IMG/VR virus record: IMGVR_UViG_3300047510_001118
Coordinates: 1-64,000 of that record
DNA length: 64,000 nt
Reading direction: 5' to 3' (one strand)
Shown here: positions 1 through 64,000 of the stretch, in pieces
Numbering within the stretch: the stretch's first letter is position 1
Layout: every line of letters starts with the position of its first letter
Notes under the pieces: model-generated
Told to the model about the DNA's origin: nothing
The model's database searches: none
The model's input: the letters and a program-made list of their open reading frames with translations, nothing else
Program-made: the position numbers and the translations under genes

Positions 1-318
1 GGTGCTTCCGTTCCACAGCATCTAACAACAGTTATTTCAGACCTAGTAACATGCCATACTATGTCGCGTAGTATATGCGTCCATATACGATACCTGTCGA
101 GTGCTATCAACTAAAGTGTCTAGCCACTCCCACCACAGGAGCCCTAGACTGAGCGGTTACTCTGTCCACATATTTTTCCATTTAGACGGGTTATGGTCCC
201 GCCTTAGTGATTTCTCAAGTCGCTCTTAAATGGAGCCTTGCGGTAGATCCTAAGCACCGTGCTGTTCTCGCTTACAGCAATCGCGCACTTTCTTCCTGAA
301 AAGTGTAACAGGGGTTAG
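1..318 (-). ncRNA. candidate large structured non-coding RNA (runs off window edge)
   Basis: No ORF. Dense hairpins (gtctag/ctagac, atacta/tagtat, gctgt/acagc, cacttt/aaagtg) plus crossing pairings gagcg/cgctc and tccattta/taaatgga. Confidence 0.5.
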
Positions 319-891
319 TTACAGCAGACCTTCTGCTTGTAGAGTCTTTACAGACTCATCACTCAGGGCGACCTGAGTTTGAACATTCAACTCCAAGATT
401 TCGTCTTGAAGTTTTTGTTTGGCTTTTTTGGCCGTAGATACTTCACGACGGAAACCGTCAAGATCTTCTTTGGTAAACACTGTGGTGTCTACTGTGTCGT
501 GGTATCCGTAGATACTGCGACGGCTTTCGCTTTTATCGTTACGGATTTTATCCAAACGACCTGCGATGACCTTTTCGCTTTCGCGAACTTTATTGCCAGC
601 CAGTCCGTTGTAGAACTGGATTTGTTTTTCTAAGTTTGCTACATCGGCCAAGCGGCTGTCAATACCAACCTGTGTGTTTGCTCCACTGACACTCTTACGG
701 ATTTCGTAGAGTGCTGTATTCAGCCCATTCCTACGCTGAATGTTTGTTTTAACTGTTGTGGCCACACGGCTGATCTCTAGTTCAGCATCTTGGAATTCGT
801 TGACTTTGACTGTAACATCAAACTCAAGACCTTTGATAGCCTCATTGATACCATTTTGTAAAGCACTTGCTTTGCGTAGAGAGATGTTCAT
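319..891 (-). CDS. hypothetical coiled-coil phage protein
   Basis: 190-aa ORF with AAGGA SD and its own consensus sigma70 promoter. Confidence 0.8.
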   Translation of the reverse strand: MNISLRKASALQNGINEAIKGLEFDVTVKVNEFQDAELEISRVATTVKTNIQRRNGLNTALYEIRKSVSGANTQVGIDSRLADVANLEKQIQFYNGLAGNKVRESEKVIAGRLDKIRNDKSESRRSIYGYHDTVDTTVFTKEDLDGFRREVSTAKKAKQKLQDEILELNVQTQVALSDESVKTLQAEGLL

Positions 892-914
892 TGCTGTTTC
901 CTTATGATGTGTCT

Positions 915-943
915 ATTATACATTGACTGTATTTTGTTGTCAA
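915..943 (-). promoter_or_regulatory. sigma70 promoter TTGACA-17-TATAAT
   Basis: Perfect consensus on minus strand. Confidence 0.85.
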
Positions 944-959
944 TACGTTTTGGTGATAT

Positions 960-1051
960 TGGTACCCCCGGCGGGAGTCGAACCCACATTGGCCAATTAT
1001 CTGTTGCTCACGGGATATAAATCCGCTGTTTTACCATTAAACTACAGGGGC
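960..1051 (-). tRNA. tRNA-Ile(TAT), with 22-nt variable region
   Basis: Cloverleaf, T-loop TTCGACT, encoded CCA, anticodon loop TTTATAT. Confidence 0.75.
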
Positions 1052-1062
1052 ATATAAAAGAA

Positions 1063-1172
1063 GCTCGGCTGGCGCTTGAATCCGCGGTAACCCTTCTCTT
1101 CCTGGCACCTCTCTACGTCGTCATGATATCTAGTAGAGTTCAGTGTTGTTCCAGTGTAGTTACTGACCGAGC
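1063..1172 (-). ncRNA. ~110-nt structured RNA between tRNAs
   Basis: Nested stems GCTCGG/CCGAGC, GTAAC/GTTAC, CTGG/CCAG, CTCTAC/GTAGAG. Confidence 0.55.
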
Positions 1173-1177
1173 AAACT

Positions 1178-1251
1178 TGGAGCGGGATACGAGAATCGAA
1201 CTCGTAACTAGAGCTTGGAAGGCTTTCGTTTTACCATTAAACTAATCCCGC
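1178..1251 (-). tRNA. tRNA-Gly(TCC)
   Basis: Cloverleaf, CCA, anticodon TCC. Confidence 0.95.
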
Positions 1252-1256
1252 ATAAA

Positions 1257-1331
1257 TGGTACACCGTAGGAGAATCGAACTCCTCTTACCTGCGTGAAAG
1301 GCGGGTGTCCTAACCGATAGACGAACGGTGC
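1257..1331 (-). tRNA. tRNA-Glu(TTC)
   Basis: Cloverleaf, CCA, anticodon TTC. Confidence 0.95.
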
Positions 1332-1335
1332 TTTG

Positions 1336-2121
1336 TTAAAGATATTTCTGTATTCTTTCTGCTATATTAGCCTGTAATTCTAATTTCATAGTGCCGTTTT
1401 CAGCACCATTGGAATGATATTGTTTAAAAAAATCTATACAATCAATACCACGTCCCATGATACGATCAAAAACTTCGATGTTTTCTTTTTCGTCGTCTCC
1501 GAATCGAACCACAGTCCATTTCAATTTATAATGATTTAATACTTTTACTAACTGTGTATAACTTTTAGAATGTTTTCTAATATACCATTCTCTTGTCTGC
1601 GACAATTGAAAAGCCATACGTTTTACTAATTCTTTGTGTACTTCTATAGGATAATCGTCTGGATTATATTCTACATCGCCATAATTGGGACTTTTTTCAA
1701 ACACATATCTTTTCCCATTATGTTTAAATGAACTTACAATATGCGGAAATGTAAAGTCTGTTACTAGCACATGATCTGGCTGTCCGTGCTTTTCTAAATA
1801 TTGTAAAAGTCTTTTATGGTAACCAACAAAATGGGCACCATTCAAACTACGATTAACTACTGTTCCGGGCAACAAGTTTGGCCAACTAGAATTAAGTTCT
1901 TGTTGTCTTAGATATGCCCAAACAGCAGATTCTATATTTTTTGTCGGCATTGGCTCTTCAACTTTATTTTCAATCTTATGTTTTAGATACCATTTGAACG
2001 CCTGAGGAAAATTTTTATGAAACCGAAGACTCCAAGTTCTAGGAGCAGTTTCATCTAAAATTTGATCTGCTAAACAGTTGTTTCCGTTACTTTGACAATC
2101 GCCTAATACTAATATTTTCAT
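1336..2121 (-). CDS. hypothetical protein, SGNH/GDSL-like N-terminus
   Basis: 261 aa, 'KILVLGDCQS' resembles the GDS block; AT-rich insertion in the tRNA array. Confidence 0.6.
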   Translation of the reverse strand: MKILVLGDCQSNGNNCLADQILDETAPRTWSLRFHKNFPQAFKWYLKHKIENKVEEPMPTKNIESAVWAYLRQQELNSSWPNLLPGTVVNRSLNGAHFVGYHKRLLQYLEKHGQPDHVLVTDFTFPHIVSSFKHNGKRYVFEKSPNYGDVEYNPDDYPIEVHKELVKRMAFQLSQTREWYIRKHSKSYTQLVKVLNHYKLKWTVVRFGDDEKENIEVFDRIMGRGIDCIDFFKQYHSNGAENGTMKLELQANIAERIQKYL

Positions 2122-2129
2122 AATTTATA

Positions 2130-2204
2130 TGGTGGAGGATGGGAGGATCGAACTCCCAACTCATGCTTGCAAAGCACATGTGTTCCCATTAGCACCAATC
2201 CCCC
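2130..2204 (-). tRNA. tRNA-Ala(TGC)
   Basis: G3:U70 pair, anticodon TGC, CCA. Confidence 0.95.
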
Positions 2205-2206
2205 AT

Positions 2207-2392
2207 TTAATCTTTATCAGGACAATCTGGATCTATATCCTGATCGTAATACTCGTTCTTCATTATTGCTTCATCAAACTGTTCGTTATCTGACTTTTTC
2301 TTTTTACTAAAGATAGTATCCCAGTTGTTGTCAAAGGTTTTTTGATCAACACTAAATGGTCTTGGTTTACTACCCTTTCCACCGTCTGACAT
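2207..2392 (-). CDS. small conserved phage protein (MSDGGKGSKPRP...)
   Basis: Strong AAGGAG SD; fills the gap between tRNAs. Confidence 0.75.
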   Translation of the reverse strand: MSDGGKGSKPRPFSVDQKTFDNNWDTIFSKKKKSDNEQFDEAIMKNEYYDQDIDPDCPDKD

Positions 2393-2408
2393 AACATCTC
2401 CTTAAAAT

Positions 2409-2485
2409 TGGCTGGCCTACCTGGGCTCGAACCAGGGACCCTTTGATTAACAGTCAAATGCTACTACCAACTGAGCTATAGGCCA
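2409..2485 (-). tRNA. tRNA-Asn(GTT)
   Basis: Cloverleaf, anticodon GTT. Confidence 0.95.
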
Positions 2486-2493
2486 ATAAAACT

Positions 2494-2568
2494 TGGTACC
2501 TGGTGACAGTTTCGAACTGCCGACCCTCTCGGTGTAAACGAGACGCTCTACCCCTGAGCTAACCAGGC
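2494..2568 (-). tRNA. tRNA-Val(TAC)
   Basis: Cloverleaf, anticodon TAC. Confidence 0.95.
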
Positions 2569-2578
2569 AAACTAACAT

Positions 2579-2656
2579 TGGTCGGAGTACAAGGATTCGA
2601 ACCTTGGACCCCCTGGTCCCAAACCAGGTGCGCTAGCCAGACTGCGCCACACTCCG
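2579..2656 (-). tRNA. tRNA-Pro(TGG)
   Basis: Cloverleaf, anticodon TGG. Confidence 0.95.
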
Positions 2657-2657
2657 A

Positions 2658-2810
2658 TTAACTTGGTATTACATGCGGTATATACGGAACTGCTCTTGGA
2701 CCACCATAGAGTTGTTCAAAAAGTTTTTTAGCCTCTTGCGGTGTCGCCGCATAGATTCTTTTCTTTTCTTCACCACTTGGTGTTCTTACAGTTGTTTCAT
2801 ACATTGGCAT
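2658..2810 (-). CDS. small hypothetical protein (MPMYETTVRTP..., 50 aa)
   Basis: AGGAG SD just after the tRNA-Gly CCA; start corrected from the ORF track. Confidence 0.7.
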   Translation of the reverse strand: MPMYETTVRTPSGEEKKRIYAATPQEAKKLFEQLYGGPRAVPYIPHVIPS

Positions 2811-2822
2811 ATAATAACTCCT

Positions 2823-2898
2823 TGGAGCGGGATAAGAGGCTCGAACTCTCGACCTATACCTTGGCAAGGTATCGCTCTACCAACTGAGCTAATCCCGC
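2823..2898 (-). tRNA. tRNA-Gly(GCC)
   Basis: Cloverleaf, anticodon GCC. Confidence 0.95.
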
Positions 2899-2906
2899 AT
2901 AAATTT

Positions 2907-2941
2907 TGGTGCCCCAAGAGAGACTCGAACTCTCACAGAGC
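2907..2941 (-). pseudogene. isolated 3' half of a tRNA (T-arm, acceptor 3' strand, CCA)
   Basis: GAGAG-TTCGAGT-CTCTC-TTGGGGC-ACCA with no upstream arms. Confidence 0.8.
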
Positions 2942-2945
2942 AAAT

Positions 2946-3022
2946 TGGTGCCTCAGGAGGGACTCGAACCCTCAAAATTTGGCTTCTAAGACCAACACGT
3001 ATACCAATTCCGTCACCGAGGC
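2946..3022 (-). tRNA. tRNA-Leu(TAG), short variable loop
   Basis: Leu-type D-loop GGAATTGGTATAC, anticodon TAG, A73. Confidence 0.9.
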
Positions 3023-3456
3023 GTCTTTCTTTCTTCCCACTTGGCTTTGATTGCTTCTGCTATCTTTGCTTTGTGTTCCGGAGACTTAGTTTTACCTAAG
3101 TTTCCTTTTCCTGCCTTACTTGCTGTTTTACGAGCTTGTAACGCACGAGCTTTTTCTAAACCGTGTTTTTCAACAGTTCTTTCCCAAATAGTTTTGCCAC
3201 TGTTTTCAACTTGATCTTGCCTATTCTCTTGTGCCGTCCCCCAATACAGATGATTAGGATTACCGCACTTAGCATTATGACAAGCATGACATAAATGAAC
3301 TTTATGTCCTGTTGGAACAGTTGTATCTAATAAATGTGCTAACAGTCCTTTGAAATAGTAACTGCCAGCACCTCGTTCAACACAGGCTTCATCTAACTTG
3401 AGATGGTTCTGTCTTTCTGCCTTAGGTAGTAAAATGTATTCTTCTATTAGTTTCAT
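3013..3456 (-). CDS. HNH homing endonuclease with NUMOD3-like C-terminus
   Basis: HLCHACHNAKCGNPNHLYWGTAQEN motif; GKTKSPEHKAKIAEA; start taken at MKLIEEY. Confidence 0.8.
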   Translation of the reverse strand: MKLIEEYILLPKAERQNHLKLDEACVERGAGSYYFKGLLAHLLDTTVPTGHKVHLCHACHNAKCGNPNHLYWGTAQENRQDQVENSGKTIWERTVEKHGLEKARALQARKTASKAGKGNLGKTKSPEHKAKIAEAIKAKWEERKTPR

Positions 3457-3484
3457 ACATTTATTTATGCTAAACACGACAAAA

Positions 3485-3511
3485 GCGTGTCTACCATTCC
3501 ACCACCAGGGC
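3485..3511 (-). pseudogene. isolated 5' half of a tRNA-Leu-like gene
   Basis: GCCCTGG-TGGTGGAATGGTAGACACGC, then abrupt loss of tRNA similarity. Confidence 0.75.
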
Positions 3512-3518
3512 AAAAAAT

Positions 3519-3593
3519 TGGTGCCGGATGTCGGGATCGAACTGACGACCTACCGCTTACAAGGCGGTTGCTCTACCACTGAGCTAATCCGGC
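3519..3593 (-). tRNA. tRNA-Thr(TGT)
   Basis: Cloverleaf, anticodon TGT. Confidence 0.95.
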
Positions 3594-3617
3594 GTGATTC
3601 TATTTATGAAAACTATT

Positions 3618-3692
3618 TGGCGGTCTCAACGAGAATCGAACTCGTCCCTACGGCGTGACAGGCCATTATACTAACCGATATACTATGAGACC
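3618..3692 (-). tRNA. tRNA-Asp(GTC)
   Basis: Cloverleaf, anticodon GTC. Confidence 0.95.
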
Positions 3693-3768
3693 ATATAGAA
3701 GCACACAGACTAACTACCAGAAACACTTATAGTGTCATTACTCGGTTCGAGCCAATGTGCTTTTATAT
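3693..3768 (-). ncRNA. inter-tRNA structured RNA A (shared closing stem)
   Basis: ATATAAAAGCACA...TGTGCTTCTATAT terminal stem. Confidence 0.5.
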
Positions 3769-3857
3769 GGTGGAGCCTGAAGGAATTGAACCTAACTGCC
3801 AGCCACCCAACAATATTATGGCAACGGATTTACAGTCCGCCGTTGGGAACAGGCTCC
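3768..3857 (-). tRNA. atypical tRNA-Tyr(GTA)
   Basis: Anticodon arm GCGGA-CTGTAAA-TCCGT, 8-bp acceptor, no D-stem, long V-arm. Confidence 0.7.
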
Positions 3858-3872
3858 AAACTTACGCGAAAT

Positions 3873-3884
3873 TTTTAAAGAACA
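3873..3884 (-). promoter_or_regulatory. boxA-like antitermination element TGTTCTTTAAAA
   Basis: Matches rrn boxA consensus TGCTCTTTAACA; lies downstream of the internal promoter. Confidence 0.6.
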
Positions 3885-3890
3885 AACAGT

Positions 3891-3983
3891 TGGTGGAAGG
3901 TGTGGGATTCGAACCCACGCACCGCATTTTGTACGGTGGACGGTTTAGCAAACCGCTGCCTTCGGCCACTCAGCCAACCTTCC
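3891..3983 (-). tRNA. tRNA-Ser(GCT)
   Basis: Long V-arm, anticodon GCT. Confidence 0.95.
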
Positions 3984-3995
3984 TAACTTGTGTCT

Positions 3996-4024
3996 ATTAT
4001 ACGACAAGTTTTTTAACTTGTCAA
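3996..4024 (-). promoter_or_regulatory. internal sigma70 promoter TTGACA-17-TATAAT with palindromic spacer
   Basis: TTGACAAGTTAAAAAACTTGTCGTATAAT. Confidence 0.85.
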
Positions 4025-4032
4025 CTACTTTA

Positions 4033-4122
4033 TGGCGGAAGCGGTGAGATTCGAACTCACGGACCATTTCTGATCGTCTGTTTTCAAGACAGGTGCAATA
4101 AACCGGACTCTGCCACACTTCC
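4033..4122 (-). tRNA. tRNA-Ser(TGA)
   Basis: Long V-arm, anticodon TGA, G73. Confidence 0.95.
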
Positions 4123-4130
4123 ATAAATTT

Positions 4131-4211
4131 TGGTGCCCCTAATCGGATTCGAACCGATAGTTATGACACTCCTTTTGAGAGAGCCGCCTTTACCAATTTG
4201 GCCATAGGGGC
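4131..4211 (-). tRNA. tRNA-Leu(CAA)
   Basis: Anticodon loop CTCAAAA; reduced V-arm. Confidence 0.9.
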
Positions 4212-4216
4212 AATAC

Positions 4217-4288
4217 TGGCGCCTCTGGAGAGATTCGAACTCCCATAACCTGGTTTAGAAGACCTGGCACTGCTCCATCAGCAGAGGC
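4217..4288 (-). tRNA. tRNA-Arg(TCT), compact D-arm
   Basis: Anticodon loop CTTCTAA; 72 nt. Confidence 0.8.
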
Positions 4289-4291
4289 TAC

Positions 4292-4375
4292 TGGTGCGAG
4301 AGACGGGACTCGAACCCGTATGCCTTTCGACGGCAGATTTTAAGTCTGCTGCGTATACCATTCCGCCACTCTCGC
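4292..4375 (-). tRNA. tRNA-Leu(TAA)
   Basis: Cloverleaf, anticodon TAA. Confidence 0.95.
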
Positions 4376-4379
4376 ATAC

Positions 4380-4455
4380 TGGTGCCGCTCCTTGGGATCG
4401 AACCAAGTTCCTCGGTGCTTCAAACCGGTGCAATGACCACATTTGCTAAAGCGGC
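4380..4455 (-). tRNA. tRNA-Phe(GAA)
   Basis: Anticodon loop TTGAAGC. Confidence 0.9.
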
Positions 4456-4504
4456 AAAAGAAAAACTCTACACACTAACTATGTTAACCGAGTAGAGCCA
4501 TAAT

Positions 4505-4579
4505 TGGGGTGAAGCCGGGAATCGAACCCTGCCTTACTGTTTCACAGACAGCCGTGCGTACCACTACACTAGCAACACC
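4505..4579 (-). tRNA. tRNA-His(GTG)
   Basis: G-1:C73, anticodon GTG. Confidence 0.92.
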
Positions 4580-4585
4580 ATTGTT

Positions 4586-4659
4586 TGGTATCGCGTACGG
4601 GGATCGAACCCGCCTGACTAGGTTGAAAGCCTAGTGACCTCCCAGAAGTCCAACGCGAT
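4586..4659 (-). tRNA. tRNA-Glu(TTC), second copy, divergent
   Basis: Anticodon loop CTTTCAA. Confidence 0.88.
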
Positions 4660-4665
4660 GTTGTT

Positions 4666-4743
4666 TGGCACCCCTGGAAGGACTTGAACCTTCGACTCCT
4701 ACCTTCGCAAGGTAGTACTCTGATTCCGCTGAGTTACAGGGGT
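4666..4743 (-). tRNA. tRNA-Arg(GCG)
   Basis: CTACC-TTGCGAA-GGTAG anticodon arm. Confidence 0.85.
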
Positions 4744-4905
4744 ATTAATACGTTCTAAAGCATCACGTCGCATTTTAAACGGACGATGCTCATCGGGACG
4801 ATGTACAATCAAATATTCCACACCGTCAATGTTTTCGGTCACACGGGTATCGTCACAGACAAATCGCTCATTATTAAAACGATTTTTAAACATAGTTTGT
4901 TTCAT
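4699..4905 (-). CDS. small hypothetical protein; 3' end overlaps tRNA-Arg(GCG)
   Basis: AAGGAG SD; 68 aa. Confidence 0.65.
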   Translation of the reverse strand: MKQTMFKNRFNNERFVCDDTRVTENIDGVEYLIVHRPDEHRPFKMRRDALERINTPVTQRNQSTTLRR

Positions 4906-4927
4906 GACAATCTCCTTAAAGTTGTTT

Positions 4928-5002
4928 TGGCCGGCCTGGAGAGATTCGAACTCCCGACTGCTGGTTTCGAAGACCAGAACTCTTCCACTGAGCTACAGGC
5001 CG
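4928..5002 (-). tRNA. tRNA-Arg(TCG)
   Basis: Anticodon loop CTTCGAA. Confidence 0.92.
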
Positions 5003-5010
5003 ATAATGTT

Positions 5011-5084
5011 TGGCACGGGTGCTAGGGCTCGAACCTAGAATAACAGAGTCAAAGTCTGTGGTGTTACCATTACACTACACCCGA
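5011..5084 (-). tRNA. tRNA-Gln(TTG)
   Basis: Anticodon TTG, G73. Confidence 0.93.
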
Positions 5085-5091
5085 TCAGAAC

Positions 5092-5166
5092 TGGTGGTAA
5101 TGGAAAGAGTCGAACTTTCACAGCGCACCGTATGAAGGTGTTGCACTACCATTATGCTACATTACC
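5092..5166 (-). tRNA. tRNA-CAT (elongator Met or Ile2)
   Basis: Anticodon CAT; lacks initiator C1:A72 mismatch and 3 G-C pairs. Confidence 0.85.
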
Positions 5167-5319
5167 ATATAGAAACATACTAATGAACCAGCCTGACGCA
5201 GCCGTACGCTTGGCAGATCGTTTCCAATCTGTTTCTCGCTTTTCTCGGTACTCTGTATGTTCAGGATTCCGCAGTCCTCAATACAATCGCTTGTAAGGGC
5301 AACTAATATGTTTTTATAT
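5167..5319 (-). ncRNA. inter-tRNA structured RNA B (shared closing stem)
   Basis: ATATAAAAACATA...TATGTTTCTATAT terminal stem, internal hairpins. Confidence 0.55.
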
Positions 5320-5392
5320 GGTAGGGGCACAGAGAATCGAACTCTGATTAATAGGTTAAAAGCCTACTACTTTGCCGTTAAGTTATACCCCC
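5319..5392 (-). tRNA. tRNA-Lys(TTT)
   Basis: Anticodon TTT. Confidence 0.93.
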
Positions 5393-5518
5393 ACGATCTT
5401 ACCACTCTTGTCACTTTCCATAACAGGATCTCCTATTTTAAATTTTTGTCGATAAAATATATCAATACTACAAGCATGAGTAAAACGGCCACCGCCCCAT
5501 TTTAGTTCCCCTTATAGT

Positions 5519-5593
5519 TGGTGCCTAATCTTGGGAACGATCCAAGGACCTATGCGTTATCAACACATTGCTCTACCACTGAGCTAATTAGGC
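5519..5593 (-). tRNA. tRNA-Ile(GAT)
   Basis: Anticodon GAT; variant T-loop ATCGTTC. Confidence 0.9.
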
Positions 5594-5799
5594 AAAATGA
5601 ATTTGTAAGTAGTTGCCCCATCGTTATAGCAACCATTCACCCGTGTAATTAAGCCGGCCGGGACTCGGTACGTCACTTGGAATACTTAACCAACGTGTCT
5701 ATTTTTTGCTAGGGTTTTGCGCCCCCCGTTGCCTTACTATAGTCAGCTCTTCGAAGAAGCCTGCTATAGTGTCTTTCTCTTGCTGACACTTACAAAACT

Positions 5800-5877
5800 T
5801 GGAGTGAGGAGTCGGATTTGAACCGACGGCTTTACAGTTTTGCAGACTGTTGCATTGGGCCTCTCTGCCATCCTCAC
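5800..5877 (-). tRNA. tRNA-Cys(GCA)
   Basis: Anticodon GCA, U73. Confidence 0.93.
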
Positions 5878-5883
5878 ATTACT

Positions 5884-5960
5884 TGGCGACCCGGGAAGGA
5901 TTTGAACCTCCGACATTTGGTTTTGGAGACCAACGTTCTGCCAGACTGAACTACCGAGCC
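5884..5960 (-). tRNA. tRNA-Trp(CCA)
   Basis: Anticodon CCA, G73. Confidence 0.93.
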
Positions 5961-6232
5961 ATAAATTATAACACACTCACGATCGGGAATCCCTAATCCA
6001 TAAACAAACTATGTCTGTTTATAAAGAATGTGTGTATTAAAACATTCTAACAACGCAGGCTATGCCTTACTACGCTATGAGTGTAGCCGTCCCTATAGAA
6101 TGCTTTAATACGCTACCGTTTTACACATCTAGGTTATCGCCCTAGACTTACCATCAGGTAGGCCGCCCACATTATAGTCTTGTTTAAAGTGTAGACAGGG
6201 TCGCGTTCCCTATACCACTTTACTGCTGAACC

Positions 6233-6415
6233 TTAACGATCAGTGTGCCAAAGAAGACTGCTCTTCTTTAATGCTTCTCTGAGTGTACGGGCTCTGTCAA
6301 ACTTATCTTGAATAAGTTTGCGTGTCTGTTCATCGCTTAATGTATAAGCAGACACGTAAGCCTGTTCAACAATCTTCTTGTTTAATTTTGTGTAATCTAT
6401 GTCTTTTGTTTCCAT
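6233..6415 (-). CDS. hypothetical protein, first gene after the attenuator
   Basis: AAGGAG SD, 60 aa. Confidence 0.7.
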   Translation of the reverse strand: METKDIDYTKLNKKIVEQAYVSAYTLSDEQTRKLIQDKFDRARTLREALKKSSLLWHTDR

Positions 6416-6427
6416 TTTTCTCCTTTA

Positions 6428-6464
6428 ACAAACAAAAACCCCAGGGTTTTTAATCCTGGGGTCC
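6428..6464 (-). terminator. intrinsic terminator (attenuator) ahead of the tRNA array
   Basis: ACCCCAGG-loop-CCTGGGGT followed by TTTTGTTTG. Confidence 0.85.
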
Positions 6465-6490
6465 TTTTGAAGTTTGAGTTTACTTTGTTG

Positions 6491-6637
6491 TTAACTCATG
6501 ATCTCCATGGACCCCGGCTGTAGCTCTGGTGTACGATCATTACCTAGACTAATCTCGCACACTGACCAATAAGAGAGCGCAAAGCCTCCCATTTGGGCTA
6601 TGTGTTTAAATTGTCTTTGTAATGACGTTGTTTTCAT
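6491..6637 (-). CDS. putative attenuator leader peptide, 48 aa, containing all 20 amino acids
   Basis: MKTTSLQRQFKHIAQMGGFALSYWSVCEISLGNDRTPELQPGSMEIMS*; upstream AAGGA; 3' end pairs with the terminator 5' arm. Confidence 0.75.
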   Translation of the reverse strand: MKTTSLQRQFKHIAQMGGFALSYWSVCEISLGNDRTPELQPGSMEIMS

Positions 6638-6688
6638 TTGCTTCTTTTTTTCCTTAAATTGTTAGGCGAATTCCTAACGCATGATCTA

Positions 6689-6717
6689 ATTATAGTGTCG
6701 ATATTTTCTTGCGTCAA
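6689..6717 (-). promoter_or_regulatory. sigma70 promoter TTGACG-17-TATAAT for the leader/tRNA operon
   Basis: Near-consensus hexamers. Confidence 0.8.
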
Positions 6718-6774
6718 CCAGTTTTGGACGGATTGAACATTGTTAAAATAACAACAGAAATTATCAACTGTTTT

Positions 6775-6803
6775 ATTATATGAGTATTTATATATCTTGT
6801 CAA
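6775..6803 (-). promoter_or_regulatory. sigma70 promoter TTGACA-17-TATAAT containing T4-type late promoter TATAAATA
   Basis: TTGACAAGATATATAAATACTCATATAAT. Confidence 0.75.
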
Positions 6804-6897
6804 TAACCATTGTAAAATACGGCTAAAACGTTGTTTTTTAGCAACAGCAATAAGAAAATGCCCAACGATAAATATAAGATAACGAGACGAATTACCT

Positions 6898-8322
6898 ATG
6901 GCCATACGAGTACAACGATCACTTAGACTTGATGCTAAAACCAAAAATGAACTAGATAGACTAACCGGCGCCCGCGGAGAAATCTTCTACGACAATACTG
7001 CTAAAACTCTTAGAGTATTTGACGGGAATACTGCCGGCGGCATGGAGTTGCTCAAAGCAGACTTGAGTAACATAGCAGGCAGCACCGGTGGCGGTGGAGG
7101 CGATGTTGATTTTGGTAATAAAAACGTAGTCGCTACAAGTTTTGAAGGGGATTTAACTGGAGATGTTACTGGTACAGTCAGTGATATTTCTAATCATGAC
7201 CTCGGAGATCTTGGAGATGTAAATGTTACAGGAATACAAAGCGGTCAGGTTCTATATTATACAGGATCTGAATGGCAGGCTACAACACTAGAAAGTACAT
7301 TTAACGGCGGAAACGTCGGTGGTATAACTAACTTTCTAAATGCGTTAGAAAGCTCTTCAACATCAACCGGCGGTGTAGTAGTCAGCGGTGGTTTAGGAAT
7401 TGGTAAGAATACTAGAATCGGCGGTAGCCTATTTGTCACAGATAAATTTACTGTAGCGGCTACTACCGGTAACACTGAAGTATCAGGAACACTAAGAGTA
7501 GGCTCAACAGTCGAAGTTCGCAGTCAAGCAGAATTAAGATTTTTTGATTCTGACAATACACAATACATTTCCCTACGATCTCCAACAAACGTTACAACAA
7601 GTTTGATTTTTACATTGCCGGCCACAGACGGTACGTCCGGCCAGGTTTTAACAACCAACGGCTTGGGGCAGTTAAACTGGGCCACTGTTTCCGGAGGCGG
7701 TGGCGGTGGTGGTGGCGGAACAACACCACCAGGTGGATCAAACTCGCAGGTACAGTTTAACAGCAACGGTGAGTTTGCTGGAGACTCTGACTTCACCTAT
7801 GATCAATTAACAAATACGATCACAGTTGGCACTGTACTTGCTGACATTACTGGCGATCTAACAGGAGATGTCACAGGTAATGTCACAGGAGATGTCACAG
7901 GAGATGTCACAGGTAATGTCACAGGTAATGTCACAGGAGATGTCACATCAACAGGAACTAGTACATTCAGTGATGCTGAGATTTCTGGAGGCAGTATAGA
8001 CAATACTCCAGTGGGTGCGACTACAGCCAATTCGGGAGCGTTTACAACATTAACCAGTAACGGTGCTACAACCTTTACTAACAATACAGATAGTACTAGT
8101 GTAGCAACAGGAGCAGTAAAAGTTTCAGGCGGACTAGGTGTTGCTCTAAACACTAATGTTGGTGGATCAATGACAGTAAATAACACTATTACTTCAAACG
8201 GAAACATTGTTGCTAATTCTAATGTAATAATTAACAACACACCAACGCAGTCTAATCATGCTGCAAATAAGTCATATGTGGACAGTCGTGCGTTAGCCCT
8301 TTCGATAGCATTAGGTGGATAA
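6898..8322 (+). CDS. tail fibre-like virion protein
   Basis: N-terminal GEIFYD..LRVFDG (Mtd-N-like), Gly/Thr-rich, GDVT repeats, C-terminal HAANKSYVD. Confidence 0.75.
   Translation: MAIRVQRSLRLDAKTKNELDRLTGARGEIFYDNTAKTLRVFDGNTAGGMELLKADLSNIAGSTGGGGGDVDFGNKNVVATSFEGDLTGDVTGTVSDISNHDLGDLGDVNVTGIQSGQVLYYTGSEWQATTLESTFNGGNVGGITNFLNALESSSTSTGGVVVSGGLGIGKNTRIGGSLFVTDKFTVAATTGNTEVSGTLRVGSTVEVRSQAELRFFDSDNTQYISLRSPTNVTTSLIFTLPATDGTSGQVLTTNGLGQLNWATVSGGGGGGGGGTTPPGGSNSQVQFNSNGEFAGDSDFTYDQLTNTITVGTVLADITGDLTGDVTGNVTGDVTGDVTGNVTGNVTGDVTSTGTSTFSDAEISGGSIDNTPVGATTANSGAFTTLTSNGATTFTNNTDSTSVATGAVKVSGGLGVALNTNVGGSMTVNNTITSNGNIVANSNVIINNTPTQSNHAANKSYVDSRALALSIALGG
7848..7947 (+). repeat. 12-bp tandem repeat (ACAGGAGATGTC/ACAGGTAATGTC) encoding G[DN]VT
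   Basis: Directly visible in-frame tandem array. Confidence 0.9.
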
Positions 8323-8335
8323 TAAGGAATTTTAA

Positions 8336-11300
8336 ATGTCAAAGAAGCAGATTAAAGATTATAGATTTGTACCAGGAGCGATTGCCGAAGCGGCAAATCA
8401 ATATCCTAATGCTGTAGAATTAATTACAGCAAATAAAGATTATATCATTGAAGAAATTATTGGTTACCTAACATTTGCGTCAAATACACCAAGTGTTGCT
8501 CCTGCGTCCTATCCTAATGCTATAGCCCAACTAACAAATAACAAAGAGTTTATCAAAGAAGAAGCCAGTGCTTGGATCGAAGCACAAATCGATGCTGCCA
8601 CAGAGGGACAGCCGTTTTTTGAATATAACTATGACGAAGTCATAAAAGCAAAGTGTAAGCGAGATGTTGGTTATCTAGTTGATGCTTGGATAACGGATAT
8701 AACTGGTGGTGGTAATGCTGACACTATCCGTATCGGAAGAACATATTTCCGTAATGGTGATCCGCAACTACTAAGCCCTACAGAAGAAACAGCGGTTTAT
8801 ACATTTTTAAAAACTTTAATCAATACTAATGTATTGCCTAGAGTAGCGGCAACTTCTTTACAAAGTCCTGTTGTTGCGGCACAGAGTCTTACAGGTTCGG
8901 CAGCAGAGGCTGCGGCTATTACACGGTTTAATACTTTGATTGATATTATTCGTAACTTGATTCCTAACGGATTAACAAGTTTACCTGCTATCTCTTACAA
9001 CTATAATTCAGCATTTATTGGCTATACCTATGATACTGCCAAGTGCCGTAGAGACAGCGGATATATCTTAGACAGTTATATCTATGATATGACCTATGGT
9101 GGAAATAGTTCTACTTGGTATGTAAGTTCCAGATATTGGATACAAGGAATAGCACAGGTCGACGGCAGTCGCCAGCCAGAAATTCTAGCACATACATTTG
9201 CTAGAAATCTCATTAACAATTACATATTACAAAAAATCTTATATCCATCATATCAACTAGTTGAAACCCAAACAGATGTAGGAGGTCCAGTTGAAGCCAG
9301 TTCTTCGACTAAAGTTACTACATTGTCTAATATTCTATTGAATACGATTCAAAACGGTCTAAGCTCATTGCCACGCAACGATGCGCCCGGAAGTCAAGGT
9401 GGAGGATTAATGCCTAACACTGTGGCATTGATCGATGCTAACAAGAGATTTATTGCCGAAGAAGCGGCCGCATATATCGCATATAATGTTACTAATAATA
9501 TTAGTCCATTTGTATTCTTCACATATAATGCTGCCAAATGTGCTAGAGATGTTAGTTATATCATTGAAGGTTACATCACAGATCTTGCCAATGGTGGAAA
9601 TAGACAAACAGTACACAATGCCAGCAAGTATTGGGAAAATGGTGTAGCCGCAGTCGATGGCAGTCGTGAACCAGAAATTTCAACTCATACATTTATTCGA
9701 GATCTAATAGACAACTACATTTTAAATAATGTTGCCTATCCAGCCAAACAAACAGCAGTTCCGCAGACATTTATCAATTCTATACAATCAGAAGTGTTTG
9801 CTCAGACTAGAATTAAAGAACTGTCAAATACGGTATTAGAAGTTATAGAATATGGATTAGATTATCTTCCTACTACGGTTTCAAATCGAGGGTACATTAA
9901 AATACAGGGATTCTATAAACTCAAAGATTTCTTGTTAGTAACAAACACTAATAGAAACATCATACTTTATAACTTTGCTGATCCTAACTCAGCGGCTGAA
10001 GTCACCTACAGTGAATTCGCAGATTCTGACTTCCCGGCATTTGGAGCCACTGCTGATAAAATTACTACATTAACTTTTGATGTAGATACCACAGGTATGA
10101 TGGTCACTGACAATATTCAAATATTTGTCGAAGAAAAATATACTACAGTTAAACAAAGTCCAATTGGTTCAGATGCCATGGAACGTATGAAAGTTGGTAT
10201 TCCCCAGGCCATGCTTGACGCTGACTTTGAATACGGTCTACAACCCACCAAATGGCAGACAATCAGTTTGATGAGAAGTTATCCATCTGTTTATGAAATT
10301 CCAGGCACCGACGTACAGGTTTCGTTAGTGGTCACAGATGCCAGCGCAGGAACAGCAGGTATTGGTGCTAGCCTCATTACAGTTACCACTGTTGCGGCAC
10401 ACGAATTAGTCGTAGGAGATCCTATCACAATCAAGGCGCTGGCTAACACTGTTACTGGATTTAGCCGAGCAGAGGGTAGTTTCTTGGTTAACAGCGTACC
10501 AGCCGCTAATCAATTTACTTTCTATGCTAAGAGTAAAGTTGGTACTACTAATGGACAAGTATTGGCCACAACATATACACAGTTGCGTAAGGGTGATTTT
10601 TATACCGGCGCATCGGTCGGTCAACCGACATTTAGTGTGGCTTCAAACGGAAGTTCGGGATCCTTTACTACAAACTTAATCACTCTCAGCGGCAGCGACT
10701 TTATTGCGTTTACAGGTACAGCACCGCCAGTAGGAGCCCCCTTAATTGCCGCCGGCATTAATACTGGTACACAAATAACTGCGGTTGTAGGATCCGGTGG
10801 TACTGCGGCTTCAACTACTTTGATTTCAAATGCTGAAGTCGGCGAGTCGACAATTACAGTTAACAATACCACTGGCATATCACCAGGTTTAGCCTTTGAT
10901 CGGGGTGATGGTAGATCTATACGTGTTACTCAAGTTTTAGGTTCAGCAATCAGCCTCAGCGATCCATTAACAGCAAGGATCCTAGGAACTAACGCTTCAT
11001 ACACTGGCCTAACTGGAACATACTCCGGAGTTGACGGAAGTGGAGCAGTATTCACAGTTTCTAGAGCAGGCGCAACATATTCTGCTTCTCCTTCGAATCC
11101 TGGTGAAGGTTATTCCGTTGGTCAAACCTTTACAATTTCAGGAACAAGTTTAGAAGGAACAGCACCGGCTAATAATGCTACATTAACTATCACAGCCGCA
11201 AGTAATAGAAAGACTGTGGCTAGTTTTGATCCATTATCATTATTTGGCGGAGCAAATTATTCACAGACAACTAATATTGCCACTACTGGCGGCGACGGTA

Positions 11301-14300
11301 CAGGATTAACAGTTGATGTTACCCTAGATGGAAACGGAACTATTCTAACTGTAGCAGTTAATAATGCTGGTCAGAATTACAATGTTGGCAATGTGGTCAA
11401 CATTAGACAGGGTCGTGTACAGCAGGCCAATATTGATCAAGCGGGCACAGGATACACTACAGGAACAAAAGCAACTAGTACTGCTGGTTCTGGTTCTGGA
11501 CTAACTTTATCTGTTACTGCTAACAACATCAATGGTGTAGGCGGATTAAACTTAGTCAGTGCTGGTACAGGTTACAGTTCAGGATCTGCTAATACCACAG
11601 GTGGTGGCGGTACTGGCTTGGTCGTTAACGTCCAAGCAGAACCTGTTGGCGGAGCATCTACTATTTCTCTTACAAATCCGGGATCAGGCTACAGTGACGG
11701 GTCATCTAGCACTACTGCTATAACTGGCTCAGGATCTGGATTGAGTGTTAACCTTACTACCAGCGGCGGCGTAATTTCTAATGCTACCATAATGCCTAGC
11801 ATGAAAGGTTCTGGATATGTTGTTGGTAACCAATTAACTGTTAACGGCGGCAACGGTGATGCTGTTATCACAGTCACAGCAGTTACAAACGGACAAGTAG
11901 TTGGTCTAACTGTTGATCAACAGGGTAGCGGTTATACCAACGGTGGAACTATCACTGTCACGGGCGGTAGCGGCACTGCTACAGCAACAATTACCTCAGT
12001 AACCAATGGACAGATTACACAAATTGCTGTGGTAAATCCTGGATTAGGTTACGTTAACGGTGACACTGTTAACATATTAGGTGGTACTGGTGGTACCGCT
12101 ACTATCGCTAATATTGAAGGCGAAGCAGTTATCGCAATAGCATCAGTTAACGCAGGTGGTCTAATACAAACAGTCAGCGCAACTGGAACACCGGTTAGTG
12201 CGCCAACTAGAAATTTCTTAAGTGCTGTTACATTGAGCGAAGTAACATCGGCGCAGATTGCATCTGGCGTAACAGTGACCTATAGTGCTATTGCTACAAT
12301 CCAAGTTGACTTTGCTTCAGAGCACGGATTCGTTCCAGGAAATAGTATTATTACTTCTATTTCTAGTACTGGTTCAAATCATCAATTGGCAGCAGGCCCA
12401 TTCTATATTGAATCAACGCCTTTGCCTACAAGAATTCGATATACGGCTAGAACTTCAGGAACAGTTGACACGAATAGTGTTATAACAGGAACTATATATG
12501 CTAGGCCCGACAGTTATTATGTACATAGACCATTTGATGGTGGTGTACAGTTAGGTACAGGCGGACCACAACACGGTGCTGGTGCTGTTCGTCAAAGTAA
12601 AAAATATATCCGTTATCAATCTGGTAAGGGAGTTATGTATAACACCGGAGCCCTATTTGCTCCCAGTTACGATCTTAGAAGTGCCACAGCCAGCGGCACA
12701 GCAGTTGGATCTCTGATCACGATTACCACAGACGACACCGACCACGGATGCCAAGTCGGTGCTGGTATTAATATCACTGGTATCGCTACCAGTGGTTACA
12801 ATGGACAATATATCGTATCCGACGTCATTGATGAAAGAACTCTAAGAGTTCAAGCAATTAGAACACTAGGAGCAACATCTGCGGTATTAACTAACAGTGC
12901 TCAGATAGCAGTTCGTAGTTGGCACGGTGCTACGGTCCGAGCAGGTGCGTTTGACGACCAAAACGGAATGTTCTGGCAGTATGACGGACAGAGATTGGCA
13001 GTTGTAAAGCGTTCAAGTACTTTCCAAATTGCTGGAGTTATCAGCGTTAACTCGGATTCAAATGCTGTTACAGGAACTAATACACGATTTACGCAACAAT
13101 TAGCCGCAGGGGATAAAATTGTTCTACGCGGTATGAGTCATACTGTAACTCGTGTGATCAGCGATACATCGATGACCGTTGCTCCTGACTATAGAGGTGT
13201 TAATAATGTATCCAATGTAAAAATTTGTAAAACAGTTGATGATTTATATCCTCAAGAATATTGGAATACAGATCCATGTAACGGATCAGGACCCAGCGGG
13301 TACAATATTGACATCACTAAAATGCAGATGATCGGACTACAGTATACATGGTATGGTGCTGGATTTATTGATTTTATGCTACGTGGTGCTGATGGAAATT
13401 ATGTATTTGCTAATCGTATTCGAAATAGCAACGTGAACACAGAAGCGTTTATGCGTACAGGTAACTTACCAGTTAGATACGAAGTTACCAATGAAGGAGC
13501 AAAGAGTGTATTGACTTCGGCAATGACTGCTTCTCAAACAACAATTCCATTAGAAGATACATATTGGTTCCCTAATAACGGTATTGTAATGATTAACAAT
13601 GAGTTGATTGCCTATACTGGTAGAACTTCTACACAGTTAACTGGCTGTACTAGAGCTACACAGATGAGTTTATTTGTAGGCGGTAGCCAAAGAAGTTTCT
13701 CAGCAGGTTCTGCTAGTACGCATTCAGCAGGAGCAGGTGTTATTCTAGTTAGCAATACTGTTACTCCGATTATTAGTCACTGGGGTAGTGCGTTTTTAAC
13801 AGACGGTAGATTTGACGAAGACCGTGGCTACATTTTTAACTATACTGCTACTAACGTCAGTGTGTCGACTACTAGACAAACTGCGTTCTTAATTCGATTA
13901 GCACCTAGCGTATCAAATGCTATTGTTGGTGACTTAGGCGATAGAGAATTATTAAACAAGGCGCAGTTGCTATTACAATCGATTGAAATTACTGCTGATA
14001 CAGGTACAGGAGGTATGGTTATTGAAGGTGTATTAAATCCTCAAAACTATCCTATTAATCCAGCAGACATCACATGGAACGGATTACAAAATGCTGCACA
14101 AGGTGGTCAGCCAAGTTTTGCGCAGATCGCTCCGGGTGGTTCAGTTAATTGGTCCAGCGGGGTTGAAACTACAACAGCCTCTGCCACCACATCTAGCAGT
14201 TTAACAGGATCTGTAACTGCTAGAATGGTTTATAATAACAGTGGTAATTTGACTACTAGTCCAACTCGAAGTATCACAACAAATCAACGTAAAATTTACT

Positions 14301-14971
14301 TTTTAGAATCAGACTATCAAACGTATATCAATACTAACGGTTTATTAGCAGGAGATGAAATTTCTGGTACAGGTCTAGCATCCGGTACCACGATTACTAG
14401 TTTTGATGGGTTTTCAACAAATATTATTGGAACCCTATATAGAGGTGTTAATATTAGTGCTTTTCCAACAAGCAACGTTGGAACTGTTGCTTCGCTAACT
14501 GTAACTCGATCTTATAGGACCAGCTCAACTAGTACTATACATTTCCAACAAGTAAGTTGGGAAAGTAGTGGAGCCAAGGCTGGTACTGAAGTCACTGACG
14601 TGTTGTTTCCGGCTAATACATTTGTAAGCTCGGCAACATTAAGTAATTTCTACGGCACTAGTTATTATAGAGTAAGTTTTAGCCAAACATCAACGTCTAC
14701 AGCAATAACTCCTGGAACAACGACGATTACATTTAAGTTTGGTCAACCGCCATATGCTAAACCAGGAGAAACTGTGTTCTCATTCGTGGCATCGCCCGGC
14801 GGAACATCAAATCTTAATCTTGATGAACTTAAAGAATTAACTAATACTACATTAGGTGGTAGAGGTACATTCCCAAATGGTCCAGACGTGCTAGCCATTA
14901 ACGTTTATAAAGCCGCAGGTACGGCTATCAATGCTAATATTGTGTTACGTTGGGGCGAAGCGCAGGCCTAA
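8336..14971 (+). CDS. large virion structural protein (baseplate/tail fibre-like), 2211 aa
   Basis: Triplicated N-terminal KCxRDxxY repeats, many G-x-GY beta repeats. Confidence 0.75.
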   Translation: MSKKQIKDYRFVPGAIAEAANQYPNAVELITANKDYIIEEIIGYLTFASNTPSVAPASYPNAIAQLTNNKEFIKEEASAWIEAQIDAATEGQPFFEYNYDEVIKAKCKRDVGYLVDAWITDITGGGNADTIRIGRTYFRNGDPQLLSPTEETAVYTFLKTLINTNVLPRVAATSLQSPVVAAQSLTGSAAEAAAITRFNTLIDIIRNLIPNGLTSLPAISYNYNSAFIGYTYDTAKCRRDSGYILDSYIYDMTYGGNSSTWYVSSRYWIQGIAQVDGSRQPEILAHTFARNLINNYILQKILYPSYQLVETQTDVGGPVEASSSTKVTTLSNILLNTIQNGLSSLPRNDAPGSQGGGLMPNTVALIDANKRFIAEEAAAYIAYNVTNNISPFVFFTYNAAKCARDVSYIIEGYITDLANGGNRQTVHNASKYWENGVAAVDGSREPEISTHTFIRDLIDNYILNNVAYPAKQTAVPQTFINSIQSEVFAQTRIKELSNTVLEVIEYGLDYLPTTVSNRGYIKIQGFYKLKDFLLVTNTNRNIILYNFADPNSAAEVTYSEFADSDFPAFGATADKITTLTFDVDTTGMMVTDNIQIFVEEKYTTVKQSPIGSDAMERMKVGIPQAMLDADFEYGLQPTKWQTISLMRSYPSVYEIPGTDVQVSLVVTDASAGTAGIGASLITVTTVAAHELVVGDPITIKALANTVTGFSRAEGSFLVNSVPAANQFTFYAKSKVGTTNGQVLATTYTQLRKGDFYTGASVGQPTFSVASNGSSGSFTTNLITLSGSDFIAFTGTAPPVGAPLIAAGINTGTQITAVVGSGGTAASTTLISNAEVGESTITVNNTTGISPGLAFDRGDGRSIRVTQVLGSAISLSDPLTARILGTNASYTGLTGTYSGVDGSGAVFTVSRAGATYSASPSNPGEGYSVGQTFTISGTSLEGTAPANNATLTITAASNRKTVASFDPLSLFGGANYSQTTNIATTGGDGTGLTVDVTLDGNGTILTVAVNNAGQNYNVGNVVNIRQGRVQQANIDQAGTGYTTGTKATSTAGSGSGLTLSVTANNINGVGGLNLVSAGTGYSSGSANTTGGGGTGLVVNVQAEPVGGASTISLTNPGSGYSDGSSSTTAITGSGSGLSVNLTTSGGVISNATIMPSMKGSGYVVGNQLTVNGGNGDAVITVTAVTNGQVVGLTVDQQGSGYTNGGTITVTGGSGTATATITSVTNGQITQIAVVNPGLGYVNGDTVNILGGTGGTATIANIEGEAVIAIASVNAGGLIQTVSATGTPVSAPTRNFLSAVTLSEVTSAQIASGVTVTYSAIATIQVDFASEHGFVPGNSIITSISSTGSNHQLAAGPFYIESTPLPTRIRYTARTSGTVDTNSVITGTIYARPDSYYVHRPFDGGVQLGTGGPQHGAGAVRQSKKYIRYQSGKGVMYNTGALFAPSYDLRSATASGTAVGSLITITTDDTDHGCQVGAGINITGIATSGYNGQYIVSDVIDERTLRVQAIRTLGATSAVLTNSAQIAVRSWHGATVRAGAFDDQNGMFWQYDGQRLAVVKRSSTFQIAGVISVNSDSNAVTGTNTRFTQQLAAGDKIVLRGMSHTVTRVISDTSMTVAPDYRGVNNVSNVKICKTVDDLYPQEYWNTDPCNGSGPSGYNIDITKMQMIGLQYTWYGAGFIDFMLRGADGNYVFANRIRNSNVNTEAFMRTGNLPVRYEVTNEGAKSVLTSAMTASQTTIPLEDTYWFPNNGIVMINNELIAYTGRTSTQLTGCTRATQMSLFVGGSQRSFSAGSASTHSAGAGVILVSNTVTPIISHWGSAFLTDGRFDEDRGYIFNYTATNVSVSTTRQTAFLIRLAPSVSNAIVGDLGDRELLNKAQLLLQSIEITADTGTGGMVIEGVLNPQNYPINPADITWNGLQNAAQGGQPSFAQIAPGGSVNWSSGVETTTASATTSSSLTGSVTARMVYNNSGNLTTSPTRSITTNQRKIYFLESDYQTYINTNGLLAGDEISGTGLASGTTITSFDGFSTNIIGTLYRGVNISAFPTSNVGTVASLTVTRSYRTSSTSTIHFQQVSWESSGAKAGTEVTDVLFPANTFVSSATLSNFYGTSYYRVSFSQTSTSTAITPGTTTITFKFGQPPYAKPGETVFSFVASPGGTSNLNLDELKELTNTTLGGRGTFPNGPDVLAINVYKAAGTAINANIVLRWGEAQA

Positions 14972-14974
14972 AAG

Positions 14975-14997
14975 AAAAGGCTCCCTAGGGAGCCTTT
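14975..14997. terminator. bidirectional intrinsic terminator
   Basis: aaaaggctcc-cta-gggagccttt between convergent genes. Confidence 0.8.
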
Positions 14998-15016
14998 ATT
15001 GTTTTATCAAAACAAT

Positions 15017-15532
15017 TTAACCATTCAATACTCTTGCCACGGCTGTGATCACTGCGGCAATACGTCCAATGTCACGAAGTTGTTCTACTGTGTAGCCCGC
15101 CTTCTTCAATGTTTCGTAGTGCGCCTTAACGCAGAAGTGACATTTGCCAACAATACTAGCCGAAAGAGCGTATGCTTCAAAACGTTCTTGTGTAGTACCA
15201 CCGTGTGTTGAGATAGCATTCATTCTCAACTGCGGAGGCAGTCCGCTCAAATTAGCGTCCTCGGCCATTTCAACGAATGGATACCAAACGTTGTTCATAG
15301 CCATTAGACTAGCGGCAGTGATTGCGGCTTCTGCTTCCTTTTGATCTGCGATCTGTGTCTGCATCCAAGTCCACAGTTTAGTGTTACCTGTGGCAAAAGC
15401 CGCGGCCAGTGCTACTGCTTCTGCTTCTTCCTGTGGAAGTGTACTTCTTTTAACTACAGCATCAATATTCAAACGAGTATCTTTGGCGTAGTCAGGAATA
15501 GTATCTTTGAGTTGATCTACCCATGCTGTCAT
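15017..15532 (-). CDS. ahpD: alkyl hydroperoxidase AhpD
   Basis: CHFCVKAH motif, MAMNNVWYP. Confidence 0.9.
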   Translation of the reverse strand: MTAWVDQLKDTIPDYAKDTRLNIDAVVKRSTLPQEEAEAVALAAAFATGNTKLWTWMQTQIADQKEAEAAITAASLMAMNNVWYPFVEMAEDANLSGLPPQLRMNAISTHGGTTQERFEAYALSASIVGKCHFCVKAHYETLKKAGYTVEQLRDIGRIAAVITAVARVLNG

Positions 15533-15951
15533 TGTGTGTCTCCTTTTGTATTTTTTGCTATTGATTTATAACCATTATAGGTTGGGTGTACGCCATCGGA
15601 ACTTAGAGAATGCTGTCTAGCATCAATGATAAAGTCATTGTATTTTTTAGCAACATTTTGAACTGCGATTCTTTTAGAATCTTTTATTGCCGGTACTATC
15701 CAATAGACTCTATCTGCTTTTACTAAATTTCTCAACGTGTCTAATTCTTCAAACGTATTAACGTTTTTTAGATCGTTTGATCCTAGACTTATAATGATAG
15801 TCTTGGCAGTGTTATTTCCTTTAGTGTGTAATACATGACGATTTACATAGTCATAACTGTTAATACCGCTTTTGGCATAGGTTACACATTCTTTACGAAT
15901 CTGTCCTACACCAACAGCAAGACTATCGCCTAGAATTAAACATTCTAGCAT
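15529..15951 (-). CDS. SGNH hydrolase
   Basis: GDSL, GSND, DGVHP blocks. Confidence 0.85.
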   Translation of the reverse strand: MLECLILGDSLAVGVGQIRKECVTYAKSGINSYDYVNRHVLHTKGNNTAKTIIISLGSNDLKNVNTFEELDTLRNLVKADRVYWIVPAIKDSKRIAVQNVAKKYNDFIIDARQHSLSSDGVHPTYNGYKSIAKNTKGDTQ

Positions 15952-16484
15952 TAGAGAGTCTCCCCTCCGATAGTACGATTACAAGCGCACTTCTCACCAG
16001 TTTGAAGTGCGTCTAGGATACGAAGTGTTTCGTCACTGCTACGACCAACGTTCAAGTTGTTGACAGTAACGTGTTGGATAACGTTGTCTGGATCAACGAT
16101 GAATGTGGCGCGAAGTGCGGCACCTGCTGGAGCATAGAAAACTCCTAATTGATCGATAAGACTTAACTCACCACGCTGTGTGTCAGCGAACTGAATATGT
16201 TTGATCTTCTTGAGATCTTCGTGTGAAGCCTGCCATGCTAGTTTACAGAACTCGTTGTCTGTAGATCCTGTGAGCAATACAGCATCACGATCAGCAAAGT
16301 CTTGAAATAGTTTATCGTAAGCAACGATTTCAGTTGGACATACAAATGTAAAGTCCTTTGGGTAGTAAGCAATTACTTTCCATTTACCCGCAAATGATTC
16401 TTCTGTGATTGTAAAGAAATCATCTTTACCTGGGTTGACGCCTGTGACGGCAAATTTTTCTAACTTATTACCTACTGTTTTCAT
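15951..16484 (-). CDS. ahpC: 2-Cys peroxiredoxin AhpC
   Basis: YPKDFTFVCPTE motif. Confidence 0.95.
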   Translation of the reverse strand: MKTVGNKLEKFAVTGVNPGKDDFFTITEESFAGKWKVIAYYPKDFTFVCPTEIVAYDKLFQDFADRDAVLLTGSTDNEFCKLAWQASHEDLKKIKHIQFADTQRGELSLIDQLGVFYAPAGAALRATFIVDPDNVIQHVTVNNLNVGRSSDETLRILDALQTGEKCACNRTIGGETL

Positions 16485-16539
16485 TTAATTCTCCTTGTGT
16501 GTGTTTGAAAACCTAATTAGTGTTTCTACTAATGTCTAT

Positions 16540-16617
16540 ATTATATATCCTATTAAGATACGAAATCAATAGATTTTTCCTAAATATTTTTTAATGACGC
16601 TTATAGGAAAAATCAAT
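16540..16617 (-). promoter_or_regulatory. ahpC promoter with OxyR/LysR-like operator
   Basis: TTGATT-18-TATAAT; adjacent ATTG-N7-CTAT and TTAG-N7-CTAT sites. Confidence 0.55.
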
Positions 16618-16621
16618 AATG

Positions 16622-17269
16622 TTAAAAAGTAGTTCCAACATTGAAAGTAGTTATGTTGTCATCTATAGGATCTTTAGTATAGAGATTGGCTACTCCTAAC
16701 ATTATGCCTTCATCGAGTTGATAGTTTAGTTCTGTACGATTACGAACATATTGTTGATCTGCCCAATCGATTAAAAATCTATTCACAAAAGTTACTCGCT
16801 TATCAATTTTATACGAAACCCATAGGGAATTAGTAATAACATCACTCCAACCCAAATTATGACTCATCTGTCCTACAGAAAATTCATTAGAGATTTTTGT
16901 TCGATCTGTTTTTAATAATTTGTATCCGTATCCAATGTTGACTGAAGTTCTATTTGAATCATTGCGTAATTCGTCGTAGTCATAACGCAACCAACCTATA
17001 GCATAACTTCTTTCATCTAAAGCATAATTTTCCTTGAATGAAAAATATCCTTCGTTACGTGCTCGTGTGTTATTTTTTTCGTTATACAGATAGATATAAT
17101 TGGCTTCTAGTACATGTTGCCATGACCCATATTCCTTTGAATGTTCAACAACCGTTGTAACTCCTATATTGGTATCTTTAACCATCTGTCCGCCAACTGT
17201 TACTTTGCCGGCGGCAAATACGGTAGGCAACAGAACAAATAACATTGTTCCTAGAATTACTTTTTTCAT
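16622..17269 (-). CDS. outer-membrane beta-barrel (DUF481/YdiY-like)
   Basis: Signal peptide, GYGYK, C-terminal Phe. Confidence 0.7.
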   Translation of the reverse strand: MKKVILGTMLFVLLPTVFAAGKVTVGGQMVKDTNIGVTTVVEHSKEYGSWQHVLEANYIYLYNEKNNTRARNEGYFSFKENYALDERSYAIGWLRYDYDELRNDSNRTSVNIGYGYKLLKTDRTKISNEFSVGQMSHNLGWSDVITNSLWVSYKIDKRVTFVNRFLIDWADQQYVRNRTELNYQLDEGIMLGVANLYTKDPIDDNITTFNVGTTF

Positions 17270-17371
17270 AAAAGTTCCTAAAATAAAAAGGGCTGTATTT
17301 CTTCAGCCCTAACTATGCATATTAACGCATTAGTAAACAAAACGTAAGTCTTTTTGGTGAAACTGATAAAA

Positions 17372-17395
17372 GAAAAGGCTCCGAAGAGCCTTTTC
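17372..17395 (-). terminator. terminator after tmRNA
   Basis: gaaaaggctc-cgaa-gagccttttc. Confidence 0.8.
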
Positions 17396-17752
17396 ACTAT
17401 TTTGGGTTACAAGGTATAGTTACCCCGGAGCTGCAGTTTCTTAGGCTGCTAGTTCAAAACGCTTGCCTGTTACAGCGAAGTCAGTTTTGAAATACTCAAA
17501 TGTAGATGCGTTTGCATTTACTAGTTTTGCTTGATTAACGGTCATCGCCTACCGTGTTGCCTCTTTCGCTATCTCGCCATGTCGAAACCGGTCGGGCCCA
17601 TCATAAAAGGACTAGAGCAAATACTACGAGTACAACTACTACACCTATTCCTAGATGAGTTAGATCATCGTTCATACTAATCTCCTTATGGTGGACCCGG
17701 GGGGAATCGAACCCCCGTCCACAACGCCTTCACTACGAAGGAATTACAACAA
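17396..17752 (-). ncRNA. ssrA: two-piece (circularly permuted) tmRNA
   Basis: Acceptor piece ends GGTTCGATTCCCCCCGGGTCCACCA (17689). Coding piece starts GGGCCCGACCGGTTTCGAC (17599). G3:U70. Tag ANASTFEYFKTDFAVTGKRFELAA* at 17441-17515. Confidence 0.9.
17601..17675 (-). CDS. 24-aa hydrophobic peptide inside the tmRNA intervening segment
   Basis: AAGGAG SD + MNDDLTHLGIGVVVVLVVFALVLL*. Confidence 0.5.
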   Translation of the reverse strand: MNDDLTHLGIGVVVVLVVFALVLL

Positions 17753-17756
17753 TACC

Positions 17757-17960
17757 TTAGGCTGGCTGAATATTGCTAGCCTGTTGACCTTTCATGCCCA
17801 TAGTTACTTCAAACCTTACACTCTGTCCTTCTTGTAGGCTTTTGAAGCCACTTGACTGAATCTGTGAAAAGTGAGCAAATAAGTCTGCGCCACCATCGTC
17901 CGGTGTAATGAACCCAAAACCTTTGGCGTCGTTAAACCATTTTACTTTTCCTGTTACCAT
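17757..17960 (-). CDS. cspA: cold-shock protein
   Basis: [20 protein letters not shown] motifs. Confidence 0.95.
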
Positions 17961-18005
17961 TTTACTTTCTTTCCTTGTTGTTAAAAATATTTTTCTCTGT
18001 GTGTG

Positions 18006-18584
18006 TTAAACACCCGCCTTGACTAACTGTGATATAACCCAAGTTTTTGGGTCTAAATCAATTTTCCAAGAAGTTGGCTTGTTTCTCATATCTTGTTTGT
18101 AAACAATATTTATTTGGTCATGTGTTAGATTAACTTTGAATCCATCTGTTAGTTGTTCTAGATTTGCTTTGACAGTAGCATAATCTACAAATGCCACAGC
18201 AAAAGTACCTTTAACTTGTATAATCATCAAATGATCAAAGTCTTTATCTAAAGTAGTTCTTTGATTGCGGCTTTCGTAAACATTTTTTAATTTAATACTA
18301 ATGCTTTTACATGGCTTACCAGTTATTTTTGTAAACATAGGGTAATTGCCTGTTTTTACTTCTACTTCGCCGTTTGCCCAATCATTAAACTTTACATCGT
18401 AATCTCTCTCATCTGTCCAATCTATATTTTTGGCTGTGTTAGATAATTGCATAGCCGCAATGATAAATTTTTCTTTCATCATACGGTTAGTGGATTCGTC
18501 TAAAACTGTTTGATGAGATATATTATGACATGCTTCTGAAAACTTAGTTATGTCGACCCATTTAAGAAAATCTTTATAATCCAT
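18006..18584 (-). CDS. hypothetical protein, possible PD-(D/E)xK nuclease
   Basis: YD...EVEVK motif. Confidence 0.5.
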   Translation of the reverse strand: MDYKDFLKWVDITKFSEACHNISHQTVLDESTNRMMKEKFIIAAMQLSNTAKNIDWTDERDYDVKFNDWANGEVEVKTGNYPMFTKITGKPCKSISIKLKNVYESRNQRTTLDKDFDHLMIIQVKGTFAVAFVDYATVKANLEQLTDGFKVNLTHDQINIVYKQDMRNKPTSWKIDLDPKTWVISQLVKAGV

Positions 18585-18679
18585 TATTCGCCGTCCGGAA
18601 ATTTATCGTGCCAGTCTATTATCCACCATATAGCGAATCCTACAACTACAGCGATAACAATCCAAAACATCCAATTCAT
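18584..18679 (-). CDS. 31-aa membrane peptide
   Basis: MNWMFWIVIAVVVGFAIWWIIDW...; start and stop overlap neighbouring genes. Confidence 0.6.
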   Translation of the reverse strand: MNWMFWIVIAVVVGFAIWWIIDWHDKFPDGE

Positions 18680-18861
18680 ATTTCATTCAAATCTTTTTTA
18701 AATTTTTCAATTTCGTCTTTGAGTGCTAGTTTTTGCTTTTTTAAATGTAAAACTAAACGATCATCTTGGTAACGATTATATTCGTCTTGAATTATTTTAT
18801 CTAAATCGTCATGCTGTTTTTGTAAATGTTCAATATGCCGAGTTAGTTTTTCAATATTCAT
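18676..18861 (-). CDS. DUF465/YdcH-like coiled-coil protein
   Basis: H..LD..I...LKKQKLALKDEI. Confidence 0.75.
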   Translation of the reverse strand: MNIEKLTRHIEHLQKQHDDLDKIIQDEYNRYQDDRLVLHLKKQKLALKDEIEKFKKDLNEI

Positions 18862-18862
18862 T

Positions 18863-19060
18863 TTAACCTCTACTAAGTTGTGACTTCATTGACTCCATAT
18901 CTGCTTTTAATCTAGCACGTTCTCTTTCCATATACTGAACAGTTTCGTACAGTTGTCTTACACGTTCTTCTAACTGTTGAACTTTACTTTCAAGATCATC
19001 AACTGACCTAGTCTGTTCTTTAATGGTTATTTTAACTTCCTCTGTGTAAGCCGGAATCAT
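18863..19060 (-). CDS. small coiled-coil protein
   Basis: ORF coupled in operon. Confidence 0.7.
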   Translation of the reverse strand: MIPAYTEEVKITIKEQTRSVDDLESKVQQLEERVRQLYETVQYMERERARLKADMESMKSQLSRG

Positions 19061-19425
19061 TCTACTGTTTCCTTCGTTTCCTCTTGAGGGGCTTTTTCTA
19101 ACTTAGGTGCTCTGGCTTCAAAGGCACTAATCAAATTTGCTCTAGCAGTTTGAACTAGTTTGTCTAGATCCTCTTCGCTGACTCTACCTCTAGTAAATTC
19201 TTTTAGTACATCAGCAAAGGCCGCTCCTACTACTGCAGCTACATCTGCTACTGAACCTACAGGTTGGCCTTCATTGTGTTTTACTAATGTAGCCACTCGA
19301 CCGTAGATAAAATGTTGAATATCTCGGTCAAGTGTAACTAATGGATCCGGGGTCGGATCGTTCATTAGATCTTTGAGCATATTAGCGAAAACTGCTATGT
19401 CGCGTTTACGTTCTTTTTTATCCAT
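19057..19425 (-). CDS. hypothetical protein
   Basis: ORF coupled in operon. Confidence 0.75.
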   Translation of the reverse strand: MDKKERKRDIAVFANMLKDLMNDPTPDPLVTLDRDIQHFIYGRVATLVKHNEGQPVGSVADVAAVVGAAFADVLKEFTRGRVSEEDLDKLVQTARANLISAFEARAPKLEKAPQEETKETVE

Positions 19426-19625
19426 TACTTACCTGCGGCATCTTTACGAGCATTCTTAACTGCGGTTACATCGTTGCGTACTTCTTTACAAAGTTTGGCT
19501 AACTCTTGTAAATGTTTACGAACACGAGTACCGGCAGCACCAACTTCCTTGTCGTAGAACTTTTCAAAGTCACCTTCCATTGCTTCTACGATTTTTTGGA
19601 AATCTCCAAATCTATTTGCTGACAT
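19425..19625 (-). CDS. histone H1-like (Hc1-family) DNA-binding protein
   Basis: AAGTRVRKHLQELAKLCKEVR motif. Confidence 0.65.
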   Translation of the reverse strand: MSANRFGDFQKIVEAMEGDFEKFYDKEVGAAGTRVRKHLQELAKLCKEVRNDVTAVKNARKDAAGK

Positions 19626-19655
19626 AGTATTTCTCCTTGTTAAATTGTTTATCTA

Positions 19656-20498
19656 TTATGTCCAAAGACTCTCACGAACTTTGATAAGACGGATCATCAT
19701 AGCCTCATCTTCTTTTTCGTAAGCGGCTTCAATCTTACGAAGTTCTTTGTGAGCCCGGTCACTTTGTTTTTTAAGTACAGGATCTTTTGGACTACTGAAG
19801 CTCAACTTACCACCGTTGGCTTCACGCTGTGCTTCACAGGCCGCACTCCATCCACTTGCTTCGTACGGGTCGGGACGATTACGATAGGTAACGGTCCACC
19901 ATGTATATAATTCTAAAATTTCTTTAGCGGCTTTGGCTTGATAAGTGGGTTCGGGTGTTTGACCTTCTTCACAGAATTCTGCGTTAGTTAAGGTCATTGC
20001 CCATTGTAGATGAGCAACGCCTGCTTCTGGACAGCGCCAAGTTCTCCAACGTAGCCAACCACTGCGCCACCAGGGCGGAGCATACTTTTTACGGGCTTCT
20101 TCATCCCACAGACAGGTATGCCAAGCCTGTTCTATTTCAACAAAATCAACGAGCTCATTAAAAAGACAAGGCAAAAAACGATTACCCACATCACGCCACT
20201 GACCTCGTTTAATGTCGGATGGGTGGGCAGTAAGACAATGAGTCCTAGTAACGTAGCGATTATTAATATAATAACGGATATCATTCAGTCTTTCTGGAAT
20301 CCAGCACCATACGTCTTGGATCTTGTCTAGTCCTTCTTCAGCAATCCACCAACGAATAGGATATGCTTGTTTAGCACGAGTTTCCCATTCGCCCCATTCT
20401 TCGGCAGTACCACACTTTAATTTTGTAGTACCACGAATCCAGTCAGCAAATTTTGTACAAGTCCAATAGTTTCTCACATTATTCCTTACGACCGCCAA
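19656..20498 (-). CDS. conserved Trp-rich phage protein
   Basis: 280-aa ORF. Confidence 0.75.
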   Translation of the reverse strand: MAVVRNNVRNYWTCTKFADWIRGTTKLKCGTAEEWGEWETRAKQAYPIRWWIAEEGLDKIQDVWCWIPERLNDIRYYINNRYVTRTHCLTAHPSDIKRGQWRDVGNRFLPCLFNELVDFVEIEQAWHTCLWDEEARKKYAPPWWRSGWLRWRTWRCPEAGVAHLQWAMTLTNAEFCEEGQTPEPTYQAKAAKEILELYTWWTVTYRNRPDPYEASGWSAACEAQREANGGKLSFSSPKDPVLKKQSDRAHKELRKIEAAYEKEDEAMMIRLIKVRESLWT

Positions 20499-21165
20499 AT
20501 AACTGTAGTAGGCTTAAGAATAGATTAATAAAGTCTAAGTAAAGTGTTAGAGCACCGGCTACTTCCATTTTACCATCGTTGTCAAAACTGACCATTTCAC
20601 GGATCTTTTGTGTGTCGTAGGCAGTAAGGCCTAAAAACACAATCACAGCAATGGCGCTGATTACCATCTGCATAACTGTGCTACCAATAAAAATATTAAC
20701 GATACTAGCAATGATGATAGCGATAAGACCAATAAACATAAACTGTCCAATTGAGTCTAAATTCTTTTTAGTGAAGTAACCATAAAAACTCATTACCCCA
20801 AATAAAATAGCCGCACTCATAAATGCTGATACAATACTGCCCATATTGTAAACTACAAATATAGTAGCAAAACTTAATCCCATTAATGCGGCAAATCCGT
20901 GTAAGAAAATCTGTAAAGAAGATTTACTCATTTTCTCCATGCTAAAACTTACTGCTAAAATTGCGACCAGTGGAGCAAAAATTACTACCCACTTCATCGC
21001 ACCAGTAAAGAAAAATGCCATTAAACTGGCATTAGTTCCTACCAAGAAACTAACAATCATCGAAGTAAGCACTGCCAAACCCATATGGCCATATACTCTC
21101 GACATGGCCGAATTGATTTGTGATGCTGAACGATAAATTCCACCTGTATAACTTGTTCCAAACAT
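20479..21165 (-). CDS. Bax inhibitor-1/YccA family membrane protein
   Basis: 7 TM segments, AYDTQ, ALTLYLDFINLF. Confidence 0.9.
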   Translation of the reverse strand: MFGTSYTGGIYRSASQINSAMSRVYGHMGLAVLTSMIVSFLVGTNASLMAFFFTGAMKWVVIFAPLVAILAVSFSMEKMSKSSLQIFLHGFAALMGLSFATIFVVYNMGSIVSAFMSAAILFGVMSFYGYFTKKNLDSIGQFMFIGLIAIIIASIVNIFIGSTVMQMVISAIAVIVFLGLTAYDTQKIREMVSFDNDGKMEVAGALTLYLDFINLFLSLLQLFGGRKE

Positions 21166-21182
21166 ATTGATACCTCCTATGC

Positions 21183-21746
21183 TTATATTATATGATCTGC
21201 TACATTAAAGTCAACCACTTCTTGTGCCGTTAGGTAAACATCACTGGCTGGAAGCAGTTTTGATTTAATTTTGGTTTGATTTAGGCCTGTAGAATCTTTG
21301 AGTATGTCGATCATCTTTTGATTACAGATGTCGTTTTCTTTCATAGTGGCTTTGAGATCGTGATACTTGTCTTCCATAGTTTCTGTAAATTGGTGACACA
21401 TAAAACTAGTATTCTTACTGGCGTATCGTTGACCTTTATCTCCTGAGGTAAAAATCAAAAAAGCCGCACTCATACAAGAACCTATGGCCACTGTTCTAAT
21501 TACATGATGACTACTGCGCATCGTATCAATTAACGCAAACGCTTGATATAAATCTCCGCCTGTGCTGTTAATGTATAAAGTCAAAGTTTTTTCTTTTGAA
21601 TCTAAATTCTCATAAAGGATCCATTTTATAACATCACCGATAGAGTCTTCATCAATCTCTCCAAAGAGATAATGTATAGAATTTTCTAGTAGTCTAAGAT
21701 CTATTCTCTGTTCGGCATCAAATTCGTCAATCTTTTTCATCTTCAC
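21183..21746 (-). CDS. clpP: ClpP-like serine protease
   Basis: LYINSTGG, CMSAA, MCHQ, D.YLTA.E. Confidence 0.85.
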   Translation of the reverse strand: MKMKKIDEFDAEQRIDLRLLENSIHYLFGEIDEDSIGDVIKWILYENLDSKEKTLTLYINSTGGDLYQAFALIDTMRSSHHVIRTVAIGSCMSAAFLIFTSGDKGQRYASKNTSFMCHQFTETMEDKYHDLKATMKENDICNQKMIDILKDSTGLNQTKIKSKLLPASDVYLTAQEVVDFNVADHII

Positions 21747-22027
21747 TCCGGTATAAATTGTCCAAACCCGTTTTCCTGTAAATGAGTATAGACTTGGTCT
21801 TTGTCTATTTCTTCAAGATCTCTAACACTTTGAACAAAGGTTGTTATGCTGGTAGATCCTTGACTGTTTCTTGCTTCTACTAAAAACTGAAGCACATCGG
21901 CTAAGTGAGCCATAAAAATGAGCCCGTTTTCAGTATCTCCGTCTTCTAGCATTTTATATGCTCGTTCTGCTTGAACAGAACAGTATTCGAACATTTTAGA
22001 TTCGAATTTTTGAGTGTGTTGTGACAT
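21743..22027 (-). CDS. hypothetical protein
   Basis: First ORF after the sigma70 promoter at 22054-22081. Confidence 0.7.
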   Translation of the reverse strand: MSQHTQKFESKMFEYCSVQAERAYKMLEDGDTENGLIFMAHLADVLQFLVEARNSQGSTSITTFVQSVRDLEEIDKDQVYTHLQENGFGQFIPE

Positions 22028-22128
22028 GTTCCTATTGTGTTTAAAGTGCTAACATTATAGCACAGATATTTATCGTGTCAAATACTTATCTACTCAGATA
22101 AATACTTTTGAGCAAAAAGGAGCGTAAA

Positions 22129-22410
22129 ATGGGTGAATTTTTCAAATTAGTCGCAGAAGTTGGTTTTCCAATTGCGGCTGCACTAGCAGGCGGTTACTTC
22201 ATCTTCTTAACACTTAAACTAGTCTTAGGATCAGTTTTAAGCGCAGTCAAAGGACTCAGCGGAATAATCACAGCATTAGATAATCGTGTTAAAACAATGA
22301 ATCACGATGTGATCCGTATTGATGCTGTTGTGTCTAACGCTCTAGGTCTAAGACCCGATGTAGATCGTATTGCCCGTGCCGACGGTAAGAACGACGCGAG
22401 AAGAGATTAA
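22129..22410 (+). CDS. membrane protein (GFPIAA motif, YvrJ-like)
   Basis: TM helix plus coiled coil; paralogue of 23073-23411. Confidence 0.65.
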   Translation: MGEFFKLVAEVGFPIAAALAGGYFIFLTLKLVLGSVLSAVKGLSGIITALDNRVKTMNHDVIRIDAVVSNALGLRPDVDRIARADGKNDARRD

Positions 22411-22607
22411 TGAGATATATCGATTACAGTTGGGATTTAGAGCCCAATCGAATATTGTTCGATGAAGAATTGGACATAGACAAGTTAGGATGGAAGCACG
22501 GTGACTGTTTCAAAGTCACCAATGTTGACGGTCGTGCTATGTTAGTAAAATTAGATCCAGTAGAACAATTTGTAAAAGGACACTCTGTAAATGTTCAAGA
22601 AAAGTAA
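22410..22607 (+). CDS. hypothetical protein
   Basis: Coupled TAATG start. Confidence 0.7.
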   Translation: MRYIDYSWDLEPNRILFDEELDIDKLGWKHGDCFKVTNVDGRAMLVKLDPVEQFVKGHSVNVQEK

Positions 22608-22749
22608 ATGGGAACTGTGGTATGACATACAACCACAACATATTAAAGATTGGTATGATCAGCCACGAGCTATATGGTATGACAGCGATATGTGGAAGGC
22701 GTTTGCCTTTGGAATTTTCCTTGGAGTGATTGTTGGACTATGTATGTAG
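22591..22749 (+). CDS. small membrane protein, 52 aa
   Basis: MFKKSKWELWYD...AFGIFLGVIVGLCM*. Confidence 0.55.
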   Translation: MFKKSKWELWYDIQPQHIKDWYDQPRAIWYDSDMWKAFAFGIFLGVIVGLCM

Positions 22750-22925
22750 ACAGATATATGCTTCTTGTTATCTATTTGTTTGCCGCTGGGGCACTTTTAA
22801 TATCCTTGTGGATGTTTTTAACCTTAGAAGAAATGAAAGCAAATGGTAAGAAGTGGGTTGAATTAAATCAAGAATTAATGGAAAAAATAAAAAGATTAGA
22901 ATATCAGTCGTTGTATAAAAGATAG
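22740..22925 (+). CDS. small membrane protein
   Basis: TM helix plus charged tail. Confidence 0.55.
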   Translation: MYVDRYMLLVIYLFAAGALLISLWMFLTLEEMKANGKKWVELNQELMEKIKRLEYQSLYKR

Positions 22926-22934
22926 GAGCGAACT

Positions 22935-23072
22935 ATGCTTTTTGAAGCATTTCTAGTATTTTATATGCTAGAAGTTTTATTACTAATATCGGTAGCAGTC
23001 TGGTATTATCATGAACCTAAAGTTCAAAAAAAGAAAATATACGATCCCTGGGGATTCTGGAAGGAGAAATAA
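22935..23072 (+). CDS. small membrane protein, 45 aa
   Basis: AGGAG SD, MLFEAFLVFYMLEVLLLISVAVWYY... Confidence 0.6.
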   Translation: MLFEAFLVFYMLEVLLLISVAVWYYHEPKVQKKKIYDPWGFWKEK

Positions 23073-23411
23073 ATGGATGTAGTAGCACTAATTAACAAAT
23101 ATGGATTTCCGATAGTAGCCGCGGCTGGTATGGGCTATATGATTTTTTATGTATGGACATGGGCCACAAAAGAAATTAAACCTATTCTCAACGATGCTAA
23201 CACAGTTCTTATAGCTCTAATTGATCGCATTCGTATGTTAGACAATGACTTAATTCGATTAAATCAAAAGGTTAATACTGTATTACACCTGCGTGGTAAG
23301 ATTATCGAAGGAGAGCGTGTTATTGAGGCACAGAAAGTAGAACGTGAAGCAGATGAAAAATTCCGAGAAGCAATGAAACAAGACGAATCCTCGAAAGGTG
23401 GAAATTCGTAG
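23073..23411 (+). CDS. membrane protein (GFPIVA motif)
   Basis: Paralogue of 22129-22410. Confidence 0.65.
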   Translation: MDVVALINKYGFPIVAAAGMGYMIFYVWTWATKEIKPILNDANTVLIALIDRIRMLDNDLIRLNQKVNTVLHLRGKIIEGERVIEAQKVEREADEKFREAMKQDESSKGGNS

Positions 23412-23490
23412 ACTCGCCTTGCTGGTGGCGTAGAGTAGGATAAGTGACCAGTAGTAGGGCGTGAGCCCTATTTTTACGACTAAATATTGT

Positions 23491-24198
23491 ATGAATATAA
23501 TTATAGCAACGTTAGTGATGACGCACATCACCATAGTGTGTGTTACACTATATTTGCATCGTGGACAGGCGCATAAAGGAATAGTATTCCACCCAATCTT
23601 AGAACATTTTATAAGATTTTGGTTATGGCTTACAACAGGCATGGTTACTAAACAATGGGTGGCTATACATCGTAAGCATCATAGATTTAGCGACGAACAA
23701 GACGATCCACATACACCTCATGTATATGGCATTTGGCGTGTATTGTTCAAAGGTGCTGTTCTATATCACATCGCAAGTAAAGATTCTGCGATGATTCAAC
23801 AATACGGAGTAGGTACGCCAGATGATTGGATTGAACGCAAACTATATACCCCACATAGCCGTCTTGGCATTCTTTTAATGCTGATCATAGATCTATTGTT
23901 CTTTGGGCCTTGGGGCTTAGTAGTGTGGGGTATTCAAATGATATGGATTCCGTTCTGGGCTGCCGGGGTAATTAACGGACTAGCACACTGGTGGGGCTAT
24001 CGCAATGGCGAAACCAAAGACCATAGTCGTAATGTAAGTCCAGTGGGTATACTAATTGGCGGTGAAGAACTACACAACAATCATCACTTAGATCCTGCTA
24101 ATCCTAAACTTAGCAGACGTTGGTTTGAATTTGATATCGGTTGGATGTGGTTTAAACTATTTGAACTAGTTGGCCTTGCTAAAGTTAGAAATTCCTAG
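23491..24198 (+). CDS. delta-9-type fatty acid desaturase
   Basis: His boxes HRGQAH, HRKHH, HNNHH. Confidence 0.92.
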   Translation: MNIIIATLVMTHITIVCVTLYLHRGQAHKGIVFHPILEHFIRFWLWLTTGMVTKQWVAIHRKHHRFSDEQDDPHTPHVYGIWRVLFKGAVLYHIASKDSAMIQQYGVGTPDDWIERKLYTPHSRLGILLMLIIDLLFFGPWGLVVWGIQMIWIPFWAAGVINGLAHWWGYRNGETKDHSRNVSPVGILIGGEELHNNHHLDPANPKLSRRWFEFDIGWMWFKLFELVGLAKVRNS

Positions 24199-24889
24199 CC
24201 AACAGTTGTGCTTCAGGTATTCTAGTACGTGTATTTTTGCTGTTTAGCAAAATAACAATTCGTTTACCAACTTCAGTTTCCACCATCATTACAATACAGC
24301 CACCCGCGGCACGAATATATCCTGTTTTACTTACAATAAATTCTTTAGTTGAAACTAGGGGGTTAGTATTTTTAAATATTAGAAATTTTTTCTTATGAGA
24401 TATTCTAACTTCGCTCATTTGACTTGATTCAACAATTTCGGGATAAATTTCTGCTGCCTTTACTAGTTTAATTAAGTCATAAGCAGTACTAATATTCATT
24501 ACACCTAATCCAGTTGGATCTACAAACTGTGTATTAATCATCCCAAGAAATCTAGCCTTGTCGTTCATTGCTCTTATACAGTTACTTCGTCCACTGGGAT
24601 AGTTATTACATAGTATTTCTGATGCTCGATTATCAGAATGAACTATGGCCAACTGTATAAGTTCTTTACGTGTATATGAGTTAATATATTGATCTAGATT
24701 CTGCCTAGCATCAAGGATAACCATTACAGTCATTAACTTTGTAATACTGGCAATACTACGCTTCTGATAAAGATTTTCGCTTTGAATTATATCCCCTTCG
24801 CTATTTGCTACAACCCAAGAGGTTGCTGTAATGGTCTGAGCAAACGAATAAAGAGGTAGCATTAAAAATATTAAAAATATTTTTTTCAT
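24185..24889 (-). CDS. peptidase S11 D-Ala-D-Ala carboxy/endopeptidase
   Basis: SITK, SDN, KTG motifs; signal peptide. Confidence 0.9.
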   Translation of the reverse strand: MKKIFLIFLMLPLYSFAQTITATSWVVANSEGDIIQSENLYQKRSIASITKLMTVMVILDARQNLDQYINSYTRKELIQLAIVHSDNRASEILCNNYPSGRSNCIRAMNDKARFLGMINTQFVDPTGLGVMNISTAYDLIKLVKAAEIYPEIVESSQMSEVRISHKKKFLIFKNTNPLVSTKEFIVSKTGYIRAAGGCIVMMVETEVGKRIVILLNSKNTRTRIPEAQLLARNF

Positions 24890-24892
24890 AAT

Positions 24893-25531
24893 TTATTTTT
24901 CTACTAGGGTGTTTACAAAATCTAATAACAGTTTATGATGTCTACCCTGGTGCCAATGTCGGGGCATCCAAGAATGATAATCATACCAAACTTTTGTGCT
25001 TTCAGGGTGACAACCGATCAGCCCAATTTTTCCTTGTATAACAGCCATAGGGTCACCGTTGCTATAGGTAGCCACAACATCCATATTATTACCAGTAATA
25101 GCACAGCCGTCATAAAAATACATCCTTTCCTGTTGTCCTTGCCAATTAACTAACATACCCTTTGCGTGGGGACGTCTTGTATCTGCGTTAGGGCGTTTAA
25201 TATATTGTACAACTCTAGTACCCGACTCAAGAATATCAAAGTAATACTGGTCGGCCCAATAAGCCCCAAGACATATACCCAAGTATCTACCACCGTTCCT
25301 AATAAAATTACGTATGCTGTCAGCATGTTTAACCATCACTGTATCAAAATTATCGCTGTCACCTAGCCCGCCTGGAAAACACACAATATCTACGTCATCA
25401 AAAAATGTGTCCTCCACTTCGTGCTTGGTGAATATTTTAAATCGATAGTGTAGTGAAAGTGCTTCTATAATACCGTTGGTTGAATCAACGGCACATAACG
25501 GGTGATGTATAAACAATGCTATTGTTGGCAT
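24893..25531 (-). CDS. BPL_N / class I glutamine amidotransferase-like protein
   Basis: FPGG, YLGICLGAY, HPE. Confidence 0.8.
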   Translation of the reverse strand: MPTIALFIHHPLCAVDSTNGIIEALSLHYRFKIFTKHEVEDTFFDDVDIVCFPGGLGDSDNFDTVMVKHADSIRNFIRNGGRYLGICLGAYWADQYYFDILESGTRVVQYIKRPNADTRRPHAKGMLVNWQGQQERMYFYDGCAITGNNMDVVATYSNGDPMAVIQGKIGLIGCHPESTKVWYDYHSWMPRHWHQGRHHKLLLDFVNTLVEK

Positions 25532-25695
25532 TATCGACAAATGCTAAAACTTTTAACGCCGTTTAAACTAAACGTCTTTAGATAATTTTCCATGTCATCA
25601 TTATAGGCTATCATTTTGGCCGGTGTCATAAATTTGTATTGTAACATCAACCATACAGTGTAGTCAAGCCACCAATCTATAGGTGTGTATATCAT
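25531..25695 (-). CDS. small hypothetical protein, 54 aa
   Basis: ATGA and TAATG overlaps with both neighbours. Confidence 0.55.
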   Translation of the reverse strand: MIYTPIDWWLDYTVWLMLQYKFMTPAKMIAYNDDMENYLKTFSLNGVKSFSICR

Positions 25696-27734
25696 TTTTC
25701 GTGTGCGATAAATTCGCCGTTCCAGTTGGCTCCTAAATCTTGTTGTTTCATAAACTCACAACGTTCAATCCAGATCTTATAATACTTGTCCATCTGTCCA
25801 CCAAATAGTCCTTTCATCTTAGCACACATGGCGGCTGCTTCGTCAAACTTTTTCTGTTTATACAAGGCATGCATTTTGTCATGTTGTTCCTTGTCTTTAC
25901 TATAATCTTCGCCACGTGTACGAATTACTGTGTAAATTAAATCTGCTACAGTTTTACCCTTAGGCTGTAAGTTGTCTAATAGCAAGTAGAAGAAGTCGTC
26001 TTTGGTTCTGTTGTATGTTTCAGCACCAATGATAGCCAACACTCCGTAGGCTTTACAACGAGCTTCTAATCGAGCCGCAGTACTAACCATGTCACCTAAG
26101 ATGTCGTAACTGTGTCTATCAGTTGATCCCATCTCGCCAATAAAGCCAATGCCTGTGTTACAACCCCAACCCATAGCCGCAGGCGGTAATCCTTGTGCTT
26201 CCATTTCTTTGGTATAAGCATCAACGGCATCCAACATCTCTAAACCAACTTTAACAATAGTGTGTGCGTGATTGGGATCATCAATCGGAGCACCATGTAT
26301 GTGCATACTCGCATCGCCTACATACTTAATAACCATACCTTTGTTATCCATAATAGGTTTACTGATGCTGTCCATGTAGCCGTTCATATATTTGCCAAGT
26401 CCAGCAACATCGTCTCCATAGTGTTCACCAATCGGTGTGAAGCCGCGCAAGTCACTAAACATAACTGATACGTCTTTGCGAACACCACGCTTGATTAAGT
26501 CTGGATCCTTTTGTAGCATCTCTACTACTTCTTTAGAGCAGTAGCCAGCAAACTGTTTCTTAATTGCCTGCTTCTGTAAGAATTCGCTTACAAACTTAAC
26601 GCCATAACAATGAAGAGCAACGATAATAAGCCCAAACGTGATTGCAGTCGCGTCCGCCAAGACGAGCCAATTATTGAAAGCGTAGATAGTACCAGGAACG
26701 ATGGCACCAATAGTAACCACAGTAGCACCAATGCCAACATAAGTCCACCTCGATAAGAAAATTAATAATATGCCAATTCCTAGTAATGCTAGAATTTCAA
26801 CACCGGCGGCATAGTCAGGTCGTTGAATTGTTACACCATTTATCATTGTGCCTAATACTGCGGCTTGTACATCCTGCGGCCATGTTCCTTGAACTGGTGT
26901 TGGCACAGGGTTACCTAAACCTGTAGCGGCAACACCTACAATAACTACAGCACCAGCAAAGTCTTTAGGAAGGTTAACTGCTGAAGCAGACTTTGAACGT
27001 TGACTCCAGTCAATCCATACACGACCTTTGTCGTCTGTGGCAATAGGACCAAACTTTGGTATGCGCATTTTTTCTACGCCGCCTTCGAACAACTTAATCT
27101 GTGTTGTTGAATCTCCTGCAGCCACACGTAATGCTTCCATAGCAATACTAGGATAGACTACACCGTCAACGGCAATTACCAAAGGCATTCGTCTTACTAC
27201 GTTGTCGTTTTCTTCTTCGGTGTGAATAGTTCCTGTGCCAACTGCACGACTTTCAAGCACAGGTACGTTGGCCATTATGCCAGCATACTGTGTTATTTGA
27301 TTAGCATACTCGTTTTTAATTACTGCTGTACTAGGTTGTCGAGGAGTATTCTTATTTTTATTTTCTGGAGTGTTTGGCAGTATTACAGGAAACTTGTTCA
27401 TAGTTTCTGCTAGGACACGATCCTTACCAAATCTATCTTCCTCTGACAGTAGTATATTAAACACAACCAGTCCTGCGTTACGTTTGTACAAGTCTTCAAT
27501 TATCTTAGCGTAAACATCTCTAGGGAAAGGATACTGCCCGTATTTGGCTATAGTATCTTCATCAATGTTTACTGTGTAAATGTTGTTTTCAGTAGGTGCT
27601 TTGGCCGTTATTAATTCGTCAAAGTATTTCAAACGAACATTCTCAACAAACGAAGGGTCTGCAATTCGTATGCCCACTACTAACGCTAGGGTTAGTAGGG
27701 CAGTCCAAGGGCTTAAAAGAAATTTTTTCATCAT
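25692..27734 (-). CDS. CHASE2-domain class III adenylate/guanylate cyclase
   Basis: CHASE2, 3 TM, FSDLRGFT, KYVGD, AARLE. Confidence 0.92.
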   Translation of the reverse strand: MMKKFLLSPWTALLTLALVVGIRIADPSFVENVRLKYFDELITAKAPTENNIYTVNIDEDTIAKYGQYPFPRDVYAKIIEDLYKRNAGLVVFNILLSEEDRFGKDRVLAETMNKFPVILPNTPENKNKNTPRQPSTAVIKNEYANQITQYAGIMANVPVLESRAVGTGTIHTEEENDNVVRRMPLVIAVDGVVYPSIAMEALRVAAGDSTTQIKLFEGGVEKMRIPKFGPIATDDKGRVWIDWSQRSKSASAVNLPKDFAGAVVIVGVAATGLGNPVPTPVQGTWPQDVQAAVLGTMINGVTIQRPDYAAGVEILALLGIGILLIFLSRWTYVGIGATVVTIGAIVPGTIYAFNNWLVLADATAITFGLIIVALHCYGVKFVSEFLQKQAIKKQFAGYCSKEVVEMLQKDPDLIKRGVRKDVSVMFSDLRGFTPIGEHYGDDVAGLGKYMNGYMDSISKPIMDNKGMVIKYVGDASMHIHGAPIDDPNHAHTIVKVGLEMLDAVDAYTKEMEAQGLPPAAMGWGCNTGIGFIGEMGSTDRHSYDILGDMVSTAARLEARCKAYGVLAIIGAETYNRTKDDFFYLLLDNLQPKGKTVADLIYTVIRTRGEDYSKDKEQHDKMHALYKQKKFDEAAAMCAKMKGLFGGQMDKYYKIWIERCEFMKQQDLGANWNGEFIAHEK

Positions 27735-27778
27735 ACTATATTTAACTTAAATAACGAGTCAAAAATAAGGAGAGTTAA

Positions 27779-28141
27779 GTGAGTACATATTGGGGTTATC
27801 ATTTAATGTTAGACTGTAGCGGCTGCGATATTGAAGCAGTTTCCAGTCGAGAAAACATTTATAAATTTATTAAAGATTTAGTACAACGTATTGATATGGT
27901 AGCACACGGAGAACCAGTAATTGAGCATTTATTGCCCGGCGACCCAAAACAAGGATATAGTTTAATGCAGTTAATTACTACCAGTAACATTTGCGGTCAT
28001 TTTATGGAACTAGATGGAACAGCATATTTTGATGTGTTTAGTTGTAAACCATTTGATCTTGAAATTGCTAAAATGGTAGTTAATGAATATTTTCATCCTA
28101 AGAAAATGCGTGTAAATTTTCTAACACGACATGCTGATTGA
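27779..28141 (+). CDS. speD: S-adenosylmethionine decarboxylase proenzyme
   Basis: G.HL.LD, TTSNICGH, YFDVFSCK. Confidence 0.8.
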   Translation: MSTYWGYHLMLDCSGCDIEAVSSRENIYKFIKDLVQRIDMVAHGEPVIEHLLPGDPKQGYSLMQLITTSNICGHFMELDGTAYFDVFSCKPFDLEIAKMVVNEYFHPKKMRVNFLTRHAD

Positions 28142-28847
28142 TTTTGTAAAAACTCCTTATACCACAGGTCCTAACATGGTTCGCAACACAGGACCTGTTT
28201 TTATATCTCACCCCAATCAAGAAATAATACAACAGAAAAAAATTGAATTAGAAAGACACGGTGCTGACCTTTGGGCACAAGAACCCCGAGTAGATCAGAT
28301 TGTAAAAAAAGCCGCAGAACAGTGTAATGTCTATACAGACGATATTATAGATCTTGCTTTGATGTTAGAAGAAGATGTTGCTGTTATGCACAAAGGACGA
28401 CTAGCGGCAATTTGTTTTTGTTTTCCTAGTGGATTTATTCCCAGCGAACGTATAGGTATGCTGTTAGGTGATATACACAGACCTGTAGGCGACGGTGAGC
28501 AGTTAGTTAAAGCCAGTCCCGGTATTGCTCGTGTTATGACCGAACAACCAAGTTTTCGCAGATATGTTTGGACGGTAACTAATAATCCAAATCTCAGTAA
28601 TCATCCCAGTACAAGAATAGATACGATTCCACAATCAATGGACGATCTTTACTTCCGTTGGGAAACGCAGACCACTGCTAGAGTCGATAATGATACTAGT
28701 TTATTTTTTGTAAAGATGGATGTGGTGCCATTGAGAACAGTTTGGAATAGTAAAATATTAGACAGCATTAATTCTATGACCGATACTGTTTTAACTTATA
28801 AAAATTTACATCACATTAAACAATTACTAAACAGTCGGGAAAAGTAA
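28131..28847 (+). CDS. DUF3445 / heme-dependent oxidative N-demethylase-like protein
   Basis: EED..., AAICFCFPSG, IH.PV, R..W, R.E.QT. Confidence 0.7.
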   Translation: MLIDFVKTPYTTGPNMVRNTGPVFISHPNQEIIQQKKIELERHGADLWAQEPRVDQIVKKAAEQCNVYTDDIIDLALMLEEDVAVMHKGRLAAICFCFPSGFIPSERIGMLLGDIHRPVGDGEQLVKASPGIARVMTEQPSFRRYVWTVTNNPNLSNHPSTRIDTIPQSMDDLYFRWETQTTARVDNDTSLFFVKMDVVPLRTVWNSKILDSINSMTDTVLTYKNLHHIKQLLNSREK

Positions 28848-28876
28848 CTTACATAAACTATATTTGTTTAAGTCAT

Positions 28877-28903
28877 AAAAAAAGCCCCAGGAGGGGCTTT
28901 TTT
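28877..28903. terminator. bidirectional terminator
   Basis: aaaaaaagcccc-agga-ggggcttttt. Confidence 0.8.
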
Positions 28904-28916
28904 GTGAGTGTGTAAT

Positions 28917-31043
28917 TTAGAATAACCACTTAATAGTTGCCTGTACAATATTATTGACTACTCCGCCTTGACGTTGTTGTACAACATTGACTCCACCTAG
29001 CACATTCTTATCAGGAGTAAAACTTGCGCCTGCTTTGACTGTGGTAATGTTATTGGAAGTCTGTCCTACCTCTGCTGTCAAGTTAACAGCATCAGTAACT
29101 TTGGCATCATAACGAACACCTGCTTCGCCTATGGTCTTAGTTTGATTTTGTCCGGCATAAGTCATTGCTGTCAAAGGAGTACCAGACTCTGTTAATCCTC
29201 CAACTGTACTGTTCTGTACTCTAACTCCAGCATATGGTCGGAAGCCTTCCATGTTGGGTGCGTAAAGTCTGTTGGCTAGCCAAACATCTGTACCATTGGT
29301 TTTGCCTGTGTTGCTCATACCTAGTTCGTCGATGTTGTGATAGTTAGAATAATTGTTGCGAGCAACTCCTAAATCACTCTTCAATAACCAACCTTCGTGA
29401 TTGTATAGACTGTATACACCAACGTGATTCTTTTCTAAACGGCCACCACTTTGATCGCCTGCTAGATTAGCAATAACATTGTTATACTGAGCACCTACAA
29501 TCCAATTACTTTCAATTTTCTTTTCGTGTCCAACACCAAAACGTGTAGTGTTCATACGATAAGTGTCTGAAGCATTACTACGCTGACCCTCAGCAATAAT
29601 ATAAGTCCAACCTTTTTCTTCAGTACCTGCTAGACCAGTTCTTGTAGACAACACTGAATCTTTGCCGTCATGACGATCCAACACATTGCTGTCTAAAGTC
29701 ATATTGATTCTAGTGTTGGCCTTAGACATATAATCATACTGATCAATGCGTGTTGAATATGCTTGATCTTGACTGGCAGTTTGTACATCATCTACTGTGT
29801 TAGTTGCCACTGCGACTTGATTAGCAGTGGTTACAGTAGTAGTTGGTGTACCGTTCACAGTCTGTGTGGTATTGTCACTGTAGGTGTTAACTGTAGTAGG
29901 TGTTGTAGTTGTGGTAGTAGTTACAGGAGTTGTACTTGTAACAGTCGTTGTCACTGGTGTTGTAGAAACATTGGTAGTATTTCTATTAATACTTAAAACT
30001 TTACTTTCACCTGTTCGTGTATCTGTAATAGTAGTTACGAGAACAGTAACGCCTGTGGCAATGACTACATCAGTAGTTGTCGGACCACTTACTGAATTCG
30101 ATGTAACGATTGGTGTACCTGGGGCACTGCTTACTATTGTTGGTGATGATGTAGTACTTCCTGGACTGCTAGGAGCACTGGTCCCTGGGTTTGGAGCAAC
30201 AGCACCAAACGTTGTACCGTTTTGTAAAGTTGTTCCTTGTTGCTCGTCAACTAGTAGTACAGGACTGAGAGCAGTGTCATCTAAGTTAAACACAGCAAAC
30301 CCCAACTGATATGTACCAGTAGTGTCTACACTGTATGTGGAAACCTGCCAGCCTGTTGATCCAAATGTACCAGCACTGTAGTCACCTGTGCCTGGATTAG
30401 TAAATCCTAACAAGGCATAATTTTGTGCGTAGTTGTTAACTGTGGTATTTCCTGTTGTTCCAGACATTGGAGTTAATGTTGTAATAGAACCATCGTTAAA
30501 AGGCACATAGTCTGTGCCAATGTAGTTCCAAGACATATTATATGTTGTTCCAGCAGTCAGTGTAACTGTTCTATAAGTATAGGCCAAGTTAGTGATTGAA
30601 CCCGATCCGAAACCACTGGCCTGTGCCTGTGTCTGTAACAAAGAACTTAGACTGGAAATCTGTGTAGATGTTAAACCTAGCTCTGTTCCTACTGTTGACC
30701 AATTAGTTTGCGCATTAGGTTGTAGTGCCAACATATTATTACCATAGGCACTGAATGTCCATGTAGCAGGACTAACTGGAGGTTGATAATAAGCACTGCC
30801 TGCGGTGCCTGCTCCTGGATGACTACCGGCACTAAAAGTCACAGTTCCTGGCGTACCTGTAATAAGACTTACACCTGTGCCGCTGCCAGTGATTGTTGTT
30901 GTCATTGTGCCGGTATTGTCGGCACCAATGGTCCAACCTGAAGTGTTTCCACTTTCAAAGCCCATATTTGAATCTGTCCATTGTGCCAAGGCACTGGTAG
31001 ACATTAGAGCCGCAACTGTGGCGGCAATTATAGTTTTTTTCAT
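28917..31043 (-). CDS. autotransporter-like surface protein
   Basis: Signal peptide, passenger domain, Thr-rich stalk, beta-barrel ending in Phe. Confidence 0.75.
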   Translation of the reverse strand: MKKTIIAATVAALMSTSALAQWTDSNMGFESGNTSGWTIGADNTGTMTTTITGSGTGVSLITGTPGTVTFSAGSHPGAGTAGSAYYQPPVSPATWTFSAYGNNMLALQPNAQTNWSTVGTELGLTSTQISSLSSLLQTQAQASGFGSGSITNLAYTYRTVTLTAGTTYNMSWNYIGTDYVPFNDGSITTLTPMSGTTGNTTVNNYAQNYALLGFTNPGTGDYSAGTFGSTGWQVSTYSVDTTGTYQLGFAVFNLDDTALSPVLLVDEQQGTTLQNGTTFGAVAPNPGTSAPSSPGSTTSSPTIVSSAPGTPIVTSNSVSGPTTTDVVIATGVTVLVTTITDTRTGESKVLSINRNTTNVSTTPVTTTVTSTTPVTTTTTTTPTTVNTYSDNTTQTVNGTPTTTVTTANQVAVATNTVDDVQTASQDQAYSTRIDQYDYMSKANTRINMTLDSNVLDRHDGKDSVLSTRTGLAGTEEKGWTYIIAEGQRSNASDTYRMNTTRFGVGHEKKIESNWIVGAQYNNVIANLAGDQSGGRLEKNHVGVYSLYNHEGWLLKSDLGVARNNYSNYHNIDELGMSNTGKTNGTDVWLANRLYAPNMEGFRPYAGVRVQNSTVGGLTESGTPLTAMTYAGQNQTKTIGEAGVRYDAKVTDAVNLTAEVGQTSNNITTVKAGASFTPDKNVLGGVNVVQQRQGGVVNNIVQATIKWLF

Positions 31044-31118
31044 GTTTCGCTCCTGCCCATCGTTTCGCTCCCGGGCTACGTATATTTAAAACTTATTGGA
31101 GAATGATTATGCTATCAG

Positions 31119-32222
31119 TTAATTCTGTGTGATAGTTACAGTGCTAGTGGCGCCCTTATTAACGTTCTGTATAATAGTTTGGCCGCTTTGAATTAATGTA
31201 TATGTTACGCTTTTAGTTGTGTCAAATGTAGCAGTAGCATTATGTGTGCCCGCTTTATATAAGGTAACTTTAGTCTGGTCGTCATTAAAATAATATAAAA
31301 GTCCTAACGACTTATTAGCGTTATATCCAGGCAATATAGGATTATCTAATTCGTCTCCTAATAGTGAAGCATTTTGTCTATCCAATTCATTCAATTCATT
31401 GAATGCTAAGAGATCCGAGTCTAAGTCATTTCTGTCTAATGCTTTGTTGTCATCTAATTTATTAGTTTCTAATGCTGTGTATTTTAATAAGTCAACATCT
31501 AACTCATTAAAGTCTAATATACTTTTTTCTTTCTTTGTTACGCCGGCACGGGTGTCATCTTGAACTTCAGGAGGTTTACTAATAATTAACATATTGTTAA
31601 TGTTGGCTTGATCAATTTTAATCACAGTCGGAGTGCTTGGCGGAGAATTTTGAGAGTTTACCAGTGTGGCTTGATAAGGAATATCTAATAGCACTACACC
31701 TGCTAGGTTGCTAACTTCAATTGCTCCAGTTACACAGCCACCGTTTGGAGCACAACTAGGAAGAAGCATGATTAAACTACGGCCTAATTCGTCCACAGTC
31801 ATTGAAAAATCTGTGCCACGGACAGCAATACTAGCGGTGGGTGTTTTTATTGCCACCTGTTGTGGATTGTTTTTAGCAATCTGTCCACTGGCATATCGTG
31901 CTGTGCCTAAGGCCATGTTTATGGCCAGTTTTCCTGAACCTTTCTTTGAATCATAGACAAAATCATCTATGATCATTTTGCTATGCTCTGTAAGTTTGAC
32001 TGTGGTCTTATCTTCAAAAGTCAGCTCAGCCTTTGCCTTGGCCGTACTCACTGTATCATTCATTTGTACAGCCGTATTTAAACTAGACGAGATGGATTTT
32101 TTATCTCGTATAATTTCTGTAGGACCAGTCTGCTCAGTAACCTTGCCTATAGCGGCATGGCTATTAATCGGACTGAGTAACAACAACGTTGTTATTAGAA
32201 CCGTTGCTAGTGATAACTGCAT
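31119..32222 (-). CDS. FecR-domain protein
   Basis: F.D.T...L, IKTPTASIAVRGTDF. Confidence 0.85.
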   Translation of the reverse strand: MQLSLATVLITTLLLLSPINSHAAIGKVTEQTGPTEIIRDKKSISSSLNTAVQMNDTVSTAKAKAELTFEDKTTVKLTEHSKMIIDDFVYDSKKGSGKLAINMALGTARYASGQIAKNNPQQVAIKTPTASIAVRGTDFSMTVDELGRSLIMLLPSCAPNGGCVTGAIEVSNLAGVVLLDIPYQATLVNSQNSPPSTPTVIKIDQANINNMLIISKPPEVQDDTRAGVTKKEKSILDFNELDVDLLKYTALETNKLDDNKALDRNDLDSDLLAFNELNELDRQNASLLGDELDNPILPGYNANKSLGLLYYFNDDQTKVTLYKAGTHNATATFDTTKSVTYTLIQSGQTIIQNVNKGATSTVTITQN

Positions 32223-32835
32223 TTTTGGCTGTTGCTCCGCTTTGTGTTAGTGTTACTGCGTTAGCAACACTGCTTGTTCCGCTGCCTGATACAGTGATTT
32301 CTCCTGAATGTTGTCCTACACCAGATGCTGTGTGCGTTACATTGTTATAGTTTCCATTAACTGCAATTTTACTCTGTAATACACCGCCACTTAGCGTCTG
32401 TACGGTATTATTGTTATTACCCGTAATTTCAGATCTAATAATACTAGCATTACATGTTGAACTTAGAGCAGTGCCGCAACCAATAGTTTGAGTATTGTTG
32501 CTACCGTCTGCTGAAACTACAACAGTAGATCCGGTTCCATTAGTTTCGTTGTTGATAATAATACTCGCAATGTTGCCAGCACCGATCTGACTGATAGTTA
32601 CATCATTAAGATCACCACGAATTATCGCGGCATCATCAGCGTTGCCAGTACCTCCCACGTTACCATTGACCATGTTGCCTGCGCCAGTTTGTGTAATCGA
32701 AACCGACGAGTTATCGCCAATCTGTTCTACGTACACGTCGTTGGCCCACGCTCCCGTTGACATCATTCCAGATGTCACTAGAATTGCGAGTAATTTTCTC
32801 GACAACTCGCTACCGCCTGTCATTCTTTTCTTCAT
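32164..32835 (-). CDS. curlin-repeat protein (CsgA/CsgB-like)
   Basis: Repeated xQxGxxN units after a signal peptide. Confidence 0.7.
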   Translation of the reverse strand: MKKRMTGGSELSRKLLAILVTSGMMSTGAWANDVYVEQIGDNSSVSITQTGAGNMVNGNVGGTGNADDAAIIRGDLNDVTISQIGAGNIASIIINNETNGTGSTVVVSADGSNNTQTIGCGTALSSTCNASIIRSEITGNNNNTVQTLSGGVLQSKIAVNGNYNNVTHTASGVGQHSGEITVSGSGTSSVANAVTLTQSGATAKNAVITSNGSNNNVVVTQSD

Positions 32836-32922
32836 TTTATTCGCTCCAGATGCAAGTTAAAGTTTATTAATGCATCTAATATTAAAGTTTTTTGTTTGTC
32901 CTTTCTCATGCTTACTCTGCTC

Positions 32923-34047
32923 CTAAGGTTTGTCCGTTGTAAGCATGTCATTTCTTACGAACCCACCCCTTCCGTTTTTACTCTTAACGGTACTCCATTC
33001 CTGATTATGAACTGTGACTGTGACTTCTGTGCCTTTTTCAAAAAACCAAACTCTTGTACTGTTATCATCATCTGTTCTTCTTACATAATAATGATTGTTA
33101 AAATACATAGTTGAACCATTTATAATTTCTTTTTTAGGTCTTGGTCCAATTTCCGTTCCGTAGTCCCCGGCCTTGCTTTCTGTCTTAGTTTCTGCTCCTG
33201 TTGTTGCAGGCGGCGCATCTGTTGTAACAGGCTTGACATCATCTTTCTTCTCCTCTATAACAGCAGGTTTAGAAACCTTGTATCTCCATAAACCCTTTTT
33301 CTGACCTTCAACAATCATATCATGTACTGCTTGCTCGATAGCCACACGCACAGCATAGGTAGTTGGTTCGTTTAATGCCATACCATTTTCTAATTCAAGT
33401 GCTTTAGTTCCTGCGTCTACAAATCTTAGAACACCTACGTTGTGTTGTGTGCTATAGATAGTCTTACTAACAGCATTGGTGATTAACACTTCTCCGCTGT
33501 TTACGCTGACTAATCTTAGGCTAATAACAATCTCATCTACACGATATTGTTGGCTTCCGCCAATGCCTAAAAATCTAGCACCGTTTCCGCCGCTTCTTAT
33601 ATTGGTGTCGTAACCGATGATACCACCCTCAATCATTACGCCAGCCACTGTCATTGGTTTAAGGGGCTTGGCATCTTTGCCCTCATAAACTTCCCGTTGG
33701 TTGCGAATCAATTGTCTTTCTTTTATGAGATTATCTAACCCGACACGTTCGACCACCTTAAACCAACCCTTTGCGTCCTGTAGTGCTTTAATTAAAAACA
33801 CTTCAGAACCCTGTGTCACAGCCTTGCTGAACACTGCTAATCTATCATTGGGCTTCATTTGCCCAGTTTTATCTAAAAATCCATAAACAGCAATGGTAAT
33901 CGGTGGACCATCCAATTCTGGCAATTTATTAATTAGATTTTCTCTTGGCTGAAGAGCTATTGGCTCTTCTTTAGATGCTTCCATCTGTATATGGGCGCAT
34001 CCTGACAGCGCAGTGGCTACTAATAATGTTAATAGTAATCGTTTCAT
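32923..34047 (-). CDS. csgG: curli secretion lipoprotein CsgG with SH3-like C-terminal domain
   Basis: LSGC lipobox, F.DKTGQ.K, VVERVGLDNL.KERQ.IR. Confidence 0.9.
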   Translation of the reverse strand: MKRLLLTLLVATALSGCAHIQMEASKEEPIALQPRENLINKLPELDGPPITIAVYGFLDKTGQMKPNDRLAVFSKAVTQGSEVFLIKALQDAKGWFKVVERVGLDNLIKERQLIRNQREVYEGKDAKPLKPMTVAGVMIEGGIIGYDTNIRSGGNGARFLGIGGSQQYRVDEIVISLRLVSVNSGEVLITNAVSKTIYSTQHNVGVLRFVDAGTKALELENGMALNEPTTYAVRVAIEQAVHDMIVEGQKKGLWRYKVSKPAVIEEKKDDVKPVTTDAPPATTGAETKTESKAGDYGTEIGPRPKKEIINGSTMYFNNHYYVRRTDDDNSTRVWFFEKGTEVTVTVHNQEWSTVKSKNGRGGFVRNDMLTTDKP

Positions 34048-34490
34048 TAGAACGCAAAGCTCGCTATCGGTACAACGATTTCAGTTCTACTACCGTTCGC
34101 TTCGATAATAGTTAAGGTAACATCTGTACCTGATTTTACCCAACTTATGCTAGTTCCTTGGAAGTTCATACTTCCGCTGTTACCACCGCCTTCAGCAAAC
34201 ATTTGATCTGCTAGTTGTTTAGATAACTGCGCATATATACGTGCTTCTACGTTGACTAGGAACTTGCTTAAATTTGTGCTTTTTGCGGCTGCTTCTGCTT
34301 TAGATATTGCAGCAAGCTCTTCTGATCGAATTTCTTTTTTCTTGTTCTCTTCCATTTGATGGATAGTAAGAACGTGTTGACTATACCCATTGCCTGGAAT
34401 AAAGGCTGGGCTTTGAAATTGATGAACTAGCTCTGCTTGAGCTGTACTAGCAGAGACTAGTGACAATAATACTAGTGCTCTTTTTAACAT
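34047..34490 (-). CDS. csgF: curli assembly protein CsgF-like
   Basis: ELVHQFQSPAF.G motif, adjacent to csgG. Confidence 0.8.
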   Translation of the reverse strand: MLKRALVLLSLVSASTAQAELVHQFQSPAFIPGNGYSQHVLTIHQMEENKKKEIRSEELAAISKAEAAAKSTNLSKFLVNVEARIYAQLSKQLADQMFAEGGGNSGSMNFQGTSISWVKSGTDVTLTIIEANGSRTEIVVPIASFAF

Positions 34491-34553
34491 GATTCGCTCC
34501 CGATAATCGGTATTATTATTTAAAGCAGAGCGAATTAGAATTAAACTATAAGT

Positions 34554-36107
34554 TTATTTGATAGAAAATCCCATTTTACCAACAGGTCTTCTAGTAGCAT
34601 AAAAATTACTGCTAGAGTCTAAACGAATAGTTCCTGTGAAAACGGGAGGATAGATAACTTCAAATCTTGAGAAATAAGCGCCTGAACTAGGTTTACCTAA
34701 TTCATCTTTAGTTGGTTTTTGTGTTAAGGTAGTTTTTACCTGTATCATATTAGAACGTTCTAGGATCGCTTTAAAGAACGCATCTGTTTTATAATCTTTG
34801 TTTACTTTGTTAGCAACACCAGTGGCTACGCCTGCTAGTAAATGCCAACCCATTCTATAGTCTGGACGTTGATTATCGTCTGTGCCTTTTAGTTTTAAGA
34901 TTTCTGATAACCCGCCTAATTCTTCAGCGTCAACATATTGTTGATCACTGTCTATAATTTCCATTATAGATGTTGCCTGTGTGCTGTCTATTACACCTAG
35001 TTTAACACCAAGTTCTAATGTACTAGCGATAGCGCCATTCCTTTTCCATTGCTTACTGTTAGCAACATATCCCATATCAGGATTTTTAATAGTTTGAATT
35101 ATATCTAACAAAACATCAAATCCTGGATTGATTGCTGGATCAAAAAGTCCTTCATAGCGTTCTGGGTGATTGGTAATGTCGTCAACTACACCGCTTACAG
35201 ATGCTTTAGCACCACCTGCTTTATCTTTTGAACTTACACGTATTTTAAATTTATCATTAACTATCAGATAACTATCGTATAATTTTTCAGCAGGATCATC
35301 TGGGAAAGTAACTCCTCGTATTTGAGCAAAGTCAATGTCTAATCCTTCTTCTGCCTGCGCCCAAGAACCACTTAAGAATTTTTTCTTAACTAGAGCAATA
35401 GGCGCCGCTGTTTCGCCTAGATCGATTTCATAACTCTTAGCGTAATCTCCTGCTCCTGGTATAGGATTACTACTGCCTGATGAAACTTCTTTTAATAGTT
35501 GTACAACCTGGGTTTTAACTGCGTCAGGAAGATCTTCTCTGCCCTGTATTGTAGATTCTACTTTTGTTGTAATTTCATCAATAAGTATTTCTTCGTTAGT
35601 AGGAAGAATGCCCACAGGTTTAAGATTTGTTAGAGCTCGCTGTTGTACTCCAGATATTTTATCTTCTTCCCCTTCTTTGCCACTTAATTGTACATAACCA
35701 GTTAAATTGCTAAATTCTTTGGTTTGTAAAAATATTGGATATGCTCCGGGTTTCTTTGATTTTTTAAGTGCTATCCACGCTATATTTGTTTTTGAAGTTG
35801 TATCTTGAAAAATCATTACCAGTGCAGCACCTGCTTCGTTAGGTACTACTAATCCACCGCCTGCTGGCAGTGTTAGAACGTTAGTTTTAGGAACTTGGTT
35901 GTTTTCAATGTAATCTAAAATTTCTGGCAATATTTCATGATAGGAATCACGGCGGTCAGCATCCTGCGGAAATACCTGTGCTCCGATCATATTAATTACA
36001 TTACCGTCAGCGTTTTTAAAAGCCACACGTTTTCCGCGGCCTGCTTCTTCGGCTCTGCGGGACATTCCGCCCTCAGATTCAATTAGGATAAACTCTTTTG
36101 CTCTCAT
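34554..36107 (-). CDS. hypothetical virion-associated protein (MRAKEF start)
   Basis: Long ORF behind TAAATA late promoter. Confidence 0.7.
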   Translation of the reverse strand: MRAKEFILIESEGGMSRRAEEAGRGKRVAFKNADGNVINMIGAQVFPQDADRRDSYHEILPEILDYIENNQVPKTNVLTLPAGGGLVVPNEAGAALVMIFQDTTSKTNIAWIALKKSKKPGAYPIFLQTKEFSNLTGYVQLSGKEGEEDKISGVQQRALTNLKPVGILPTNEEILIDEITTKVESTIQGREDLPDAVKTQVVQLLKEVSSGSSNPIPGAGDYAKSYEIDLGETAAPIALVKKKFLSGSWAQAEEGLDIDFAQIRGVTFPDDPAEKLYDSYLIVNDKFKIRVSSKDKAGGAKASVSGVVDDITNHPERYEGLFDPAINPGFDVLLDIIQTIKNPDMGYVANSKQWKRNGAIASTLELGVKLGVIDSTQATSIMEIIDSDQQYVDAEELGGLSEILKLKGTDDNQRPDYRMGWHLLAGVATGVANKVNKDYKTDAFFKAILERSNMIQVKTTLTQKPTKDELGKPSSGAYFSRFEVIYPPVFTGTIRLDSSSNFYATRRPVGKMGFSIK

Positions 36108-36117
36108 AATACAATAT

Positions 36118-36798
36118 TTATCGTATTTCTGGGAACAGGCATTCTTGGATAAAAATGGCAACATCTTCTTCTGAAAGCCCTAAACTAACCATTACACGCG
36201 GTGTATGCGGGTTTTGTTTTTGATTTTGGGCATAGAAATTCTGTTCGTGTGTACAATCTGCTATAGTGTTATTCGTTTCGTCTACAGTATCTAAGTAGTG
36301 TACGATAGTGTCTTTTGCTAGATTTGTTATTTGTTCTAGTTCTGTTTCATCTTGAACATTTCCAGCCGCTACCATGTGTTTACTAAAAATTCGTTGTGCC
36401 CATTCGGGAAGTTCACGTGGTTTACGCCATTCAAGTTTATTAACTTCGTCAGCAAACCATTGGCACATAGGATGTCCACTGTTTACTGTAGGACTATAAT
36501 CATGAAAACAACCTGTGATTTTATTTTTACCTGCGATAACATCAAACCCGTATATGGGAGCAGGATTATGTATATGTGGGAAAACGCAACAGTGCATCAT
36601 CCAGAGACCCTTTGTGGATCGGGCATCGACTACATCAATATGGGCACGTCGGTATTTGAAACTAGTCCATACTCGATTAACCCAGCCTGGCTGGTTAAAC
36701 CGTTCCATGCCCGGTTCATAAACCTCAATACCTGTGCGATTAAAATTTTCTTCTAGTAACTGCTGGATATTGATTAATGTGTCCCAAACTTGACTCAC
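36118..36798 (-). CDS. ferredoxin-dependent bilin reductase (PcyA/PcyX family)
   Basis: RRAHI, MMHCCVFP, PIYGFD, HDYSP, NPHT; next to heme oxygenase. Confidence 0.85.
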   Translation of the reverse strand: MSQVWDTLINIQQLLEENFNRTGIEVYEPGMERFNQPGWVNRVWTSFKYRRAHIDVVDARSTKGLWMMHCCVFPHIHNPAPIYGFDVIAGKNKITGCFHDYSPTVNSGHPMCQWFADEVNKLEWRKPRELPEWAQRIFSKHMVAAGNVQDETELEQITNLAKDTIVHYLDTVDETNNTIADCTHEQNFYAQNQKQNPHTPRVMVSLGLSEEDVAIFIQECLFPEIR

Positions 36799-37334
36799 TT
36801 AATTAAATCCATCATTTCTTTAAAGAACTCAGTAGCGAATTCAAAACAAACTTTGGCTTCATCTGCCATATCGTCACCGATTTGTTCTCTAATGGCTACT
36901 TTTAATGTTTCAGGGTCACTGAACTGATAATATTTGCCTTGACCTGGGACTCGCTTTGCGATCATTTGCCCACCAGCAAGATCTCCCATGTGGCGAACGT
37001 AAATGTGTGCCATTAGTTTTTTTGGATCATCTTTAATACTCAACACATACTTAATATACCTATCAACTACTGGACACATTGGTGGTGTTGTTCTATCGTC
37101 CCCCCATAGTTCCATAAAGTCATCTAGTATGGCAGGGGCTCTACGTATATCTGGTAACCCGTGTAAGATACCATGAGGCATAGCACAGACCTCTAGTATT
37201 TCGTACATTGGATGTTGATTTTTTAAATAGATAGCATAAAGTTTTGGATCAATACTACCCGAAAATAAAACTTTTACAAACTCTTGTCTTTCTGCGTTTG
37301 TGTGTGCTTCTTTAGTTAATTCTTTTAAACTCAT
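36795..37334 (-). CDS. heme oxygenase
   Basis: LKE.TKEAH..AE, HIYVRHMGDL.GGQ. Confidence 0.9.
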   Translation of the reverse strand: MSLKELTKEAHTNAERQEFVKVLFSGSIDPKLYAIYLKNQHPMYEILEVCAMPHGILHGLPDIRRAPAILDDFMELWGDDRTTPPMCPVVDRYIKYVLSIKDDPKKLMAHIYVRHMGDLAGGQMIAKRVPGQGKYYQFSDPETLKVAIREQIGDDMADEAKVCFEFATEFFKEMMDLIK

Positions 37335-37645
37335 TCTGCGTCCACTTTAATTTGTAAAGGAAATCCTGCTTGGCGAGACAAATGTGTTGCTTCAACACCT
37401 TTTTGTTCAGCAATTTCATATGTATATACACCAACAACTGCCGAGCCTTCATTGTGAATGGTTAAAGTAATTTGTTCCGCAGTTTCTTGGCTGTGTTTGA
37501 AAACAGTTATTAAAAGCTCAATAACGAACTCCATTGGAGTTTTATCGTCGTTTAAGAAAAGAACCTTGTATCGTTTAGGTTCTGAAATCTCAATTTTGAT
37601 CTTTTCATCGATCATCACATTTTCTTGTGTATCAATCGCCGCCAT
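37331..37645 (-). CDS. clpS: N-end rule adaptor ClpS
   Basis: YKVLFLNDDKTPMEFV. Confidence 0.92.
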   Translation of the reverse strand: MAAIDTQENVMIDEKIKIEISEPKRYKVLFLNDDKTPMEFVIELLITVFKHSQETAEQITLTIHNEGSAVVGVYTYEIAEQKGVEATHLSRQAGFPLQIKVDAE

Positions 37646-37704
37646 GATAAATCTCCACTTTCTAATATTTAGTGGGGGATAAATTTATCCCCCGTGTTTT
37701 AGGT

Positions 37705-38136
37705 TTAGCCTTTAATTTCAATAGTTCTAGGTTTCATTGCCTCGGGGATTATACGCTCGATCTGAATTCTAAGCATACCATCTTTAACTTCGGCACCACG
37801 AACTTCCATATACTCTGCTAGAGTAAATGCCTGCTCAAAATCTCGAGCAGCCAAACCTCTATGTAAATACTCTTTGGTTTCATCTATATCAATGGATTTG
37901 TTTCCAGAAATTTTTAATTGATCCCCTTCAACTTCAACATTGATTTCATCTTTATTGAATCCCGCAACTGCTACTTCAATGCCGTAACTATTCTCTTCAT
38001 ATTTTACAATATTGTATGGAGGATAGTTAGTTGTGCGTGTTTCAAAAGTTCGATCGTTAAAAATACGATCAAATCCAACAAGTGCTCTATTTAGATGTGC
38101 TAGAGCGGTAGTGTCAATAGTTCTTAATTGTGTCAT
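37705..38136 (-). CDS. small heat-shock protein Hsp20 (IbpA-like)
   Basis: NYPPYNI, YLHRGLA.R.F. Confidence 0.92.
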   Translation of the reverse strand: MTQLRTIDTTALAHLNRALVGFDRIFNDRTFETRTTNYPPYNIVKYEENSYGIEVAVAGFNKDEINVEVEGDQLKISGNKSIDIDETKEYLHRGLAARDFEQAFTLAEYMEVRGAEVKDGMLRIQIERIIPEAMKPRTIEIKG

Positions 38137-38223
38137 TTATATTTCTCCTTAATTAAGCAAGAATTATATGCGGCCTCACCCAAGCACCGCATAATTTTAT
38201 TTTACTATTTTTCTGTGTCTGTG

Positions 38224-40104
38224 TCAATTCTTTTTGGCTTCAGTAAACTCAGCATCAACAACATCGTTATCAGAGGACGATGTTGTAGCCTCAGCAGTTT
38301 TTGCGGCTAAAATTGGTTGTATAGCCACTGCTAGGTCGCTGGTCTTTTGAACGATGATATCTTTGTCGTCACCCTTGACTGCTTCTAAAACAGCATCACA
38401 GGCTTCTTCAATTTTACCTTTTTGTTCTTCAGTAAGTTTATCTTTTACTTCATCCAAATCTTTTTTAACTGTATGTACCTGTGCTTCAGCAGAATTTCTA
38501 GCGTCAATCAACTCTCGTTGTTTACGATCACTTTCAGCATTGGCTTCTGCTTCTTGAACCATGCGTTCAATTTCTTCCTTACTTAGGCCGCTGTCGCTCT
38601 TGATAGTGATTTGATTTTCTTTGCCGGTGTTTTTATCTTTAGCACTGATTTTCATAATGCCGTTGGCATCAATATCAAATGTAACTTCAATCTGTGGCTG
38701 ACCACGACGTGCTGGAGCAATGCCATCTAACTTAAACTCGCCGAGTAGTTTATTGTATTGGAACAGTTCTCGTTCACCTTGACCAACTTTAATATCCACT
38801 GCTGGCTGATTATCTTCTGCTGTACTAAACACTTGACTAGCCTTGGTAGGGATAGTTGTATTCTTTTGTACAAGTTTAGTAAACACACCGCCCATAGTTT
38901 CAATGCCTAGACTCAATGGTGTTACGTCTAACAATAAAACGTCTGTGCGATCGCCTGCTAGTACACTACCTTGAATAGCCGCACCAACTGCTACTGCTTC
39001 GTCTGGATTAACATCACGACGTGGAGCCTTGCCAAACAGACGTTCAACTTCTTCTTGTACCTTAGGCATACGTGTCTGACCACCGACTAAGATAACTTCG
39101 TCGATGTCAGCGGCTGTTACACCCGCATCTTTCATAGCAATGCGGCAAGGCGCCAATGAACGGTTAATCAAATCTTCAACTAGTGCTTCTAGTTTACTTC
39201 TTGTAATTTTAACAATAAGGTGTTTTGGACCACTGGCATCTGCTGTAATGTATGGTAGGTTGACCTCAGTCTGTGAACTATTTGAAAGTTCAATCTTGGC
39301 TTTTTCTGCGGCATCTTTTAATCTTTGTAGAGCCAGTGTATCAGATTTTAAATCTATACCTTGTTCTTTCTTAAACTCATCAACTAAGAAATCCATGATG
39401 CGTTGATCAAAGTCTTCACCACCTAGGAATGTATCGCCGTTTGTTGACAATACTTCAATTTGTTTATCGCCGTCGACATCAGCAATCTCGATAATAGATA
39501 CGTCAAACGTACCACCACCTAAATCGTATACAGCAATCTTTCGATCCTTTTTATCAGTTTTATCAACACCGTAGGCTAGTGCGGCTGCTGTTGGTTCGTT
39601 GATAATACGCAAGACTTCTAAGCCAGCAATCTGTCCAGCATCTTTGGTAGCCTGGCGTTGTGCGTCATTAAAATATGCTGGTACTGTGATAACTGCTTGA
39701 GTTACTTCGTGACCTAAATAGTCTTCAGCAGTCTTTTTCATCTTGCGAAGAACTTCTGCTGAAATCTGTGGAGGTGCTAGTTCTTTGTCTTGAGCCTTAA
39801 CCCAAGCATCACCGTTTTTTGCTTCGATGATACTGTAAGGTATAAGATCAATTTCTTTTTGTACAGCCTGCTCTTTAAATTTACGACCAATTAGTCGTTT
39901 AGACGCATAGATTGTATTTTTTGGGTTTGTAACCGCTTGACGCTTTGCTGATGCGCCAACTAGAATTTCATCTGAAGTATAGGCGACGATACTGGGTGTA
40001 GTACGGGCACCTTCAGAGTTTTCAATTACTTTGGAATTTCCTGCCTCGATGATAGCCACGCATGAGTTGGTGGTTCCGAGGTCAATACCGATGACTTTGC
40101 TCAT
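38224..40104 (-). CDS. dnaK: chaperone DnaK
   Basis: [18 protein letters not shown]; start corrected. Confidence 0.97.
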
Positions 40105-40185
40105 ATTGTTATCTCCTTTAATTAAGCAAGATTTAAGTTTGGGCAACTGCCCGTTTATAGGACCCGAAGCATCCTACAATTTTAT

Positions 40186-41205
40186 TTATCTCAGAAATAC
40201 GTCATTTACTTGTCTATTGACACGAATAAATGTTGTACACTTTGATAACTGTTTTAAACTAGGCGCACCCACGTATGTACAGGCACTACGTAAACCGCCC
40301 AATAAATCTAACACTGTGTTTTGTACAGAACCTTTATAGGGTATTTCTACTGTACGTCCTTCACTGCTACGATAATTTGCTACACCACCACTATGTTTAT
40401 TCATAGCAGTATCTGAGCTCATACCGTAGAATATAACTTTTCCGTTTTCTACGGTTCCGCCACCTTGGTCGTGCCCTGCCAACATTCCGCCAAGCATGAC
40501 GAAGTCTGCGCCTGCTCCAAATGCCTTAGCCACATCGCCTGGGCAAGTACAACCACCATCAGCAATAATATGGGCGCCGAGACCGTGCGCCGCATCAGCG
40601 CATTCAATGATCGCAGAAAGTTGCGGGTAGCCAACCCCAGTTTGTATCCTAGTCGTACATACCGATCCCGGTCCAATTCCAACTTTGACAATGTCTGCTC
40701 CTCTTAAAATTAATTCTTGTGTCATGTCAGCAGTGACAACGTTACCAGCAATAATAGTTGCGTGTGGATATGTTGATCTAACTTTACTAACGAAGTCTCC
40801 AAAATGTTCACTGTATCCGTTGGCCACATCAATACAGATAAACCGTATTTCGGGATAAGAATTAACTATTTGTCGTAATTTTAGGAAATCCTTATCGCCG
40901 GTACCTGTACTGACAGCAAAATGATCGCCGCCAAAATGTCCTACGAAATTGAACAGATCTTCCTCGTCATAGTTTTTAACAAGGCAAGTAAACATCTGAT
41001 GCTCATACAGAGCCTTGGCCATTCCTATAGTTCCGACGCCATCCATGTTGGCGGCCATTATAGGAACTCCAGTCCATTCTGCTTTGCTGTGTTTAAATTT
41101 GTAAGTGCGAGTTAAGTTTACTTCTTTGCGACTTGAAAGTGTACTACGTTTTGGTCGAATTAATACATCCTTGAAGTCTAGTTTGACTTCGTCTTCGATA
41201 CGCAT
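40186..41205 (-). CDS. guaC: GMP reductase
   Basis: [17 protein letters not shown], GuaC type 1 N-terminus. Confidence 0.93.
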
Positions 41206-41217
41206 TTGATACCTTTC

Positions 41218-41457
41218 TTAGAATAACTTAGGTGGTAAAGCCTGTTTGGCTAACTCTTTTTTCCAACGATTCTTAGCCGCAGATTTTTTACGTTTGCGTT
41301 CTGTTGTTGGTTTTTCGTAAAACTCGCGATCACGTAATTCTTGTAAAAGACCGCTGTCCTGAATTTTTTTCTTAAAACGTCTAAGAGCACGTTCAACAGG
41401 TTCGCCCTCCTTGACGTATACTGTACTACCATTAAACTGATTTTTATGATCTCTCAT
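41218..41457 (-). CDS. rpsU: 30S ribosomal protein bS21
   Basis: ALRRFKKK...[14 protein letters not shown]. Confidence 0.93.
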
Positions 41458-41839
41458 CTACTTCCTCTTTTAAGTTTGGAAAATCGTAAAAGCGATTTTT
41501 ATTTAAAAGTGTCCAATCGCTTTTCATATTCAAACATCTATAATATGTATTAGGTAAGCTCAAAATATAGGATAAGAAGTGATTTACATCTTCAGACAAA
41601 TTATCTATATCAACAATTATATAATCTACCATTTTGGCTGTAGATAACAGCCATTTTATATCTTTTTCTGTACCAGTATAAATGTAGATGTTTATGTGAT
41701 CTTCTAATTCAACCGCATAGTTTTCTATTTTTTCTTTTGTATCCTGCGACGGAGTTATTACTAAAATAGAATGAGATTGATCAAAAATTATATCAGGGGC
41801 TGTAATTACTTTGATTTTTTTTGTTGAATTCTCTGCCAT
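41444..41839 (-). CDS. hypothetical protein
   Basis: ORF in operon. Confidence 0.7.
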
Positions 41840-41876
41840 AATGTCTGTGTGTCTTGTTCAGAATTTTGGACGTATC

Positions 41877-43241
41877 CTAACTGTCCTTGGTCTTCTGAAT
41901 CTGATGATCCCCTTGCTTGATTATGTAGGTTGTCTTTTTTTTTGATTCTTCTTGTTGCTGTTCTTCTGCCCACTTCTTAGCCTCGGCTACTGGGTCCACT
42001 TCTTCTTGCTTGTTAAAATCTTGATCCCACGGTAATACTTTAATTTCACCAGCATCAAAGGCACGTTGTATTTCATATATATCAGCATCATGATTTTTAT
42101 CTCTCCATTGTTGGAGAGCATCAGTCCATTCTACATTGGCTAATACTTTTTCTTTTTCAACGGCTTTTTCGGCCTCTTCGATCATTTTGTTCCACTGATC
42201 TAATGGTAGGTCTTCTACTACTTCTTGAGGCTTATCTTCCCAGGGTTTTCCTTCTGGGTATAGATCTTTCTCTTCTGCTAAAAATTTAAAATCTTCTTCT
42301 TCTTTTTTAGGCTCTGTTATTTCCTGCTGTTTTGGAAATGGCCATAACGCACTTGTAAATGGCCAAGAACTTTGTTTAGTGTCTTCTTGATCTTTTACAT
42401 TTTCTAATTCGTAAAGGTCACTAGACATTTCTTGATTGTCTTCTTGAGGGGTTTCTTCTTTTTGCTGACGGAACCATTGGAAACTGTACTGACTGGCCAA
42501 TAACAGAATAACAGCCAATGGATCAAATACAATAACAATAATAATGATTACCCAAGTTACTGCTTTTTCTAATATATTAGCATCTGGGTTATCACCGTAG
42601 ATAAAATTAGCAATATATTTTATTGGACCAACTTCTGCTTCCACCTTGCGTACTTCAGCGGCGATGGGTGTCCGTTCTTCGCTAAGTTGACTAATTGTTT
42701 TCTGTTCGGCGGCAATCTCAGAAAGTAATCTAGAGCGTTCTTTGGCCTGCCCTCTACGTAACGCAACTGCCTTGTCCGCACCTTTTTCGTCTGTGCTTCG
42801 ACCCATAACTTGGTCCACAGCCTCATCCATTTGTTTGAGTGCTTTGCGATTAGCATCTATATTGTCCTTTGCTGTCTTTATCTTTTCATCATATACGGCA
42901 ATCTTACTTTGTACATCGCCGCTGACTAAACTTTGATCGCTGTGTGCTTTACTTAGGAATCCAAAAATACCCATCGAAGTAATGAGCATCAATATAGCAA
43001 TAGCGGCTAGTAGATAACCTCTAATAAAGTTAGGTGCTCTAGACCAATTTTGTTTTAACCAAACAGTAGCGGCTAGTTTACTAACTTCTAAGGCCACGCC
43101 CATAACGATGATGGGAATAACTGCCGCAGAGAAAATGGCCACTAGGCCTGCTACGCTGTAGTAAATGGCTACAGCGGATATTGTTAATCCGCTGAATAAT
43201 GTTAGCCACGCTATTAATTTGTCGCTGGTTTCATATCGCAT
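41877..43241 (-). CDS. membrane protein with coiled coil and acidic tail
   Basis: Three N-terminal TM segments plus one later TM. Confidence 0.75.
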   Translation of the reverse strand: MRYETSDKLIAWLTLFSGLTISAVAIYYSVAGLVAIFSAAVIPIIVMGVALEVSKLAATVWLKQNWSRAPNFIRGYLLAAIAILMLITSMGIFGFLSKAHSDQSLVSGDVQSKIAVYDEKIKTAKDNIDANRKALKQMDEAVDQVMGRSTDEKGADKAVALRRGQAKERSRLLSEIAAEQKTISQLSEERTPIAAEVRKVEAEVGPIKYIANFIYGDNPDANILEKAVTWVIIIIVIVFDPLAVILLLASQYSFQWFRQQKEETPQEDNQEMSSDLYELENVKDQEDTKQSSWPFTSALWPFPKQQEITEPKKEEEDFKFLAEEKDLYPEGKPWEDKPQEVVEDLPLDQWNKMIEEAEKAVEKEKVLANVEWTDALQQWRDKNHDADIYEIQRAFDAGEIKVLPWDQDFNKQEEVDPVAEAKKWAEEQQQEESKKKTTYIIKQGDHQIQKTKDS

Positions 43242-43251
43242 AATTTAATAT

Positions 43252-43710
43252 TTATCGACGACTAAATGTCCAAAACTGACTATCTATTGTACGACATCCT
43301 ACTTCTTCGTACTCCCTTTCGTGCTCGCCCTTTTTAATTAAAGACACTAACTTGCGGCAGTGTCCTCCCTGAACCATCCAGGTCATTAATGGCTTAATTT
43401 TGCCTGATGTTTCTTCTCCAGAATTATACCATTCTACAATCTGTCCATCTTCGGCATTTTCTAGAGCATAGATTACTGCTCCAATATGTTTGTCACGATC
43501 TCTTCGATTAAGAGCACCGTCCCAGGATTTAAAAATGTTTACCAAAACAGTAATTCCACTATTTGGTGTTTCGTAATCATTCCTAACCCCACCGGTAGCA
43601 CTTAAAGGAACGTTGACTGGACCAGCCAACACCTCACATGTTTTGAGGATCAGGAATGTAGATAATACGACCAGGGCGATGTGTTTCACAAGCAATTCCT
43701 CTCCTCTCAA
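43252..43710 (-). CDS. 17-kDa surface-antigen-like protein
   Basis: ALE..DG..V.W.N, CR...GCR...W. Confidence 0.6.
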   Translation of the reverse strand: MRGEELLVKHIALVVLSTFLILKTCEVLAGPVNVPLSATGGVRNDYETPNSGITVLVNIFKSWDGALNRRDRDKHIGAVIYALENAEDGQIVEWYNSGEETSGKIKPLMTWMVQGGHCRKLVSLIKKGEHEREYEEVGCRTIDSQFWTFSRR

Positions 43711-43990
43711 CTACTCTACCGTTGAGAACATATTGGTTTATAGTTTCTTGACAGTTACGATCAACTCCTGCTCTTGCCGGAACATGGCGATCTAAAAAGT
43801 CATCTGAACATTTAACAACAGTCTTTGAGTCTACTTGTTTTCCATTTTGTACTTCGACAGTTTGGCTAGTGTTACAAAACTGTGCTGTCTTTTTTGGAGG
43901 AGTAGAACTACATCCTGATATGGCAATAATTATAAACAGTGTAATTATTACCAACCAGAGATAATTTTTTACTGTGTAAGAATGTTTCAT
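43634..43990 (-). CDS. lipoprotein
   Basis: ISGC lipobox. Confidence 0.7.
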   Translation of the reverse strand: MKHSYTVKNYLWLVIITLFIIIAISGCSSTPPKKTAQFCNTSQTVEVQNGKQVDSKTVVKCSDDFLDRHVPARAGVDRNCQETINQYVLNGRVVERRGIACETHRPGRIIYIPDPQNM

Positions 43991-44457
43991 TACTGTGCGG
44001 CTCGATTTTTAAGAGCATTAAAACCTTCTTCAGTCATCTTCAAACGAACATAAGTGTAATACTGTCCGTTGTAAATGTATTGATACTTTTTAGATTCAAG
44101 TTGATTTTGAATTAATGTATTGCCTGTAGAAGTTTCAACTTTGGAATGTGTAGATTTACGTTCGTCAATAAATTCTACTTTGGTTAGAGAATTTACACGA
44201 CTACCAATTCGTTTAGCAAAACTGTCTAAAGCAAACGCATCGGCTTGAAGTTCGGATGCCTGAGCAAATTGGCTAACACCCATACCGCAGGAGTAGACAA
44301 AACCTTCTCTAGCCCAGAACCAACCTTCTTTACCACGTTGTTCGCAGTCAGCATACCAAGTAGGCTGTGCCGCAGTCTTACGGGTTTCAACTTCTTTAAC
44401 TGACGCACAACCAACCAAGGTTGCGACCAGTGGAGCAATAATAAGAGCCTTTTTCAT
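43990..44457 (-). CDS. lipoprotein (LPP20-like)
   Basis: LVGC lipobox, P.WY. Confidence 0.7.
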   Translation of the reverse strand: MKKALIIAPLVATLVGCASVKEVETRKTAAQPTWYADCEQRGKEGWFWAREGFVYSCGMGVSQFAQASELQADAFALDSFAKRIGSRVNSLTKVEFIDERKSTHSKVETSTGNTLIQNQLESKKYQYIYNGQYYTYVRLKMTEEGFNALKNRAAQ

Positions 44458-44498
44458 AATGTGCCTTTCTGTGTGTCAAACAATTTACGACAGTTAAA

Positions 44499-44527
44499 AG
44501 TATAACACCACCCGTAGGTGGTGTCAA
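44499..44527 (-). promoter_or_regulatory. sigma70 promoter with hairpin spacer
   Basis: TTGACACCACCTACGGGTGGTGTTATACT. Confidence 0.7.
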
Positions 44528-44545
44528 GTGGTTTGGCAATCGAAA

Positions 44546-44848
44546 TTACTTAAAGAATATCAAAGCCATCATAACGGCCTGGATAATAAATCCAAAACCA
44601 ATAGTTACCAAATTTAACATATCTTTTTGGACTGCGGCCTTAACAAATAGTAGAGCCAAACCTGTCCAAACTAAAAGAACAAGATCAACACCTGGAAGTC
44701 TATCTGTGAGTCCAGACATCACAGCCAAAAGACTGGGAATAGTTGAAGCGTGTAAAACTAGTACAGCAATCCAACCAAATGTTTCGGCTGAAATATGTCC
44801 AATTTTAGACTTAAAAAAATCTTTTAGTTGATTGATATTTTGTATCAT
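44546..44848 (-). CDS. 3-TM membrane protein
   Basis: Hydrophobic; directly follows the cell-wall hydrolase. Confidence 0.7.
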   Translation of the reverse strand: MIQNINQLKDFFKSKIGHISAETFGWIAVLVLHASTIPSLLAVMSGLTDRLPGVDLVLLVWTGLALLFVKAAVQKDMLNLVTIGFGFIIQAVMMALIFFK

Positions 44849-45393
44849 ATGCGTTTCTCTCTGTAAAAAATATGTTGTCCAATTTTTCCTATTTTTTCAA
44901 GTTTCCACTGCGGATTAACGTAGGTGGCATGATAATATAGAGCATCTTTGAGAATGTCCAATCTGAATTCTTCGAGAAGAACTTTTTTAGCAACTGCATA
45001 ACTTTCATTGTATGCCTCCTTATTAATAGGTCTATTTTTATGTACAGAATCACATGCCCATGAGAATTGGCATACAACTTTTTCCATAATTATATTTTTT
45101 TGATAGACTACACCGCAAACATCTTGACCAAATTTTCCTGCGGCTACTCGATTCATCGTTACCTGTGCTACTGCTACTTTACCTTCAAAGGGCTCGTAGC
45201 CGGCTTCTCGATAAATGTTAATAGCAAGGCAGTCCAGTTGTTTTTCTCGAGTTTTAATACTTACAACATCGGAACTATAAACACCTGCTGATTCTTTAAG
45301 ACTAGCAAATTTCTTTAAGGTTACAGTTTGGACCAGCATGACTACGGCTATAAATCCAGCCAAACATAAACCTAATCTTAACAATTTTTCCAT
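44845..45393 (-). CDS. SleB-like cell wall hydrolase (Hydrolase_2)
   Basis: CLA.NIY.EA..E, VAQV..NR, CQFSW, IG.HIFY. Confidence 0.9.
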   Translation of the reverse strand: MEKLLRLGLCLAGFIAVVMLVQTVTLKKFASLKESAGVYSSDVVSIKTREKQLDCLAINIYREAGYEPFEGKVAVAQVTMNRVAAGKFGQDVCGVVYQKNIIMEKVVCQFSWACDSVHKNRPINKEAYNESYAVAKKVLLEEFRLDILKDALYYHATYVNPQWKLEKIGKIGQHIFYREKRI

Positions 45394-45447
45394 ATTGTTT
45401 TCTCCTTTCATTTGGTGTGATTCAAAAATCAAATCACATTACATTAA

Positions 45448-45650
45448 GGGAGTAAACTTCACGAGGCTCATTGAAAGAACCCTGGGTTCGTGTAGTTTGT
45501 CTCCATTGGACGCACAATCTCATAACTTGTGTGCCTTTGGCGAACTTGACCGCCCGAATCTCACGGGTTTCTCATAGGCCAAGACTCGCAGGACTGTTTC
45601 TGCTTGTGACATACTTTGGTCCAACTATCTTAGTTTCTTTGCGAAACGTA
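45448..45650 (-). ncRNA. structured 5' leader RNA of the cell wall hydrolase
   Basis: Multi-stem junction closed by TTGGAC/GTCCAA, plus a long hairpin. Confidence 0.55.
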
Positions 45651-45694
45651 TAATATATAGTTCATCTTTCATATTATAGCACGAAAATCGGTGA

Positions 45695-46093
45695 TTATCG
45701 ACGCATTTTGGAAATATCCACCGCCTCTTCATTACTAAAAATTGGAACAGCGTTACTTTTGTGCATAGTTCCAATGCCTTTAATCATTGTGCCTGTATAA
45801 ACTTTGTCTGGTGCTTTAACGCACGGTCCACCTGTAAATGGCAGACTTCCAATCTTTGGAGTTTCTCTACGATACGGTTCTGATTTAGGTACATAGTAAC
45901 TAGATTCGAGAGCCCGTTTTCGTTTACGTTCTTCTGCTTCAACACCCCATCTTTTCTGTAGGGCTTTCCAAGATTCCTCTTGTTCTCTAGCCTTTTTTGC
46001 CTGTTCAGCGTTGCGAAACTTCTGTTTGCCTTTTTTCTTGCCAGTGGTACTGAGCCACGGGCCTTCAAGATGCATACTCAAAGTATTCTCCAA
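45695..46093 (-). CDS. conserved T4-like phage protein (MHKSNAVP motif)
   Basis: C-terminal YTG...GIGTMHKSNAVP; own sigma70 promoter at 46112-46140. Confidence 0.75.
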   Translation of the reverse strand: MENTLSMHLEGPWLSTTGKKKGKQKFRNAEQAKKAREQEESWKALQKRWGVEAEERKRKRALESSYYVPKSEPYRRETPKIGSLPFTGGPCVKAPDKVYTGTMIKGIGTMHKSNAVPIFSNEEAVDISKMRR

Positions 46094-46145
46094 AAAAGTT
46101 AATATAGGATTAGTTTACAACAGATTTTGGTTTTTGTCAAGAACA

Positions 46146-46472
46146 TTAATACCAATGTTCTGCTACCAATTCGAGAAGATCATCTAGATCATAATTTTTA
46201 TATTGTGGAGATAACTCAAATATGTCATCTGTCATGCTGTCCCAATCTTTGATGCCCAAAAGTTCCATAGCATCTCTTATTCCAATTGGTTCTCCTCGCA
46301 TATGACTTACCCAAACTACAGTCATCATAGAGCAGGCGAATACTGCTTGATCATTGTATATTCCTCTTTCTTCGCACCATTCTATAGTACGTAAAAGGTA
46401 ATATTCAATATCTTCAATTCTATTTTCTAATTGAGCGACCCATTCTTTGGTCTGATCTCTAGTCCAACTCAT
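46146..46472 (-). CDS. hypothetical protein
   Basis: ORF in operon. Confidence 0.7.
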   Translation of the reverse strand: MSWTRDQTKEWVAQLENRIEDIEYYLLRTIEWCEERGIYNDQAVFACSMMTVVWVSHMRGEPIGIRDAMELLGIKDWDSMTDDIFELSPQYKNYDLDDLLELVAEHWY

Positions 46473-46793
46473 TTATACTCTAAATGATTCACCGCACCCG
46501 CAACGATCACGCTCATTTGGATTAGTAAAGTCAAATCCTTCATTTAATCCTTTTTTAACCCATTCTACCTGTACACCATCCAAATATGCTAGACTTTTTG
46601 GATCAACAAATAAATGGACACCGTGACTGACAAAACTCATATCTTCAGTGTTTGGTTCGTCAACAAATTCTATTGCGTAGGCCATTCCACTACAGCCTGT
46701 GGTCTTAACGCCCAGTCTGATTCCTAGACCCTTGCCTCGACGCTCTAATGTTGTTTTAACTCGCTCTGCGGCTTGTTCAGACAGCGTTATCAT
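46473..46793 (-). CDS. iscA: A-type Fe-S carrier IscA
   Basis: GCSG, CGCGESF. Confidence 0.93.
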
Positions 46794-47166
46794 GTTTGGC
46801 CTTGTAATCGTTTATTGCCGCTTTGATAGCATCCTCTGCCAATATTGAACAGTGAATCTTAACGGGCGGTAACGCAAGTTCCTCAGCAATATCTGAGTTT
46901 TTGATTTCGGTCGCCTGATCCAGTGTGCGCCCCTTGAGCCACTCTGTAGCGAGGCTAGAACTAGCAATAGCACTACCACAACCATACGTCTTAAACTTCG
47001 CATCTGTTATAACGCCATCCTCGTTTACTTTGATTTGTAATTTCATAACGTCACCACAAGCAGGTGCCCCAACCATACCAGTTCCAACATCAGTATCGTT
47101 CTTGTCAAATGCTCCTACATTACGTGGATTTTCATAATGATCTATAACTTTTTCAGAATAAGCCAT
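46777..47166 (-). CDS. iscU: Fe-S scaffold IscU
   Basis: [15 protein letters not shown]. Confidence 0.95.
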
Positions 47167-47167
47167 T

Positions 47168-47728
47168 TTATGCTCCTGTTAATCTATCGTTGACAATATT
47201 CCAGTCAACAATTTTCCAAAAGTTATTGAGATACTTGGCTTTGTCTTGTTGATAGTCTAATGCCCAAGCGTGTTCCCAAGCGTCTATCAATAACATAATT
47301 TTCATGCCTGTCTTGTATTCGTGATTATGAATGGTATGTAATTTTCCCTTATCATCCATGTAAATCCAATTACTGCCTTGAGCAGACATAAATTCTTTTT
47401 CTACTGCTTCTTTAAATTTTTCAAAGTCACCATACTTGTTGTCAATTAACTCTCTACTTTGATCTGTAGGTTTGTTAAGACCGCCTGGTACTTTGATATT
47501 TCCAAAAAATAAATTGTGTAGCATGGCGCCGCCGTAATTAAATTTAGGATCGCCTTCGCCTTTATTATATCTTTCAAAATATTTAGATGCTAGACCTGAG
47601 TAATGGTAATCTAATGTTTCCTTACTCATAACTGGATGTAAGTCACCTTTGCCAAATTTTAGAGAATTTTGTTTGATTTCTCCTTGGGCAACTTCCATTA
47701 AATGTATGTAATGTGTTATATCTTTCAT
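47168..47728 (-). CDS. Fe/Mn superoxide dismutase
   Basis: H, LHN.FF and DAWEHA metal ligands. Confidence 0.85.
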   Translation of the reverse strand: MKDITHYIHLMEVAQGEIKQNSLKFGKGDLHPVMSKETLDYHYSGLASKYFERYNKGEGDPKFNYGGAMLHNLFFGNIKVPGGLNKPTDQSRELIDNKYGDFEKFKEAVEKEFMSAQGSNWIYMDDKGKLHTIHNHEYKTGMKIMLLIDAWEHAWALDYQQDKAKYLNNFWKIVDWNIVNDRLTGA

Positions 47729-48030
47729 GCTGAAAAACTGCTACCGCAGCCACAGGTTGTTTGAGCATTTGGATTTACAATATTAAAACTTGAACCCATT
47801 AGATCATCAACATAGTCAACTTTGGCACCTTGTAAATATGTCATACTCATAGAATCTACTAACACTTTACCAAATTCAAAATCGTCTTCCATCTTTTCTT
47901 GAGCAAAGTCAAAAACATAACTAAATCCCGAGCATCCGCCGCCTTGAATTGAAATTCTTAAATACGGCTCTTTGTTTTCTGCTAAAATTCCATTGATTTC
48001 GGTTTCAGCAACATCAGTAATAGTTATCAT
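47725..48030 (-). CDS. A-type Fe-S carrier (ErpA/HesB-like)
   Basis: GGGCSGF, TTCGCGSSF. Confidence 0.9.
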   Translation of the reverse strand: MITITDVAETEINGILAENKEPYLRISIQGGGCSGFSYVFDFAQEKMEDDFEFGKVLVDSMSMTYLQGAKVDYVDDLMGSSFNIVNPNAQTTCGCGSSFSA

Positions 48031-48039
48031 AGTTTTTCC

Positions 48040-48348
48040 TTATCCGTTAGCGTATACATTAGGACTGCCAGAAGATATAGTTGCTCCACAACCATAAGCA
48101 TCACCTAGTCTGCCTATTTTCTTGTTATTAGCATAGACATTTGGACTATAAGAAGTTAATCCCGGAGCATGGCTAGGACAGGAAGGAGGCGAAAATGTAT
48201 GAGATTGTACATTATCCCCTTCTCGAACTACGCCGATACTGTTAGCAAACACATCTCCAGATCCTACATTTGTAACTGTACCGCCCTGACAAGTAGGATG
48301 ATTAATGCTTACTGTATCTGTACCTGATTTTCTAGCAACTTTTGGCAT
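48040..48348 (-). CDS. PAAR-like tail spike tip protein
   Basis: GS.NV.ANG repeats with His/Cys residues. Confidence 0.8.
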   Translation of the reverse strand: MPKVARKSGTDTVSINHPTCQGGTVTNVGSGDVFANSIGVVREGDNVQSHTFSPPSCPSHAPGLTSYSPNVYANNKKIGRLGDAYGCGATISSGSPNVYANG

Positions 48349-48356
48349 AATTATAT

Positions 48357-48647
48357 TTACGCTAATTTAATTCCTGTAGTAGACTGAATAAACTGATCAG
48401 CAAATTGTTTATCTGTGGCTTCAGCCACTGTCACTACATTTTTATTTAATTTAACTTCTTTATCCGGGTGGACTGTAAACAAGTAAGGCATTAGGCCTGG
48501 GCCTTGTTGTCCCATACCAATAACCATAGGACGTCTCAGTTTATAAAAGTCTGAGCCGTTTTCGATTAATTTTGCTACTAATTCCTCACCTGAAGTAAGT
48601 TTAAAAGTAACTACTTCACCTTCTGATACACCTTTATCAATTAACAT
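48357..48647 (-). CDS. conserved phage protein (Sm-like fold suspected)
   Basis: KL.SGEELVA motif. Confidence 0.65.
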   Translation of the reverse strand: MLIDKGVSEGEVVTFKLTSGEELVAKLIENGSDFYKLRRPMVIGMGQQGPGLMPYLFTVHPDKEVKLNKNVVTVAEATDKQFADQFIQSTTGIKLA

Positions 48648-48867
48648 TCTGTAACCTTTTCTTTAATTCTTGAAATCCACCTACTAATTCTTCACCTAGA
48701 AAAATCTGTGGAACTGTACGTGCTGTTGGTACTGCTTCTAATAAATCTTCTCTAGTATAACCCGATCCAATTTTTCTTTCTTCAAACTCAATACCCTTTT
48801 GTTTTAACAGTGCCTTTGCCTGATCACAGTAGGGACACTGTTCTTTGCTCCAAACTATTGCTTTCAT
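48637..48867 (-). CDS. glutaredoxin
   Basis: CPYC, TVPQIF. Confidence 0.93.
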   Translation of the reverse strand: MKAIVWSKEQCPYCDQAKALLKQKGIEFEERKIGSGYTREDLLEAVPTARTVPQIFLGEELVGGFQELKKRLQNVN

Positions 48868-48875
48868 TTTTATCC

Positions 48876-49976
48876 TTATACTGTTGGTAGTTCATCATAA
48901 TTTATTGTATCGCCCATAACACCGATAACATAATTGGTTGACTCGTTTTCTTGTAGTGCTGTTTGTTTTTTACTAGTATCACTGTGTTTGTTAAACCAAG
49001 GAATAGGAGTACTCTTTGGAGCAGGATTCCAATATTTGATTCCAATATCTTTTAATGAATTGCTGGCAGTATAGTCAACAAAATCTTTTAAGATATTTGC
49101 GTTAAGACCAATTACCGGTCCTTTCTTAAAGAGATAATCGGCCCAATTTTTTTCTTCAGCAATAACATCTTTATAAATTTGTAAAACTTCTGCTTGACAT
49201 TCATTGGCAACTTTAGCAAATCTTATATCGTCTTTGACTACTTGATTGATAATCCAAGCAGTCCAACCTTTGTGTAGCAGTTCATCTTGTAAGATTAGGC
49301 TGATGATGTTACCGTTGCCAATAAAGATTTTATTCTCAACCATTGCTAGGCTTGTAGCAAATGATACCATAAAGCGGAATGCTTCTAAGGCATAACTTGC
49401 GTGTAAGGCTAGATAGATTGCCTTAATGTGATCTTGCTCAGGAAACTTTTCTCCTAGTTCTTTTCGGCAATTAATCATGTGTAAGTATTCGTAGTAATAG
49501 CCTACACTACTGGCCATGTCTACTATTTCTTTAGTGTCATGAATTGTGTTGAACACATCCTTTGGCACATTGTAGATGTTACGAATAATGTGACTGTAAC
49601 TGCGACTGTGAATATTAGTTTCAAAGAATGTCCAGTTATAGACAAGTGCTTCTAGTTCTGGCAGGCTTACGACCGGAGTAAAGATTTGACTTGGGCCGCG
49701 ACCCTGCAGACTGTCAAGAGCAGTTTGCCTAAGCAGGTTACTAGTGAAGATATGTTTAACCGCATCTGAAGCATCCTTAAAGTCTTGTGCGTCTTTGGTT
49801 AGACTAATTTCTTCTGGAACCCAAAAGAAACCTCGTGCTGTAGTTTCAAAACTCTGTAATTTATTATATTTGACTTCTTCAAATCGTTGTATAGTTACAG
49901 GTCCTGCTGGATCTAAAAACATTTTACGATTTAGGTAATCTGTCTTTGTGTGTAAATTATATTGTTCTTTGCTCAT
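48876..49976 (-). CDS. nrdB: ribonucleotide reductase class Ia beta subunit
   Basis: FFWVPEE, E..H..SY, DE.LH. Confidence 0.93.
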   Translation of the reverse strand: MSKEQYNLHTKTDYLNRKMFLDPAGPVTIQRFEEVKYNKLQSFETTARGFFWVPEEISLTKDAQDFKDASDAVKHIFTSNLLRQTALDSLQGRGPSQIFTPVVSLPELEALVYNWTFFETNIHSRSYSHIIRNIYNVPKDVFNTIHDTKEIVDMASSVGYYYEYLHMINCRKELGEKFPEQDHIKAIYLALHASYALEAFRFMVSFATSLAMVENKIFIGNGNIISLILQDELLHKGWTAWIINQVVKDDIRFAKVANECQAEVLQIYKDVIAEEKNWADYLFKKGPVIGLNANILKDFVDYTASNSLKDIGIKYWNPAPKSTPIPWFNKHSDTSKKQTALQENESTNYVIGVMGDTINYDELPTV

Positions 49977-49977
49977 T

Positions 49978-50634
49978 TTAATATTTTCCCGACGCAAGTA
50001 CTATCTTGCAAATGTGTTCTAATCTTTCTATGTGTTCATACGCTCGCCACGGACTAGTATCAATGGCTACAACACCGTGTCCTTTGATACCCACAATGTC
50101 GTAGGCAATATTTCCATTTCGATCTAACTTCAGATTCTTATGACACTGATCTGCTAGTTCTTGGCTAATAGGAGGTACATCTCCTACATTAGGAGCAACC
50201 TTTGTGTAACGATTGAGTTCTGGAAACGAACTACTAATAGTACTAAGATCAATTCCAGCATGCATGGCCGCAATACAGTAGGTAGGATGAACGTGTACCA
50301 CTACTCTAACTTCGCCACTGTGCTGACCCATTTCTTTTTGTAAGCCAAAGTGTAAAGGAATCTCGCCGCTAGGCTTTAGTTTAGCACTAATATCAGTGTA
50401 CTCTATATCTTCCCAGACATAGTTAAATGCTGCACTACCGACGCCACTGTTAATACTTCGCCAAATCTTAATCTTCTTAAACTGATCGGGTTGTAGTGTT
50501 TGCTTACGTACACCGCTGGGTGTAATGTAGAAATGATCGCGGTCGTGGTGACGAATACTCACATTGCCATCGCGACTAGTAATCCAGTTACGCTTATAAG
50601 CGTCTTCTAATACTTCACAGATAGTTTCTAACAT
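49978..50634 (-). CDS. class II aldolase/adducin family protein
   Basis: GNVS, TPSG, PS.E..LH, H.HP, GHG. Confidence 0.88.
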   Translation of the reverse strand: MLETICEVLEDAYKRNWITSRDGNVSIRHHDRDHFYITPSGVRKQTLQPDQFKKIKIWRSINSGVGSAAFNYVWEDIEYTDISAKLKPSGEIPLHFGLQKEMGQHSGEVRVVVHVHPTYCIAAMHAGIDLSTISSSFPELNRYTKVAPNVGDVPPISQELADQCHKNLKLDRNGNIAYDIVGIKGHGVVAIDTSPWRAYEHIERLEHICKIVLASGKY

Positions 50635-52961
50635 TATAGTTTACATGCCTCACAATCTTCAGACTCGTCAACACTTACTTCTACATAGTTCTTTGCCACA
50701 GTAGTAATTAGTTGTTCTTCTTTGGCACCAGCCTTGTTAATTAGGCTATAGTAAAATGTTTTAATTCCCCACATATGAGCCTGCATTAAATTTTTAGCAA
50801 TCAATGTTGTTGGTACTTTACGATCCGCAAAGTGTGCTGGATTGTAAAAAGTATTTGTTGAAATACTTTGATCCACATAGGCCTGTAGCACTGCCGCAGT
50901 TTTTAGATAACCAACACAGTCTTGTTGATCCCACATCATTTGATATTTGTTTTTTAACTTATGATAATCTGGAACAACCTGTGTGAATGAACCTGCCTTA
51001 GACTCTTTAGTAGAGATAAGGCTCATTGGCATTTCTATTCCATTAGTACTATTAATAACAACACTACTAGACTCAACTGGAGCAATAGCCATAAGAGTAG
51101 CATTTCGTACACCATGTTCTAACATCTCCCCACGTAATGTTTCCCAGTCTAACTCTGGAGTAAAGTCTGCCAGTTCATTAACACCCTTGGCACGGTTTTC
51201 CCAAGGAAACTCGCCTTGTCCGTAACGTGTGTGTTCACTGTGGAGACATGGACCACGTTCCTTGGCTAGTTCAACTGTGGCTTCTGTTAGATAATAGGCT
51301 TGATGCTCCATCCATGTCTTGACATCTTGTAGAGCGTCTTTCTCACCATACTTGAGTCCACGCTTGGCGTGCCAATAGGCTAGGTTAGTAACTCCAATGC
51401 CCAATGGCTGTATTTCATCGTTACTAAGTTTACTCTGTATACTTAAGAAGTCTTGATAATCAAGAATATTACATAGAGAACGCTGAAGTATGCGGCAAGC
51501 ACGACGCATATCTTCTGGATTGCGGAAAGCCCCCCAGTTGATACTACCAAGTGTACACAAAGCAATGCGGCCACTATCGTCATCGAGACGCTTAAAAGGT
51601 CGAGTAGGTAATAGAATTTCACAGCAAAGGTTACTCTGGTAAATTGTATGATATTCAGGATCAAAAGGTCCTTGATTCATAACATTGTCGACAAACACTA
51701 GATAGATACGTCCAGTGTCTGTACGCTCTTTTAGTATTCCTGATTTAAATACTTCCTCGGCACTCATTGTTTTTTTGCGCAGGTCTTTACGCTTTTCGTA
51801 TTTGACATAGAGTTCTTCAAATAATTCTGTGTCTTTATAAAACGCTTCATATAAATCTGGAACTTCGTTAGGATCAAAGAATGTTATGTCTTCTTTGTTT
51901 TTGAATCGTCTCCAGAAGAAAGCACTAAGCACAACCCCATAATCCATATGACGGACTCGGGTTTCTTCGGTTCCTTGGTTGTTTTTAAGTACAATAAGAT
52001 CATCAAACTGATGATGCCAAATAGGATAGAATACAGTAGCACTAGCATTACGAATACCTCCTTGCGAGCATGAGCGCAAATCTCCGAACCATTTTTTCAG
52101 GAATGGTATCATACCTGTGTGCATAATTTCACCGCCACGGATCGGGGAGCCCAATGGGCGAAGTCGACCGATTTCCAATCCAATCCCCGCTCTCTTACTG
52201 GCATATTTGGCCATCATCTCCCCACTAGCAAATATGCTATCCAGATCGTCGTCACTGCGGATAAGAACACAACTAGAAAACTGCTTAGTAGGAGTGCCGA
52301 GCCCAGCCAGCACAGGAGTAGCAAGAGTAAACAAACCATCTGAAGCACAGTTGTAGTACTCTTTGATGTAACGCATACGGGCCGTGTTAGGTTCTTCTTT
52401 ATGAAAGACCGTAGCCGCGGCCACCATATATCTAACTTGGGGAGTTTCATAAATTTCCTTTGTCGCACGATTGCGTACCAAATATTTTTCAATTAACTGC
52501 TCAATGCTGGCATAACCATATTGCTCGTCTTTAGAATGATCCAGCATATCATCCATCTTGTTCCAGTCGTCCTCACTGTACCACTGTAATAGTTCAGGAG
52601 TGTATAGACCAACTTCTACATTTTTCTTTACAATGGTGTAGAGGCGGGGAGGCTCGTATTGGCCATAAACGTCTTTACGCAACATGCTGAGACGTTGCTT
52701 GCCTGCCACATATTGATAATTAGTGTGTCCTACATCTGGATTGTGTTCTACATCGATAAGATTGACAATAGCACGTAAAGTTATTTCGTCAATCTCTTTA
52801 GTTGTTATGCCGTCATAAAAATGAGGCTGTGCTTTGATTTCAATCATACTCTGACTGACGTCTGCTATTCCGCTACAAACCTTTGCTACTTGGGCTTGCC
52901 ACTTCTCTATGTGTAATGTCTCTCTCTGTCCACTTCTTTTTATTACTGTTATATTTGTCAT
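50634..52961 (-). CDS. nrdA: ribonucleotide reductase class Ia alpha subunit
   Basis: ATP cone, QFSSC, SNLCCEI, KTFYY, C-terminal CEAC. Confidence 0.96.
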   Translation of the reverse strand: MTNITVIKRSGQRETLHIEKWQAQVAKVCSGIADVSQSMIEIKAQPHFYDGITTKEIDEITLRAIVNLIDVEHNPDVGHTNYQYVAGKQRLSMLRKDVYGQYEPPRLYTIVKKNVEVGLYTPELLQWYSEDDWNKMDDMLDHSKDEQYGYASIEQLIEKYLVRNRATKEIYETPQVRYMVAAATVFHKEEPNTARMRYIKEYYNCASDGLFTLATPVLAGLGTPTKQFSSCVLIRSDDDLDSIFASGEMMAKYASKRAGIGLEIGRLRPLGSPIRGGEIMHTGMIPFLKKWFGDLRSCSQGGIRNASATVFYPIWHHQFDDLIVLKNNQGTEETRVRHMDYGVVLSAFFWRRFKNKEDITFFDPNEVPDLYEAFYKDTELFEELYVKYEKRKDLRKKTMSAEEVFKSGILKERTDTGRIYLVFVDNVMNQGPFDPEYHTIYQSNLCCEILLPTRPFKRLDDDSGRIALCTLGSINWGAFRNPEDMRRACRILQRSLCNILDYQDFLSIQSKLSNDEIQPLGIGVTNLAYWHAKRGLKYGEKDALQDVKTWMEHQAYYLTEATVELAKERGPCLHSEHTRYGQGEFPWENRAKGVNELADFTPELDWETLRGEMLEHGVRNATLMAIAPVESSSVVINSTNGIEMPMSLISTKESKAGSFTQVVPDYHKLKNKYQMMWDQQDCVGYLKTAAVLQAYVDQSISTNTFYNPAHFADRKVPTTLIAKNLMQAHMWGIKTFYYSLINKAGAKEEQLITTVAKNYVEVSVDESEDCEACKL

Positions 52962-52999
52962 TGTTGCCTCAACTTGCAAAGTATGATATTTAGTACCAC

Positions 53000-53425
53000 T
53001 TAAAACTGCTCAGACAATACGTGAGTCTGTTGTATATGTATGTTCTTAGGTAATTTCGAAATATGAATACTTTTTTCCTCTTCAAAACCAATTATATGTT
53101 CACCCGCAAGTAACATATAATACAATTTTGAGTAGCGTCTGTCAAGACCTATTTGTATTTCATAATGCCAATCTTTACATTTTTCTGTTAGCATCAGAGT
53201 ATATCCAATGGCTAGAATTTTAGTGTATTCACAAAAAGAATTCTCTTCAATCATTTCCCAAGGATCGGGCCATGTTTTTGAATCATATGGATCAATGTTT
53301 CGAGTAACCTCTGGGACAGCAGTCCAAAAGTCTATAGCAGATTGTATAGGATCTTTTTCTTGATCTAACTGACTTCGAAAAGTTCTCCACGCGATGAGAC
53401 GGTCTTCGTAGGTCTTTGAAAGCAT
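53000..53425 (-). CDS. hypothetical protein
   Basis: WPDPWE motif ORF. Confidence 0.7.
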   Translation of the reverse strand: MLSKTYEDRLIAWRTFRSQLDQEKDPIQSAIDFWTAVPEVTRNIDPYDSKTWPDPWEMIEENSFCEYTKILAIGYTLMLTEKCKDWHYEIQIGLDRRYSKLYYMLLAGEHIIGFEEEKSIHISKLPKNIHIQQTHVLSEQF

Positions 53426-53428
53426 AGA

Positions 53429-55297
53429 TTAACTTAAAGATTCATACCAATAATTTAAATATCCATTTTCTGATGCTACATTATTGTTGTATTGAACAAC
53501 AACAGTTTCATTAACAGTGTTATTGTCAGCATCGCCAAGTAGAGCACTAAAGGTAAGTTTTTCTAAGTTTGTATTATTTCCAATGACGTTACAATCGTCT
53601 GTAAGATGGATTTGGTTATTAACTTTATCTACGTTAATAAAAAGTTTGCCTTGTCTAGTTATTGACTGTGCAGCACTTCTATAAAAATAGTGTATCACGT
53701 GTGATAAACTATCATCTGCTGGCAATTTCAATAACGGATTAATGCCTGGTTGAAGATTAATTCTTTGATTATATTTGTGTTCGCTTTTTACAAAACCACC
53801 AACTTCACCGATGTATGGAACACCAATCATATACTCTGCTTCTGATGTTAATTTAATAGATCTGTCAAAATAATCTGCTTCAGAAATATTTCCAGGTTGA
53901 CGGAATCTAATAACATTAAAAATTGGATTTGATTCGTTACCGCCGTCGTTGCCTACTTCAATATATCTGTTATGGGTTGACGTATTTCCTTTACCCACAT
54001 AAACGTCAAAGGCAGTTTCTTTAATTTTTTCAAATGTTGAATCTGATATTTTATTTCTTTGAGGACCATATAGGCGTCCTGTGCTTAGACTGTTGATATT
54101 ATGACCAAATCGTATTGCTCTACTGCACTCTTTAAAATGACAGTTGGTAAATTTATTAGAATCAATGTCATACGTGCTGTCTACAGCATAAGATAGATTA
54201 TAAAAATCACAGTCTTGGAACATATTACCTGTACAGGTAACACTGGCACTCAATGCTACTAATCTTACACCAACTTCATTCAAACTAAGTTTTTCTGTTA
54301 GTACAGACAATCCGGTACCATCGGTAAATGAAGTTATACTAGATCCTTCTGGCGTAGCAGATAAAGTAAACGTTGTGCTAGTAGGCACAGATTTTACATA
54401 GTAAGTTTGATGAGCGGTTAAACCATTTGTTGTTATCTTAGGAAAAATTTCATCTCCAATGTTAAGACCGTGATCAGATCCTGATCTTAATATTTTTGCC
54501 GAGCCTTCACTGAAAACTTCTGTGATAGTAAAAGAAGCGCCTGCTGGGTATAACCAAGTACCTTTAAATCTAAGATTTCTAAATGAACTGTTTCTTGATG
54601 CTATTAAATCTAATATAGGTTGACCAGAAACAGTGTGTTCTAATGTCATACCTTCTACTCTTATCTGCTGTGCTTGATTATTAAAAGTTAGATCGGTAAA
54701 ATCTTTATATGTTCCTGGAGTGCTGGAACTGTTAATGGTATAGGCCAACGGGAAGTTGCCTGTTTGTCTTATCACTGTTTTTTCTCTTCCGGCACCAACT
54801 AATGTAGCATATGGTGGGATTCTTAGAGGACCTGTGATCTTATAGATTCCTGCTTCAAATGTTAAGGCTATTCTGCTTGATGTTGACCCTACTGTGGCCA
54901 CATTAATGTATAACTGATCAATGGCTCTTTGAATGGCTAGAGTATCATCTGCTACACCATTTCCTACAGCACCAAAACTTTTTACACTGACAACATCATC
55001 TAGTCGTTCTTGAACAGTTCTTTGTACTGGTTGTGAAGCAGTAGGACCTGTTTGTATGGTAGCATCATTTCTTTTGTATTGATATTGTAGTGCTAGGTCA
55101 AGAATGTTATCATGCTCTGTTAAGATCTTGGTGTTGCCAACAAAGGGAGCACCTTCACTTACAGACCCATTTCCAATAAACAATTCCTGTGTATCAATTG
55201 CCCACCCGATTTCACCCGAGGCTAACTGTGGTAAACTAGATCCAGAGTTCTTGCGACCTCTGCGATGCTGTATTTTTGATATTTGCACTACGGCCAT
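53429..55297 (-). CDS. virion protein with pectate-lyase-like beta-helix (tailspike-like)
   Basis: LPQLASGEIGWA N-terminus; VSVKSFGAVGNG..DDT.AIQ. Confidence 0.75.
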   Translation of the reverse strand: MAVVQISKIQHRRGRKNSGSSLPQLASGEIGWAIDTQELFIGNGSVSEGAPFVGNTKILTEHDNILDLALQYQYKRNDATIQTGPTASQPVQRTVQERLDDVVSVKSFGAVGNGVADDTLAIQRAIDQLYINVATVGSTSSRIALTFEAGIYKITGPLRIPPYATLVGAGREKTVIRQTGNFPLAYTINSSSTPGTYKDFTDLTFNNQAQQIRVEGMTLEHTVSGQPILDLIASRNSSFRNLRFKGTWLYPAGASFTITEVFSEGSAKILRSGSDHGLNIGDEIFPKITTNGLTAHQTYYVKSVPTSTTFTLSATPEGSSITSFTDGTGLSVLTEKLSLNEVGVRLVALSASVTCTGNMFQDCDFYNLSYAVDSTYDIDSNKFTNCHFKECSRAIRFGHNINSLSTGRLYGPQRNKISDSTFEKIKETAFDVYVGKGNTSTHNRYIEVGNDGGNESNPIFNVIRFRQPGNISEADYFDRSIKLTSEAEYMIGVPYIGEVGGFVKSEHKYNQRINLQPGINPLLKLPADDSLSHVIHYFYRSAAQSITRQGKLFINVDKVNNQIHLTDDCNVIGNNTNLEKLTFSALLGDADNNTVNETVVVQYNNNVASENGYLNYWYESLS

Positions 55298-55324
55298 GTC
55301 TTATACTCCATTATTGAGTATTTA

Positions 55325-56044
55325 TCAATGGTGTAGTTTGTAGTATTGTTCGACTCTGTCACACCAGCGCGAAGTCCAATAATCAAAGTCTTTGGGTTCT
55401 AGAATAAACTGCTGATATTGTGGTTCTCCCCACTGTCCGGGAGCAATTTCTGGCGGTCTAACACACATCATAATAACGCCCTTGCGTATATTAGTTTTAT
55501 GTATTTCGTTGTGTGCTAGGGCGTAGGCTGTAAGTTGAAGGAAATAATCATCAATCCATTCTAGTTTTTTAGGCTTGTTAGTTTGCTTAAAATCTAGTAT
55601 GCTTTCCTCGCCGTCGTGTAAGCCTACACAATCTGTAGTACCAGCATACAGTTCAGGGAAGTACAGAGGCACTTCACTGCCCCATACTTCTTTGACTCCT
55701 GGAAAACCAGATTCAATTACTTTTTTAGCCATAACTAAACTTTGTTGAGCATAAGGATTACTCACTGAATCCTTAAGTTGCTCACCTTTAATATAGTTTT
55801 CTAAGTAAGTGTGCATCCTAGTTCCGCGATTAGCGGCTTCGGTTGTGATCTGTTGTGCTTTGGCTTCTCCTACAGATTTTTTCCAATTAGCCAATGCTTC
55901 ACGAGCTTCGGCTGGTTTGGTTTTATCTAGGATTGTAGTAACACTGGGGACTTTGTTTCCATCTGGGCAGGCATATAATCGCCTGCCAGTGGATTCGTCT
56001 CTTTGAAGTGATTTATATTGATATTTTTGTATTAGTAGACTCAT
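55325..56044 (-). CDS. PD-(D/E)xK exonuclease (Cas4/MGME1-like)
   Basis: PSVTTIL, RGT.MH, AGTTD, DFK, QLTAYA. Confidence 0.85.
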   Translation of the reverse strand: MSLLIQKYQYKSLQRDESTGRRLYACPDGNKVPSVTTILDKTKPAEAREALANWKKSVGEAKAQQITTEAANRGTRMHTYLENYIKGEQLKDSVSNPYAQQSLVMAKKVIESGFPGVKEVWGSEVPLYFPELYAGTTDCVGLHDGEESILDFKQTNKPKKLEWIDDYFLQLTAYALAHNEIHKTNIRKGVIMMCVRPPEIAPGQWGEPQYQQFILEPKDFDYWTSRWCDRVEQYYKLHH

Positions 56045-56075
56045 TGAACAAATATAACATCAGTTTTAATATTTG

Positions 56076-56411
56076 TCAAGAGGCCATGGCATTATTTGTT
56101 GCTCGTTGTGCCATTTGAGCTACCACATCACTGCCTGTGTTGCCATCAACTGGACCTTGTGCTGGTGCTTCTTTTTTGGTTTTTAATTCAATGCCTTCGC
56201 CATCGAAACGCTTTACATATTTTTGAATGTTTGGATCGGCATCGAATACTGGTTTAAATGTTTCGTTGTCAAATTCTTCTTGGCCCATATGGACCATGAA
56301 TTTATTAAATTTTTCCCACGGATATTTTGCTGTAGTATTTGCCGCATCGGCTTTACCTACTAGACTTCTAAGAACGAGAACCAAGTCCGAAATGAGTTCG
56401 GACTCAGTTAC
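56076..56411 (-). CDS. -1-frame extension of the upstream acidic protein
   Basis: No ATG or SD; open from the slippery site A AAA AAG. Confidence 0.65.
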   Translation of the reverse strand, partial: VTESELISDLVLVLRSLVGKADAANTTAKYPWEKFNKFMVHMGQEEFDNETFKPVFDADPNIQKYVKRFDGEGIELKTKKEAPAQGPVDGNTGSDVVAQMAQRATNNAMAS

Positions 56412-57292
56412 TTTTTTTTTGGTGCTAATAGACTGGCAAGTTTTCTGCTGAACTCTACTGATTCACGAGTAGCACGACCTGCTGGCTCTTCACCGCCCGC
56501 CGCTGATGCTGCCGCGCCTGCCTCTTCACCGCCTTCTGGTTCTGGTGATTCTTCTTCGCCTGCGGTTGGCTCTTCTGCTGGCTCTTCTGCTGGCTCAGCA
56601 CCCATAGATTGACCGCCATCGCCTTCGCCTGTTAAGATTGCCACTGCTTGTGTTAGTTGTTGACGCGAACCTTCTAATGCTGTATAGATGGTTGCTAATG
56701 CTGGTTTGACAACGCCTTCAAATTCCATTGATGTGTCGCTGCCTAATTCGTCTCTTATAGAGTCAATAAGTTCTAACATTGATTCGGCCTGCATATTTGC
56801 TGTGTCTTCCATCCAGCCTGTAATACGATCAACCATGTCGCGAGCGGCCATAATCAATTCTGCTTTTTCTTCTTCGCCTTCACGCAACACTGATTCAACC
56901 TGTACTGCGGCATCTTCTTTAGATTTGCTGAAATTTACTTTGTTCTGTAGTTCTTCTGGAAGGTCATCAAATGATAATACGCCTTGATCTACTTTTTCTA
57001 GTACCATACGTTCCATGTCTGTGAACTCAACAACTTCTTGACTGCGTTCTTCGATAGCACGATTTAAGACATCTAGGAACATCTTATTTTTTGTGTAATC
57101 GTCATTTTCTAAAACTGCGCTAAATCCACCGCTATTTTCAATTTGGTGAATCTTTGTACGCAATTTATTTCGAGCATCTTCTAATTGCTCTAGTGTAAAA
57201 CTATCAAGATTAAGTTTTTGTCCGAAAATTTTACCTACATTTTCGTTTACTATCTGAGCAGTAATTTTTTTGTTAAATTCAGTGACACGCAT
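56408..57292 (-). CDS. acidic virion/scaffold-like protein
   Basis: MRVTEF start, Glu-rich. Confidence 0.75.
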   Translation of the reverse strand: MRVTEFNKKITAQIVNENVGKIFGQKLNLDSFTLEQLEDARNKLRTKIHQIENSGGFSAVLENDDYTKNKMFLDVLNRAIEERSQEVVEFTDMERMVLEKVDQGVLSFDDLPEELQNKVNFSKSKEDAAVQVESVLREGEEEKAELIMAARDMVDRITGWMEDTANMQAESMLELIDSIRDELGSDTSMEFEGVVKPALATIYTALEGSRQQLTQAVAILTGEGDGGQSMGAEPAEEPAEEPTAGEEESPEPEGGEEAGAAASAAGGEEPAGRATRESVEFSRKLASLLAPKKK

Positions 57293-57325
57293 GGTTAATT
57301 TCTTCCCTAGAAGTTGTAGTATTAT

Positions 57326-57772
57326 TTATACAATCGAGGCATAGAAGATACTGTCAATTTTCTTCTTAGCCGCCCTTGCTTCGCTAGCCGCAATTTCGTA
57401 ACGCCACTGTGCGTTTTCCCTACTTACTTCATTTTGGCTAGTTTCTGCTGTTTTTCTGTAGAATAACGAATCTATATAGTGTTTTTTAAAAACAATATCC
57501 TGAGATTCGACTTCTTGAATCCTTGACAGTTTACGTTTTTCGTGTAGTTTACAAATAGCAAACGCCGATACTTTAAGGCAAACTGTTGAAATATGTTTCT
57601 TTTTTCCATCTACCACAGTCAATACGACCCAATCTTTGTCATCATTTCTAATCAGCATGTAATTCTTATATCTAATAAGATCCTTACTAATTTGTACAAA
57701 GATTCCCTGCTTTACAACAATCTCATGTAGTAGATTATCTAAATCTCTGGCCGCAGCCTTAATGTCAAACAT
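57326..57772 (-). CDS. hypothetical protein
   Basis: ORF in operon. Confidence 0.7.
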   Translation of the reverse strand: MFDIKAAARDLDNLLHEIVVKQGIFVQISKDLIRYKNYMLIRNDDKDWVVLTVVDGKKKHISTVCLKVSAFAICKLHEKRKLSRIQEVESQDIVFKKHYIDSLFYRKTAETSQNEVSRENAQWRYEIAASEARAAKKKIDSIFYASIV

Positions 57773-57965
57773 TTGGGTATACGTATGTGTTTTCTTTATT
57801 CTTTATTTTAATTAACAAACTTTTACGTACTAAACCCTCGATTATGGTTTTTTCTCTTTCTTCAAATGCGCTGATAGGTGTAAGGTCCTTGACTTTCACA
57901 AGAACTTCTTGCTCTTCTCGGCTACGCCAAATTTCAATACCTCTAGTAAATTCATTAATATTCAT
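57765..57965 (-). CDS. hypothetical protein
   Basis: Coupled ORF. Confidence 0.7.
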   Translation of the reverse strand: MNINEFTRGIEIWRSREEQEVLVKVKDLTPISAFEEREKTIIEGLVRKSLLIKIKNKENTYVYPNV

Positions 57966-58234
57966 TTTAATTCGGACATCTGCTTTCTAAGATCAGTAAT
58001 TTGTTTAGTGAGATCTGCTATTTGATCTTGTATTTGTTTCTTTTGATCCTGTACTTGTTTTTGATGTTGTGCTATTAGAAGTTGTTGTTGTTTTTGCTGA
58101 GCTCCCGGGTCTTGGGCAACCATTTGACTCTGCGGGTTGAGTGCAGCTCCCTGTGCGGTGGCGCCCGGAGCAGGTGCTGGACCTGGGGTACCAGCCATAG
58201 GTACTTGTTCTGATAGTAAGTCTGTTATCTTCAT
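57962..58234 (-). CDS. Gln-rich coiled-coil protein
   Basis: Coupled ORF. Confidence 0.7.
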   Translation of the reverse strand: MKITDLLSEQVPMAGTPGPAPAPGATAQGAALNPQSQMVAQDPGAQQKQQQLLIAQHQKQVQDQKKQIQDQIADLTKQITDLRKQMSELK

Positions 58235-58956
58235 ATTAATCTCTGTTCTATACTTAATTTCTCATCTTGCAATTCGCCAATATAACTATTTAATTTTTCT
58301 AGCCAACCTTGATTGCGTAGCATTTTAAATACCAAATTTTCAGTGCTAAATTCTCCGCCTTTTTCTAGGCCCGCCTTGCGCATACGTTTAATGTCGTTCC
58401 ACATATCTTCTGCTACTGCTAGACTTTCTTTGGTCAATACAGTAACTATGCGATCTCTATAATTCTTATATTTTTCTCTTACATCTAAATCATTGATGTC
58501 AATCTTTTGACGTTTTGGTTCTGATACCCAACTGTCATTTAACACAGAATAGATACCAAGACTATGATGTGGTTGACTAGAGTCTTGAGCATAAAGTTCT
58601 ACGTCAATGCCTCTAACTTTGATGTCATGTCTAGCATTATATACATTTTTCTTGGCATCAAGTAATTCGCGAAATTCTGGACGATCTGGAATAGACACTA
58701 TGATGTGTAAATCTAAATCGCTCTGCGGAGTATAACTGTAAGCGGCATTACTACCAGACACAGTGATATCTCTTATATCTAATTCAACTCCGATATATTC
58801 TTCAAAATGTTTGGCAATTTTAAGTAACGCTTGGCGCACTTCAGGACGCATAACTTCGTCCTTAAAAATTCTTGGATTTAAAATGTCGTGAAATATCACA
58901 GCATTGTCAACGCTGGAATCAGACGAGGGCTCTACAGTAAACTCTTTGATAAGCAT
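58231..58956 (-). CDS. nucleotidyltransferase-domain protein
   Basis: GS....Y...SDLDLH, VELY. Confidence 0.8.
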   Translation of the reverse strand: MLIKEFTVEPSSDSSVDNAVIFHDILNPRIFKDEVMRPEVRQALLKIAKHFEEYIGVELDIRDITVSGSNAAYSYTPQSDLDLHIIVSIPDRPEFRELLDAKKNVYNARHDIKVRGIDVELYAQDSSQPHHSLGIYSVLNDSWVSEPKRQKIDINDLDVREKYKNYRDRIVTVLTKESLAVAEDMWNDIKRMRKAGLEKGGEFSTENLVFKMLRNQGWLEKLNSYIGELQDEKLSIEQRLI

Positions 58957-58971
58957 ACTGTATTTAGTGGA

Positions 58972-59208
58972 TTAAAACTTTAGAATTAAAGTTGCGATTA
59001 AGCCAAGTAATCCTGCTACGATTGTAGTTGCTGAACTAATAATAACCTTACTCATGCTTTGGTTACCCTTCATGATGTCAGCGTGGATGCCTTCAACTTT
59101 GGCTTCGATAGTAGTTAGACGTGCCTCTAGGATCTGATAGCGTTGTGCGCATAGATCAACGTGGGCTTCTAAATTTTCTCTTTCTAATTTTGTGGTCTCA
59201 ATAGACAT
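58972..59208 (-). CDS. small coiled-coil protein with C-terminal TM
   Basis: LEAHVDLCAQRY motif. Confidence 0.7.
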   Translation of the reverse strand: MSIETTKLERENLEAHVDLCAQRYQILEARLTTIEAKVEGIHADIMKGNQSMSKVIISSATTIVAGLLGLIATLILKF

Positions 59209-59283
59209 TTACTCAGTTCCTTGCCGCTCCGGCTTAATTGTTGAGTAGCCTTTAAATGCCTAATAGTGTTTTTGCCTTTGCTA

Positions 59284-59703
59284 TTATTTATCACTCGCTA
59301 CCGAAATGATTGTGTTACAATCTGTATCGGATTCTGTATTAAAGATAGACGGACTAAATTTAGCAGTTTCGGTTAGACCAGATATCACTGGAATAAAGTT
59401 TAAATCTTTGACTAACAGTGCTGTCTCGTTACCTGTTGGATCTGTGTACGCACCTTCATACTCGATATAAAACTTAAAGGTCCAAACTCGCTGTGTTCCT
59501 TGATGTTTGAACCCAAAGGGATAACGACTAGTTTCTTCACTAACCGGTCTAGTAGTATTCAATGGATTGGCTCGCATACTGATTGTCTGTATCAACATAG
59601 CCAAATTTTGCTGTTGTTGATACTCAAATTCTTTGCCTGCTTCTTTTCGATATTGCTTTGTTTCAGTAATATCAACCAGTGTCCTAATAATGAATTCTTT
59701 CAT
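59284..59703 (-). CDS. hypothetical late protein
   Basis: TLVDIT.T motif; TAAATA upstream. Confidence 0.7.
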   Translation of the reverse strand: MKEFIIRTLVDITETKQYRKEAGKEFEYQQQQNLAMLIQTISMRANPLNTTRPVSEETSRYPFGFKHQGTQRVWTFKFYIEYEGAYTDPTGNETALLVKDLNFIPVISGLTETAKFSPSIFNTESDTDCNTIISVASDK

Positions 59704-59777
59704 GTCAGTATTTACTGGTCATAAAAAAAGCGCCACTGTAAAGTGACGCTTTCCTTCCCATCCCTAGGAATTACTGA

Positions 59778-60137
59778 TTATAGTGCTGGTGTAAAGATTG
59801 CTTCAACAGTTACAGTTGCGCCTGTACCGGCTGCGGCTGTAGTTGTGTTGAATGTACCTGTACCTTGAACACGGAAGTAAACAACATCTGTTACACCGCT
59901 TACAAATGCTGTACCGGCTGCTGTACCAAAACCTGCTACTGTGAAAGCGTCTGGACCGCCTACGTCTGTACCTGTACCGTCACCACCTGCGCTAGTAATA
60001 GCGTTGTAGATGTCATTTAGGTTGTCGTTTGTCATGTTGTCTAAAGCAACTTTAACAACTAGCTCACGACCTGCGTCGGATTGACTGATTGCAAATTTGC
60101 GGCTGTTTACACCTGCTGTAGATAATACTGATGCCAT
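59778..60137 (-). CDS. small virion structural protein (putative)
   Basis: Ala/Thr/Gly-rich, strong SD, followed by terminator at 59723-59752. Confidence 0.65.
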   Translation of the reverse strand: MASVLSTAGVNSRKFAISQSDAGRELVVKVALDNMTNDNLNDIYNAITSAGGDGTGTDVGGPDAFTVAGFGTAAGTAFVSGVTDVVYFRVQGTGTFNTTTAAAGTGATVTVEAIFTPAL

Positions 60138-60224
60138 AATATATTCTCCTCGTTGGCTTTGCCTACTACTCTGTAGGACTTGTATTTTTATTTAGCCAAA
60201 AGGATAAAAACTGGTGTATATGGG

Positions 60225-60500
60225 TTAGTTTTCGGGGTCGTTTTTAACGATTTTATGTGATTCAACGATCTTATGTACACCACGTTTAAATTTACGTGGA
60301 TCCCCAGCACGGATAGCGTTAAGAAAACGGCGCTCTAATTCAGCCGATTCTTCTTCGTTGAAGTGTTGACGTACCAATGATAATAAGTTCATAGCACTTT
60401 CGATAATACGTTGCCCTTTATTTTCTATAAGGAGTTCAGTATTTCTAGTATTGCCTAGACTGTTTAATTCTTCTAAAATACTACGGGTACGTTTTTTCAT
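60225..60500 (-). CDS. conserved hypothetical protein
   Basis: MKKRTRSILEEL... ORF. Confidence 0.75.
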   Translation of the reverse strand: MKKRTRSILEELNSLGNTRNTELLIENKGQRIIESAMNLLSLVRQHFNEEESAELERRFLNAIRAGDPRKFKRGVHKIVESHKIVKNDPEN

Positions 60501-60630
60501 ATTTCTTTTTCCGTTTGTTTTATTTACCTATCTATATTATACAATCAAGAAAAATAAAAAGCAAATAGTTCGATATTTGTGCGGTGCGCAACGTCTCAGT
60601 ATAAATACTGATACACACAAGGAGACAGAA

Positions 60631-60753
60631 ATGTTCAAAAAAATCATAAATTCAGTATGGAGTTTTTTCTGCGCTGTAGGCGAAGCACGATATGCCGCAG
60701 AGTTAGCTCGCAATGGCAAATGGCGTGAAGCACAAGAACTTGCCCAAAAATAA
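60631..60753 (+). CDS. 40-aa hypothetical protein
   Basis: TATAAATA at 60600 plus ACACACAAGGAGA SD. Confidence 0.65.
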   Translation: MFKKIINSVWSFFCAVGEARYAAELARNGKWREAQELAQK

Positions 60754-60755
60754 TC

Positions 60756-60965
60756 ATGTTTTACAAATTCAAGGAGGTTCCATATCAAATATGGGGGCCT
60801 TGGCGGAATCAATGGGGTTATGTCACTGAAGTAGCACAGTTCAGTGACAACGACCTTATTCTTAAAAGTCTAACACCTAGTAATAAAAAAATAGTTCGAC
60901 GATTCTGTCATTGGGAAGACTGTGCTGAAATGATTGAATTAATCGAACAAGATCGGAGATTTTAA
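60756..60965 (+). CDS. hypothetical protein
   Basis: ORF follows the previous gene. Confidence 0.55.
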   Translation: MFYKFKEVPYQIWGPWRNQWGYVTEVAQFSDNDLILKSLTPSNKKIVRRFCHWEDCAEMIELIEQDRRF

Positions 60966-61105
60966 ATGACACACACATATTGGCGACCAATGACAGACGA
61001 AGATGTCGAATGGGTAAATAATCCAGGAAAAAAATTATGTTAACTCTTGATTTATATCCTTTAGGCATATATAATACTACATACACAAACACACAAGGAG
61101 AAGTT

Positions 61106-61327
61106 ATGTTTACACCACACTTTTTTATCGATTCATTTCAAAGCACTAAAAAAATAGTTGCTGATCAGATTTTTAAAGATCCTGCCCTAAACAAAGCGGC
61201 ACATGCGTATATTGAAGCTCAAACACAGTTTGCCAAAATGGCAGTTAACAACACCATTGACATGGCTAAGTATTCTGTAGAATCAGTATCTAAGGTACTG
61301 TTTCCAAAGAAGGAAGGTACCTCCTAA
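61106..61327 (+). CDS. small helical protein, phasin-like
   Basis: FIDSFQ..KK, YIEAQTQFAK; strong SD. Confidence 0.55.
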   Translation: MFTPHFFIDSFQSTKKIVADQIFKDPALNKAAHAYIEAQTQFAKMAVNNTIDMAKYSVESVSKVLFPKKEGTS

Positions 61328-61361
61328 AGGTACAAGACATACACACACAAAGGAGAATATT

Positions 61362-61634
61362 ATGTCACAATTTGAAACACCAAAACTACCAGAAGTAAAA
61401 TTCAACAAAAACGGTTATGAAATCCGTGCAGATATTTTAGCACTTGCTAAAGATCAAGTACAAGCAGAATACAGTTATAAATTTAATGGTTGGGAAATGT
61501 CAGCCAAGCGTGACGAGAAGACTGGTCAGATCGTTACTACTGTTGGTATGCCGGAAGTTCCAGGAATCGATAAGGTTCTTGAAGCCGCTGAAAAAATGTA
61601 CAGTTTTGTTAATCAAGGTACAAATAAAAAATAA
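61362..61634 (+). CDS. hypothetical protein
   Basis: NGYEIR.DIL..AKD; strong SD. Confidence 0.75.
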   Translation: MSQFETPKLPEVKFNKNGYEIRADILALAKDQVQAEYSYKFNGWEMSAKRDEKTGQIVTTVGMPEVPGIDKVLEAAEKMYSFVNQGTNKK

Positions 61635-61663
61635 TAATATACTGGCATAGCCGTTTATACTAA

Positions 61664-61693
61664 TAAAAAAGGACTCTTCGGAGTCCTTTTTTT
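61664..61693. terminator. bidirectional terminator
   Basis: aaaaaaaggactc-ttcg-gagtccttttttt. Confidence 0.9.
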
Positions 61694-63227
61694 ATGCTGT
61701 TGCTGTACTAATAGTTTGTAAATTGTTTAACGCAGTCTGCATTTTAAGTTGAGTAGCGTGTTTGTTAAGTCCTACGCCACCATAGAAACTTTGACCACCT
61801 TTACTTGGAGAAGGTAAACCTGCCCAAATTCTAGATAGACGGTCTAAAAATCTTGTGTCATCTATTCTACCACGTAACCAGTCTTCCAGGCCGGCTTCTC
61901 TTAAAAAGACAATACCCATCTTGTCCTGATTCTCGGCTGTAAATTTATCTTTTGTAGGATCTAGTCCTGCTTTCTTCGCATAGTTAATAGTATTAAAGTG
62001 CATTATTTGATAGCGTCCTGCAGCACTGGAACCTGCTCTACGAGCATGTGCTAACTGATAAGATGCTAACTCTTCCATAGTCATATTTAAAATAGCCGGA
62101 TCACGTTTGCCACCAAACATTATATCATATTGGCCGCCACTTTCTGGACCAGCAACAAAATTAAGCACTTGTCCAACTTTGCCTTTTGTAACAGCATCAA
62201 GTTGTAAAGGTTTGCTGACATCTACCTTGCTTTGAGCTGGTCTAACTTCAGCCTGCGAACTCTTTTTCAATGTAGCCAATAGTTCTGGTTTGGCTTTAAG
62301 CATGGCATTCATCTTATCAACTGTTGCTTTGTCAGCATCACCAGTGGCCGGCAATCCATTCTTTTCTTGGAATGTTCTAATAGCAGCCGTTGTTTCTTTT
62401 CCTTGTAAGCCGTCAACACCAAATTTTGGTAATGGAACACCTAATGCTATCAATGCCTTCTGTACGTCAGCAGTTTGTGGGCTTCTTAAACTTGGTGGAA
62501 CTTCAACTACAAAGGATTGTTTATTAGGATCTTGTTCTTTATCACCTAACCCAACTTTGTTTAATACTTTATTACCAAATCTATCAAGAGAAGATTTTGG
62601 TTCTTTTGGTTCTTCTTTTGAACTTGATCCTGGTTCATTACTTCCAAAAGCAGTTGGTTTGGCTGAACTAACTACCTGTGATGCTACAACCTTATATGTA
62701 GACATACCAGCATGTACACCATCAGTTAGTGGTTTGCCGTTGATGTCAATAATCGGTATACCGCCAAGAGCACTTCTAATTGCAGCACGTACCTCTTCTT
62801 GAAACTCACCACCATAGAACTTGGCTTCTTTACTACCTCGTCCTGGACCGTTAGGGAATAATAAGAAAAGTACTTTTGAAGGTTGCTGTGCGTTAATTCT
62901 ATCTACCACACTGGAAACATCAGATGCGATTGATTGAGCAGTGCGGGATGGTTTTCCCGGAACCATGGCGTTAGCAGTATCGTTGGCTCCTAACGCTACT
63001 AATACCACAGAACCTTTGGGTATTTTTGGAATATTGGCCAACATCTGTTGTGTTCTTGGTGCTGGACCTTTGCTGGCCGCTGAAGGCACTCCTAAATTAA
63101 GCCATTTTACGCCTTTCATTACACCGCCCATTACGCCTACTGCATGTGCGTGGCTGTCACCGATAGCAACATAGACTGGTTCGGGTTCTGATTCAAAAAT
63201 TTGGGTTATAAATTCACGTGCTCTCAT
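61692..63227 (-). CDS. modular cell-wall enzyme: SGNH esterase + PG-binding + lysozyme-like domain
   Basis: GDSH/GAND/DGVH; VDG..G.ET..AI..FQ; ES.G.Y, AAGRYQ, F..ENQD. Confidence 0.85.
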   Translation of the reverse strand: MRAREFITQIFESEPEPVYVAIGDSHAHAVGVMGGVMKGVKWLNLGVPSAASKGPAPRTQQMLANIPKIPKGSVVLVALGANDTANAMVPGKPSRTAQSIASDVSSVVDRINAQQPSKVLFLLFPNGPGRGSKEAKFYGGEFQEEVRAAIRSALGGIPIIDINGKPLTDGVHAGMSTYKVVASQVVSSAKPTAFGSNEPGSSSKEEPKEPKSSLDRFGNKVLNKVGLGDKEQDPNKQSFVVEVPPSLRSPQTADVQKALIALGVPLPKFGVDGLQGKETTAAIRTFQEKNGLPATGDADKATVDKMNAMLKAKPELLATLKKSSQAEVRPAQSKVDVSKPLQLDAVTKGKVGQVLNFVAGPESGGQYDIMFGGKRDPAILNMTMEELASYQLAHARRAGSSAAGRYQIMHFNTINYAKKAGLDPTKDKFTAENQDKMGIVFLREAGLEDWLRGRIDDTRFLDRLSRIWAGLPSPSKGGQSFYGGVGLNKHATQLKMQTALNNLQTISTATA

Positions 63228-63272
63228 AGTACAGTATTTAGTATTTTTTATCTTTGACTAATAAATATTTTT

Positions 63273-63704
63273 GTGAAGGACATCTACGTTCGTACTTTTT
63301 ACACGCTGATCAAAGAGCGTGAACAGGAAACGGGATTTACTATGCCCGAACCAGTAGAACACTACTGTGTATTTTTGTTGGCAGAACGGGTTGAAAAAAC
63401 AGAGTTAATACCAGATCCTAGTTTTGCTGAAAAATATCTACAACTATACAGTGCCAAAGATCATACTGAAATAAAACATTTTGCTGACGACTGTTTATTT
63501 TTTACCAGTATACTTCCAGACTATGGAAAAAGACGCGGGTTAAACATGGACTACTACGCTACGTTAGGCATTAGCAGTTATTATGCTTATGGAGATCTAG
63601 TTAATGAATCGCTGTATACACACCTAGGAAATTACTTTTACCATCTACAAAAGTTTTTAGAATCAACGATCAAAAACAGACCGCTAATTAGTTTTGTTCT
63701 CTAA
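63273..63704 (+). CDS. hypothetical protein
   Basis: 143-aa ORF. Confidence 0.7.
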   Translation: MKDIYVRTFYTLIKEREQETGFTMPEPVEHYCVFLLAERVEKTELIPDPSFAEKYLQLYSAKDHTEIKHFADDCLFFTSILPDYGKRRGLNMDYYATLGISSYYAYGDLVNESLYTHLGNYFYHLQKFLESTIKNRPLISFVL

Positions 63705-63999
63705 CTTTTTCTACAGTAAAATCATCTCTGGTTAACGAAGGGTGACGTTCAATTACTCTATTAATAATATCTTCTTTGCTCTCGCCTTCAATTCTAGCCT
63801 GTTTACCATTTCTAGTCAGTGTAACAACATAGGTGCCAGGGCCTTGATCTTGGTCAACTTCTTCGTCATCTTTCTTTTCTTCTTCGCCGGAAGCAAAACT
63901 TAGAGGAAATCTCTGTTTTAGATCTTCAATTGCTGTGCCAACATCGTAGCCACCTGGAACTATTTCTTTGCTGGCGTCTTTGATTTCAGCAGCCTTAGA
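63688..63999 (-). CDS. 3' part of a gene continuing beyond the window
   Basis: Open frame from window edge to TAA at 63688. Confidence 0.6.
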   Translation of the reverse strand, partial: SKAAEIKDASKEIVPGGYDVGTAIEDLKQRFPLSFASGEEEKKDDEEVDQDQGPGTYVVTLTRNGKQARIEGESKEDIINRVIERHPSLTRDDFTVEKVREQN

Positions 64000-64000
64000 T

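What the first reader, a model, noticed from the sequence alone, without database searches (positions are those of the whole stretch)
6428..6717. Pan-tRNA-sensing attenuator: an all-20-amino-acid leader peptide gating the phage tRNA array
Seen in sequence: a sigma70 promoter (6689-6717) precedes a 48-codon ORF (6637-6491) that the ORF track misses. Its first 37 codons contain all 20 amino acids. The whole ORF uses 35 different codons and samples most isoacceptor classes (Leu TTA/CTA/CTC, Ile ATA/ATT, Arg AGA/CGT, Gly GGA/GGC/GGT, Ser TCA/TCT/AGT, Thr ACA/ACG, Ala GCC/GCG). These include rare codons read by tRNAs in the array. Codons 41-48 form the 5' arm of a long hairpin (CCGGGGTCC/GGACCCCAGG, GGAG/CTTC, TGAGTT/AACTCA) with the stop codon at its apex. 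The 3' arm of that hairpin is also the 5' arm of an intrinsic terminator (ACCCCAGG/CCTGGGGT + U tract), so the two structures are mutually exclusive. Established: this is the logic of trp/his ribosome-mediated attenuation, which normally senses one or a few amino acids via repeated codons. Inference: smooth translation to the stop melts the antiterminator and transcription terminates. A stall at any codon before about 37 (starvation, or host anticodon-nuclease defences such as PrrC/VapC/PARIS) lets transcription run into the tRNA array. The phage would thus deploy backup tRNAs on demand.
Basis: partly seen in the sequence, partly recalled or inferred. Interest (0 to 1): 0.95.

Follow-up and report, generated by a model that had tools for sequence, protein, structure and literature searches.

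The report
All-amino-acid leader switch before phage tRNAs
At the head of this giant phage's tRNA gene cluster sits a short translated reading frame that evolution keeps stocked with all 20 amino acids, fused to an RNA switch that either stops or continues transcription; it looks like a sensor of overall decoding capacity that controls the phage's own tRNA supply.

Summary
The 48-codon ORF (6637-6491, minus strand), its near-consensus promoter, the long hairpin with the stop codon at its apex, and the overlapping intrinsic terminator are all present. The element belongs to a family found in more than 200 uncultivated viral contigs, and 104 of 105 loci with enough downstream sequence have a same-strand tRNA array. 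Of 129 distinct leader ORFs (35-53 codons), 113 encode all 20 amino acids, against 1-5% under null models and 0-1 of 129 in the other frames. Rare residues such as Cys and His move between positions but are almost never lost. Codon positions 1, 2 and 3 vary equally, so no particular peptide is conserved. Both the antiterminator and the terminator covary, including at the nucleotide they share.

This supports a ribosome-mediated attenuator that reads decoding of every amino acid. Caveats:
- A conserved small helical protein gene and a conserved structured RNA lie between the terminator and the first tRNA.
- Extra promoters exist, inside this array and before the first tRNA in a quarter of relatives.
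- Leader codons are not enriched for codons read by the array's tRNAs.
- The physiological trigger is untested.

I found no description in Rfam, GenBank phages or the searchable literature.

The parts
6689..6717 (-). Sigma-70 promoter of the leader transcript: -35 TTGACG at 6717-6712, 17-nt spacer, -10 TATAAT at 6694-6689.
   Evidence: scores it 11/12. An equivalent promoter scoring at least 10/12 lies upstream of the leader in 115 of 115 relatives tested, and at least 11/12 in 107 of them.
6661..6678 (-). 5'-UTR hairpin GUUAGG/CCUAAC. It is followed by an AAGGA Shine-Dalgarno-like box at 6655-6651.
   Evidence: Present in the fold. Relatives have a hairpin at the same place with different stem sequences, seen by eye. 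One subclass lacks the UTR and starts translation about 10 nt after the -10 box, so it is leaderless or nearly so.
6491..6637 (-). Leader ORF of 48 codons plus TAA. It encodes all 20 amino acids, and all 20 are present by codon 37.
   Evidence: The ORF is open in all 129 distinct homologues, and 113 of them have all 20 amino acids. Codon-position entropy is flat.
6536..6626 (-). Long hairpin formed by the body of the ORF, about codons 4-34. It is a possible pause or timing structure.
   Evidence: The covariance model alignment gives 81.8% paired against 70.0% in shuffles (0/500), and 23 of 30 pairs have changes on both sides. The swap test gives -30.5 against -26.8 kcal/mol.
6516..6535 (-). 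Single-stranded linker covering the ...DRTPE codons. It is nearly invariant at the nucleotide level, and its role is unexplained.
6509..6515 (-). Arm A (GGGGUCC), the 5' arm of the antiterminator. It lies inside the ORF at codons 41-43.
   Evidence: It is read in three different frames in different homologues (60/20/4). It covaries with arm B.
6458..6515 (-). Antiterminator hairpin with helices P1, P2 and P3. The stop codon (6493-6491) lies at the apex.
   Evidence: It forms in 70 of 70 distinct homologues, with median energy -24 kcal/mol. Paired cells are 91.2% against 74.7% in shuffles, and the covariation score is 0.388 against 0.157 (0/500).
6431..6464 (-). Intrinsic terminator: arm B GGACCCCAGG (6464-6455), a 9-nt loop, arm C CCUGGGGU(UU) (6445-6436) and a U tract. 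Arm B is shared with the antiterminator.
   Evidence: In 83 distinct sequences 100% of cells are paired, and 6 of 10 pairs have changes on both sides. Its energy is -16.2 kcal/mol.
6233..6415 (-). First gene after the terminator: a conserved small protein of 60 aa (motif HTLTxEQxxKLIxxKxERA) with a strong Shine-Dalgarno sequence at 6425-6420.
   Evidence: A small ORF starts after the terminator in 100 of 129 relatives; nearly all are 49-65 aa members of this family starting about 13-26 nt downstream, and about five are unrelated ORFs. It varies like a protein-coding gene. It is predicted to be a two-helix hairpin with pLDDT 88. It has no Pfam, PHROG, NCBIfam, PDB sequence or PDB fold match.
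5961..6225 (-). Conserved structured non-coding RNA between the small gene and the first tRNA.
   Evidence: Conserved at 70-90% nucleotide identity in many relatives. There are 33 consensus pairs, 19 with compensatory changes. The folding z-score is -4.3. There is no Rfam match.
960..5960 (-). Array of 27 tRNA genes on the same strand. It covers 19 amino acids; no tRNA-Tyr was detected.

Best explanation
This is a ribosome-mediated transcription attenuator whose leader ORF samples all 20 amino acids. It sets how much transcription from a strong early-type promoter runs on into a small protein gene, a structured RNA and the phage tRNA array.

Shown from sequence:
- The transcript can form either a long antiterminator hairpin (arm A with arm B) or a terminator (arm B with arm C).
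- The antiterminator is more stable, and its arm A is made first.
- The leader's stop codon sits at the apex of the antiterminator.

Inferred:
- If the lead ribosome keeps pace with RNA polymerase and reaches the stop codon, it holds the 5' half of the hairpin. Arm B then pairs with arm C and transcription ends.
- If the ribosome is delayed at any codon upstream of arm A, or never loads, arm A captures arm B and polymerase reads through. The delay would come from a scarce cognate aminoacyl-tRNA.
- Because every amino acid is represented upstream of arm A, a shortage of any one charged tRNA raises tRNA-operon transcription, and so does a general slowing of translation. Ample decoding capacity, including that supplied by the phage tRNAs themselves, shuts it down.
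- The result is demand-driven supply with negative feedback.
- The ORF-body hairpin probably tunes the race between ribosome and polymerase.
For: 1. Translation and selection on composition.
- The ORF is open in 129 of 129 distinct homologues despite indels, while the other two frames carry 3-4 stops.
- 113 of 129 have all 20 amino acids. The nulls give about 1% (proteome-composition model and real protein windows), 5% (nucleotide-shuffled open frames), 20% (column shuffle, maximum 36%) and 0/129 and 1/129 (other frames).
- Among 26 clusters below 50% identity, 20 have all 20.
- Cys is present in 77 of 77 canonical members, and its sole copy occupies 18 different alignment columns. His is present in 77 of 77, with its sole copy in 10 columns.
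- Codon-position entropy is flat.

2. The switch.
- Antiterminator helices covary, and so does the terminator.
- The shared arm-B nucleotide is C or U. Its arm-A partner gives G-C 38, A-U 40 and G-U 2. Its arm-C partner gives C-G 39, U-A 20 and U-G 22.
- The antiterminator has median energy -24 against -16.2 kcal/mol for the terminator, and the full-length minimum-free-energy fold uses the antiterminator.

3. Geometry.
- The stop codon starts 15-18 nt after arm A in 71 of 84 members and ends 22-26 nt before arm B in 76 of 84. This holds whichever of three frames reads arm A.
- All 20 amino acids lie in codons wholly upstream of arm A in 97 of 113 leaders, against 28.5 expected.

4. Context.
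- 104 of 105 loci have a same-strand tRNA array starting a few hundred nt downstream.

5. Leader composition tracks the array.
- The L026 and L122 leaders lack Glu and Tyr. In both, tRNA-Glu and tRNA-Tyr lie upstream of the leader; the 20-tRNA downstream array of L026 lacks them, while the L122 locus is cut off after six downstream tRNAs.
- The L152 leader lacks Leu. There tRNA-Leu lies upstream and is absent from the 20 tRNAs downstream.

6. Isoacceptor diversity is modestly raised.
- Leaders use 35.5 distinct codons against 32.7 expected. Both Arg codon boxes are present in 106 of 129 against 74.7 expected.
Against: - No experiment exists. Translation, termination efficiency and read-through are all inferred.
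- Leader codons are not enriched for codons read by the array's own tRNAs (82% against 84% in long ORFs).
- In most leaders the last amino acid to appear (Glu of DRTPE) is only 8-11 nt upstream of arm A. A ribosome waiting there may partly cover the arm.
- In 16 of 113 leaders one amino acid occurs only at or after arm A.
- There are counter-examples to composition tracking. L082 and L107 lack Leu although their arrays have tRNA-Leu, and L160 lacks Cys although its array has tRNA-Cys.
- The array is not fed only through the attenuator. There are 12/12 promoters inside this array at 4024 and 943, and 29 of 115 relatives have a promoter scoring at least 11/12 just before the first tRNA.
- The structural alignments were fitted to the models, which inflates pair counts somewhat.
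- The sequences are related, so shuffle-based counts are not probabilities.
Confidence: 0.68

Rival explanations
1. The mechanism is the same, but the regulated product is mainly the conserved small helical protein and/or the structured RNA directly downstream. The tRNAs would be driven chiefly by their own promoters.
For: The small ORF starts 15-19 nt after the terminator in most relatives. A conserved structured RNA follows it. In 29 of 115 loci a consensus promoter sits between the terminator and the first tRNA, often 38-39 nt before the tRNA. The window has consensus promoters inside the array.
Against: 75% of relatives have no promoter scoring at least 11/12 in that interval. The element is tied to tRNA arrays in 104 of 105 loci. 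Some members lack the small ORF but keep the leader and the array. Leader composition follows array content in three loci.
Confidence: 0.12
2. The element is a general sensor of translation activity or transcription-translation coupling, for example of ribosome availability or inactivation. Amino-acid identity would be irrelevant and the all-20 content a by-product.
For: Any delay or absence of the ribosome gives the same antiterminated outcome, because the antiterminator is the default fold.
Against: A by-product would not keep Cys, His and Trp in 77 of 77 canonical members while their positions move. It would not place all 20 upstream of arm A in 97 of 113 leaders against 28.5 expected. It would not drop Glu and Tyr, or Leu, exactly where those tRNAs lie outside the downstream array.
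Confidence: 0.08
3. The ORF encodes a functional micro-protein on its own short transcript that ends at the terminator. The hairpins would serve only mRNA stability and termination.
For: The ORF is conserved and has a promoter, a ribosome-binding region and a terminator. It has been called as a 'hypothetical protein' in some metagenome annotations.
Against: There is no excess variation at third codon positions. The apparent peptide conservation coincides with RNA helices. Residues relocate. The reading frame slides over arm A. There is no family match. This reading explains neither the covarying alternative pairing nor the fixed placement of the stop codon.
Confidence: 0.06
4. The element is an untranslated structured RNA, for example a processing or stability element or a small RNA at the head of the tRNA precursor. 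The open frame would be accidental.
For: The RNA structure is very strong (z = -6.3), and all three hairpins covary.
Against: The frame is open in 129 of 129 members with a conserved ATG and either a Shine-Dalgarno sequence or a leaderless start. The other frames carry 3-4 stops. The all-20 property exists only in the translated frame.
Confidence: 0.03

Closest known systems
Leader-peptide transcription attenuators of enterobacterial amino-acid operons (trp, his, leu, pheA, and the multivalent thr and ilvGMEDA leaders)
   Same: Both have a short translated leader ORF, an intrinsic terminator, and an antiterminator that shares an arm with it. In both, the position of the lead ribosome decides which structure forms, and a stall upstream gives read-through. 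(The family features are from established knowledge; the features of this element are.)
   Different: This leader has no runs of regulatory codons; each of the 20 amino acids appears once or a few times. It has three competing arms rather than four segments, so an untranslated leader should read through, whereas in trp it terminates. The stop codon sits at the hairpin apex. The target is a phage tRNA operon, not biosynthetic enzymes. There is no sequence or Rfam relationship.
T-box riboswitches
   Same: The regulatory goal is the same: to couple expression of translation-supply genes to the charging state of tRNA by choosing between a terminator and an antiterminator.
   Different: A T-box binds one specific uncharged tRNA directly and has no ORF. 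There was no T-box match in the Rfam search at E up to 10.
Stall-sensing leader ORFs of resistance and stress genes (ermC and cat type, bmrCD, vmlR, topAI-toiL), and leaderless poly-Cys short ORF attenuators of mycobacteria (bioRxiv 10.1101/834739, listed)
   Same: In all of these a ribosome stalled on a short upstream ORF remodels downstream RNA to switch on distal genes. Like one subclass of this family, the mycobacterial ORFs are leaderless.
   Different: Those systems respond to a drug-dependent arrest peptide or to a single amino acid. This leader shows no conserved peptide, and it is selected for a complete amino-acid repertoire.
pyrBI-type attenuation (sensing of coupling between polymerase and ribosome)
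   Same: The outcome depends on how closely the ribosome follows RNA polymerase through a leader ORF that overlaps the terminator region. (Established knowledge.)
   Different: In pyrBI the variable is polymerase speed, set by UTP. Here the inferred variable is ribosome speed at any codon.

Membership tests
Ribosome-mediated (leader-peptide) transcription attenuators | A short leader ORF upstream of the regulated genes that is translated | tested here: met
   The evidence is comparative only. The ORF is open in 129 of 129 members, with a conserved ATG and either a Shine-Dalgarno sequence or a leaderless start. The other frames are closed. Composition is selected in this frame only. Translation itself was not observed.
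Ribosome-mediated (leader-peptide) transcription attenuators | An intrinsic terminator between the leader and the regulated genes | tested here: met
   There is a 10-pair stem plus a U tract at 6464-6431. In 83 distinct sequences 100% of cells are paired, and 6 pairs covary.
Ribosome-mediated (leader-peptide) transcription attenuators | A mutually exclusive antiterminator that shares a strand with the terminator and whose 5' arm is reachable by the translating ribosome | tested here: met
   Arm B pairs with arm A or with arm C, and the shared nucleotide covaries with both partners. Arm A lies inside the ORF, and the stop codon follows it by 15-18 nt.
Ribosome-mediated (leader-peptide) transcription attenuators | Regulatory codons: clustered codons for the amino acid(s) made by the operon | tested here: not met
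   There are no codon runs. Every amino acid is present, most of the rare ones exactly once. This is the feature that makes the element a new variant.
Ribosome-mediated (leader-peptide) transcription attenuators | A pause hairpin that synchronises polymerase and ribosome | tested here: inconclusive
   A covarying hairpin spans the ORF body and is followed by an invariant single-stranded linker. Pausing cannot be tested with these tools.
Ribosome-mediated (leader-peptide) transcription attenuators | Read-through responds to supply of charged tRNA | not testable with these tools
   This needs reporter assays, in vitro transcription-translation, or Term-seq.
T-box riboswitch (Rfam RF00230) | Stem I with a specifier loop, and the conserved T-box sequence in the antiterminator bulge | tested here: not met
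   There was no T-box match in cmscan of 5900-7000 at E up to 10, nor at gathering score over the whole window.
Any curated RNA family (Rfam 15) | A match to a covariance model | tested here: not met
   Only chance-level matches were found over the element.
Any curated protein family for the leader peptide | A match to a Pfam or PHROG profile | tested here: not met
   No families matched.

The most novel reading that the evidence does not exclude
A widespread group of uncultivated large phages, apparently from freshwater, carries a cis-acting 'whole-alphabet' decoding sensor. The leader ORF is kept complete for all 20 amino acids so that a shortage of any charged tRNA de-represses the phage's own tRNA operon. 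The shortage could come from starvation, from host shut-off, or from tRNA-cleaving defence systems. The operon's products then feed back to switch it off. This would be the first attenuator that senses all amino acids at once, and the first described regulatory logic for phage tRNA arrays.
Probability: 0.6. Interest if true: 0.92.

Novelty: new variant of a known kind. Interest (0 to 1): 0.88.

Why it matters
Phage tRNA arrays have been discussed for decades. The explanations offered include codon compensation, replacement of degraded host tRNAs, and escape from tRNA-targeting defences (PMC10264068, PMC11555353). How their expression is controlled is essentially unknown.

This element would give that control a mechanism. 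It would also extend classical attenuation from sensing one to three amino acids to sensing all twenty, with a design principle that can be read directly from sequence: completeness of the amino-acid repertoire upstream of the switch arm.

It is directly testable. The promoter is of the sigma-70 consensus type and the parts are small.

It also shows a new kind of selection on a coding sequence. Selection acts on which amino acids are present, not on their order.

If it works as proposed, the switch could serve as a compact reporter of global decoding capacity.

Tried and rejected
- **MAFFT plus RNAalifold on the whole element.** It found only the terminator, because the alignment is not structure-consistent. 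I replaced it with covariance-model alignments and an alignment-free swap test.
- **GenBank phage collection.** There was no match to the element even at E up to 1. The only hits were to tRNA-Trp, in records that look like bacterial tuf-secE-nusG regions, so I dropped them.
- **185,579 species-representative genomes.** There were 19 exact terminator-pattern matches. None of the 11 candidate metagenome-assembled-genome (MAG) loci tested contains the element, so no prophage or host assignment came from this. The remaining eight hits (seven actinomycete genomes and one Clostridium genome) were not tested and were taken as chance terminator matches; I did not examine them further.
- **The 16-mer pattern search.** About a fifth of the new loci it returned (16 of 80) were chance matches, which I filtered out by context.
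- **Codon-anticodon matching between leader and array.**
- **Family searches for the downstream small protein.** Pfam, PHROGs, NCBIfam, a PDB sequence profile and a PDB fold search gave nothing.
- **Reverse logic (translation promotes read-through).** I rejected it. The stop codon is 22-26 nt from arm B, so a terminating ribosome should not reach the terminator, and the antiterminator is the default fold.
- **Literature.** Five targeted full-text searches found no description of such a leader. A sixth search failed on term format.
Full report
**1. What is in the window**

On the minus strand, a near-consensus sigma-70 promoter (TTGACG-17-TATAAT, 6717-6689; 11/12) is followed by these features:
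- a small 5' hairpin at 6678-6661;
- an AAGGA box;
- an ATG at 6637 opening a 48-codon ORF that ends at TAA 6493-6491.

The ORF contains all 20 amino acids by codon 37 and uses 35 distinct codons. Codons 41-43 contain GGGGUCC (6515-6509). This pairs with GGACCCC (6464-6458) to close a three-tier hairpin with the stop codon at its apex. The 3' arm of that hairpin, extended to GGACCCCAGG, is also the 5' arm of a terminator (CCUGGGGU plus a U tract, to 6431). The minimum-free-energy fold of the whole leader uses the long hairpin rather than the terminator and is far more stable than shuffles (z = -6.3).

- After the terminator come a 60-aa ORF with a strong ribosome-binding site (6415-6233) and 265 nt of non-coding sequence. 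Only then does the first of 27 same-strand tRNA genes begin (5960-960).
- The array contains two further 12/12 promoters at 4024 and 943.
- A 12/12 consensus promoter at 6803-6775 lies about 86 nt upstream of the leader's own promoter.

**2. It is a large family, always at the head of tRNA arrays**

A protein-pattern scan with the 48-aa peptide found relatives at 95-48% identity in other IMG/VR contigs. The window itself is part of a 278-kb viral contig.

One used the terminator sequence and the other used a conserved 16-mer inside the ORF. After context filtering they gave 129 distinct leader ORFs.

In 104 of 105 loci with more than 1.2 kb downstream, a same-strand tRNA array follows. In the first set the first tRNA starts 185-943 nt after the terminator.

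The element was not found elsewhere:
- GenBank phages, no match even at E up to 1;
- 185,579 representative prokaryote genomes;
- Rfam;
- Pfam and PHROGs.

The exact peptide exists in metagenome gene calls, but only as 'hypothetical protein'.

**3. The all-20 property is selected**

113 of 129 distinct leaders (35-53 codons) contain all 20 amino acids. Another 14 contain 19.

The null expectations are much lower:

| Null model | All-20 frequency |
|---|---|
| Random draws from the window's proteome composition, 46-48 aa | about 1% |
| Real 46-48-aa protein segments from the window | 0.8-1.1% |
| Nucleotide-shuffled versions that stay open | 5% |
| The other two frames of the same DNA | 0/129 and 1/129 |
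| Shuffling residues within alignment columns | 20% (maximum 36% of 2000) against 88% observed |

Further support:
- In the window, this is the only one of 66 small ATG-ORFs with the property.
- Reducing the set to 26 clusters below 50% identity still leaves 20 with all 20.
- Cys (0.8% of the proteome) is present in 77 of 77 canonical members, exactly once in 60. That single copy occupies 18 different alignment columns.
- His is present in 77 of 77, with its sole copy in 10 columns. Trp is present exactly once in all 77.

Residues are therefore lost and regained at other positions without the repertoire ever lapsing.

No particular peptide is conserved. Codon positions 1, 2 and 3 vary equally (entropy 1.10/1.04/1.10), whereas the neighbouring small gene shows the normal coding pattern (1.27/1.09/1.51). 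The apparent peptide motifs (AKQAGFMPxYWS, ISL, NDR) coincide with strands of RNA helices.

**4. The RNA switch is real**

*Antiterminator.* It forms in 70 of 70 distinct sequences, with median energy -24 kcal/mol against -16.2 for the terminator.
- In a covariance-model alignment of 81 distinct canonical and variant sequences, 91.2% of cells are paired, against 74.7% in shuffles (0/500).
- The covariation score is 0.388 against 0.157, and 15 of 18 pairs change on both sides.
- Slid registers drop to 24-52% paired.

*Terminator.* All cells are paired in 83 distinct sequences, and 6 of 10 pairs have changes on both sides.

*The shared nucleotide.* The arm-B position that is C in the window is U in about half of the family.
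- Its arm-A partner is then A (G-C 38, A-U 40, G-U 2).
- Its arm-C partner is A or wobble G (C-G 39, U-A 20, U-G 22).
- Other natural arm triplets show the same three-way compensation. Examples are AGGGUUCC / GGAACCCUGG / CCAGGGUU and AGGGUCU / AGACCCUAGG / CCUAGGGU.

Both mutually exclusive pairings are thus maintained by evolution. Alignment-free swap tests agree: native 5' and 3' halves fold 3.4-3.7 kcal/mol better than chimeras (p at most 2e-4).

Two caveats apply. The model-fitted alignments lean towards the model. The sequences are related, so shuffle counts are not probabilities.

**5. Geometry links the ORF to the switch**

Arm A is read in three different frames in different homologues (60/20/4). 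Even so, the stop codon starts 15-18 nt after arm A in 71 of 84 members and ends 22-26 nt before arm B in 76 of 84. What is conserved is therefore the place where the ribosome stops, not the peptide.

All 20 amino acids are already present in codons wholly upstream of arm A in 97 of 113 complete leaders, against 28.5 expected if residues were placed at random.

**6. Mechanism**

Shown: two competing structures, with the antiterminator as the default, and a leader ORF that ends at the antiterminator's apex.

Inferred, from the known size of the ribosome footprint and the logic of trp- and his-type attenuation:
- A ribosome that reaches the stop codon occupies the 5' strands of the two upper helices and abuts arm A. 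Arm B is then left for arm C and transcription terminates.
- A ribosome delayed further upstream, or absent, leaves arm A free to capture arm B as soon as arm B is made, and polymerase reads through.
- Because each amino acid is represented in the sensing region, slow decoding of any of them de-represses the operon.
- Abundant charged tRNA, including the phage's own, represses it.

The ORF body is itself a covarying long hairpin (81.8% paired against 70.0%; 23 of 30 pairs with changes on both sides). It is followed by an almost invariant single-stranded linker. I suggest this is a pause and timing device, but that is speculation.

Two translation-start designs exist in the family: a 5' UTR with a hairpin and Shine-Dalgarno sequence, or an ATG about 10 nt after the -10 box.

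**7. Does the leader track the tRNA array?**

Supportive cases:
- The L026 and L122 leaders lack Glu and Tyr. In these phages tRNA-Glu and tRNA-Tyr lie upstream of the leader; the 20-tRNA downstream array of L026 lacks them, while the L122 locus is cut off after six downstream tRNAs.
- The L152 leader lacks Leu. Its tRNA-Leu lies upstream and is absent from the 20 downstream tRNAs.

Contrary cases:
- L082 and L107 lack Leu, but a distal tRNA-Leu is present in the array.
- L160 lacks Cys, but its array has tRNA-Cys.

Other codon-level results:
- Isoacceptor diversity is modestly raised. Leaders use 35.5 distinct codons against 32.7 expected. Both Arg boxes are present in 106 of 129 against 74.7 expected, and both Leu boxes in 104 against 81.
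- Leader codons are not preferentially those read by the array's tRNAs (82% against 84%).

**8. Limits on 'gating the array'**

- The first product of read-through is a conserved small protein. An ORF follows the terminator in 100 of 129 loci, nearly all of this family. It is predicted to be a two-helix hairpin (pLDDT 88) and has no known relatives.
- Next comes a conserved structured RNA.
- In 29 of 115 loci a near-consensus promoter lies between the terminator and the first tRNA, often 38-39 nt before the tRNA.
- In the window, internal consensus promoters can feed distal tRNAs independently.

The attenuator therefore modulates transcription into the array but does not solely determine it.

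**9. Comparison with known systems, and novelty**

The element works like the classical leader-peptide attenuators and meets their structural criteria. It fails the criterion of clustered regulatory codons, and instead samples the whole amino-acid alphabet. Its default state is also inverted. It is not a T-box and matches no Rfam family.

Five successful full-text searches found no description. Recent work on phage tRNAs concerns their role in escaping tRNA-targeting defences, not their regulation (PMC10264068, PMC11555353). I classify the element as a new variant of a known kind.

**10. Verdict**

The physiological trigger and the quantitative effect remain to be shown at the bench.

Noticed in passing
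window 17371-17792 (-): The phage carries a permuted (two-piece) tmRNA gene of the betaproteobacterial type. Rfam gives beta_tmRNA 126 bits and tmRNA_permuted 132 bits, and ARAGORN reads a tag ending in LAA. This hints at a betaproteobacterial host and at a phage that invests in ribosome rescue as well as in tRNAs.
   Followed up: partly
window 6233-6415 (-): A conserved small protein of 49-65 aa (motif HTLTxEQxxKLIxxKxERA) lies directly after the attenuator's terminator; an ORF follows the terminator in 100 of 129 related loci, nearly all of this family. AlphaFold predicts a two-helix hairpin (pLDDT 88). It has no Pfam, PHROG, NCBIfam or PDB relative.
   Followed up: partly
window 5961-6225 (-): A conserved structured non-coding RNA lies between the small gene and the first tRNA. 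It is 70-90% identical across many relatives, has 33 consensus pairs (19 with compensatory changes), and folds with z = -4.3. It has no Rfam match and its function is unknown. Its last hairpin abuts tRNA-Trp and overlaps a TGTTATAAT sequence that resembles an extended -10 box.
   Followed up: partly
window 6775-6803 (-), 3996-4024 (-), 915-943 (-): There are three perfect 12/12 sigma-70 consensus promoters. One lies 86 nt upstream of the leader's own promoter, giving a tandem arrangement. One lies inside the array just before tRNA-Ser(gct). One lies at the distal end of the array, upstream of tRNA-Ile(tat) and before a 190-aa ORF.
   Followed up: no
window 6516-6538 (-): The codons N-D-R-T-P-E of the leader are almost invariant at the nucleotide level across the family, including third positions. 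Half of this stretch is single-stranded in every fold. Neither the peptide nor the mapped helices explain the conservation.
   Followed up: partly
window 960-5960 (-): Neither ARAGORN nor Rfam finds a tRNA-Tyr in this 27-tRNA array, although the leader has a Tyr codon and tRNA-Tyr is the first tRNA after the leader in many relatives.
   Followed up: no
window 3013-3513 (-): An HNH / His-Me finger homing-endonuclease-like ORF sits between tRNA genes inside the array (Pfam E = 1e-5, just under the gathering score).
   Followed up: no
window 25692-27734, 32923-34047, 38224-40146, 50634-52979 (all -): The phage has unusual cargo: a CHASE2-adenylate/guanylate cyclase, a CsgG-like curli secretion channel, a full-length Hsp70/DnaK (E = 2e-256), and a class I ribonucleotide reductase large subunit.
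   Followed up: no
loci L026, L122, L152 (related viral contigs): In these phages a few tRNA genes lie upstream of the leader. The leader lacks exactly the amino acids (Glu and Tyr, or Leu) whose tRNAs lie there instead of in the downstream array.
   Followed up: partly

What the first reader, a model, noticed from the sequence alone, without database searches (positions are those of the whole stretch)
17601..17688. Membrane micropeptide encoded in the intervening segment of a two-piece tmRNA
The normally discarded segment between the acceptor CCA and the coding piece consists almost entirely of an AAGGAG SD plus a 24-codon ORF, MNDDLTHLGIGVVVVLVVFALVLL*, a single TM helix resembling type I toxin-like peptides. 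The SD can pair with the ORF's 3' end (ATAAGGAG/CCTTTTAT), so translation could depend on processing state.
Basis: seen in the sequence. Interest (0 to 1): 0.7.

Follow-up and report, generated by a model that had tools for sequence, protein, structure and literature searches.

The report
Micropeptide gene inside phage tmRNA spacer
The stretch of a jumbo phage's two-piece tmRNA gene that is normally cut out and thrown away carries a real, conserved 24-residue membrane-peptide gene. In related freshwater phages the same spot holds many different small protein genes, a use of a stable-RNA gene not described in the papers I could search.

Summary
On the minus strand a two-piece (permuted) tmRNA gene (ARAGORN; Rfam RF04321, 132 bits) has an 89-nt intervening segment (17688-17600). 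That segment is an AAGGAG Shine-Dalgarno, a 6-nt spacer, a 24-codon ORF, TGA and one more base before G1 of the coding piece.

Taken alone the ORF is barely beyond chance: 5.5% of shuffles give one. Comparison decides it. 128 related phage loci gave 88 distinct segments.
- Every distinct segment of 83-92 nt checked has an intact ATG..TGA frame. All but the two 91-nt ones encode this peptide family.
- Length changes are in whole codons.
- Variable columns fall 11/3/20 on codon positions 1/2/3.
- pN/pS is about 0.2 at pS about 0.6.

Other segments carry unrelated ORFs of 10-105 codons, including a thioredoxin, behind the same SD position. Cellular two-piece tmRNAs of similar segment length have none.

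The SD is buried in a conserved, covarying stem with the last four codons, and this stem extends the acceptor helix. The "type I toxin" reading has no support: no family match and no antisense evidence. Translation and membrane insertion are inferred, not shown. No description of this was found in the searchable literature.

The parts
17689..17751 (-). Acceptor piece of the two-piece tmRNA (3' half of the tRNA-like domain). T-arm 17716-17700, acceptor 3' strand CGGGTCC 17699-17693, discriminator A plus CCA 17692-17689.
   Evidence: Rfam RF04321 match starts at 17751; ARAGORN; sequence read. G3:U70-type G-U pair when paired with GGGCCCG.
17600..17688 (-). Intervening segment (IV), 89 nt, lying between the encoded CCA and G1 of the coding piece. 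In known two-piece tmRNAs this part is absent from the mature RNA.
   Evidence: Definition of the IVS from PMC11915505.
17682..17687 (-). Shine-Dalgarno AAGGAG, 6 nt upstream of the ATG.
   Evidence: Among 81 distinct phage IVs an SD-like motif goes with a spanning ORF (52/4/8/17, Fisher p=3e-8).
17601..17675 (-). 24-codon ORF plus TGA: MNDDLTHLGIGVVVVLVVFALVLL. Acidic N-terminus followed by a 17-residue hydrophobic stretch.
   Evidence: Family conservation, codon-position bias 11/3/20 and pN/pS about 0.2. All 28 distinct 83-92-nt IVs counted are intact (two of them, 91 nt, carry an unrelated peptide); five more were seen intact separately.
17677..17688 (-). 5' strand of the IV-closing stem (UAAGGAGAUUAG). 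It contains the SD.
   Evidence: RNAfold. Register iv[i]:iv[len-5-i] is paired in 81-100% of 79 IVs at i=0-10, with several pair types at i=5-11.
17604..17615 (-). 3' strand of the IV-closing stem (CUAGUCCUUUUA), which is codons 21-24 (L-V-L-L).
   Evidence: This explains why unrelated IV ORFs end in ..VSL..VFL or ..VLL.
17600..17603 (-). UGAU spacer opposite ACCA. It supplies the stop codon and U(-1) before the presumed RNase P site.
   Evidence: Conserved as TGAT or TAAT in most phage IVs. Most of the cellular two-piece tmRNAs recovered also end in TGAT and none has an ORF, so the spacer is ancestral and has been co-opted.
17371..17599 (-). Coding piece of the tmRNA. 5' acceptor strand GGGCCCG 17599-17593; tag reading frame 17515-17441 (ANASTFEYFKTDFAVTGKRFELAA*); intrinsic terminator 17395-17372.
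17757..17960 (-). Cold-shock protein gene directly upstream. Its stop codon lies 5 nt from the tmRNA 5' end, so co-transcription is possible.
   Evidence: ORF; PHROG 729, 1.5e-22. No sigma-70-like promoter was found on the minus strand between them.

Best explanation
The intervening segment of this jumbo phage's permuted tmRNA gene is a genuine small protein-coding gene. Its product is a 24-residue peptide with an acidic N-terminus and one hydrophobic, membrane-spanning-length helix.

It is one allele of a hypervariable coding slot found in a large clade of freshwater phage two-piece tmRNA genes. The ancestral hairpin that closes the segment and extends the acceptor helix has had ORFs placed in its loop. 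Its purine-rich 5' strand has become an SD. The ancestral UGAU spacer opposite ACCA supplies the stop codon, one base before the presumed RNase P site.

Inferred mechanism:
1. The tmRNA promoter drives one precursor.
2. Ribosomes load on the SD mainly while the 3' strand of the stem is not yet transcribed. Less efficiently, they load after tRNA-type processing has removed the stacked acceptor helix.
3. They translate to the UGA and unzip the stem.
4. The peptide inserts into the host inner membrane and acts there as an accessory, moron-like factor rather than as part of trans-translation.

Shown here: the anatomy, purifying selection on the peptide, the conserved covarying stem, the SD-ORF association, the cassette-like diversity of the slot, and the absence of coding segments in cellular homologues. 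Inferred: translation, its timing relative to processing, membrane insertion, and biological role.
For: - Anatomy.
- 128 related phage loci gave 88 distinct IVs.
- The family has 21 distinct IVs in viral contigs, 9 further new ones from the metagenome scan, and L173 and the MAG contig L149. All have an intact ATG..TGA ending 1 nt before G1. Lengths are 83, 86, 87, 88, 89 and 92 nt, so they differ by whole codons apart from a 1-nt SD variant that lies outside the ORF.
- Variable columns by codon position are 11/3/20 (chi-square p=0.0017). pN/pS is 0.18-0.20 at pS 0.54-0.60. There are 82 synonymous against 37 non-synonymous codon differences from consensus.
- The family sits behind five different acceptor-stem variants. 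It occurs only inside tmRNA IVs in the fetched loci plus the 278-kb genome.
- SD presence tracks ORF presence, Fisher p=3e-8.
- Other IVs encode recognised protein domains: Thioredoxin PF00085 at 4e-21 and PGDYG PF14083 at 3e-6. Those loci are still scored as permuted tmRNA by Rfam, and most of them also by ARAGORN.
- Near-identical tmRNA flanks carry unrelated IVs.
- Cellular two-piece tmRNAs with IVs of 62-90 nt (Microvirga, Advenella, Novimethylophilus and others) have the stem and usually TGAT, but no SD-led ORF.
- The stem covaries. The cost of opening the SD is 8.1, 4.4 and 2.6 kcal/mol in precursor, excised IV and nascent RNA.
- A metatranscriptome contig of a relative spans T-arm, CCA, the whole IV and the start of the coding piece.
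Against: - There is no direct evidence of translation. No Ribo-seq or proteomics was available. The one RNA-library contig could be DNA carry-over.
- The window's ORF alone arises in 5.5% of shuffles.
- The last four codons are constrained by the RNA stem, so part of the C-terminal conservation is not protein-level.
- The sequences are phylogenetically related, so the Fisher and chi-square values overstate independence.
- Some close tmRNA relatives have only a stem and no ORF (L017, L068, L046 and others). The peptide is therefore dispensable.
- The SD is almost fully paired in the modelled precursor.
- The peptide has no basic residue, so its membrane topology is not predictable.
Confidence: 0.7

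Rival explanations
1. The ORF is a cis-acting leader. What matters is the act of translating across the segment: the ribosome unzips the roughly 21-bp helix and ends 1 nt from the RNase P site, thereby timing or permitting pre-tmRNA folding and processing. On this view the peptide itself is incidental.
For: - ORFs of quite unrelated sequence all start 8-14 nt after CCA. They end at the UGA 1 nt before G1, or just before the 3' strand of the stem.
- The stop codon pairs with the CA of CCA in the modelled precursor.
- Some ORFs even run through G1 (L039, L056, L020, L025).
Against: - pN/pS of about 0.2 and a conserved hydrophobic core show that selection acts on the amino-acid sequence.
- tmRNA genes with 96-100% identical flanks manage with ORF-less 61-nt segments, so translation is not needed for maturation.
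- Cargo such as thioredoxin is clearly selected as a protein.
Confidence: 0.12
2. It is a type I toxin-like module. A toxic membrane peptide is held silent by fold-back pairing of its SD with the 3' end (as in hok mRNA) and is released on RNA processing, for host killing, lysis timing or addiction.
For: - The peptide is small and very hydrophobic.
- The SD is sequestered by 5'-3' pairing within the same RNA.
- Resemblance to hok fold-back inhibition rests on my own knowledge.
Against: - No hit to any Pfam or NCBIfam toxin family.
- Promoter-like sites across the scanned region, both strands, are not above shuffle expectation (3 found against 4.4 expected), and no antitoxin RNA is evident.
- The closing stem is ancestral in cellular tmRNAs that have no ORF, so it did not evolve as a toxin control element.
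- The slot carries non-toxic cargo.
Confidence: 0.12
3. The ORF is not a gene. The open frame and hydrophobicity are by-products of a U/G-rich structured spacer.
For: - 5.5% of shuffles of the window's segment give a comparable ORF.
- The pyrimidine-rich 3' strand of the stem forces Leu, Phe and Val codons.
Against: - All 28 distinct 83-92-nt segments counted are intact, as are five more seen separately. Length changes are in whole codons.
- There is a strong third-position bias, and synonymous differences outnumber non-synonymous ones 82 to 37.
- SD and ORF presence are associated.
- Cellular segments of equal length have no such ORF.
Confidence: 0.04

Closest known systems
Circularly permuted (two-piece) tmRNA genes of Alpha-/Betaproteobacteria and Cyanobacteria (Rfam RF01849-51, RF04321; described in PMC11915505)
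   Same: - Gene order: acceptor piece, encoded CCA, intervening segment, then coding piece.
- G-U pair at the third position of the acceptor stem, and a tag frame ending in LAA.
- A closing stem that extends the acceptor helix, and a TGAT spacer before G1 in most.
   Different: Cellular intervening segments recovered here (62-90 nt) are non-coding. The Rfam beta-type consensus is only about 30 nt. In the phage clade the segment carries an SD and an ORF of 10-105 codons.
Intron-form tmRNA genes with homing-endonuclease ORFs in a T-loop group I intron (PMC11915505)
   Same: A protein-coding ORF sits inside sequence that is removed from the mature tmRNA.
   Different: Here there is no intron. The segment lies between CCA and G1 and would be removed by tRNA-type end processing. 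The cargo is small accessory proteins, not a selfish endonuclease.
Dual-function RNAs and sRNA-encoded small proteins (SgrS/SgrT, RNAIII/delta-haemolysin, SR1/SR1P) - from my own knowledge
   Same: One transcript yields both a functional RNA and a small, often membrane-active, peptide.
   Different: Here the peptide is encoded in the part of the precursor that is discarded from the RNA product. The RNA is a tmRNA rather than a base-pairing regulator.
hok-type type I toxin mRNAs with fold-back inhibition - from my own knowledge
   Same: A small hydrophobic peptide whose SD is occluded by pairing between the 5' and 3' ends of its own RNA.
   Different: No sequence family match. No antisense RNA is evident. 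The stem is inherited from tmRNA processing structure.
mRNAs co-transcribed with tRNAs and released by RNase P/E (E. coli tufB operon, T4 tRNA region) - from my own knowledge
   Same: Protein-coding RNA is liberated by tRNA-processing cuts.
   Different: Here the mRNA is nested inside one split RNA gene, whose two halves must pair across it.

Membership tests
Two-piece (permuted) tmRNA | Covariance-model match above the curated threshold | tested here: met
   RF04321 scores 132.1 bits (cut-off 47). RF01850 scores 126.3 bits (cut-off 84).
Two-piece (permuted) tmRNA | T-arm, 7-bp acceptor stem with a G-U pair at the third position, and an encoded CCA upstream of the coding piece | tested here: met
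   CGGGTCC-ACCA pairs with GGGCCCG. ARAGORN calls a permuted tmRNA.
Two-piece (permuted) tmRNA | Tag reading frame with an Ala resume codon and a hydrophobic ..LAA end | tested here: met
   ANASTFEYFKTDFAVTGKRFELAA* at 17515-17441.
Two-piece (permuted) tmRNA | Precursor is cleaved into two pieces and the intervening segment is removed | not testable with these tools
   Only one RNA-library contig of a relative spans the unprocessed junctions. No read ends were available.
Type I toxin-antitoxin | Small hydrophobic membrane peptide | tested here: met
   24 aa; Kyte-Doolittle maximum over 15 residues is 3.55.
Type I toxin-antitoxin | Membership of a known toxin family (Hok, Ldr, Ibs, TisB, Fst and others) | tested here: not met
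   No Pfam or NCBIfam family even at E<=10, apart from noise.
Type I toxin-antitoxin | Antisense or overlapping RNA antitoxin | tested here: inconclusive
   The consensus promoter scan found nothing above shuffle expectation across the region on both strands. No strand-specific RNA data were available.
Type I toxin-antitoxin | Toxicity on expression | not testable with these tools
   Requires an experiment.
Protein-coding gene under purifying selection | Frame kept, whole-codon length changes, excess third-position variation, pN/pS below 1 | tested here: met
   28 of 28 counted segments are intact and five more were seen intact separately. Codon-position variation is 11/3/20 (12/3/21 in the larger set). 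pN/pS is 0.18-0.20.
Protein-coding gene under purifying selection | Ribosome-binding site at functional spacing | tested here: met
   AAGGAG lies 6 nt before the ATG. SD and ORF presence are associated across 81 IVs.
Group I intron-borne ORF in tmRNA | Intron inserted in the T-loop with group I structure | tested here: not met
   The T-loop is uninterrupted (TTCGATT). The segment lies after CCA. No intron family was hit in the Rfam scan.

The most novel reading that the evidence does not exclude
Phage two-piece tmRNA genes act as a general expression platform. The spacer that tRNA-processing enzymes cut out is a swappable cassette slot for small proteins.

Because the stop codon sits one base from the RNase P cut (and in some alleles lies beyond it), the excised mini-mRNA ends at or before its stop. 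The peptide's fate, release or tmRNA tagging and degradation, would then be coupled to the trans-translation capacity that the same gene provides.
Probability: 0.2. Interest if true: 0.9.

Novelty: new variant of a known kind. Interest (0 to 1): 0.8.

Why it matters
tmRNA intervening segments are treated as discarded spacer, and gene callers do not report ORFs this short. This result shows that a stable-RNA gene can host a family of translated cassettes in a widespread clade of uncultured freshwater jumbo phages.

It adds a new hiding place for micropeptide genes. It also shows how an RNA-processing helix and its spacer can be co-opted as ribosome-binding site and stop codon. Finally, it raises a testable link between stable-RNA maturation, translation initiation and possibly ribosome rescue.

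Practically, annotators of phage and metagenomic tmRNAs should inspect the segment between CCA and G1 for ORFs.

Tried and rejected
- **Cultured relatives.** blastn of three tmRNA regions against 50,697 phage records found only T-arm fragments or nothing. No isolate is available as an experimental system.
- **RNA evidence.** Two run searches and two read-laying runs were made. Only run X15 (a wetland metatranscriptome) gave a 201-nt contig of a relative spanning the unprocessed segment. X16 and X20 covered only conserved tmRNA parts, and X18 laid nothing. X21-24 are of unknown kind and look like DNA. No read-end information on processing sites was obtained.
- **Family searches of the peptide and six other segment-encoded peptides** in Pfam and NCBIfam gave only noise.
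- **SmpB** (PF01668) is absent from the 278-kb record, which is about 75% complete.
- **Promoter scan.** No minus-strand sigma-70-like promoter lies upstream of the tmRNA, and nothing was found above shuffle expectation.
- **Copies elsewhere.** tblastn for further copies of the peptide gave only weak hydrophobic noise (E>0.01) outside tmRNA segments.
- **Primary papers.** The papers on two-piece tmRNA (Keiler 2000; Sharkady and Williams 2004) are not held. Statements on processing rest on PMC11915505 and on my own knowledge.
- **Not attempted.** The peptide is below the 30-aa limit for structure prediction. I did not send a complex-prediction job, because I make no specific binding claim.
- **Rejected idea.** TATGAT before G1 is not a -10 box for the coding piece, because the spacing would place the transcription start inside the acceptor strand.

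Full report
**What is there.** The window is the first 64 kb of a 278-kb IMG/VR virus record. It has phage hallmarks: ribonucleotide reductase, tail proteins and an endolysin. It also has a block of 27 tRNA genes.

On the minus strand ARAGORN calls a permuted tmRNA at 17350-17781, with tag ANASTFEYFKTDFAVTGKRFELAA. Rfam scores tmRNA_permuted at 132 bits and beta_tmRNA at 126 bits.

Reading the sequence gives this layout:
- The acceptor piece ends CGGGTCC-ACCA at 17689.
- The coding piece begins GGGCCCG at 17599.
- The 89 nt between them are U-AAGGAG-AUUAGU-AUG, 23 further codons, UGA and U.

An intrinsic terminator follows the gene at 17395-17372. A cold-shock protein gene ends 5 nt upstream.

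**Is it more than chance?** On this sequence alone, hardly. With the SD and the 3' stem strand held fixed, 5.5% of interior shuffles give an ATG or GTG at working distance and a frame open to the stem. I therefore collected relatives.

**Relatives.** Three pattern scans of viral contigs were keyed on the T-arm/CCA region or on the 5' end of the coding piece, not on any ORF. They gave 128 loci with a two-piece tmRNA and 88 distinct intervening segments. One metagenome scan added 17 loci. Loci that I spot-checked are called permuted tmRNA by Rfam, and most of them also by ARAGORN. These include loci with long segments.

**The peptide family.**
- 21 distinct segments of 83-89 nt encode relatives of the window peptide, with consensus M-[ND]-D-[DN]-L-x-x-L-[AG]-I-G-V-V-V-V-L-V-V-F-A-L-V-L-L.
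- The metagenome scan added nine new distinct sequences. One of them, L179, encodes the identical peptide from different DNA behind a different acceptor stem. L173 and the MAG contig L149 are further members.
- All 28 distinct segments of 83-92 nt counted have an intact ATG..TGA frame ending one base before G1. Two of these (the 91-nt L062 and L129) encode an unrelated peptide. The four 87-nt members and L173 fell outside that count but were seen intact.
- Family lengths of 83, 86, 89 and 92 nt differ by whole codons. The 87-nt form has an extra A in the SD, outside the ORF.
- In ten ungapped 89-nt members the variable columns fall 11/3/20 on codon positions 1/2/3 (chi-square p=0.0017). Nei-Gojobori pN/pS is 0.18-0.20 with pS 0.54-0.60.
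- In 14 members there are 82 synonymous against 37 non-synonymous codon differences from consensus.
- The family occurs behind five different acceptor-stem variants. In the fetched loci plus the whole 278-kb genome it occurs only inside tmRNA segments.

This is the signature of a translated gene under purifying selection.

**A general coding slot.** Among 81 distinct segments that begin TAA, 60 have an ORF that starts 8-14 nt after CCA and spans the segment. An SD-like motif in the first 10 nt goes with such an ORF: 52 have both, 4 the SD only, 8 the ORF only and 17 neither (Fisher p=3e-8; the sequences are not phylogenetically independent).

- ORFs run from 10 to 105 codons and belong to many unrelated families.
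- Several further hydrophobic micropeptide families occur, for example MTHKEEKRQLILFCVPAVAIILALVFL and MIEAIGFFITLMALMWIAIILGEMFL.
- One cargo is a thioredoxin (PF00085, 4e-21) and one is a PGDYG protein (PF14083).
- Most ORFs use the TGA of the conserved ..TTATGAT|GGG as their stop. Others stop 9-13 nt earlier, just before the 3' strand of the stem.
- tmRNA flanks that are 96-100% identical carry unrelated segments, including ORF-less 61-nt ones. The slot therefore behaves like an exchangeable cassette, and the ORF is not needed for tmRNA maturation.

**Cellular comparison.** A scan of 185,579 species genomes for two-piece tmRNAs with segments of 60-90 nt gave only 26 hits.
- The true cellular cases (Microvirga, Advenella, Novimethylophilus, and Robbsia, Janthinobacterium and Spiribacter MAGs) have a closing stem, for example CAAGCACA.../...TGTGTTTG. 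Most end in TGAT before G1. None has an SD or an SD-led ORF.
- The remaining hits were chance juxtapositions.
- The one exception is L149, a 7.6-kb contig in a MAG labelled Bifidobacterium. It looks like a mis-binned phage and carries the window family.
- The Rfam beta-type consensus segment is about 30 nt and begins cAAGgg.

So the stem, the purine-rich start and the UGAU spacer are ancestral processing structure. The full SD and the ORF are phage additions that re-use them.

**RNA structure.** RNAfold places the acceptor stem, then CA of CCA against UG of the stop codon, then UAAGG/UUUUA, then GAUUAG/CUAGUC. Together these form one helix of about 21 bp with one bulge and one mismatch.

Across 79 segments, position i pairs with position len-5-i for i=0-10 in 81-100% of cases, with several pair types at i=5-11. 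Swapping partners between segments costs about 4 kcal/mol. This stem also explains why unrelated ORFs end in ..VSL..VFL or ..VLL.

The modelled cost of opening SD through AUG is:

| RNA species | Cost (kcal/mol) |
|---|---|
| Precursor | 8.1 |
| Excised segment | 4.4 |
| Nascent transcript lacking the 3' strand | 2.6 |

Because both strands of the stem lie within the segment, cuts at CCA and at G1 do not by themselves free the SD. The likeliest window for initiation is co-transcriptional, with partial relief after processing. This is inference.

**Expression.** One wetland metatranscriptome (X15) holds a 201-nt contig of a relative covering 17526-17720. That span is the T-arm, CCA, the whole segment and the start of the coding piece. 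Seven of its 11 differences within the ORF fall at third codon positions. This is compatible with an unprocessed precursor RNA, but DNA carry-over cannot be excluded. Other runs were uninformative.

**What the peptide does.** Unknown. It has two Asp residues near the N-terminus, no basic residue, and 17 consecutive apolar residues. No Pfam or NCBIfam family matches. Nothing supports an antisense antitoxin.

Three things shape my reading. The slot holds varied cargo. ORF-less alleles exist. Hydrophobic micropeptides are the commonest cargo. I therefore favour an accessory, moron-like membrane peptide expressed from the tmRNA promoter. I rank a type I toxin or a purely cis-acting leader lower, and both remain open.

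The phage record has no SmpB, so its tmRNA presumably uses the host's.

**Literature.** Full-text searches and reading of three papers found no mention of protein-coding intervening segments:
- The 2025 tmRNA database paper notes a tRNA-Ala and a repeat element in intervening sequences, and endonuclease genes in the intron form.
- "Ends of the line for tmRNA-SmpB".
- The Melnitz phage paper describes a two-piece phage tmRNA with a glutamine riboswitch.

The library lacks most subscription journals, so prior description cannot be excluded.

**Verdict.** The coding interpretation is strongly supported by comparative evidence. The toxin analogy is unsupported. The processing-dependence idea is plausible only in a modified form. 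I rate this a new variant of known kinds (dual-function RNA genes, and ORFs within tmRNA intervening sequence) and of high interest.

Noticed in passing
L002, L003, L005/L006, L008-L010, L012, L014 (marine-type loci); e.g. L005:6455-6754: In a second tmRNA lineage (acceptor CACCTCC) the intervening segment lies in a frame that is open from a stop 73 nt before the CCA end. The frame runs through the T-arm, CCA and the segment into the coding piece. A conserved GTG sits at about -66.

Segment lengths of 101, 140 and 170 nt are all 2 mod 3. The encoded core (DWYYTENEW.RLG..GPLPPERN) is conserved, with Arg AGA/CGT and Leu CTG/TTA swaps.

Gene callers have predicted this ORF of about 86 aa as 'hypothetical protein' in 86 clusters, mostly ENA with some Tara and JGI records. 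The start codon and whether it is translated are unresolved.
   Followed up: partly
L039/L082/L092, L056, L020, L025 (intervening segments): Some SD-led ORFs are out of frame with the TGA of the TGAT spacer. They read through G1 into the tmRNA coding piece. After a cut at G1 they would be non-stop messages.

The L039 peptide (MPVDMYYYTESEWNRLGCGPLPPERN...) is homologous to the marine-lineage frame above.
   Followed up: partly
L054/L108 and L033 (intervening segments of 268 and 248 nt): The tmRNA intervening segment encodes an 84-aa thioredoxin (PF00085, 4e-21) in L054/L108, and a 73-aa PGDYG-family protein in L033.
   Followed up: yes
L096 (intervening segment of 273 nt): Two consecutive ORFs, each with its own AGGAAG-type SD, lie inside one intervening segment. 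The cassette appears to be bicistronic.
   Followed up: no
L049/L133 (intervening segment of 91 nt): This ORF-less segment contains a T-arm-like hairpin (GTGGTTCGATTCCAC). It may be a remnant of a tRNA-like element inside the segment.
   Followed up: no
L127:11252-11328 and L149:2944-3018: tRNA genes with a CUA anticodon (amber-suppressor type; ARAGORN labels them Pyl) lie near the tmRNA in two related contigs. This hints at TAG recoding in some of these phages. None is present among the window's 27 tRNAs.
   Followed up: no
window 960-5960 (-): A dense block of 27 tRNA genes covers most amino acids, about 11 kb from the tmRNA.
   Followed up: no
window 18584-18679 (-): Another small hydrophobic ORF (31 aa, MNWMFWIVIAVVVGFAIWWIIDWHDKFPDGE) has its stop overlapping the start of the next gene (18006-18584). 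It is probably a further membrane micropeptide gene.
   Followed up: no
window 15951-16484 (-) and 16622-17269 (-): Downstream of the tmRNA lie a peroxiredoxin-like gene (its sequence carries the VCP motif) and a 215-aa protein with an N-terminal signal-like sequence and no PHROG match.
   Followed up: no
L002:5575-5791 and L005:8005-8217: manA RNA motifs (RF01745) lie 1.5-2 kb downstream of the tmRNA in the marine-type loci.
   Followed up: no

What the first reader, a model, noticed from the sequence alone, without database searches (positions are those of the whole stretch)
56076..56430. Programmed -1 frameshift in an acidic late protein
ORF 56408-57292 ends CCA AAA AAA AAG TAA, containing the dnaX/IS-type A_AAA_AAG slippery site. 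Six nt later comes a perfect 8-bp hairpin (AGTCCGAA-CTCAT-TTCGGACT). The -1 frame is open (VTESELISDLVLVLRSL...) straight into ORF 56076-56384, which has no ATG or SD. This predicts 294-aa and about 405-aa products. No tape-measure gene is adjacent, so it may not be the classical G/GT chaperone. Transcriptional slippage on the A9 run is an alternative.
Basis: partly seen in the sequence, partly recalled or inferred. Interest (0 to 1): 0.65.

Follow-up and report, generated by a model that had tools for sequence, protein, structure and literature searches.

The report
Conserved A9 slippage site, phage protein
A run of nine A's at the end of a jumbo-phage virion-protein gene is a conserved recoding signal: a net -1 shift lets part of the product carry an extra 111-residue winged-helix-like domain, and whether RNA polymerase or the ribosome makes the shift is still open.

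Summary
Gene 56408-57292 (-) ends CCA AAA AAA AAG TAA. A hairpin follows 6 nt after AAG (-16.4 kcal/mol, z -4.7). The -1 frame stays open for 111 more codons, giving 294-aa and 405-aa products.

This is not an assembly error. Contigs from three independent studies carry A9 without indels. Of 81 distinct relatives' junctions, 80 keep a run of at least nine A's with the downstream domain out of frame: 75 at -1, and 5 at +1 with A10-A11. The extension is a conserved protein with a confident winged-helix-like fold.

Other lineages encode the same two parts differently. One has a single ORF that still keeps A9. Others have two genes with their own starts.

The genome (278 kb) has only two homopolymers of 9 or more. 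The second, at 41935-41943, is also a conserved recoding site, without a hairpin or an adjacent stop.

The gene pair is syntenic with PA5oct gp247/gp246, which are virion proteins by mass spectrometry. It is not a G/GT tail chaperone.

For mechanism, the strict nine-A minimum, the +1 and flipped layouts and the second site point to RNA-polymerase slippage as the shared route. The in-phase A_AAA_AAG, the adjacent stop and a covarying hairpin point to ribosomal -1 frameshifting as an added route at this site. No RNA data exist to separate them.

The parts
56408..57292 (-). Gene A (P0001, 294 aa), the 0-frame product. It has a helical N-terminal part with a long helical hairpin (residues 113-221), a disordered acidic linker (225-274) and a C-terminal helix (277-289) ending in KKK.
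   Evidence: ORF and translation. More than 3,700 metagenomic homologues. AlphaFold model, mean pLDDT 72. Homology to PA5oct gp247, a 'virion structural protein' by ESI-MS/MS (27% identity over 160 residues, E 6e-8, same gene order).
56412..56420 (-). A9 run, the slippage site. Together with G 56411 it contains the in-phase heptamer A_AAA_AAG (56417-56411).
   Evidence: Sequence. One of only two runs of 9 or more in 278 kb. A run of 9 or more is kept in 80 of 81 distinct junctions at 36-77% protein identity, and the codon before the run always ends in A although its amino acid varies (S, P, T, Q, N). A9 seen in contigs of three other studies.
56408..56410 (-). 0-frame stop TAA directly after the slippery AAG.
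   Evidence: The stop follows the run directly in 74 of the 80 junctions that have a run, as TAA in 73 and TAG in one (L088); the exceptions are the +1 clade and L118.
56379..56409 (-). RNA hairpin. The perfect 8-bp core is 56404-56397 paired with 56391-56384, with a 5-nt loop, starting 6 nt after AAG. The outer pairs extend it to 13 bp.
   Evidence: -16.4 kcal/mol, z -4.71. Hairpins are enriched downstream of the run in relatives: 57% of junctions fall in the top 5% of their locus's windows, and 26% have none. In a 26-sequence clade an 11-bp stem starts 6 nt after AAG, with 93.5% of cells paired against about 40% in slid controls and 5 of 11 pairs changed on both sides. No Rfam family.
56076..56411 (-). 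The -1 frame extension: 111 codons plus the stop at 56078-56076. P0002 is this stretch plus the three Lys codons. It has an N-terminal helix, a small winged-helix-like domain, a disordered stretch and a C-terminal helix.
   Evidence: Translation. The frame relation and the protein are conserved in relatives (HMM E-values 1e-16 to 1e-46 in the shifted frame). Codon-position differences of 0.50/0.43/0.62. Model pLDDT about 90 over residues 10-80. Winged-helix matches are modest (Foldseek E 0.12, VIA-align Z 5-6). The family has 538 clusters in a 1.8-billion-protein library.
41877..43241 (-). Second gene with the same motif (454 aa; membrane N-terminus, acidic C-terminus). Its A9 run is at 41943-41935 (GAA TCA AAA AAA AAG ACA). 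The alternative -1 tail runs to 41806.
   Evidence: Twenty-six distinct homologues keep A9 with a short 0-frame tail and a long -1 tail. Four keep A9 in another phase, with the long tail in frame and the short tail at +1. Fourteen have no run and carry both tail motifs in one ORF. No downstream hairpin (0 of 28 in the top 5%).

Best explanation
This is a genuine, conserved recoding site.

Products. Standard decoding of gene A stops right after CCA AAA AAA AAG and gives a 294-aa helical, acidic protein that is probably virion-associated. In a fraction of products the frame is shifted by a net -1 within the A9 run. The same polypeptide then continues ...PKKK-VTESEL... for 111 more residues, adding a small winged-helix-like domain (405 aa in total).

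Mechanism. The shared mechanism in this phage group is slippage on the homopolymer itself. I take RNA-polymerase slippage to be the common denominator: the nascent A-tract realigns on the T9 template and one extra A is added, which is equivalent to a -1 frame change. At this site the in-phase A_AAA_AAG, the stop codon next to it and the hairpin 6 nt downstream most likely add ribosomal -1 frameshifting on top.

My split: both routes contribute 0.45, transcription only 0.25, ribosome only 0.25.

Purpose. The purpose is a fixed ratio of a protein with and without its partner domain. Other lineages achieve this with two adjacent genes.

Shown versus inferred. Shown: conservation of the run, of the frame relation and of the extension as a protein; alternative layouts; hairpin covariation. 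Inferred: that either kind of slippage actually occurs, its efficiency, and the virion role.
For: Conservation of the site.
- Of 81 distinct junctions, 80 have a run of at least nine A's (A9 67, A10 11, A11 3 counting both layouts). The downstream domain is at -1 in 75 and at +1 in 5.
- Neighbouring synonymous sites vary freely, but the two Lys codons are always AAA. The preceding codon always ends in A although it codes S, P, T, Q or N.

The extension is translated.
- It is conserved as protein.
- Third-position changes are in excess.
- The fold is confident.
- There is no conserved start codon or SD. Most of the 80 junctions with a run have no ATG, GTG or TTG in the extension's frame within 45 nt after the run, and none has one upstream of it.

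The fused protein exists as one ORF in one lineage.
- P0201/L221 is 517 aa and still keeps TCA AAA AAA AAG, with stops close by in both other frames. This is the layout of Thermus dnaX.

Pointers to RNA polymerase.
- Nine is the length at which bacterial RNA polymerase slips efficiently, and insertions of one A predominate (PMC5009743, PMC5574713).
- The +1 clade has longer runs (A10-A11) and comes from several metagenomes.
- L118 keeps A9 in another phase.
- The only other run of 9 or more in the genome is a second conserved recoding site, with no hairpin and no adjacent stop. Some of its lineages have the frames flipped.
- No phage RNA polymerase was found, and the relative PA5oct uses the host enzyme (PMC7318152).

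Pointers to the ribosome.
- The heptamer is in phase in 74 of 80 junctions.
- The stop is directly adjacent.
- The hairpin has a 6-nt spacer here. It is enriched in relatives and covaries.
- The phage's only tRNA-Lys has anticodon UUU.

Assembly. A9 is confirmed in contigs of three other studies.
Against: No RNA or protein data exist.
- No RNA run holds this sequence.
- The runs that were laid are contigs, which hide rare length variants.
- The junction peptide PKKKV is the same for both mechanisms.

Against a large ribosomal share.
- 26% of lineages have no hairpin.
- In some clades the hairpin lies 12-32 nt away, too far for a classical stimulator.

Against a transcription-only view.
- A downstream RNA hairpin cannot act on a polymerase that has not yet transcribed it, so its covariation needs another explanation.

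Single or weak observations.
- The flipped layout (L221) and the lineage without a run (L008) are single contigs each.
- The host, and therefore its polymerase and tRNA pool, is unknown.
- The virion role rests on distant homology to PA5oct gp247. That MS list also includes enzymes such as ribonucleotide reductase.
Confidence: 0.6

Rival explanations
1. Purely ribosomal programmed -1 frameshifting. Tandem slippage of tRNA-Lys on A_AAA_AAG is stimulated by the 3' hairpin and the adjacent stop. The mRNA is uniformly A9.
For: The heptamer is in phase, the spacer is 6 nt and the hairpin is stable. The hairpin is enriched in relatives and covaries. The stop is directly adjacent in nearly all junctions. 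The phage carries tRNA-Lys(UUU) only. The layout closely resembles E. coli dnaX (PMC5009743).
Against: It does not explain why the run is never shorter than 9. It does not explain the +1 clade with A10-A11, the lineage where the long form is in frame yet A9 is kept, or the hairpin-free lineages. It does not explain the second A9 site, which lacks both hairpin and stop and has lineages needing a +1 shift. There is no upstream SD-like stimulator (read).
Confidence: 0.25
2. No recoding. The downstream domain is made as a separate protein by its own initiation, or by termination-reinitiation at the TAA.
For: Some lineages do exactly this. L223 has an SD plus ATG. L222 and L008 have an ATGA overlap. 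PA5oct has GTG right after TAA. In nine junctions an ATG lies 3 nt after the run.
Against: Here and in most junctions there is no start codon or SD in that frame near the run. The residues encoded straight after the run are conserved: K2, K3 and an invariant E6. The A9 run would have no reason to be conserved. A single-ORF fusion exists.
Confidence: 0.04
3. DNA-level phase variation. The A-tract changes length during replication, so subpopulations of genomes encode either the short or the long form.
For: Homopolymers are contingency loci in many bacteria. Related lineages are fixed in different layouts (-1, +1, in frame).
Against: Four assemblies of near-identical strains all carry A9 with no indel. 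A9 is by far the commonest length across deep divergence. Replication slippage at 9 nt is orders of magnitude rarer than transcriptional slippage (established knowledge; PMC5574713 for the contrast in rates).
Confidence: 0.03
4. Artefact or decay: a sequencing error in a homopolymer, or a recently broken gene.
For: Homopolymers are error-prone, and the two parts would fuse with one extra A.
Against: The same out-of-frame layout is found in 80 distinct junctions from many metagenomes, and both parts are under protein-level constraint.
Confidence: 0.02

Closest known systems
E. coli dnaX (tau/gamma) -1 programmed ribosomal frameshift
   Same: The same heptamer A_AAA_AAG, a stem-loop about 6 nt downstream, and two products that share an N-terminal part and differ at the C-terminus.
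   Different: In dnaX the shift makes the short product; here it makes the long one. There is no upstream SD-like stimulator here. The run is extended to nine A's and that length is conserved. The protein is unrelated, with no AAA+ domain.
Thermus thermophilus dnaX, Shigella spa13/mxiE and IS elements: programmed transcriptional slippage on A9/T9
   Same: The run is exactly nine A's or more. Stops lie close by in the other frames. Related lineages differ in which product is the unslipped one (L221 and the second site). No structure is needed at the second site.
   Different: Heterogeneous mRNA has not been shown here. Site 1 also has a covarying downstream hairpin, which transcriptional slippage does not use. 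The setting is a dsDNA jumbo phage, apparently transcribed by the host polymerase.
Phage lambda G/GT tail assembly chaperone frameshift
   Same: A phage gene whose -1 shift near the 3' end adds a second domain at a fixed ratio. The arrangement is conserved by position across very divergent phages.
   Different: The gene is not between the tail tube and tape-measure genes. The protein is twice the size of gpG and has no tail-chaperone family match. The slippery site differs (A9G rather than G_GGA_AAG).
Pseudomonas phage PA5oct gp247 and gp246 (Arenbergviridae)
   Same: The gene order is the same: small ORF, helical acidic protein, protein of about 105 aa, exonuclease, tail-spike-like protein, small ORF, ribonucleotide reductase. 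gp247 is homologous to P0001 over residues 136-288. Both gp247 and gp246 are annotated as found in virions by ESI-MS/MS.
   Different: PA5oct has no A-run: gp246 starts with GTG right after an in-frame TAA. The similarity of gp246 to the extension is weak (E 0.005 among four candidates, full-length and collinear).

Membership tests
-1 programmed ribosomal frameshift cassette (X_XXY_YYZ plus spacer plus 3' structure) | Slippery heptamer in the 0-frame phase | tested here: met
   CCA AAA AAA AAG here. In phase as A_AAA_AAG, A_AAA_AAA or A_AAA_AAC in 74 of 80 junctions.
-1 programmed ribosomal frameshift cassette (X_XXY_YYZ plus spacer plus 3' structure) | Stable RNA structure 5-9 nt downstream, supported by covariation | tested here: met
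   Here the spacer is 6 nt, the energy -16.4 kcal/mol and z -4.7. In the largest clade, 5 of 11 pairs have changes on both sides. The feature is absent in 26% of lineages and further away in others.
-1 programmed ribosomal frameshift cassette (X_XXY_YYZ plus spacer plus 3' structure) | Overlapping -1 ORF that is conserved as protein and has no start of its own | tested here: met
-1 programmed ribosomal frameshift cassette (X_XXY_YYZ plus spacer plus 3' structure) | The shift happens on the ribosome, on an mRNA colinear with the DNA | not testable with these tools
   No RNA run holds the sequence. The junction peptide is the same for both mechanisms.
Programmed transcriptional slippage (Thermus dnaX, IS, Shigella type) | Homopolymer of A or T as long as the RNA:DNA hybrid (9 or more), conserved as a run | tested here: met
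   A run of 9 or more in 80 of 81 junctions. The wobble position before the run is always A. There are only two such runs in the genome and both are conserved.
Programmed transcriptional slippage (Thermus dnaX, IS, Shigella type) | Independence from codon phase and from shift direction among relatives | tested here: met
   The +1 clade with A10-A11, and L118 in another phase. L221 has the long form in frame. At the second site, phase-0 lineages have the short tail at +1. Most junctions share one phase by descent, so this rests on a few lineages.
Programmed transcriptional slippage (Thermus dnaX, IS, Shigella type) | mRNA population heterogeneous in run length while the DNA is uniform | not testable with these tools
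   Only DNA runs, kept as contigs, were available.
Tail assembly chaperone G/GT | Position between the major tail or tube gene and the tape-measure gene | tested here: not met
   The neighbours are an exonuclease, a pectate-lyase tail spike and ribonucleotide reductase. This order is conserved in all loci.
Tail assembly chaperone G/GT | Sequence or family similarity to known chaperones | tested here: not met
   No Pfam match. The only PHROG match is phrog_14154, 'virion structural protein'.
dnaX clamp-loader subunits | AAA+ ATPase domain | tested here: not met
   No Pfam family. The model is all-helical coiled coil.
T4-type major prohead scaffold (gp22) | Gene between the prohead protease and the major capsid protein | tested here: not met
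   The protease (PF03420) is at 207541-207984 and the gp23-type capsid gene at 205176-206138. A different 363-aa helical protein lies between them.

The most novel reading that the evidence does not exclude
In a large clade of uncultured freshwater jumbo phages related to PA5oct, a run of nine A's is a reserved signal for programmed RNA-polymerase slippage. It is avoided everywhere else in the genome. It is used at two genes to make two C-terminal isoforms. Lineages have repeatedly switched which isoform is the unslipped one (-1, +1, in frame, or two separate genes). That would be the Thermus versus E. coli dnaX contrast replayed within one virus family and in virion-associated genes. A further step is more speculative. 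The invariant V/I-x-E right after the junction may be a cleavage site for the T4-type prohead protease. In that case the helical protein would carry the winged-helix domain into the prohead, where it is released.
Probability: 0.35. Interest if true: 0.7.

Novelty: new member of a known kind. Interest (0 to 1): 0.55.

Why it matters
Gene callers split this locus into a 294-aa protein and an orphan ORF of about 100 aa in thousands of metagenomic records. Recognising the recoding gives the correct 405-aa product.

The locus is also a natural series for studying how recoding sites arise and are lost. The layouts found are -1, +1, in frame with the run retained, coupled genes, and an SD-driven gene.

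Two conserved A9 sites in one genome, one with and one without a hairpin and adjacent stop, make a clean system for separating transcriptional from translational slippage.

I found no paper describing it. The library searched is incomplete, so this is not proof of absence.

Tried and rejected
Searches that gave nothing useful.
- DNA and protein searches of the cultured-phage collection. These found only the exonuclease of PA5oct-like phages and a partial hit in Sinorhizobium phage Phosso.
- Pfam for both parts: no family.
- Profile searches against PDB sequences: nothing meaningful.
- ESM Atlas look-alikes: only unnamed viral clusters.
- Rfam: no family.

Fold searches.
- For P0001 they gave only generic helical hairpins (Z up to 9.9, below what is informative for coiled coils), plus uncharacterised viral proteins.
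- For P0002 they gave winged-helix domains at modest scores only. I use this as a fold label, not as a function.

Ideas considered and rejected.
- The hairpin plus T9 on the opposite strand as an intrinsic terminator. The T-tract is 7 nt from the stem in the covarying clade, the outer pairs here are G-U (mismatches on the other strand), and the whole gene block is co-directional.
- P0001 as the major scaffold. A gp22-like gene sits between the protease and the capsid gene elsewhere.
- GrpE-like co-chaperone for the phage DnaK. There is no family match.

Reads.
- No RNA run was found, and the laid runs are contigs only. The read-level test of the mRNA could not be done.

Steps not taken.
- The fused 405-aa product was not folded or searched as one chain. 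It cannot be given by reference under the tools' rules, so the two parts were handled separately.

Full report
**1. The observation**

On the - strand, ORF 56408-57292 (294 aa, P0001) ends GCA CCA AAA AAA AAG TAA.
- The A9 run is 56420-56412, the G is 56411 and the stop is 56410-56408.
- After the 6-nt spacer TAACTG come AGTCCGAA, loop CTCAT and TTCGGACT (56404-56384).
- ViennaRNA extends the stem to 13 pairs: -16.4 kcal/mol, z -4.71.
- The -1 frame reads KKK-VTESELISDLVLVLRSL... and runs to the stop at 56078-56076. It adds 111 residues, giving 405 aa.
- The only mechanical start in that frame is a TTG inside the hairpin, without an SD.

**2. Not an artefact and not chance**

The window is the first 64 kb of a 278,126-bp phage record.
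- That genome has 78 runs of seven A or T, six of eight and only two of nine or more. These are this run and one at 41935-41943.
- Contigs from three other studies that hold near-identical strains cross the run with no gap.
- Their three nearby substitutions are two in the loop and one C to U in the stem, which keeps a G-U pair.
- These are contigs, so rare length variants remain possible. No RNA run holds the sequence.

**3. Comparative evidence for recoding**

P0001 has more than 3,700 metagenomic homologues of about 290-340 aa, none of them named. I fetched 136 IMG/VR loci, which give 81 distinct junctions.

Run and frame:
- Eighty junctions have a run of nine A's or more at the end of the gene.
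- The homologue of the extension lies at -1 in 75 of them.
- In a clade of five, found in several metagenomes, it lies at +1, and these have A10 or A11.
- The motif holds down to 36% protein identity, while the synonymous sites next to it vary.
- The two Lys codons before AAG are always AAA.
- The codon before them always ends in A although it encodes S, P, T, Q or N.

The extension is a protein:
- The alignment has invariant W35, F55, G76 and A104.
- HMM E-values in the shifted frame are 1e-16 to 1e-46.
- Third-position changes are in excess.
- The fold is confident, with pLDDT about 90 over residues 10-80.
- Most junctions have no ATG, GTG or TTG in that frame within 45 nt of the run, and none has a conserved SD.

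**4. Other layouts of the same two parts**

A profile search of 1.8 billion representative proteins found 538 clusters of the extension family.
- P0201 (517 aa) is a single ORF: the P0001 homologue, then KKK, then the extension.
- Its DNA (L221) still reads TCA AAA AAA AAG. It is followed by ATA AGT GAA, so the long form is in frame. A -1 or +1 change stops after one or two codons.
- L223 has a separate gene with an SD and ATG.
- L222 and L008 have an ATGA overlap and no run.
- PA5oct has GTG directly after an in-frame TAA.

So the two parts are always neighbours. Lineages differ only in how they are joined.

**5. The second site**

The other A9 (GAA TCA AAA AAA AAG ACA, 41943-41935) lies 52 nt before the stop of a 454-aa membrane protein. 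Among its homologues:
- Twenty-six distinct sequences keep A9. Their 0-frame tail is short (...Y-I/M-I/V-K...K-T-K-E/D) and their -1 tail is long (...Y-V-Q-N-S/A-E-Q...W-Q-R-I...).
- Four keep A9 in another phase, with the long tail in frame and the short one at +1.
- Fourteen have no run and carry both motifs in a single ORF.

No hairpin follows this run (0 of 28 in the top 5%). No stop is adjacent.

**6. The hairpin**

Downstream of the run at site 1, the 60-nt window ranks in the most stable 5% of its own locus in 57% of junctions. It is unremarkable in 26%.
- Position and sequence differ among clades.
- In a 26-sequence clade an 11-bp stem begins 6 nt after AAG.
- There, 93.5% of cells pair, against about 40% when the partner is slid.
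- Five of 11 pairs show changes on both sides, some of which alter the encoded amino acids.

**7. Mechanism**

Both known routes give the same protein.

For RNA-polymerase slippage:
- Nine is the length of the RNA:DNA hybrid and the length at which bacterial polymerase slips efficiently in vivo. Single-A insertions, which are equivalent to -1, predominate (PMC5009743; PMC5574713).
- The run is never shorter than nine, although the heptamer needs only six A's.
- Layouts needing +1 coincide with longer runs.
- A9 is kept where the long form is already in frame.
- The second site has neither hairpin nor stop.
- No phage RNA polymerase was detected. The T7-type family search rang in no control genome, so it is uninformative. 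The beta-subunit family rang in all 14 controls and not here. The record is estimated to be about 75% complete.
- PA5oct depends on the host enzyme (PMC7318152).

For ribosomal -1 frameshifting at this site:
- The heptamer is in phase.
- The stop is immediately adjacent and conserved.
- The hairpin has classical spacing and covaries.
- The phage's only tRNA-Lys has anticodon UUU.

I conclude that homopolymer slippage is programmed here. The transcriptional route is the common denominator and the ribosomal route is a likely addition at site 1. The shares cannot be set without RNA data.

**8. What the protein is**

P0001 is all-helical. It has a long helical hairpin (residues 113-221), a disordered acidic linker (225-274) and a C-terminal helix. 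Fold searches are uninformative.

The extension is a small winged-helix-like domain followed by a disordered stretch and a helix.

Gene order and the PA5oct counterpart:
- The order u241, u90, u66, u148, gene A, extension, exonuclease, tail spike, small ORF, ribonucleotide reductase is conserved in all loci.
- It matches Pseudomonas phage PA5oct. There gp247 (395 aa) is homologous to P0001 (E 6e-8).
- gp247 and the 104-aa gp246 that follows it are annotated as virion proteins by ESI-MS/MS.
- The link between gp246 and the extension is weak.

Head genes:
- The genome has a T4-type prohead protease and a gp23-type capsid gene near 205-208 kb.
- A different gp22-like helical protein lies between them. 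P0001 is therefore not the major scaffold.

It is not a G/GT chaperone, a dnaX product or a capsid protein. My working view is a virion-associated pair, in which a set fraction of the helical protein carries its partner domain covalently.

**9. Novelty**

Recoding at A-rich sites is well known. This is a new and very widespread member, in an uncharacterised family of jumbo-phage genes, and it comes with an unusually informative set of natural variants. I found no description of it.

Noticed in passing
window 41806-43241 (- strand); run at 41935-41943: A second conserved A9 recoding site, in a 454-aa membrane protein with an acidic C-terminus. The 0 frame gives a short conserved tail and the -1 frame a longer conserved tail (...YVQNSEQ...LWQRIQ...). 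Relatives show flipped frames, or a single ORF with both motifs. No hairpin follows the run.
   Followed up: partly
whole genome G000 (278,126 bp): Homopolymers are sharply depleted above 7 nt: 78 runs of seven, 6 of eight and 2 of nine. Both runs of nine are A-runs on the coding strand at conserved recoding sites. This is consistent with avoidance of slippage-prone tracts elsewhere.
   Followed up: partly
window 960-5960 (- strand), and genome 113957-114206: There is an array of 27 tRNA genes at the start of the window and 3 more elsewhere. The only tRNA-Lys has anticodon UUU (5319-5392). That is the species that is shift-prone on A_AAA_AAG.
   Followed up: no
P0002 residues 4-6 (window about 56394-56411); P0001 residues 15-17 and 136-139: Conserved hydrophobic-x-Glu motifs: V/I-x-E directly after the shift site (E6 invariant), L-N-E near the N-terminus, and L/I/F-x-E-G before the invariant EGEEEKAE block. 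They resemble the L/I-x-E cleavage consensus of the T4 prohead protease. A Peptidase_S77 gene is present at 207541-207984. Processing is only an inference.
   Followed up: partly
window 38224-40146 (- strand): A phage-encoded DnaK (Hsp70) homologue, 54-68% identical to DnaK genes in assorted phage and bacterial records.
   Followed up: no
L008 3855-4475; P0124, P0132, P0268: In lineages where the extension family is a separate gene, it can sit at the N-terminus of much longer proteins (207+ aa with a membrane segment in L008; 463, 771 and 336 aa elsewhere). The domain therefore seems to be a modular adaptor.
   Followed up: no
genome 205176-209484 (loci L219, L220): A T4-like head module: two small acidic proteins, a very acidic 258-aa protein, a Peptidase_S77 protease, a 363-aa gp22-like coiled-coil protein and a gp23-type capsid protein. 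Together with the synteny to PA5oct, this places the phage among distant relatives of Arenbergviridae and Rak2-like jumbo phages.
   Followed up: partly
window 61692-63227 (- strand): A 511-aa protein that combines a GDSL-type lipase/acylhydrolase domain, a peptidoglycan-binding domain and an endolysin-like C-terminus.
   Followed up: no
window 8336-14971 (+ strand): A 2,211-aa ORF matching virion structural and tail-fibre PHROGs. It is on the opposite strand to most genes of the window.
   Followed up: no
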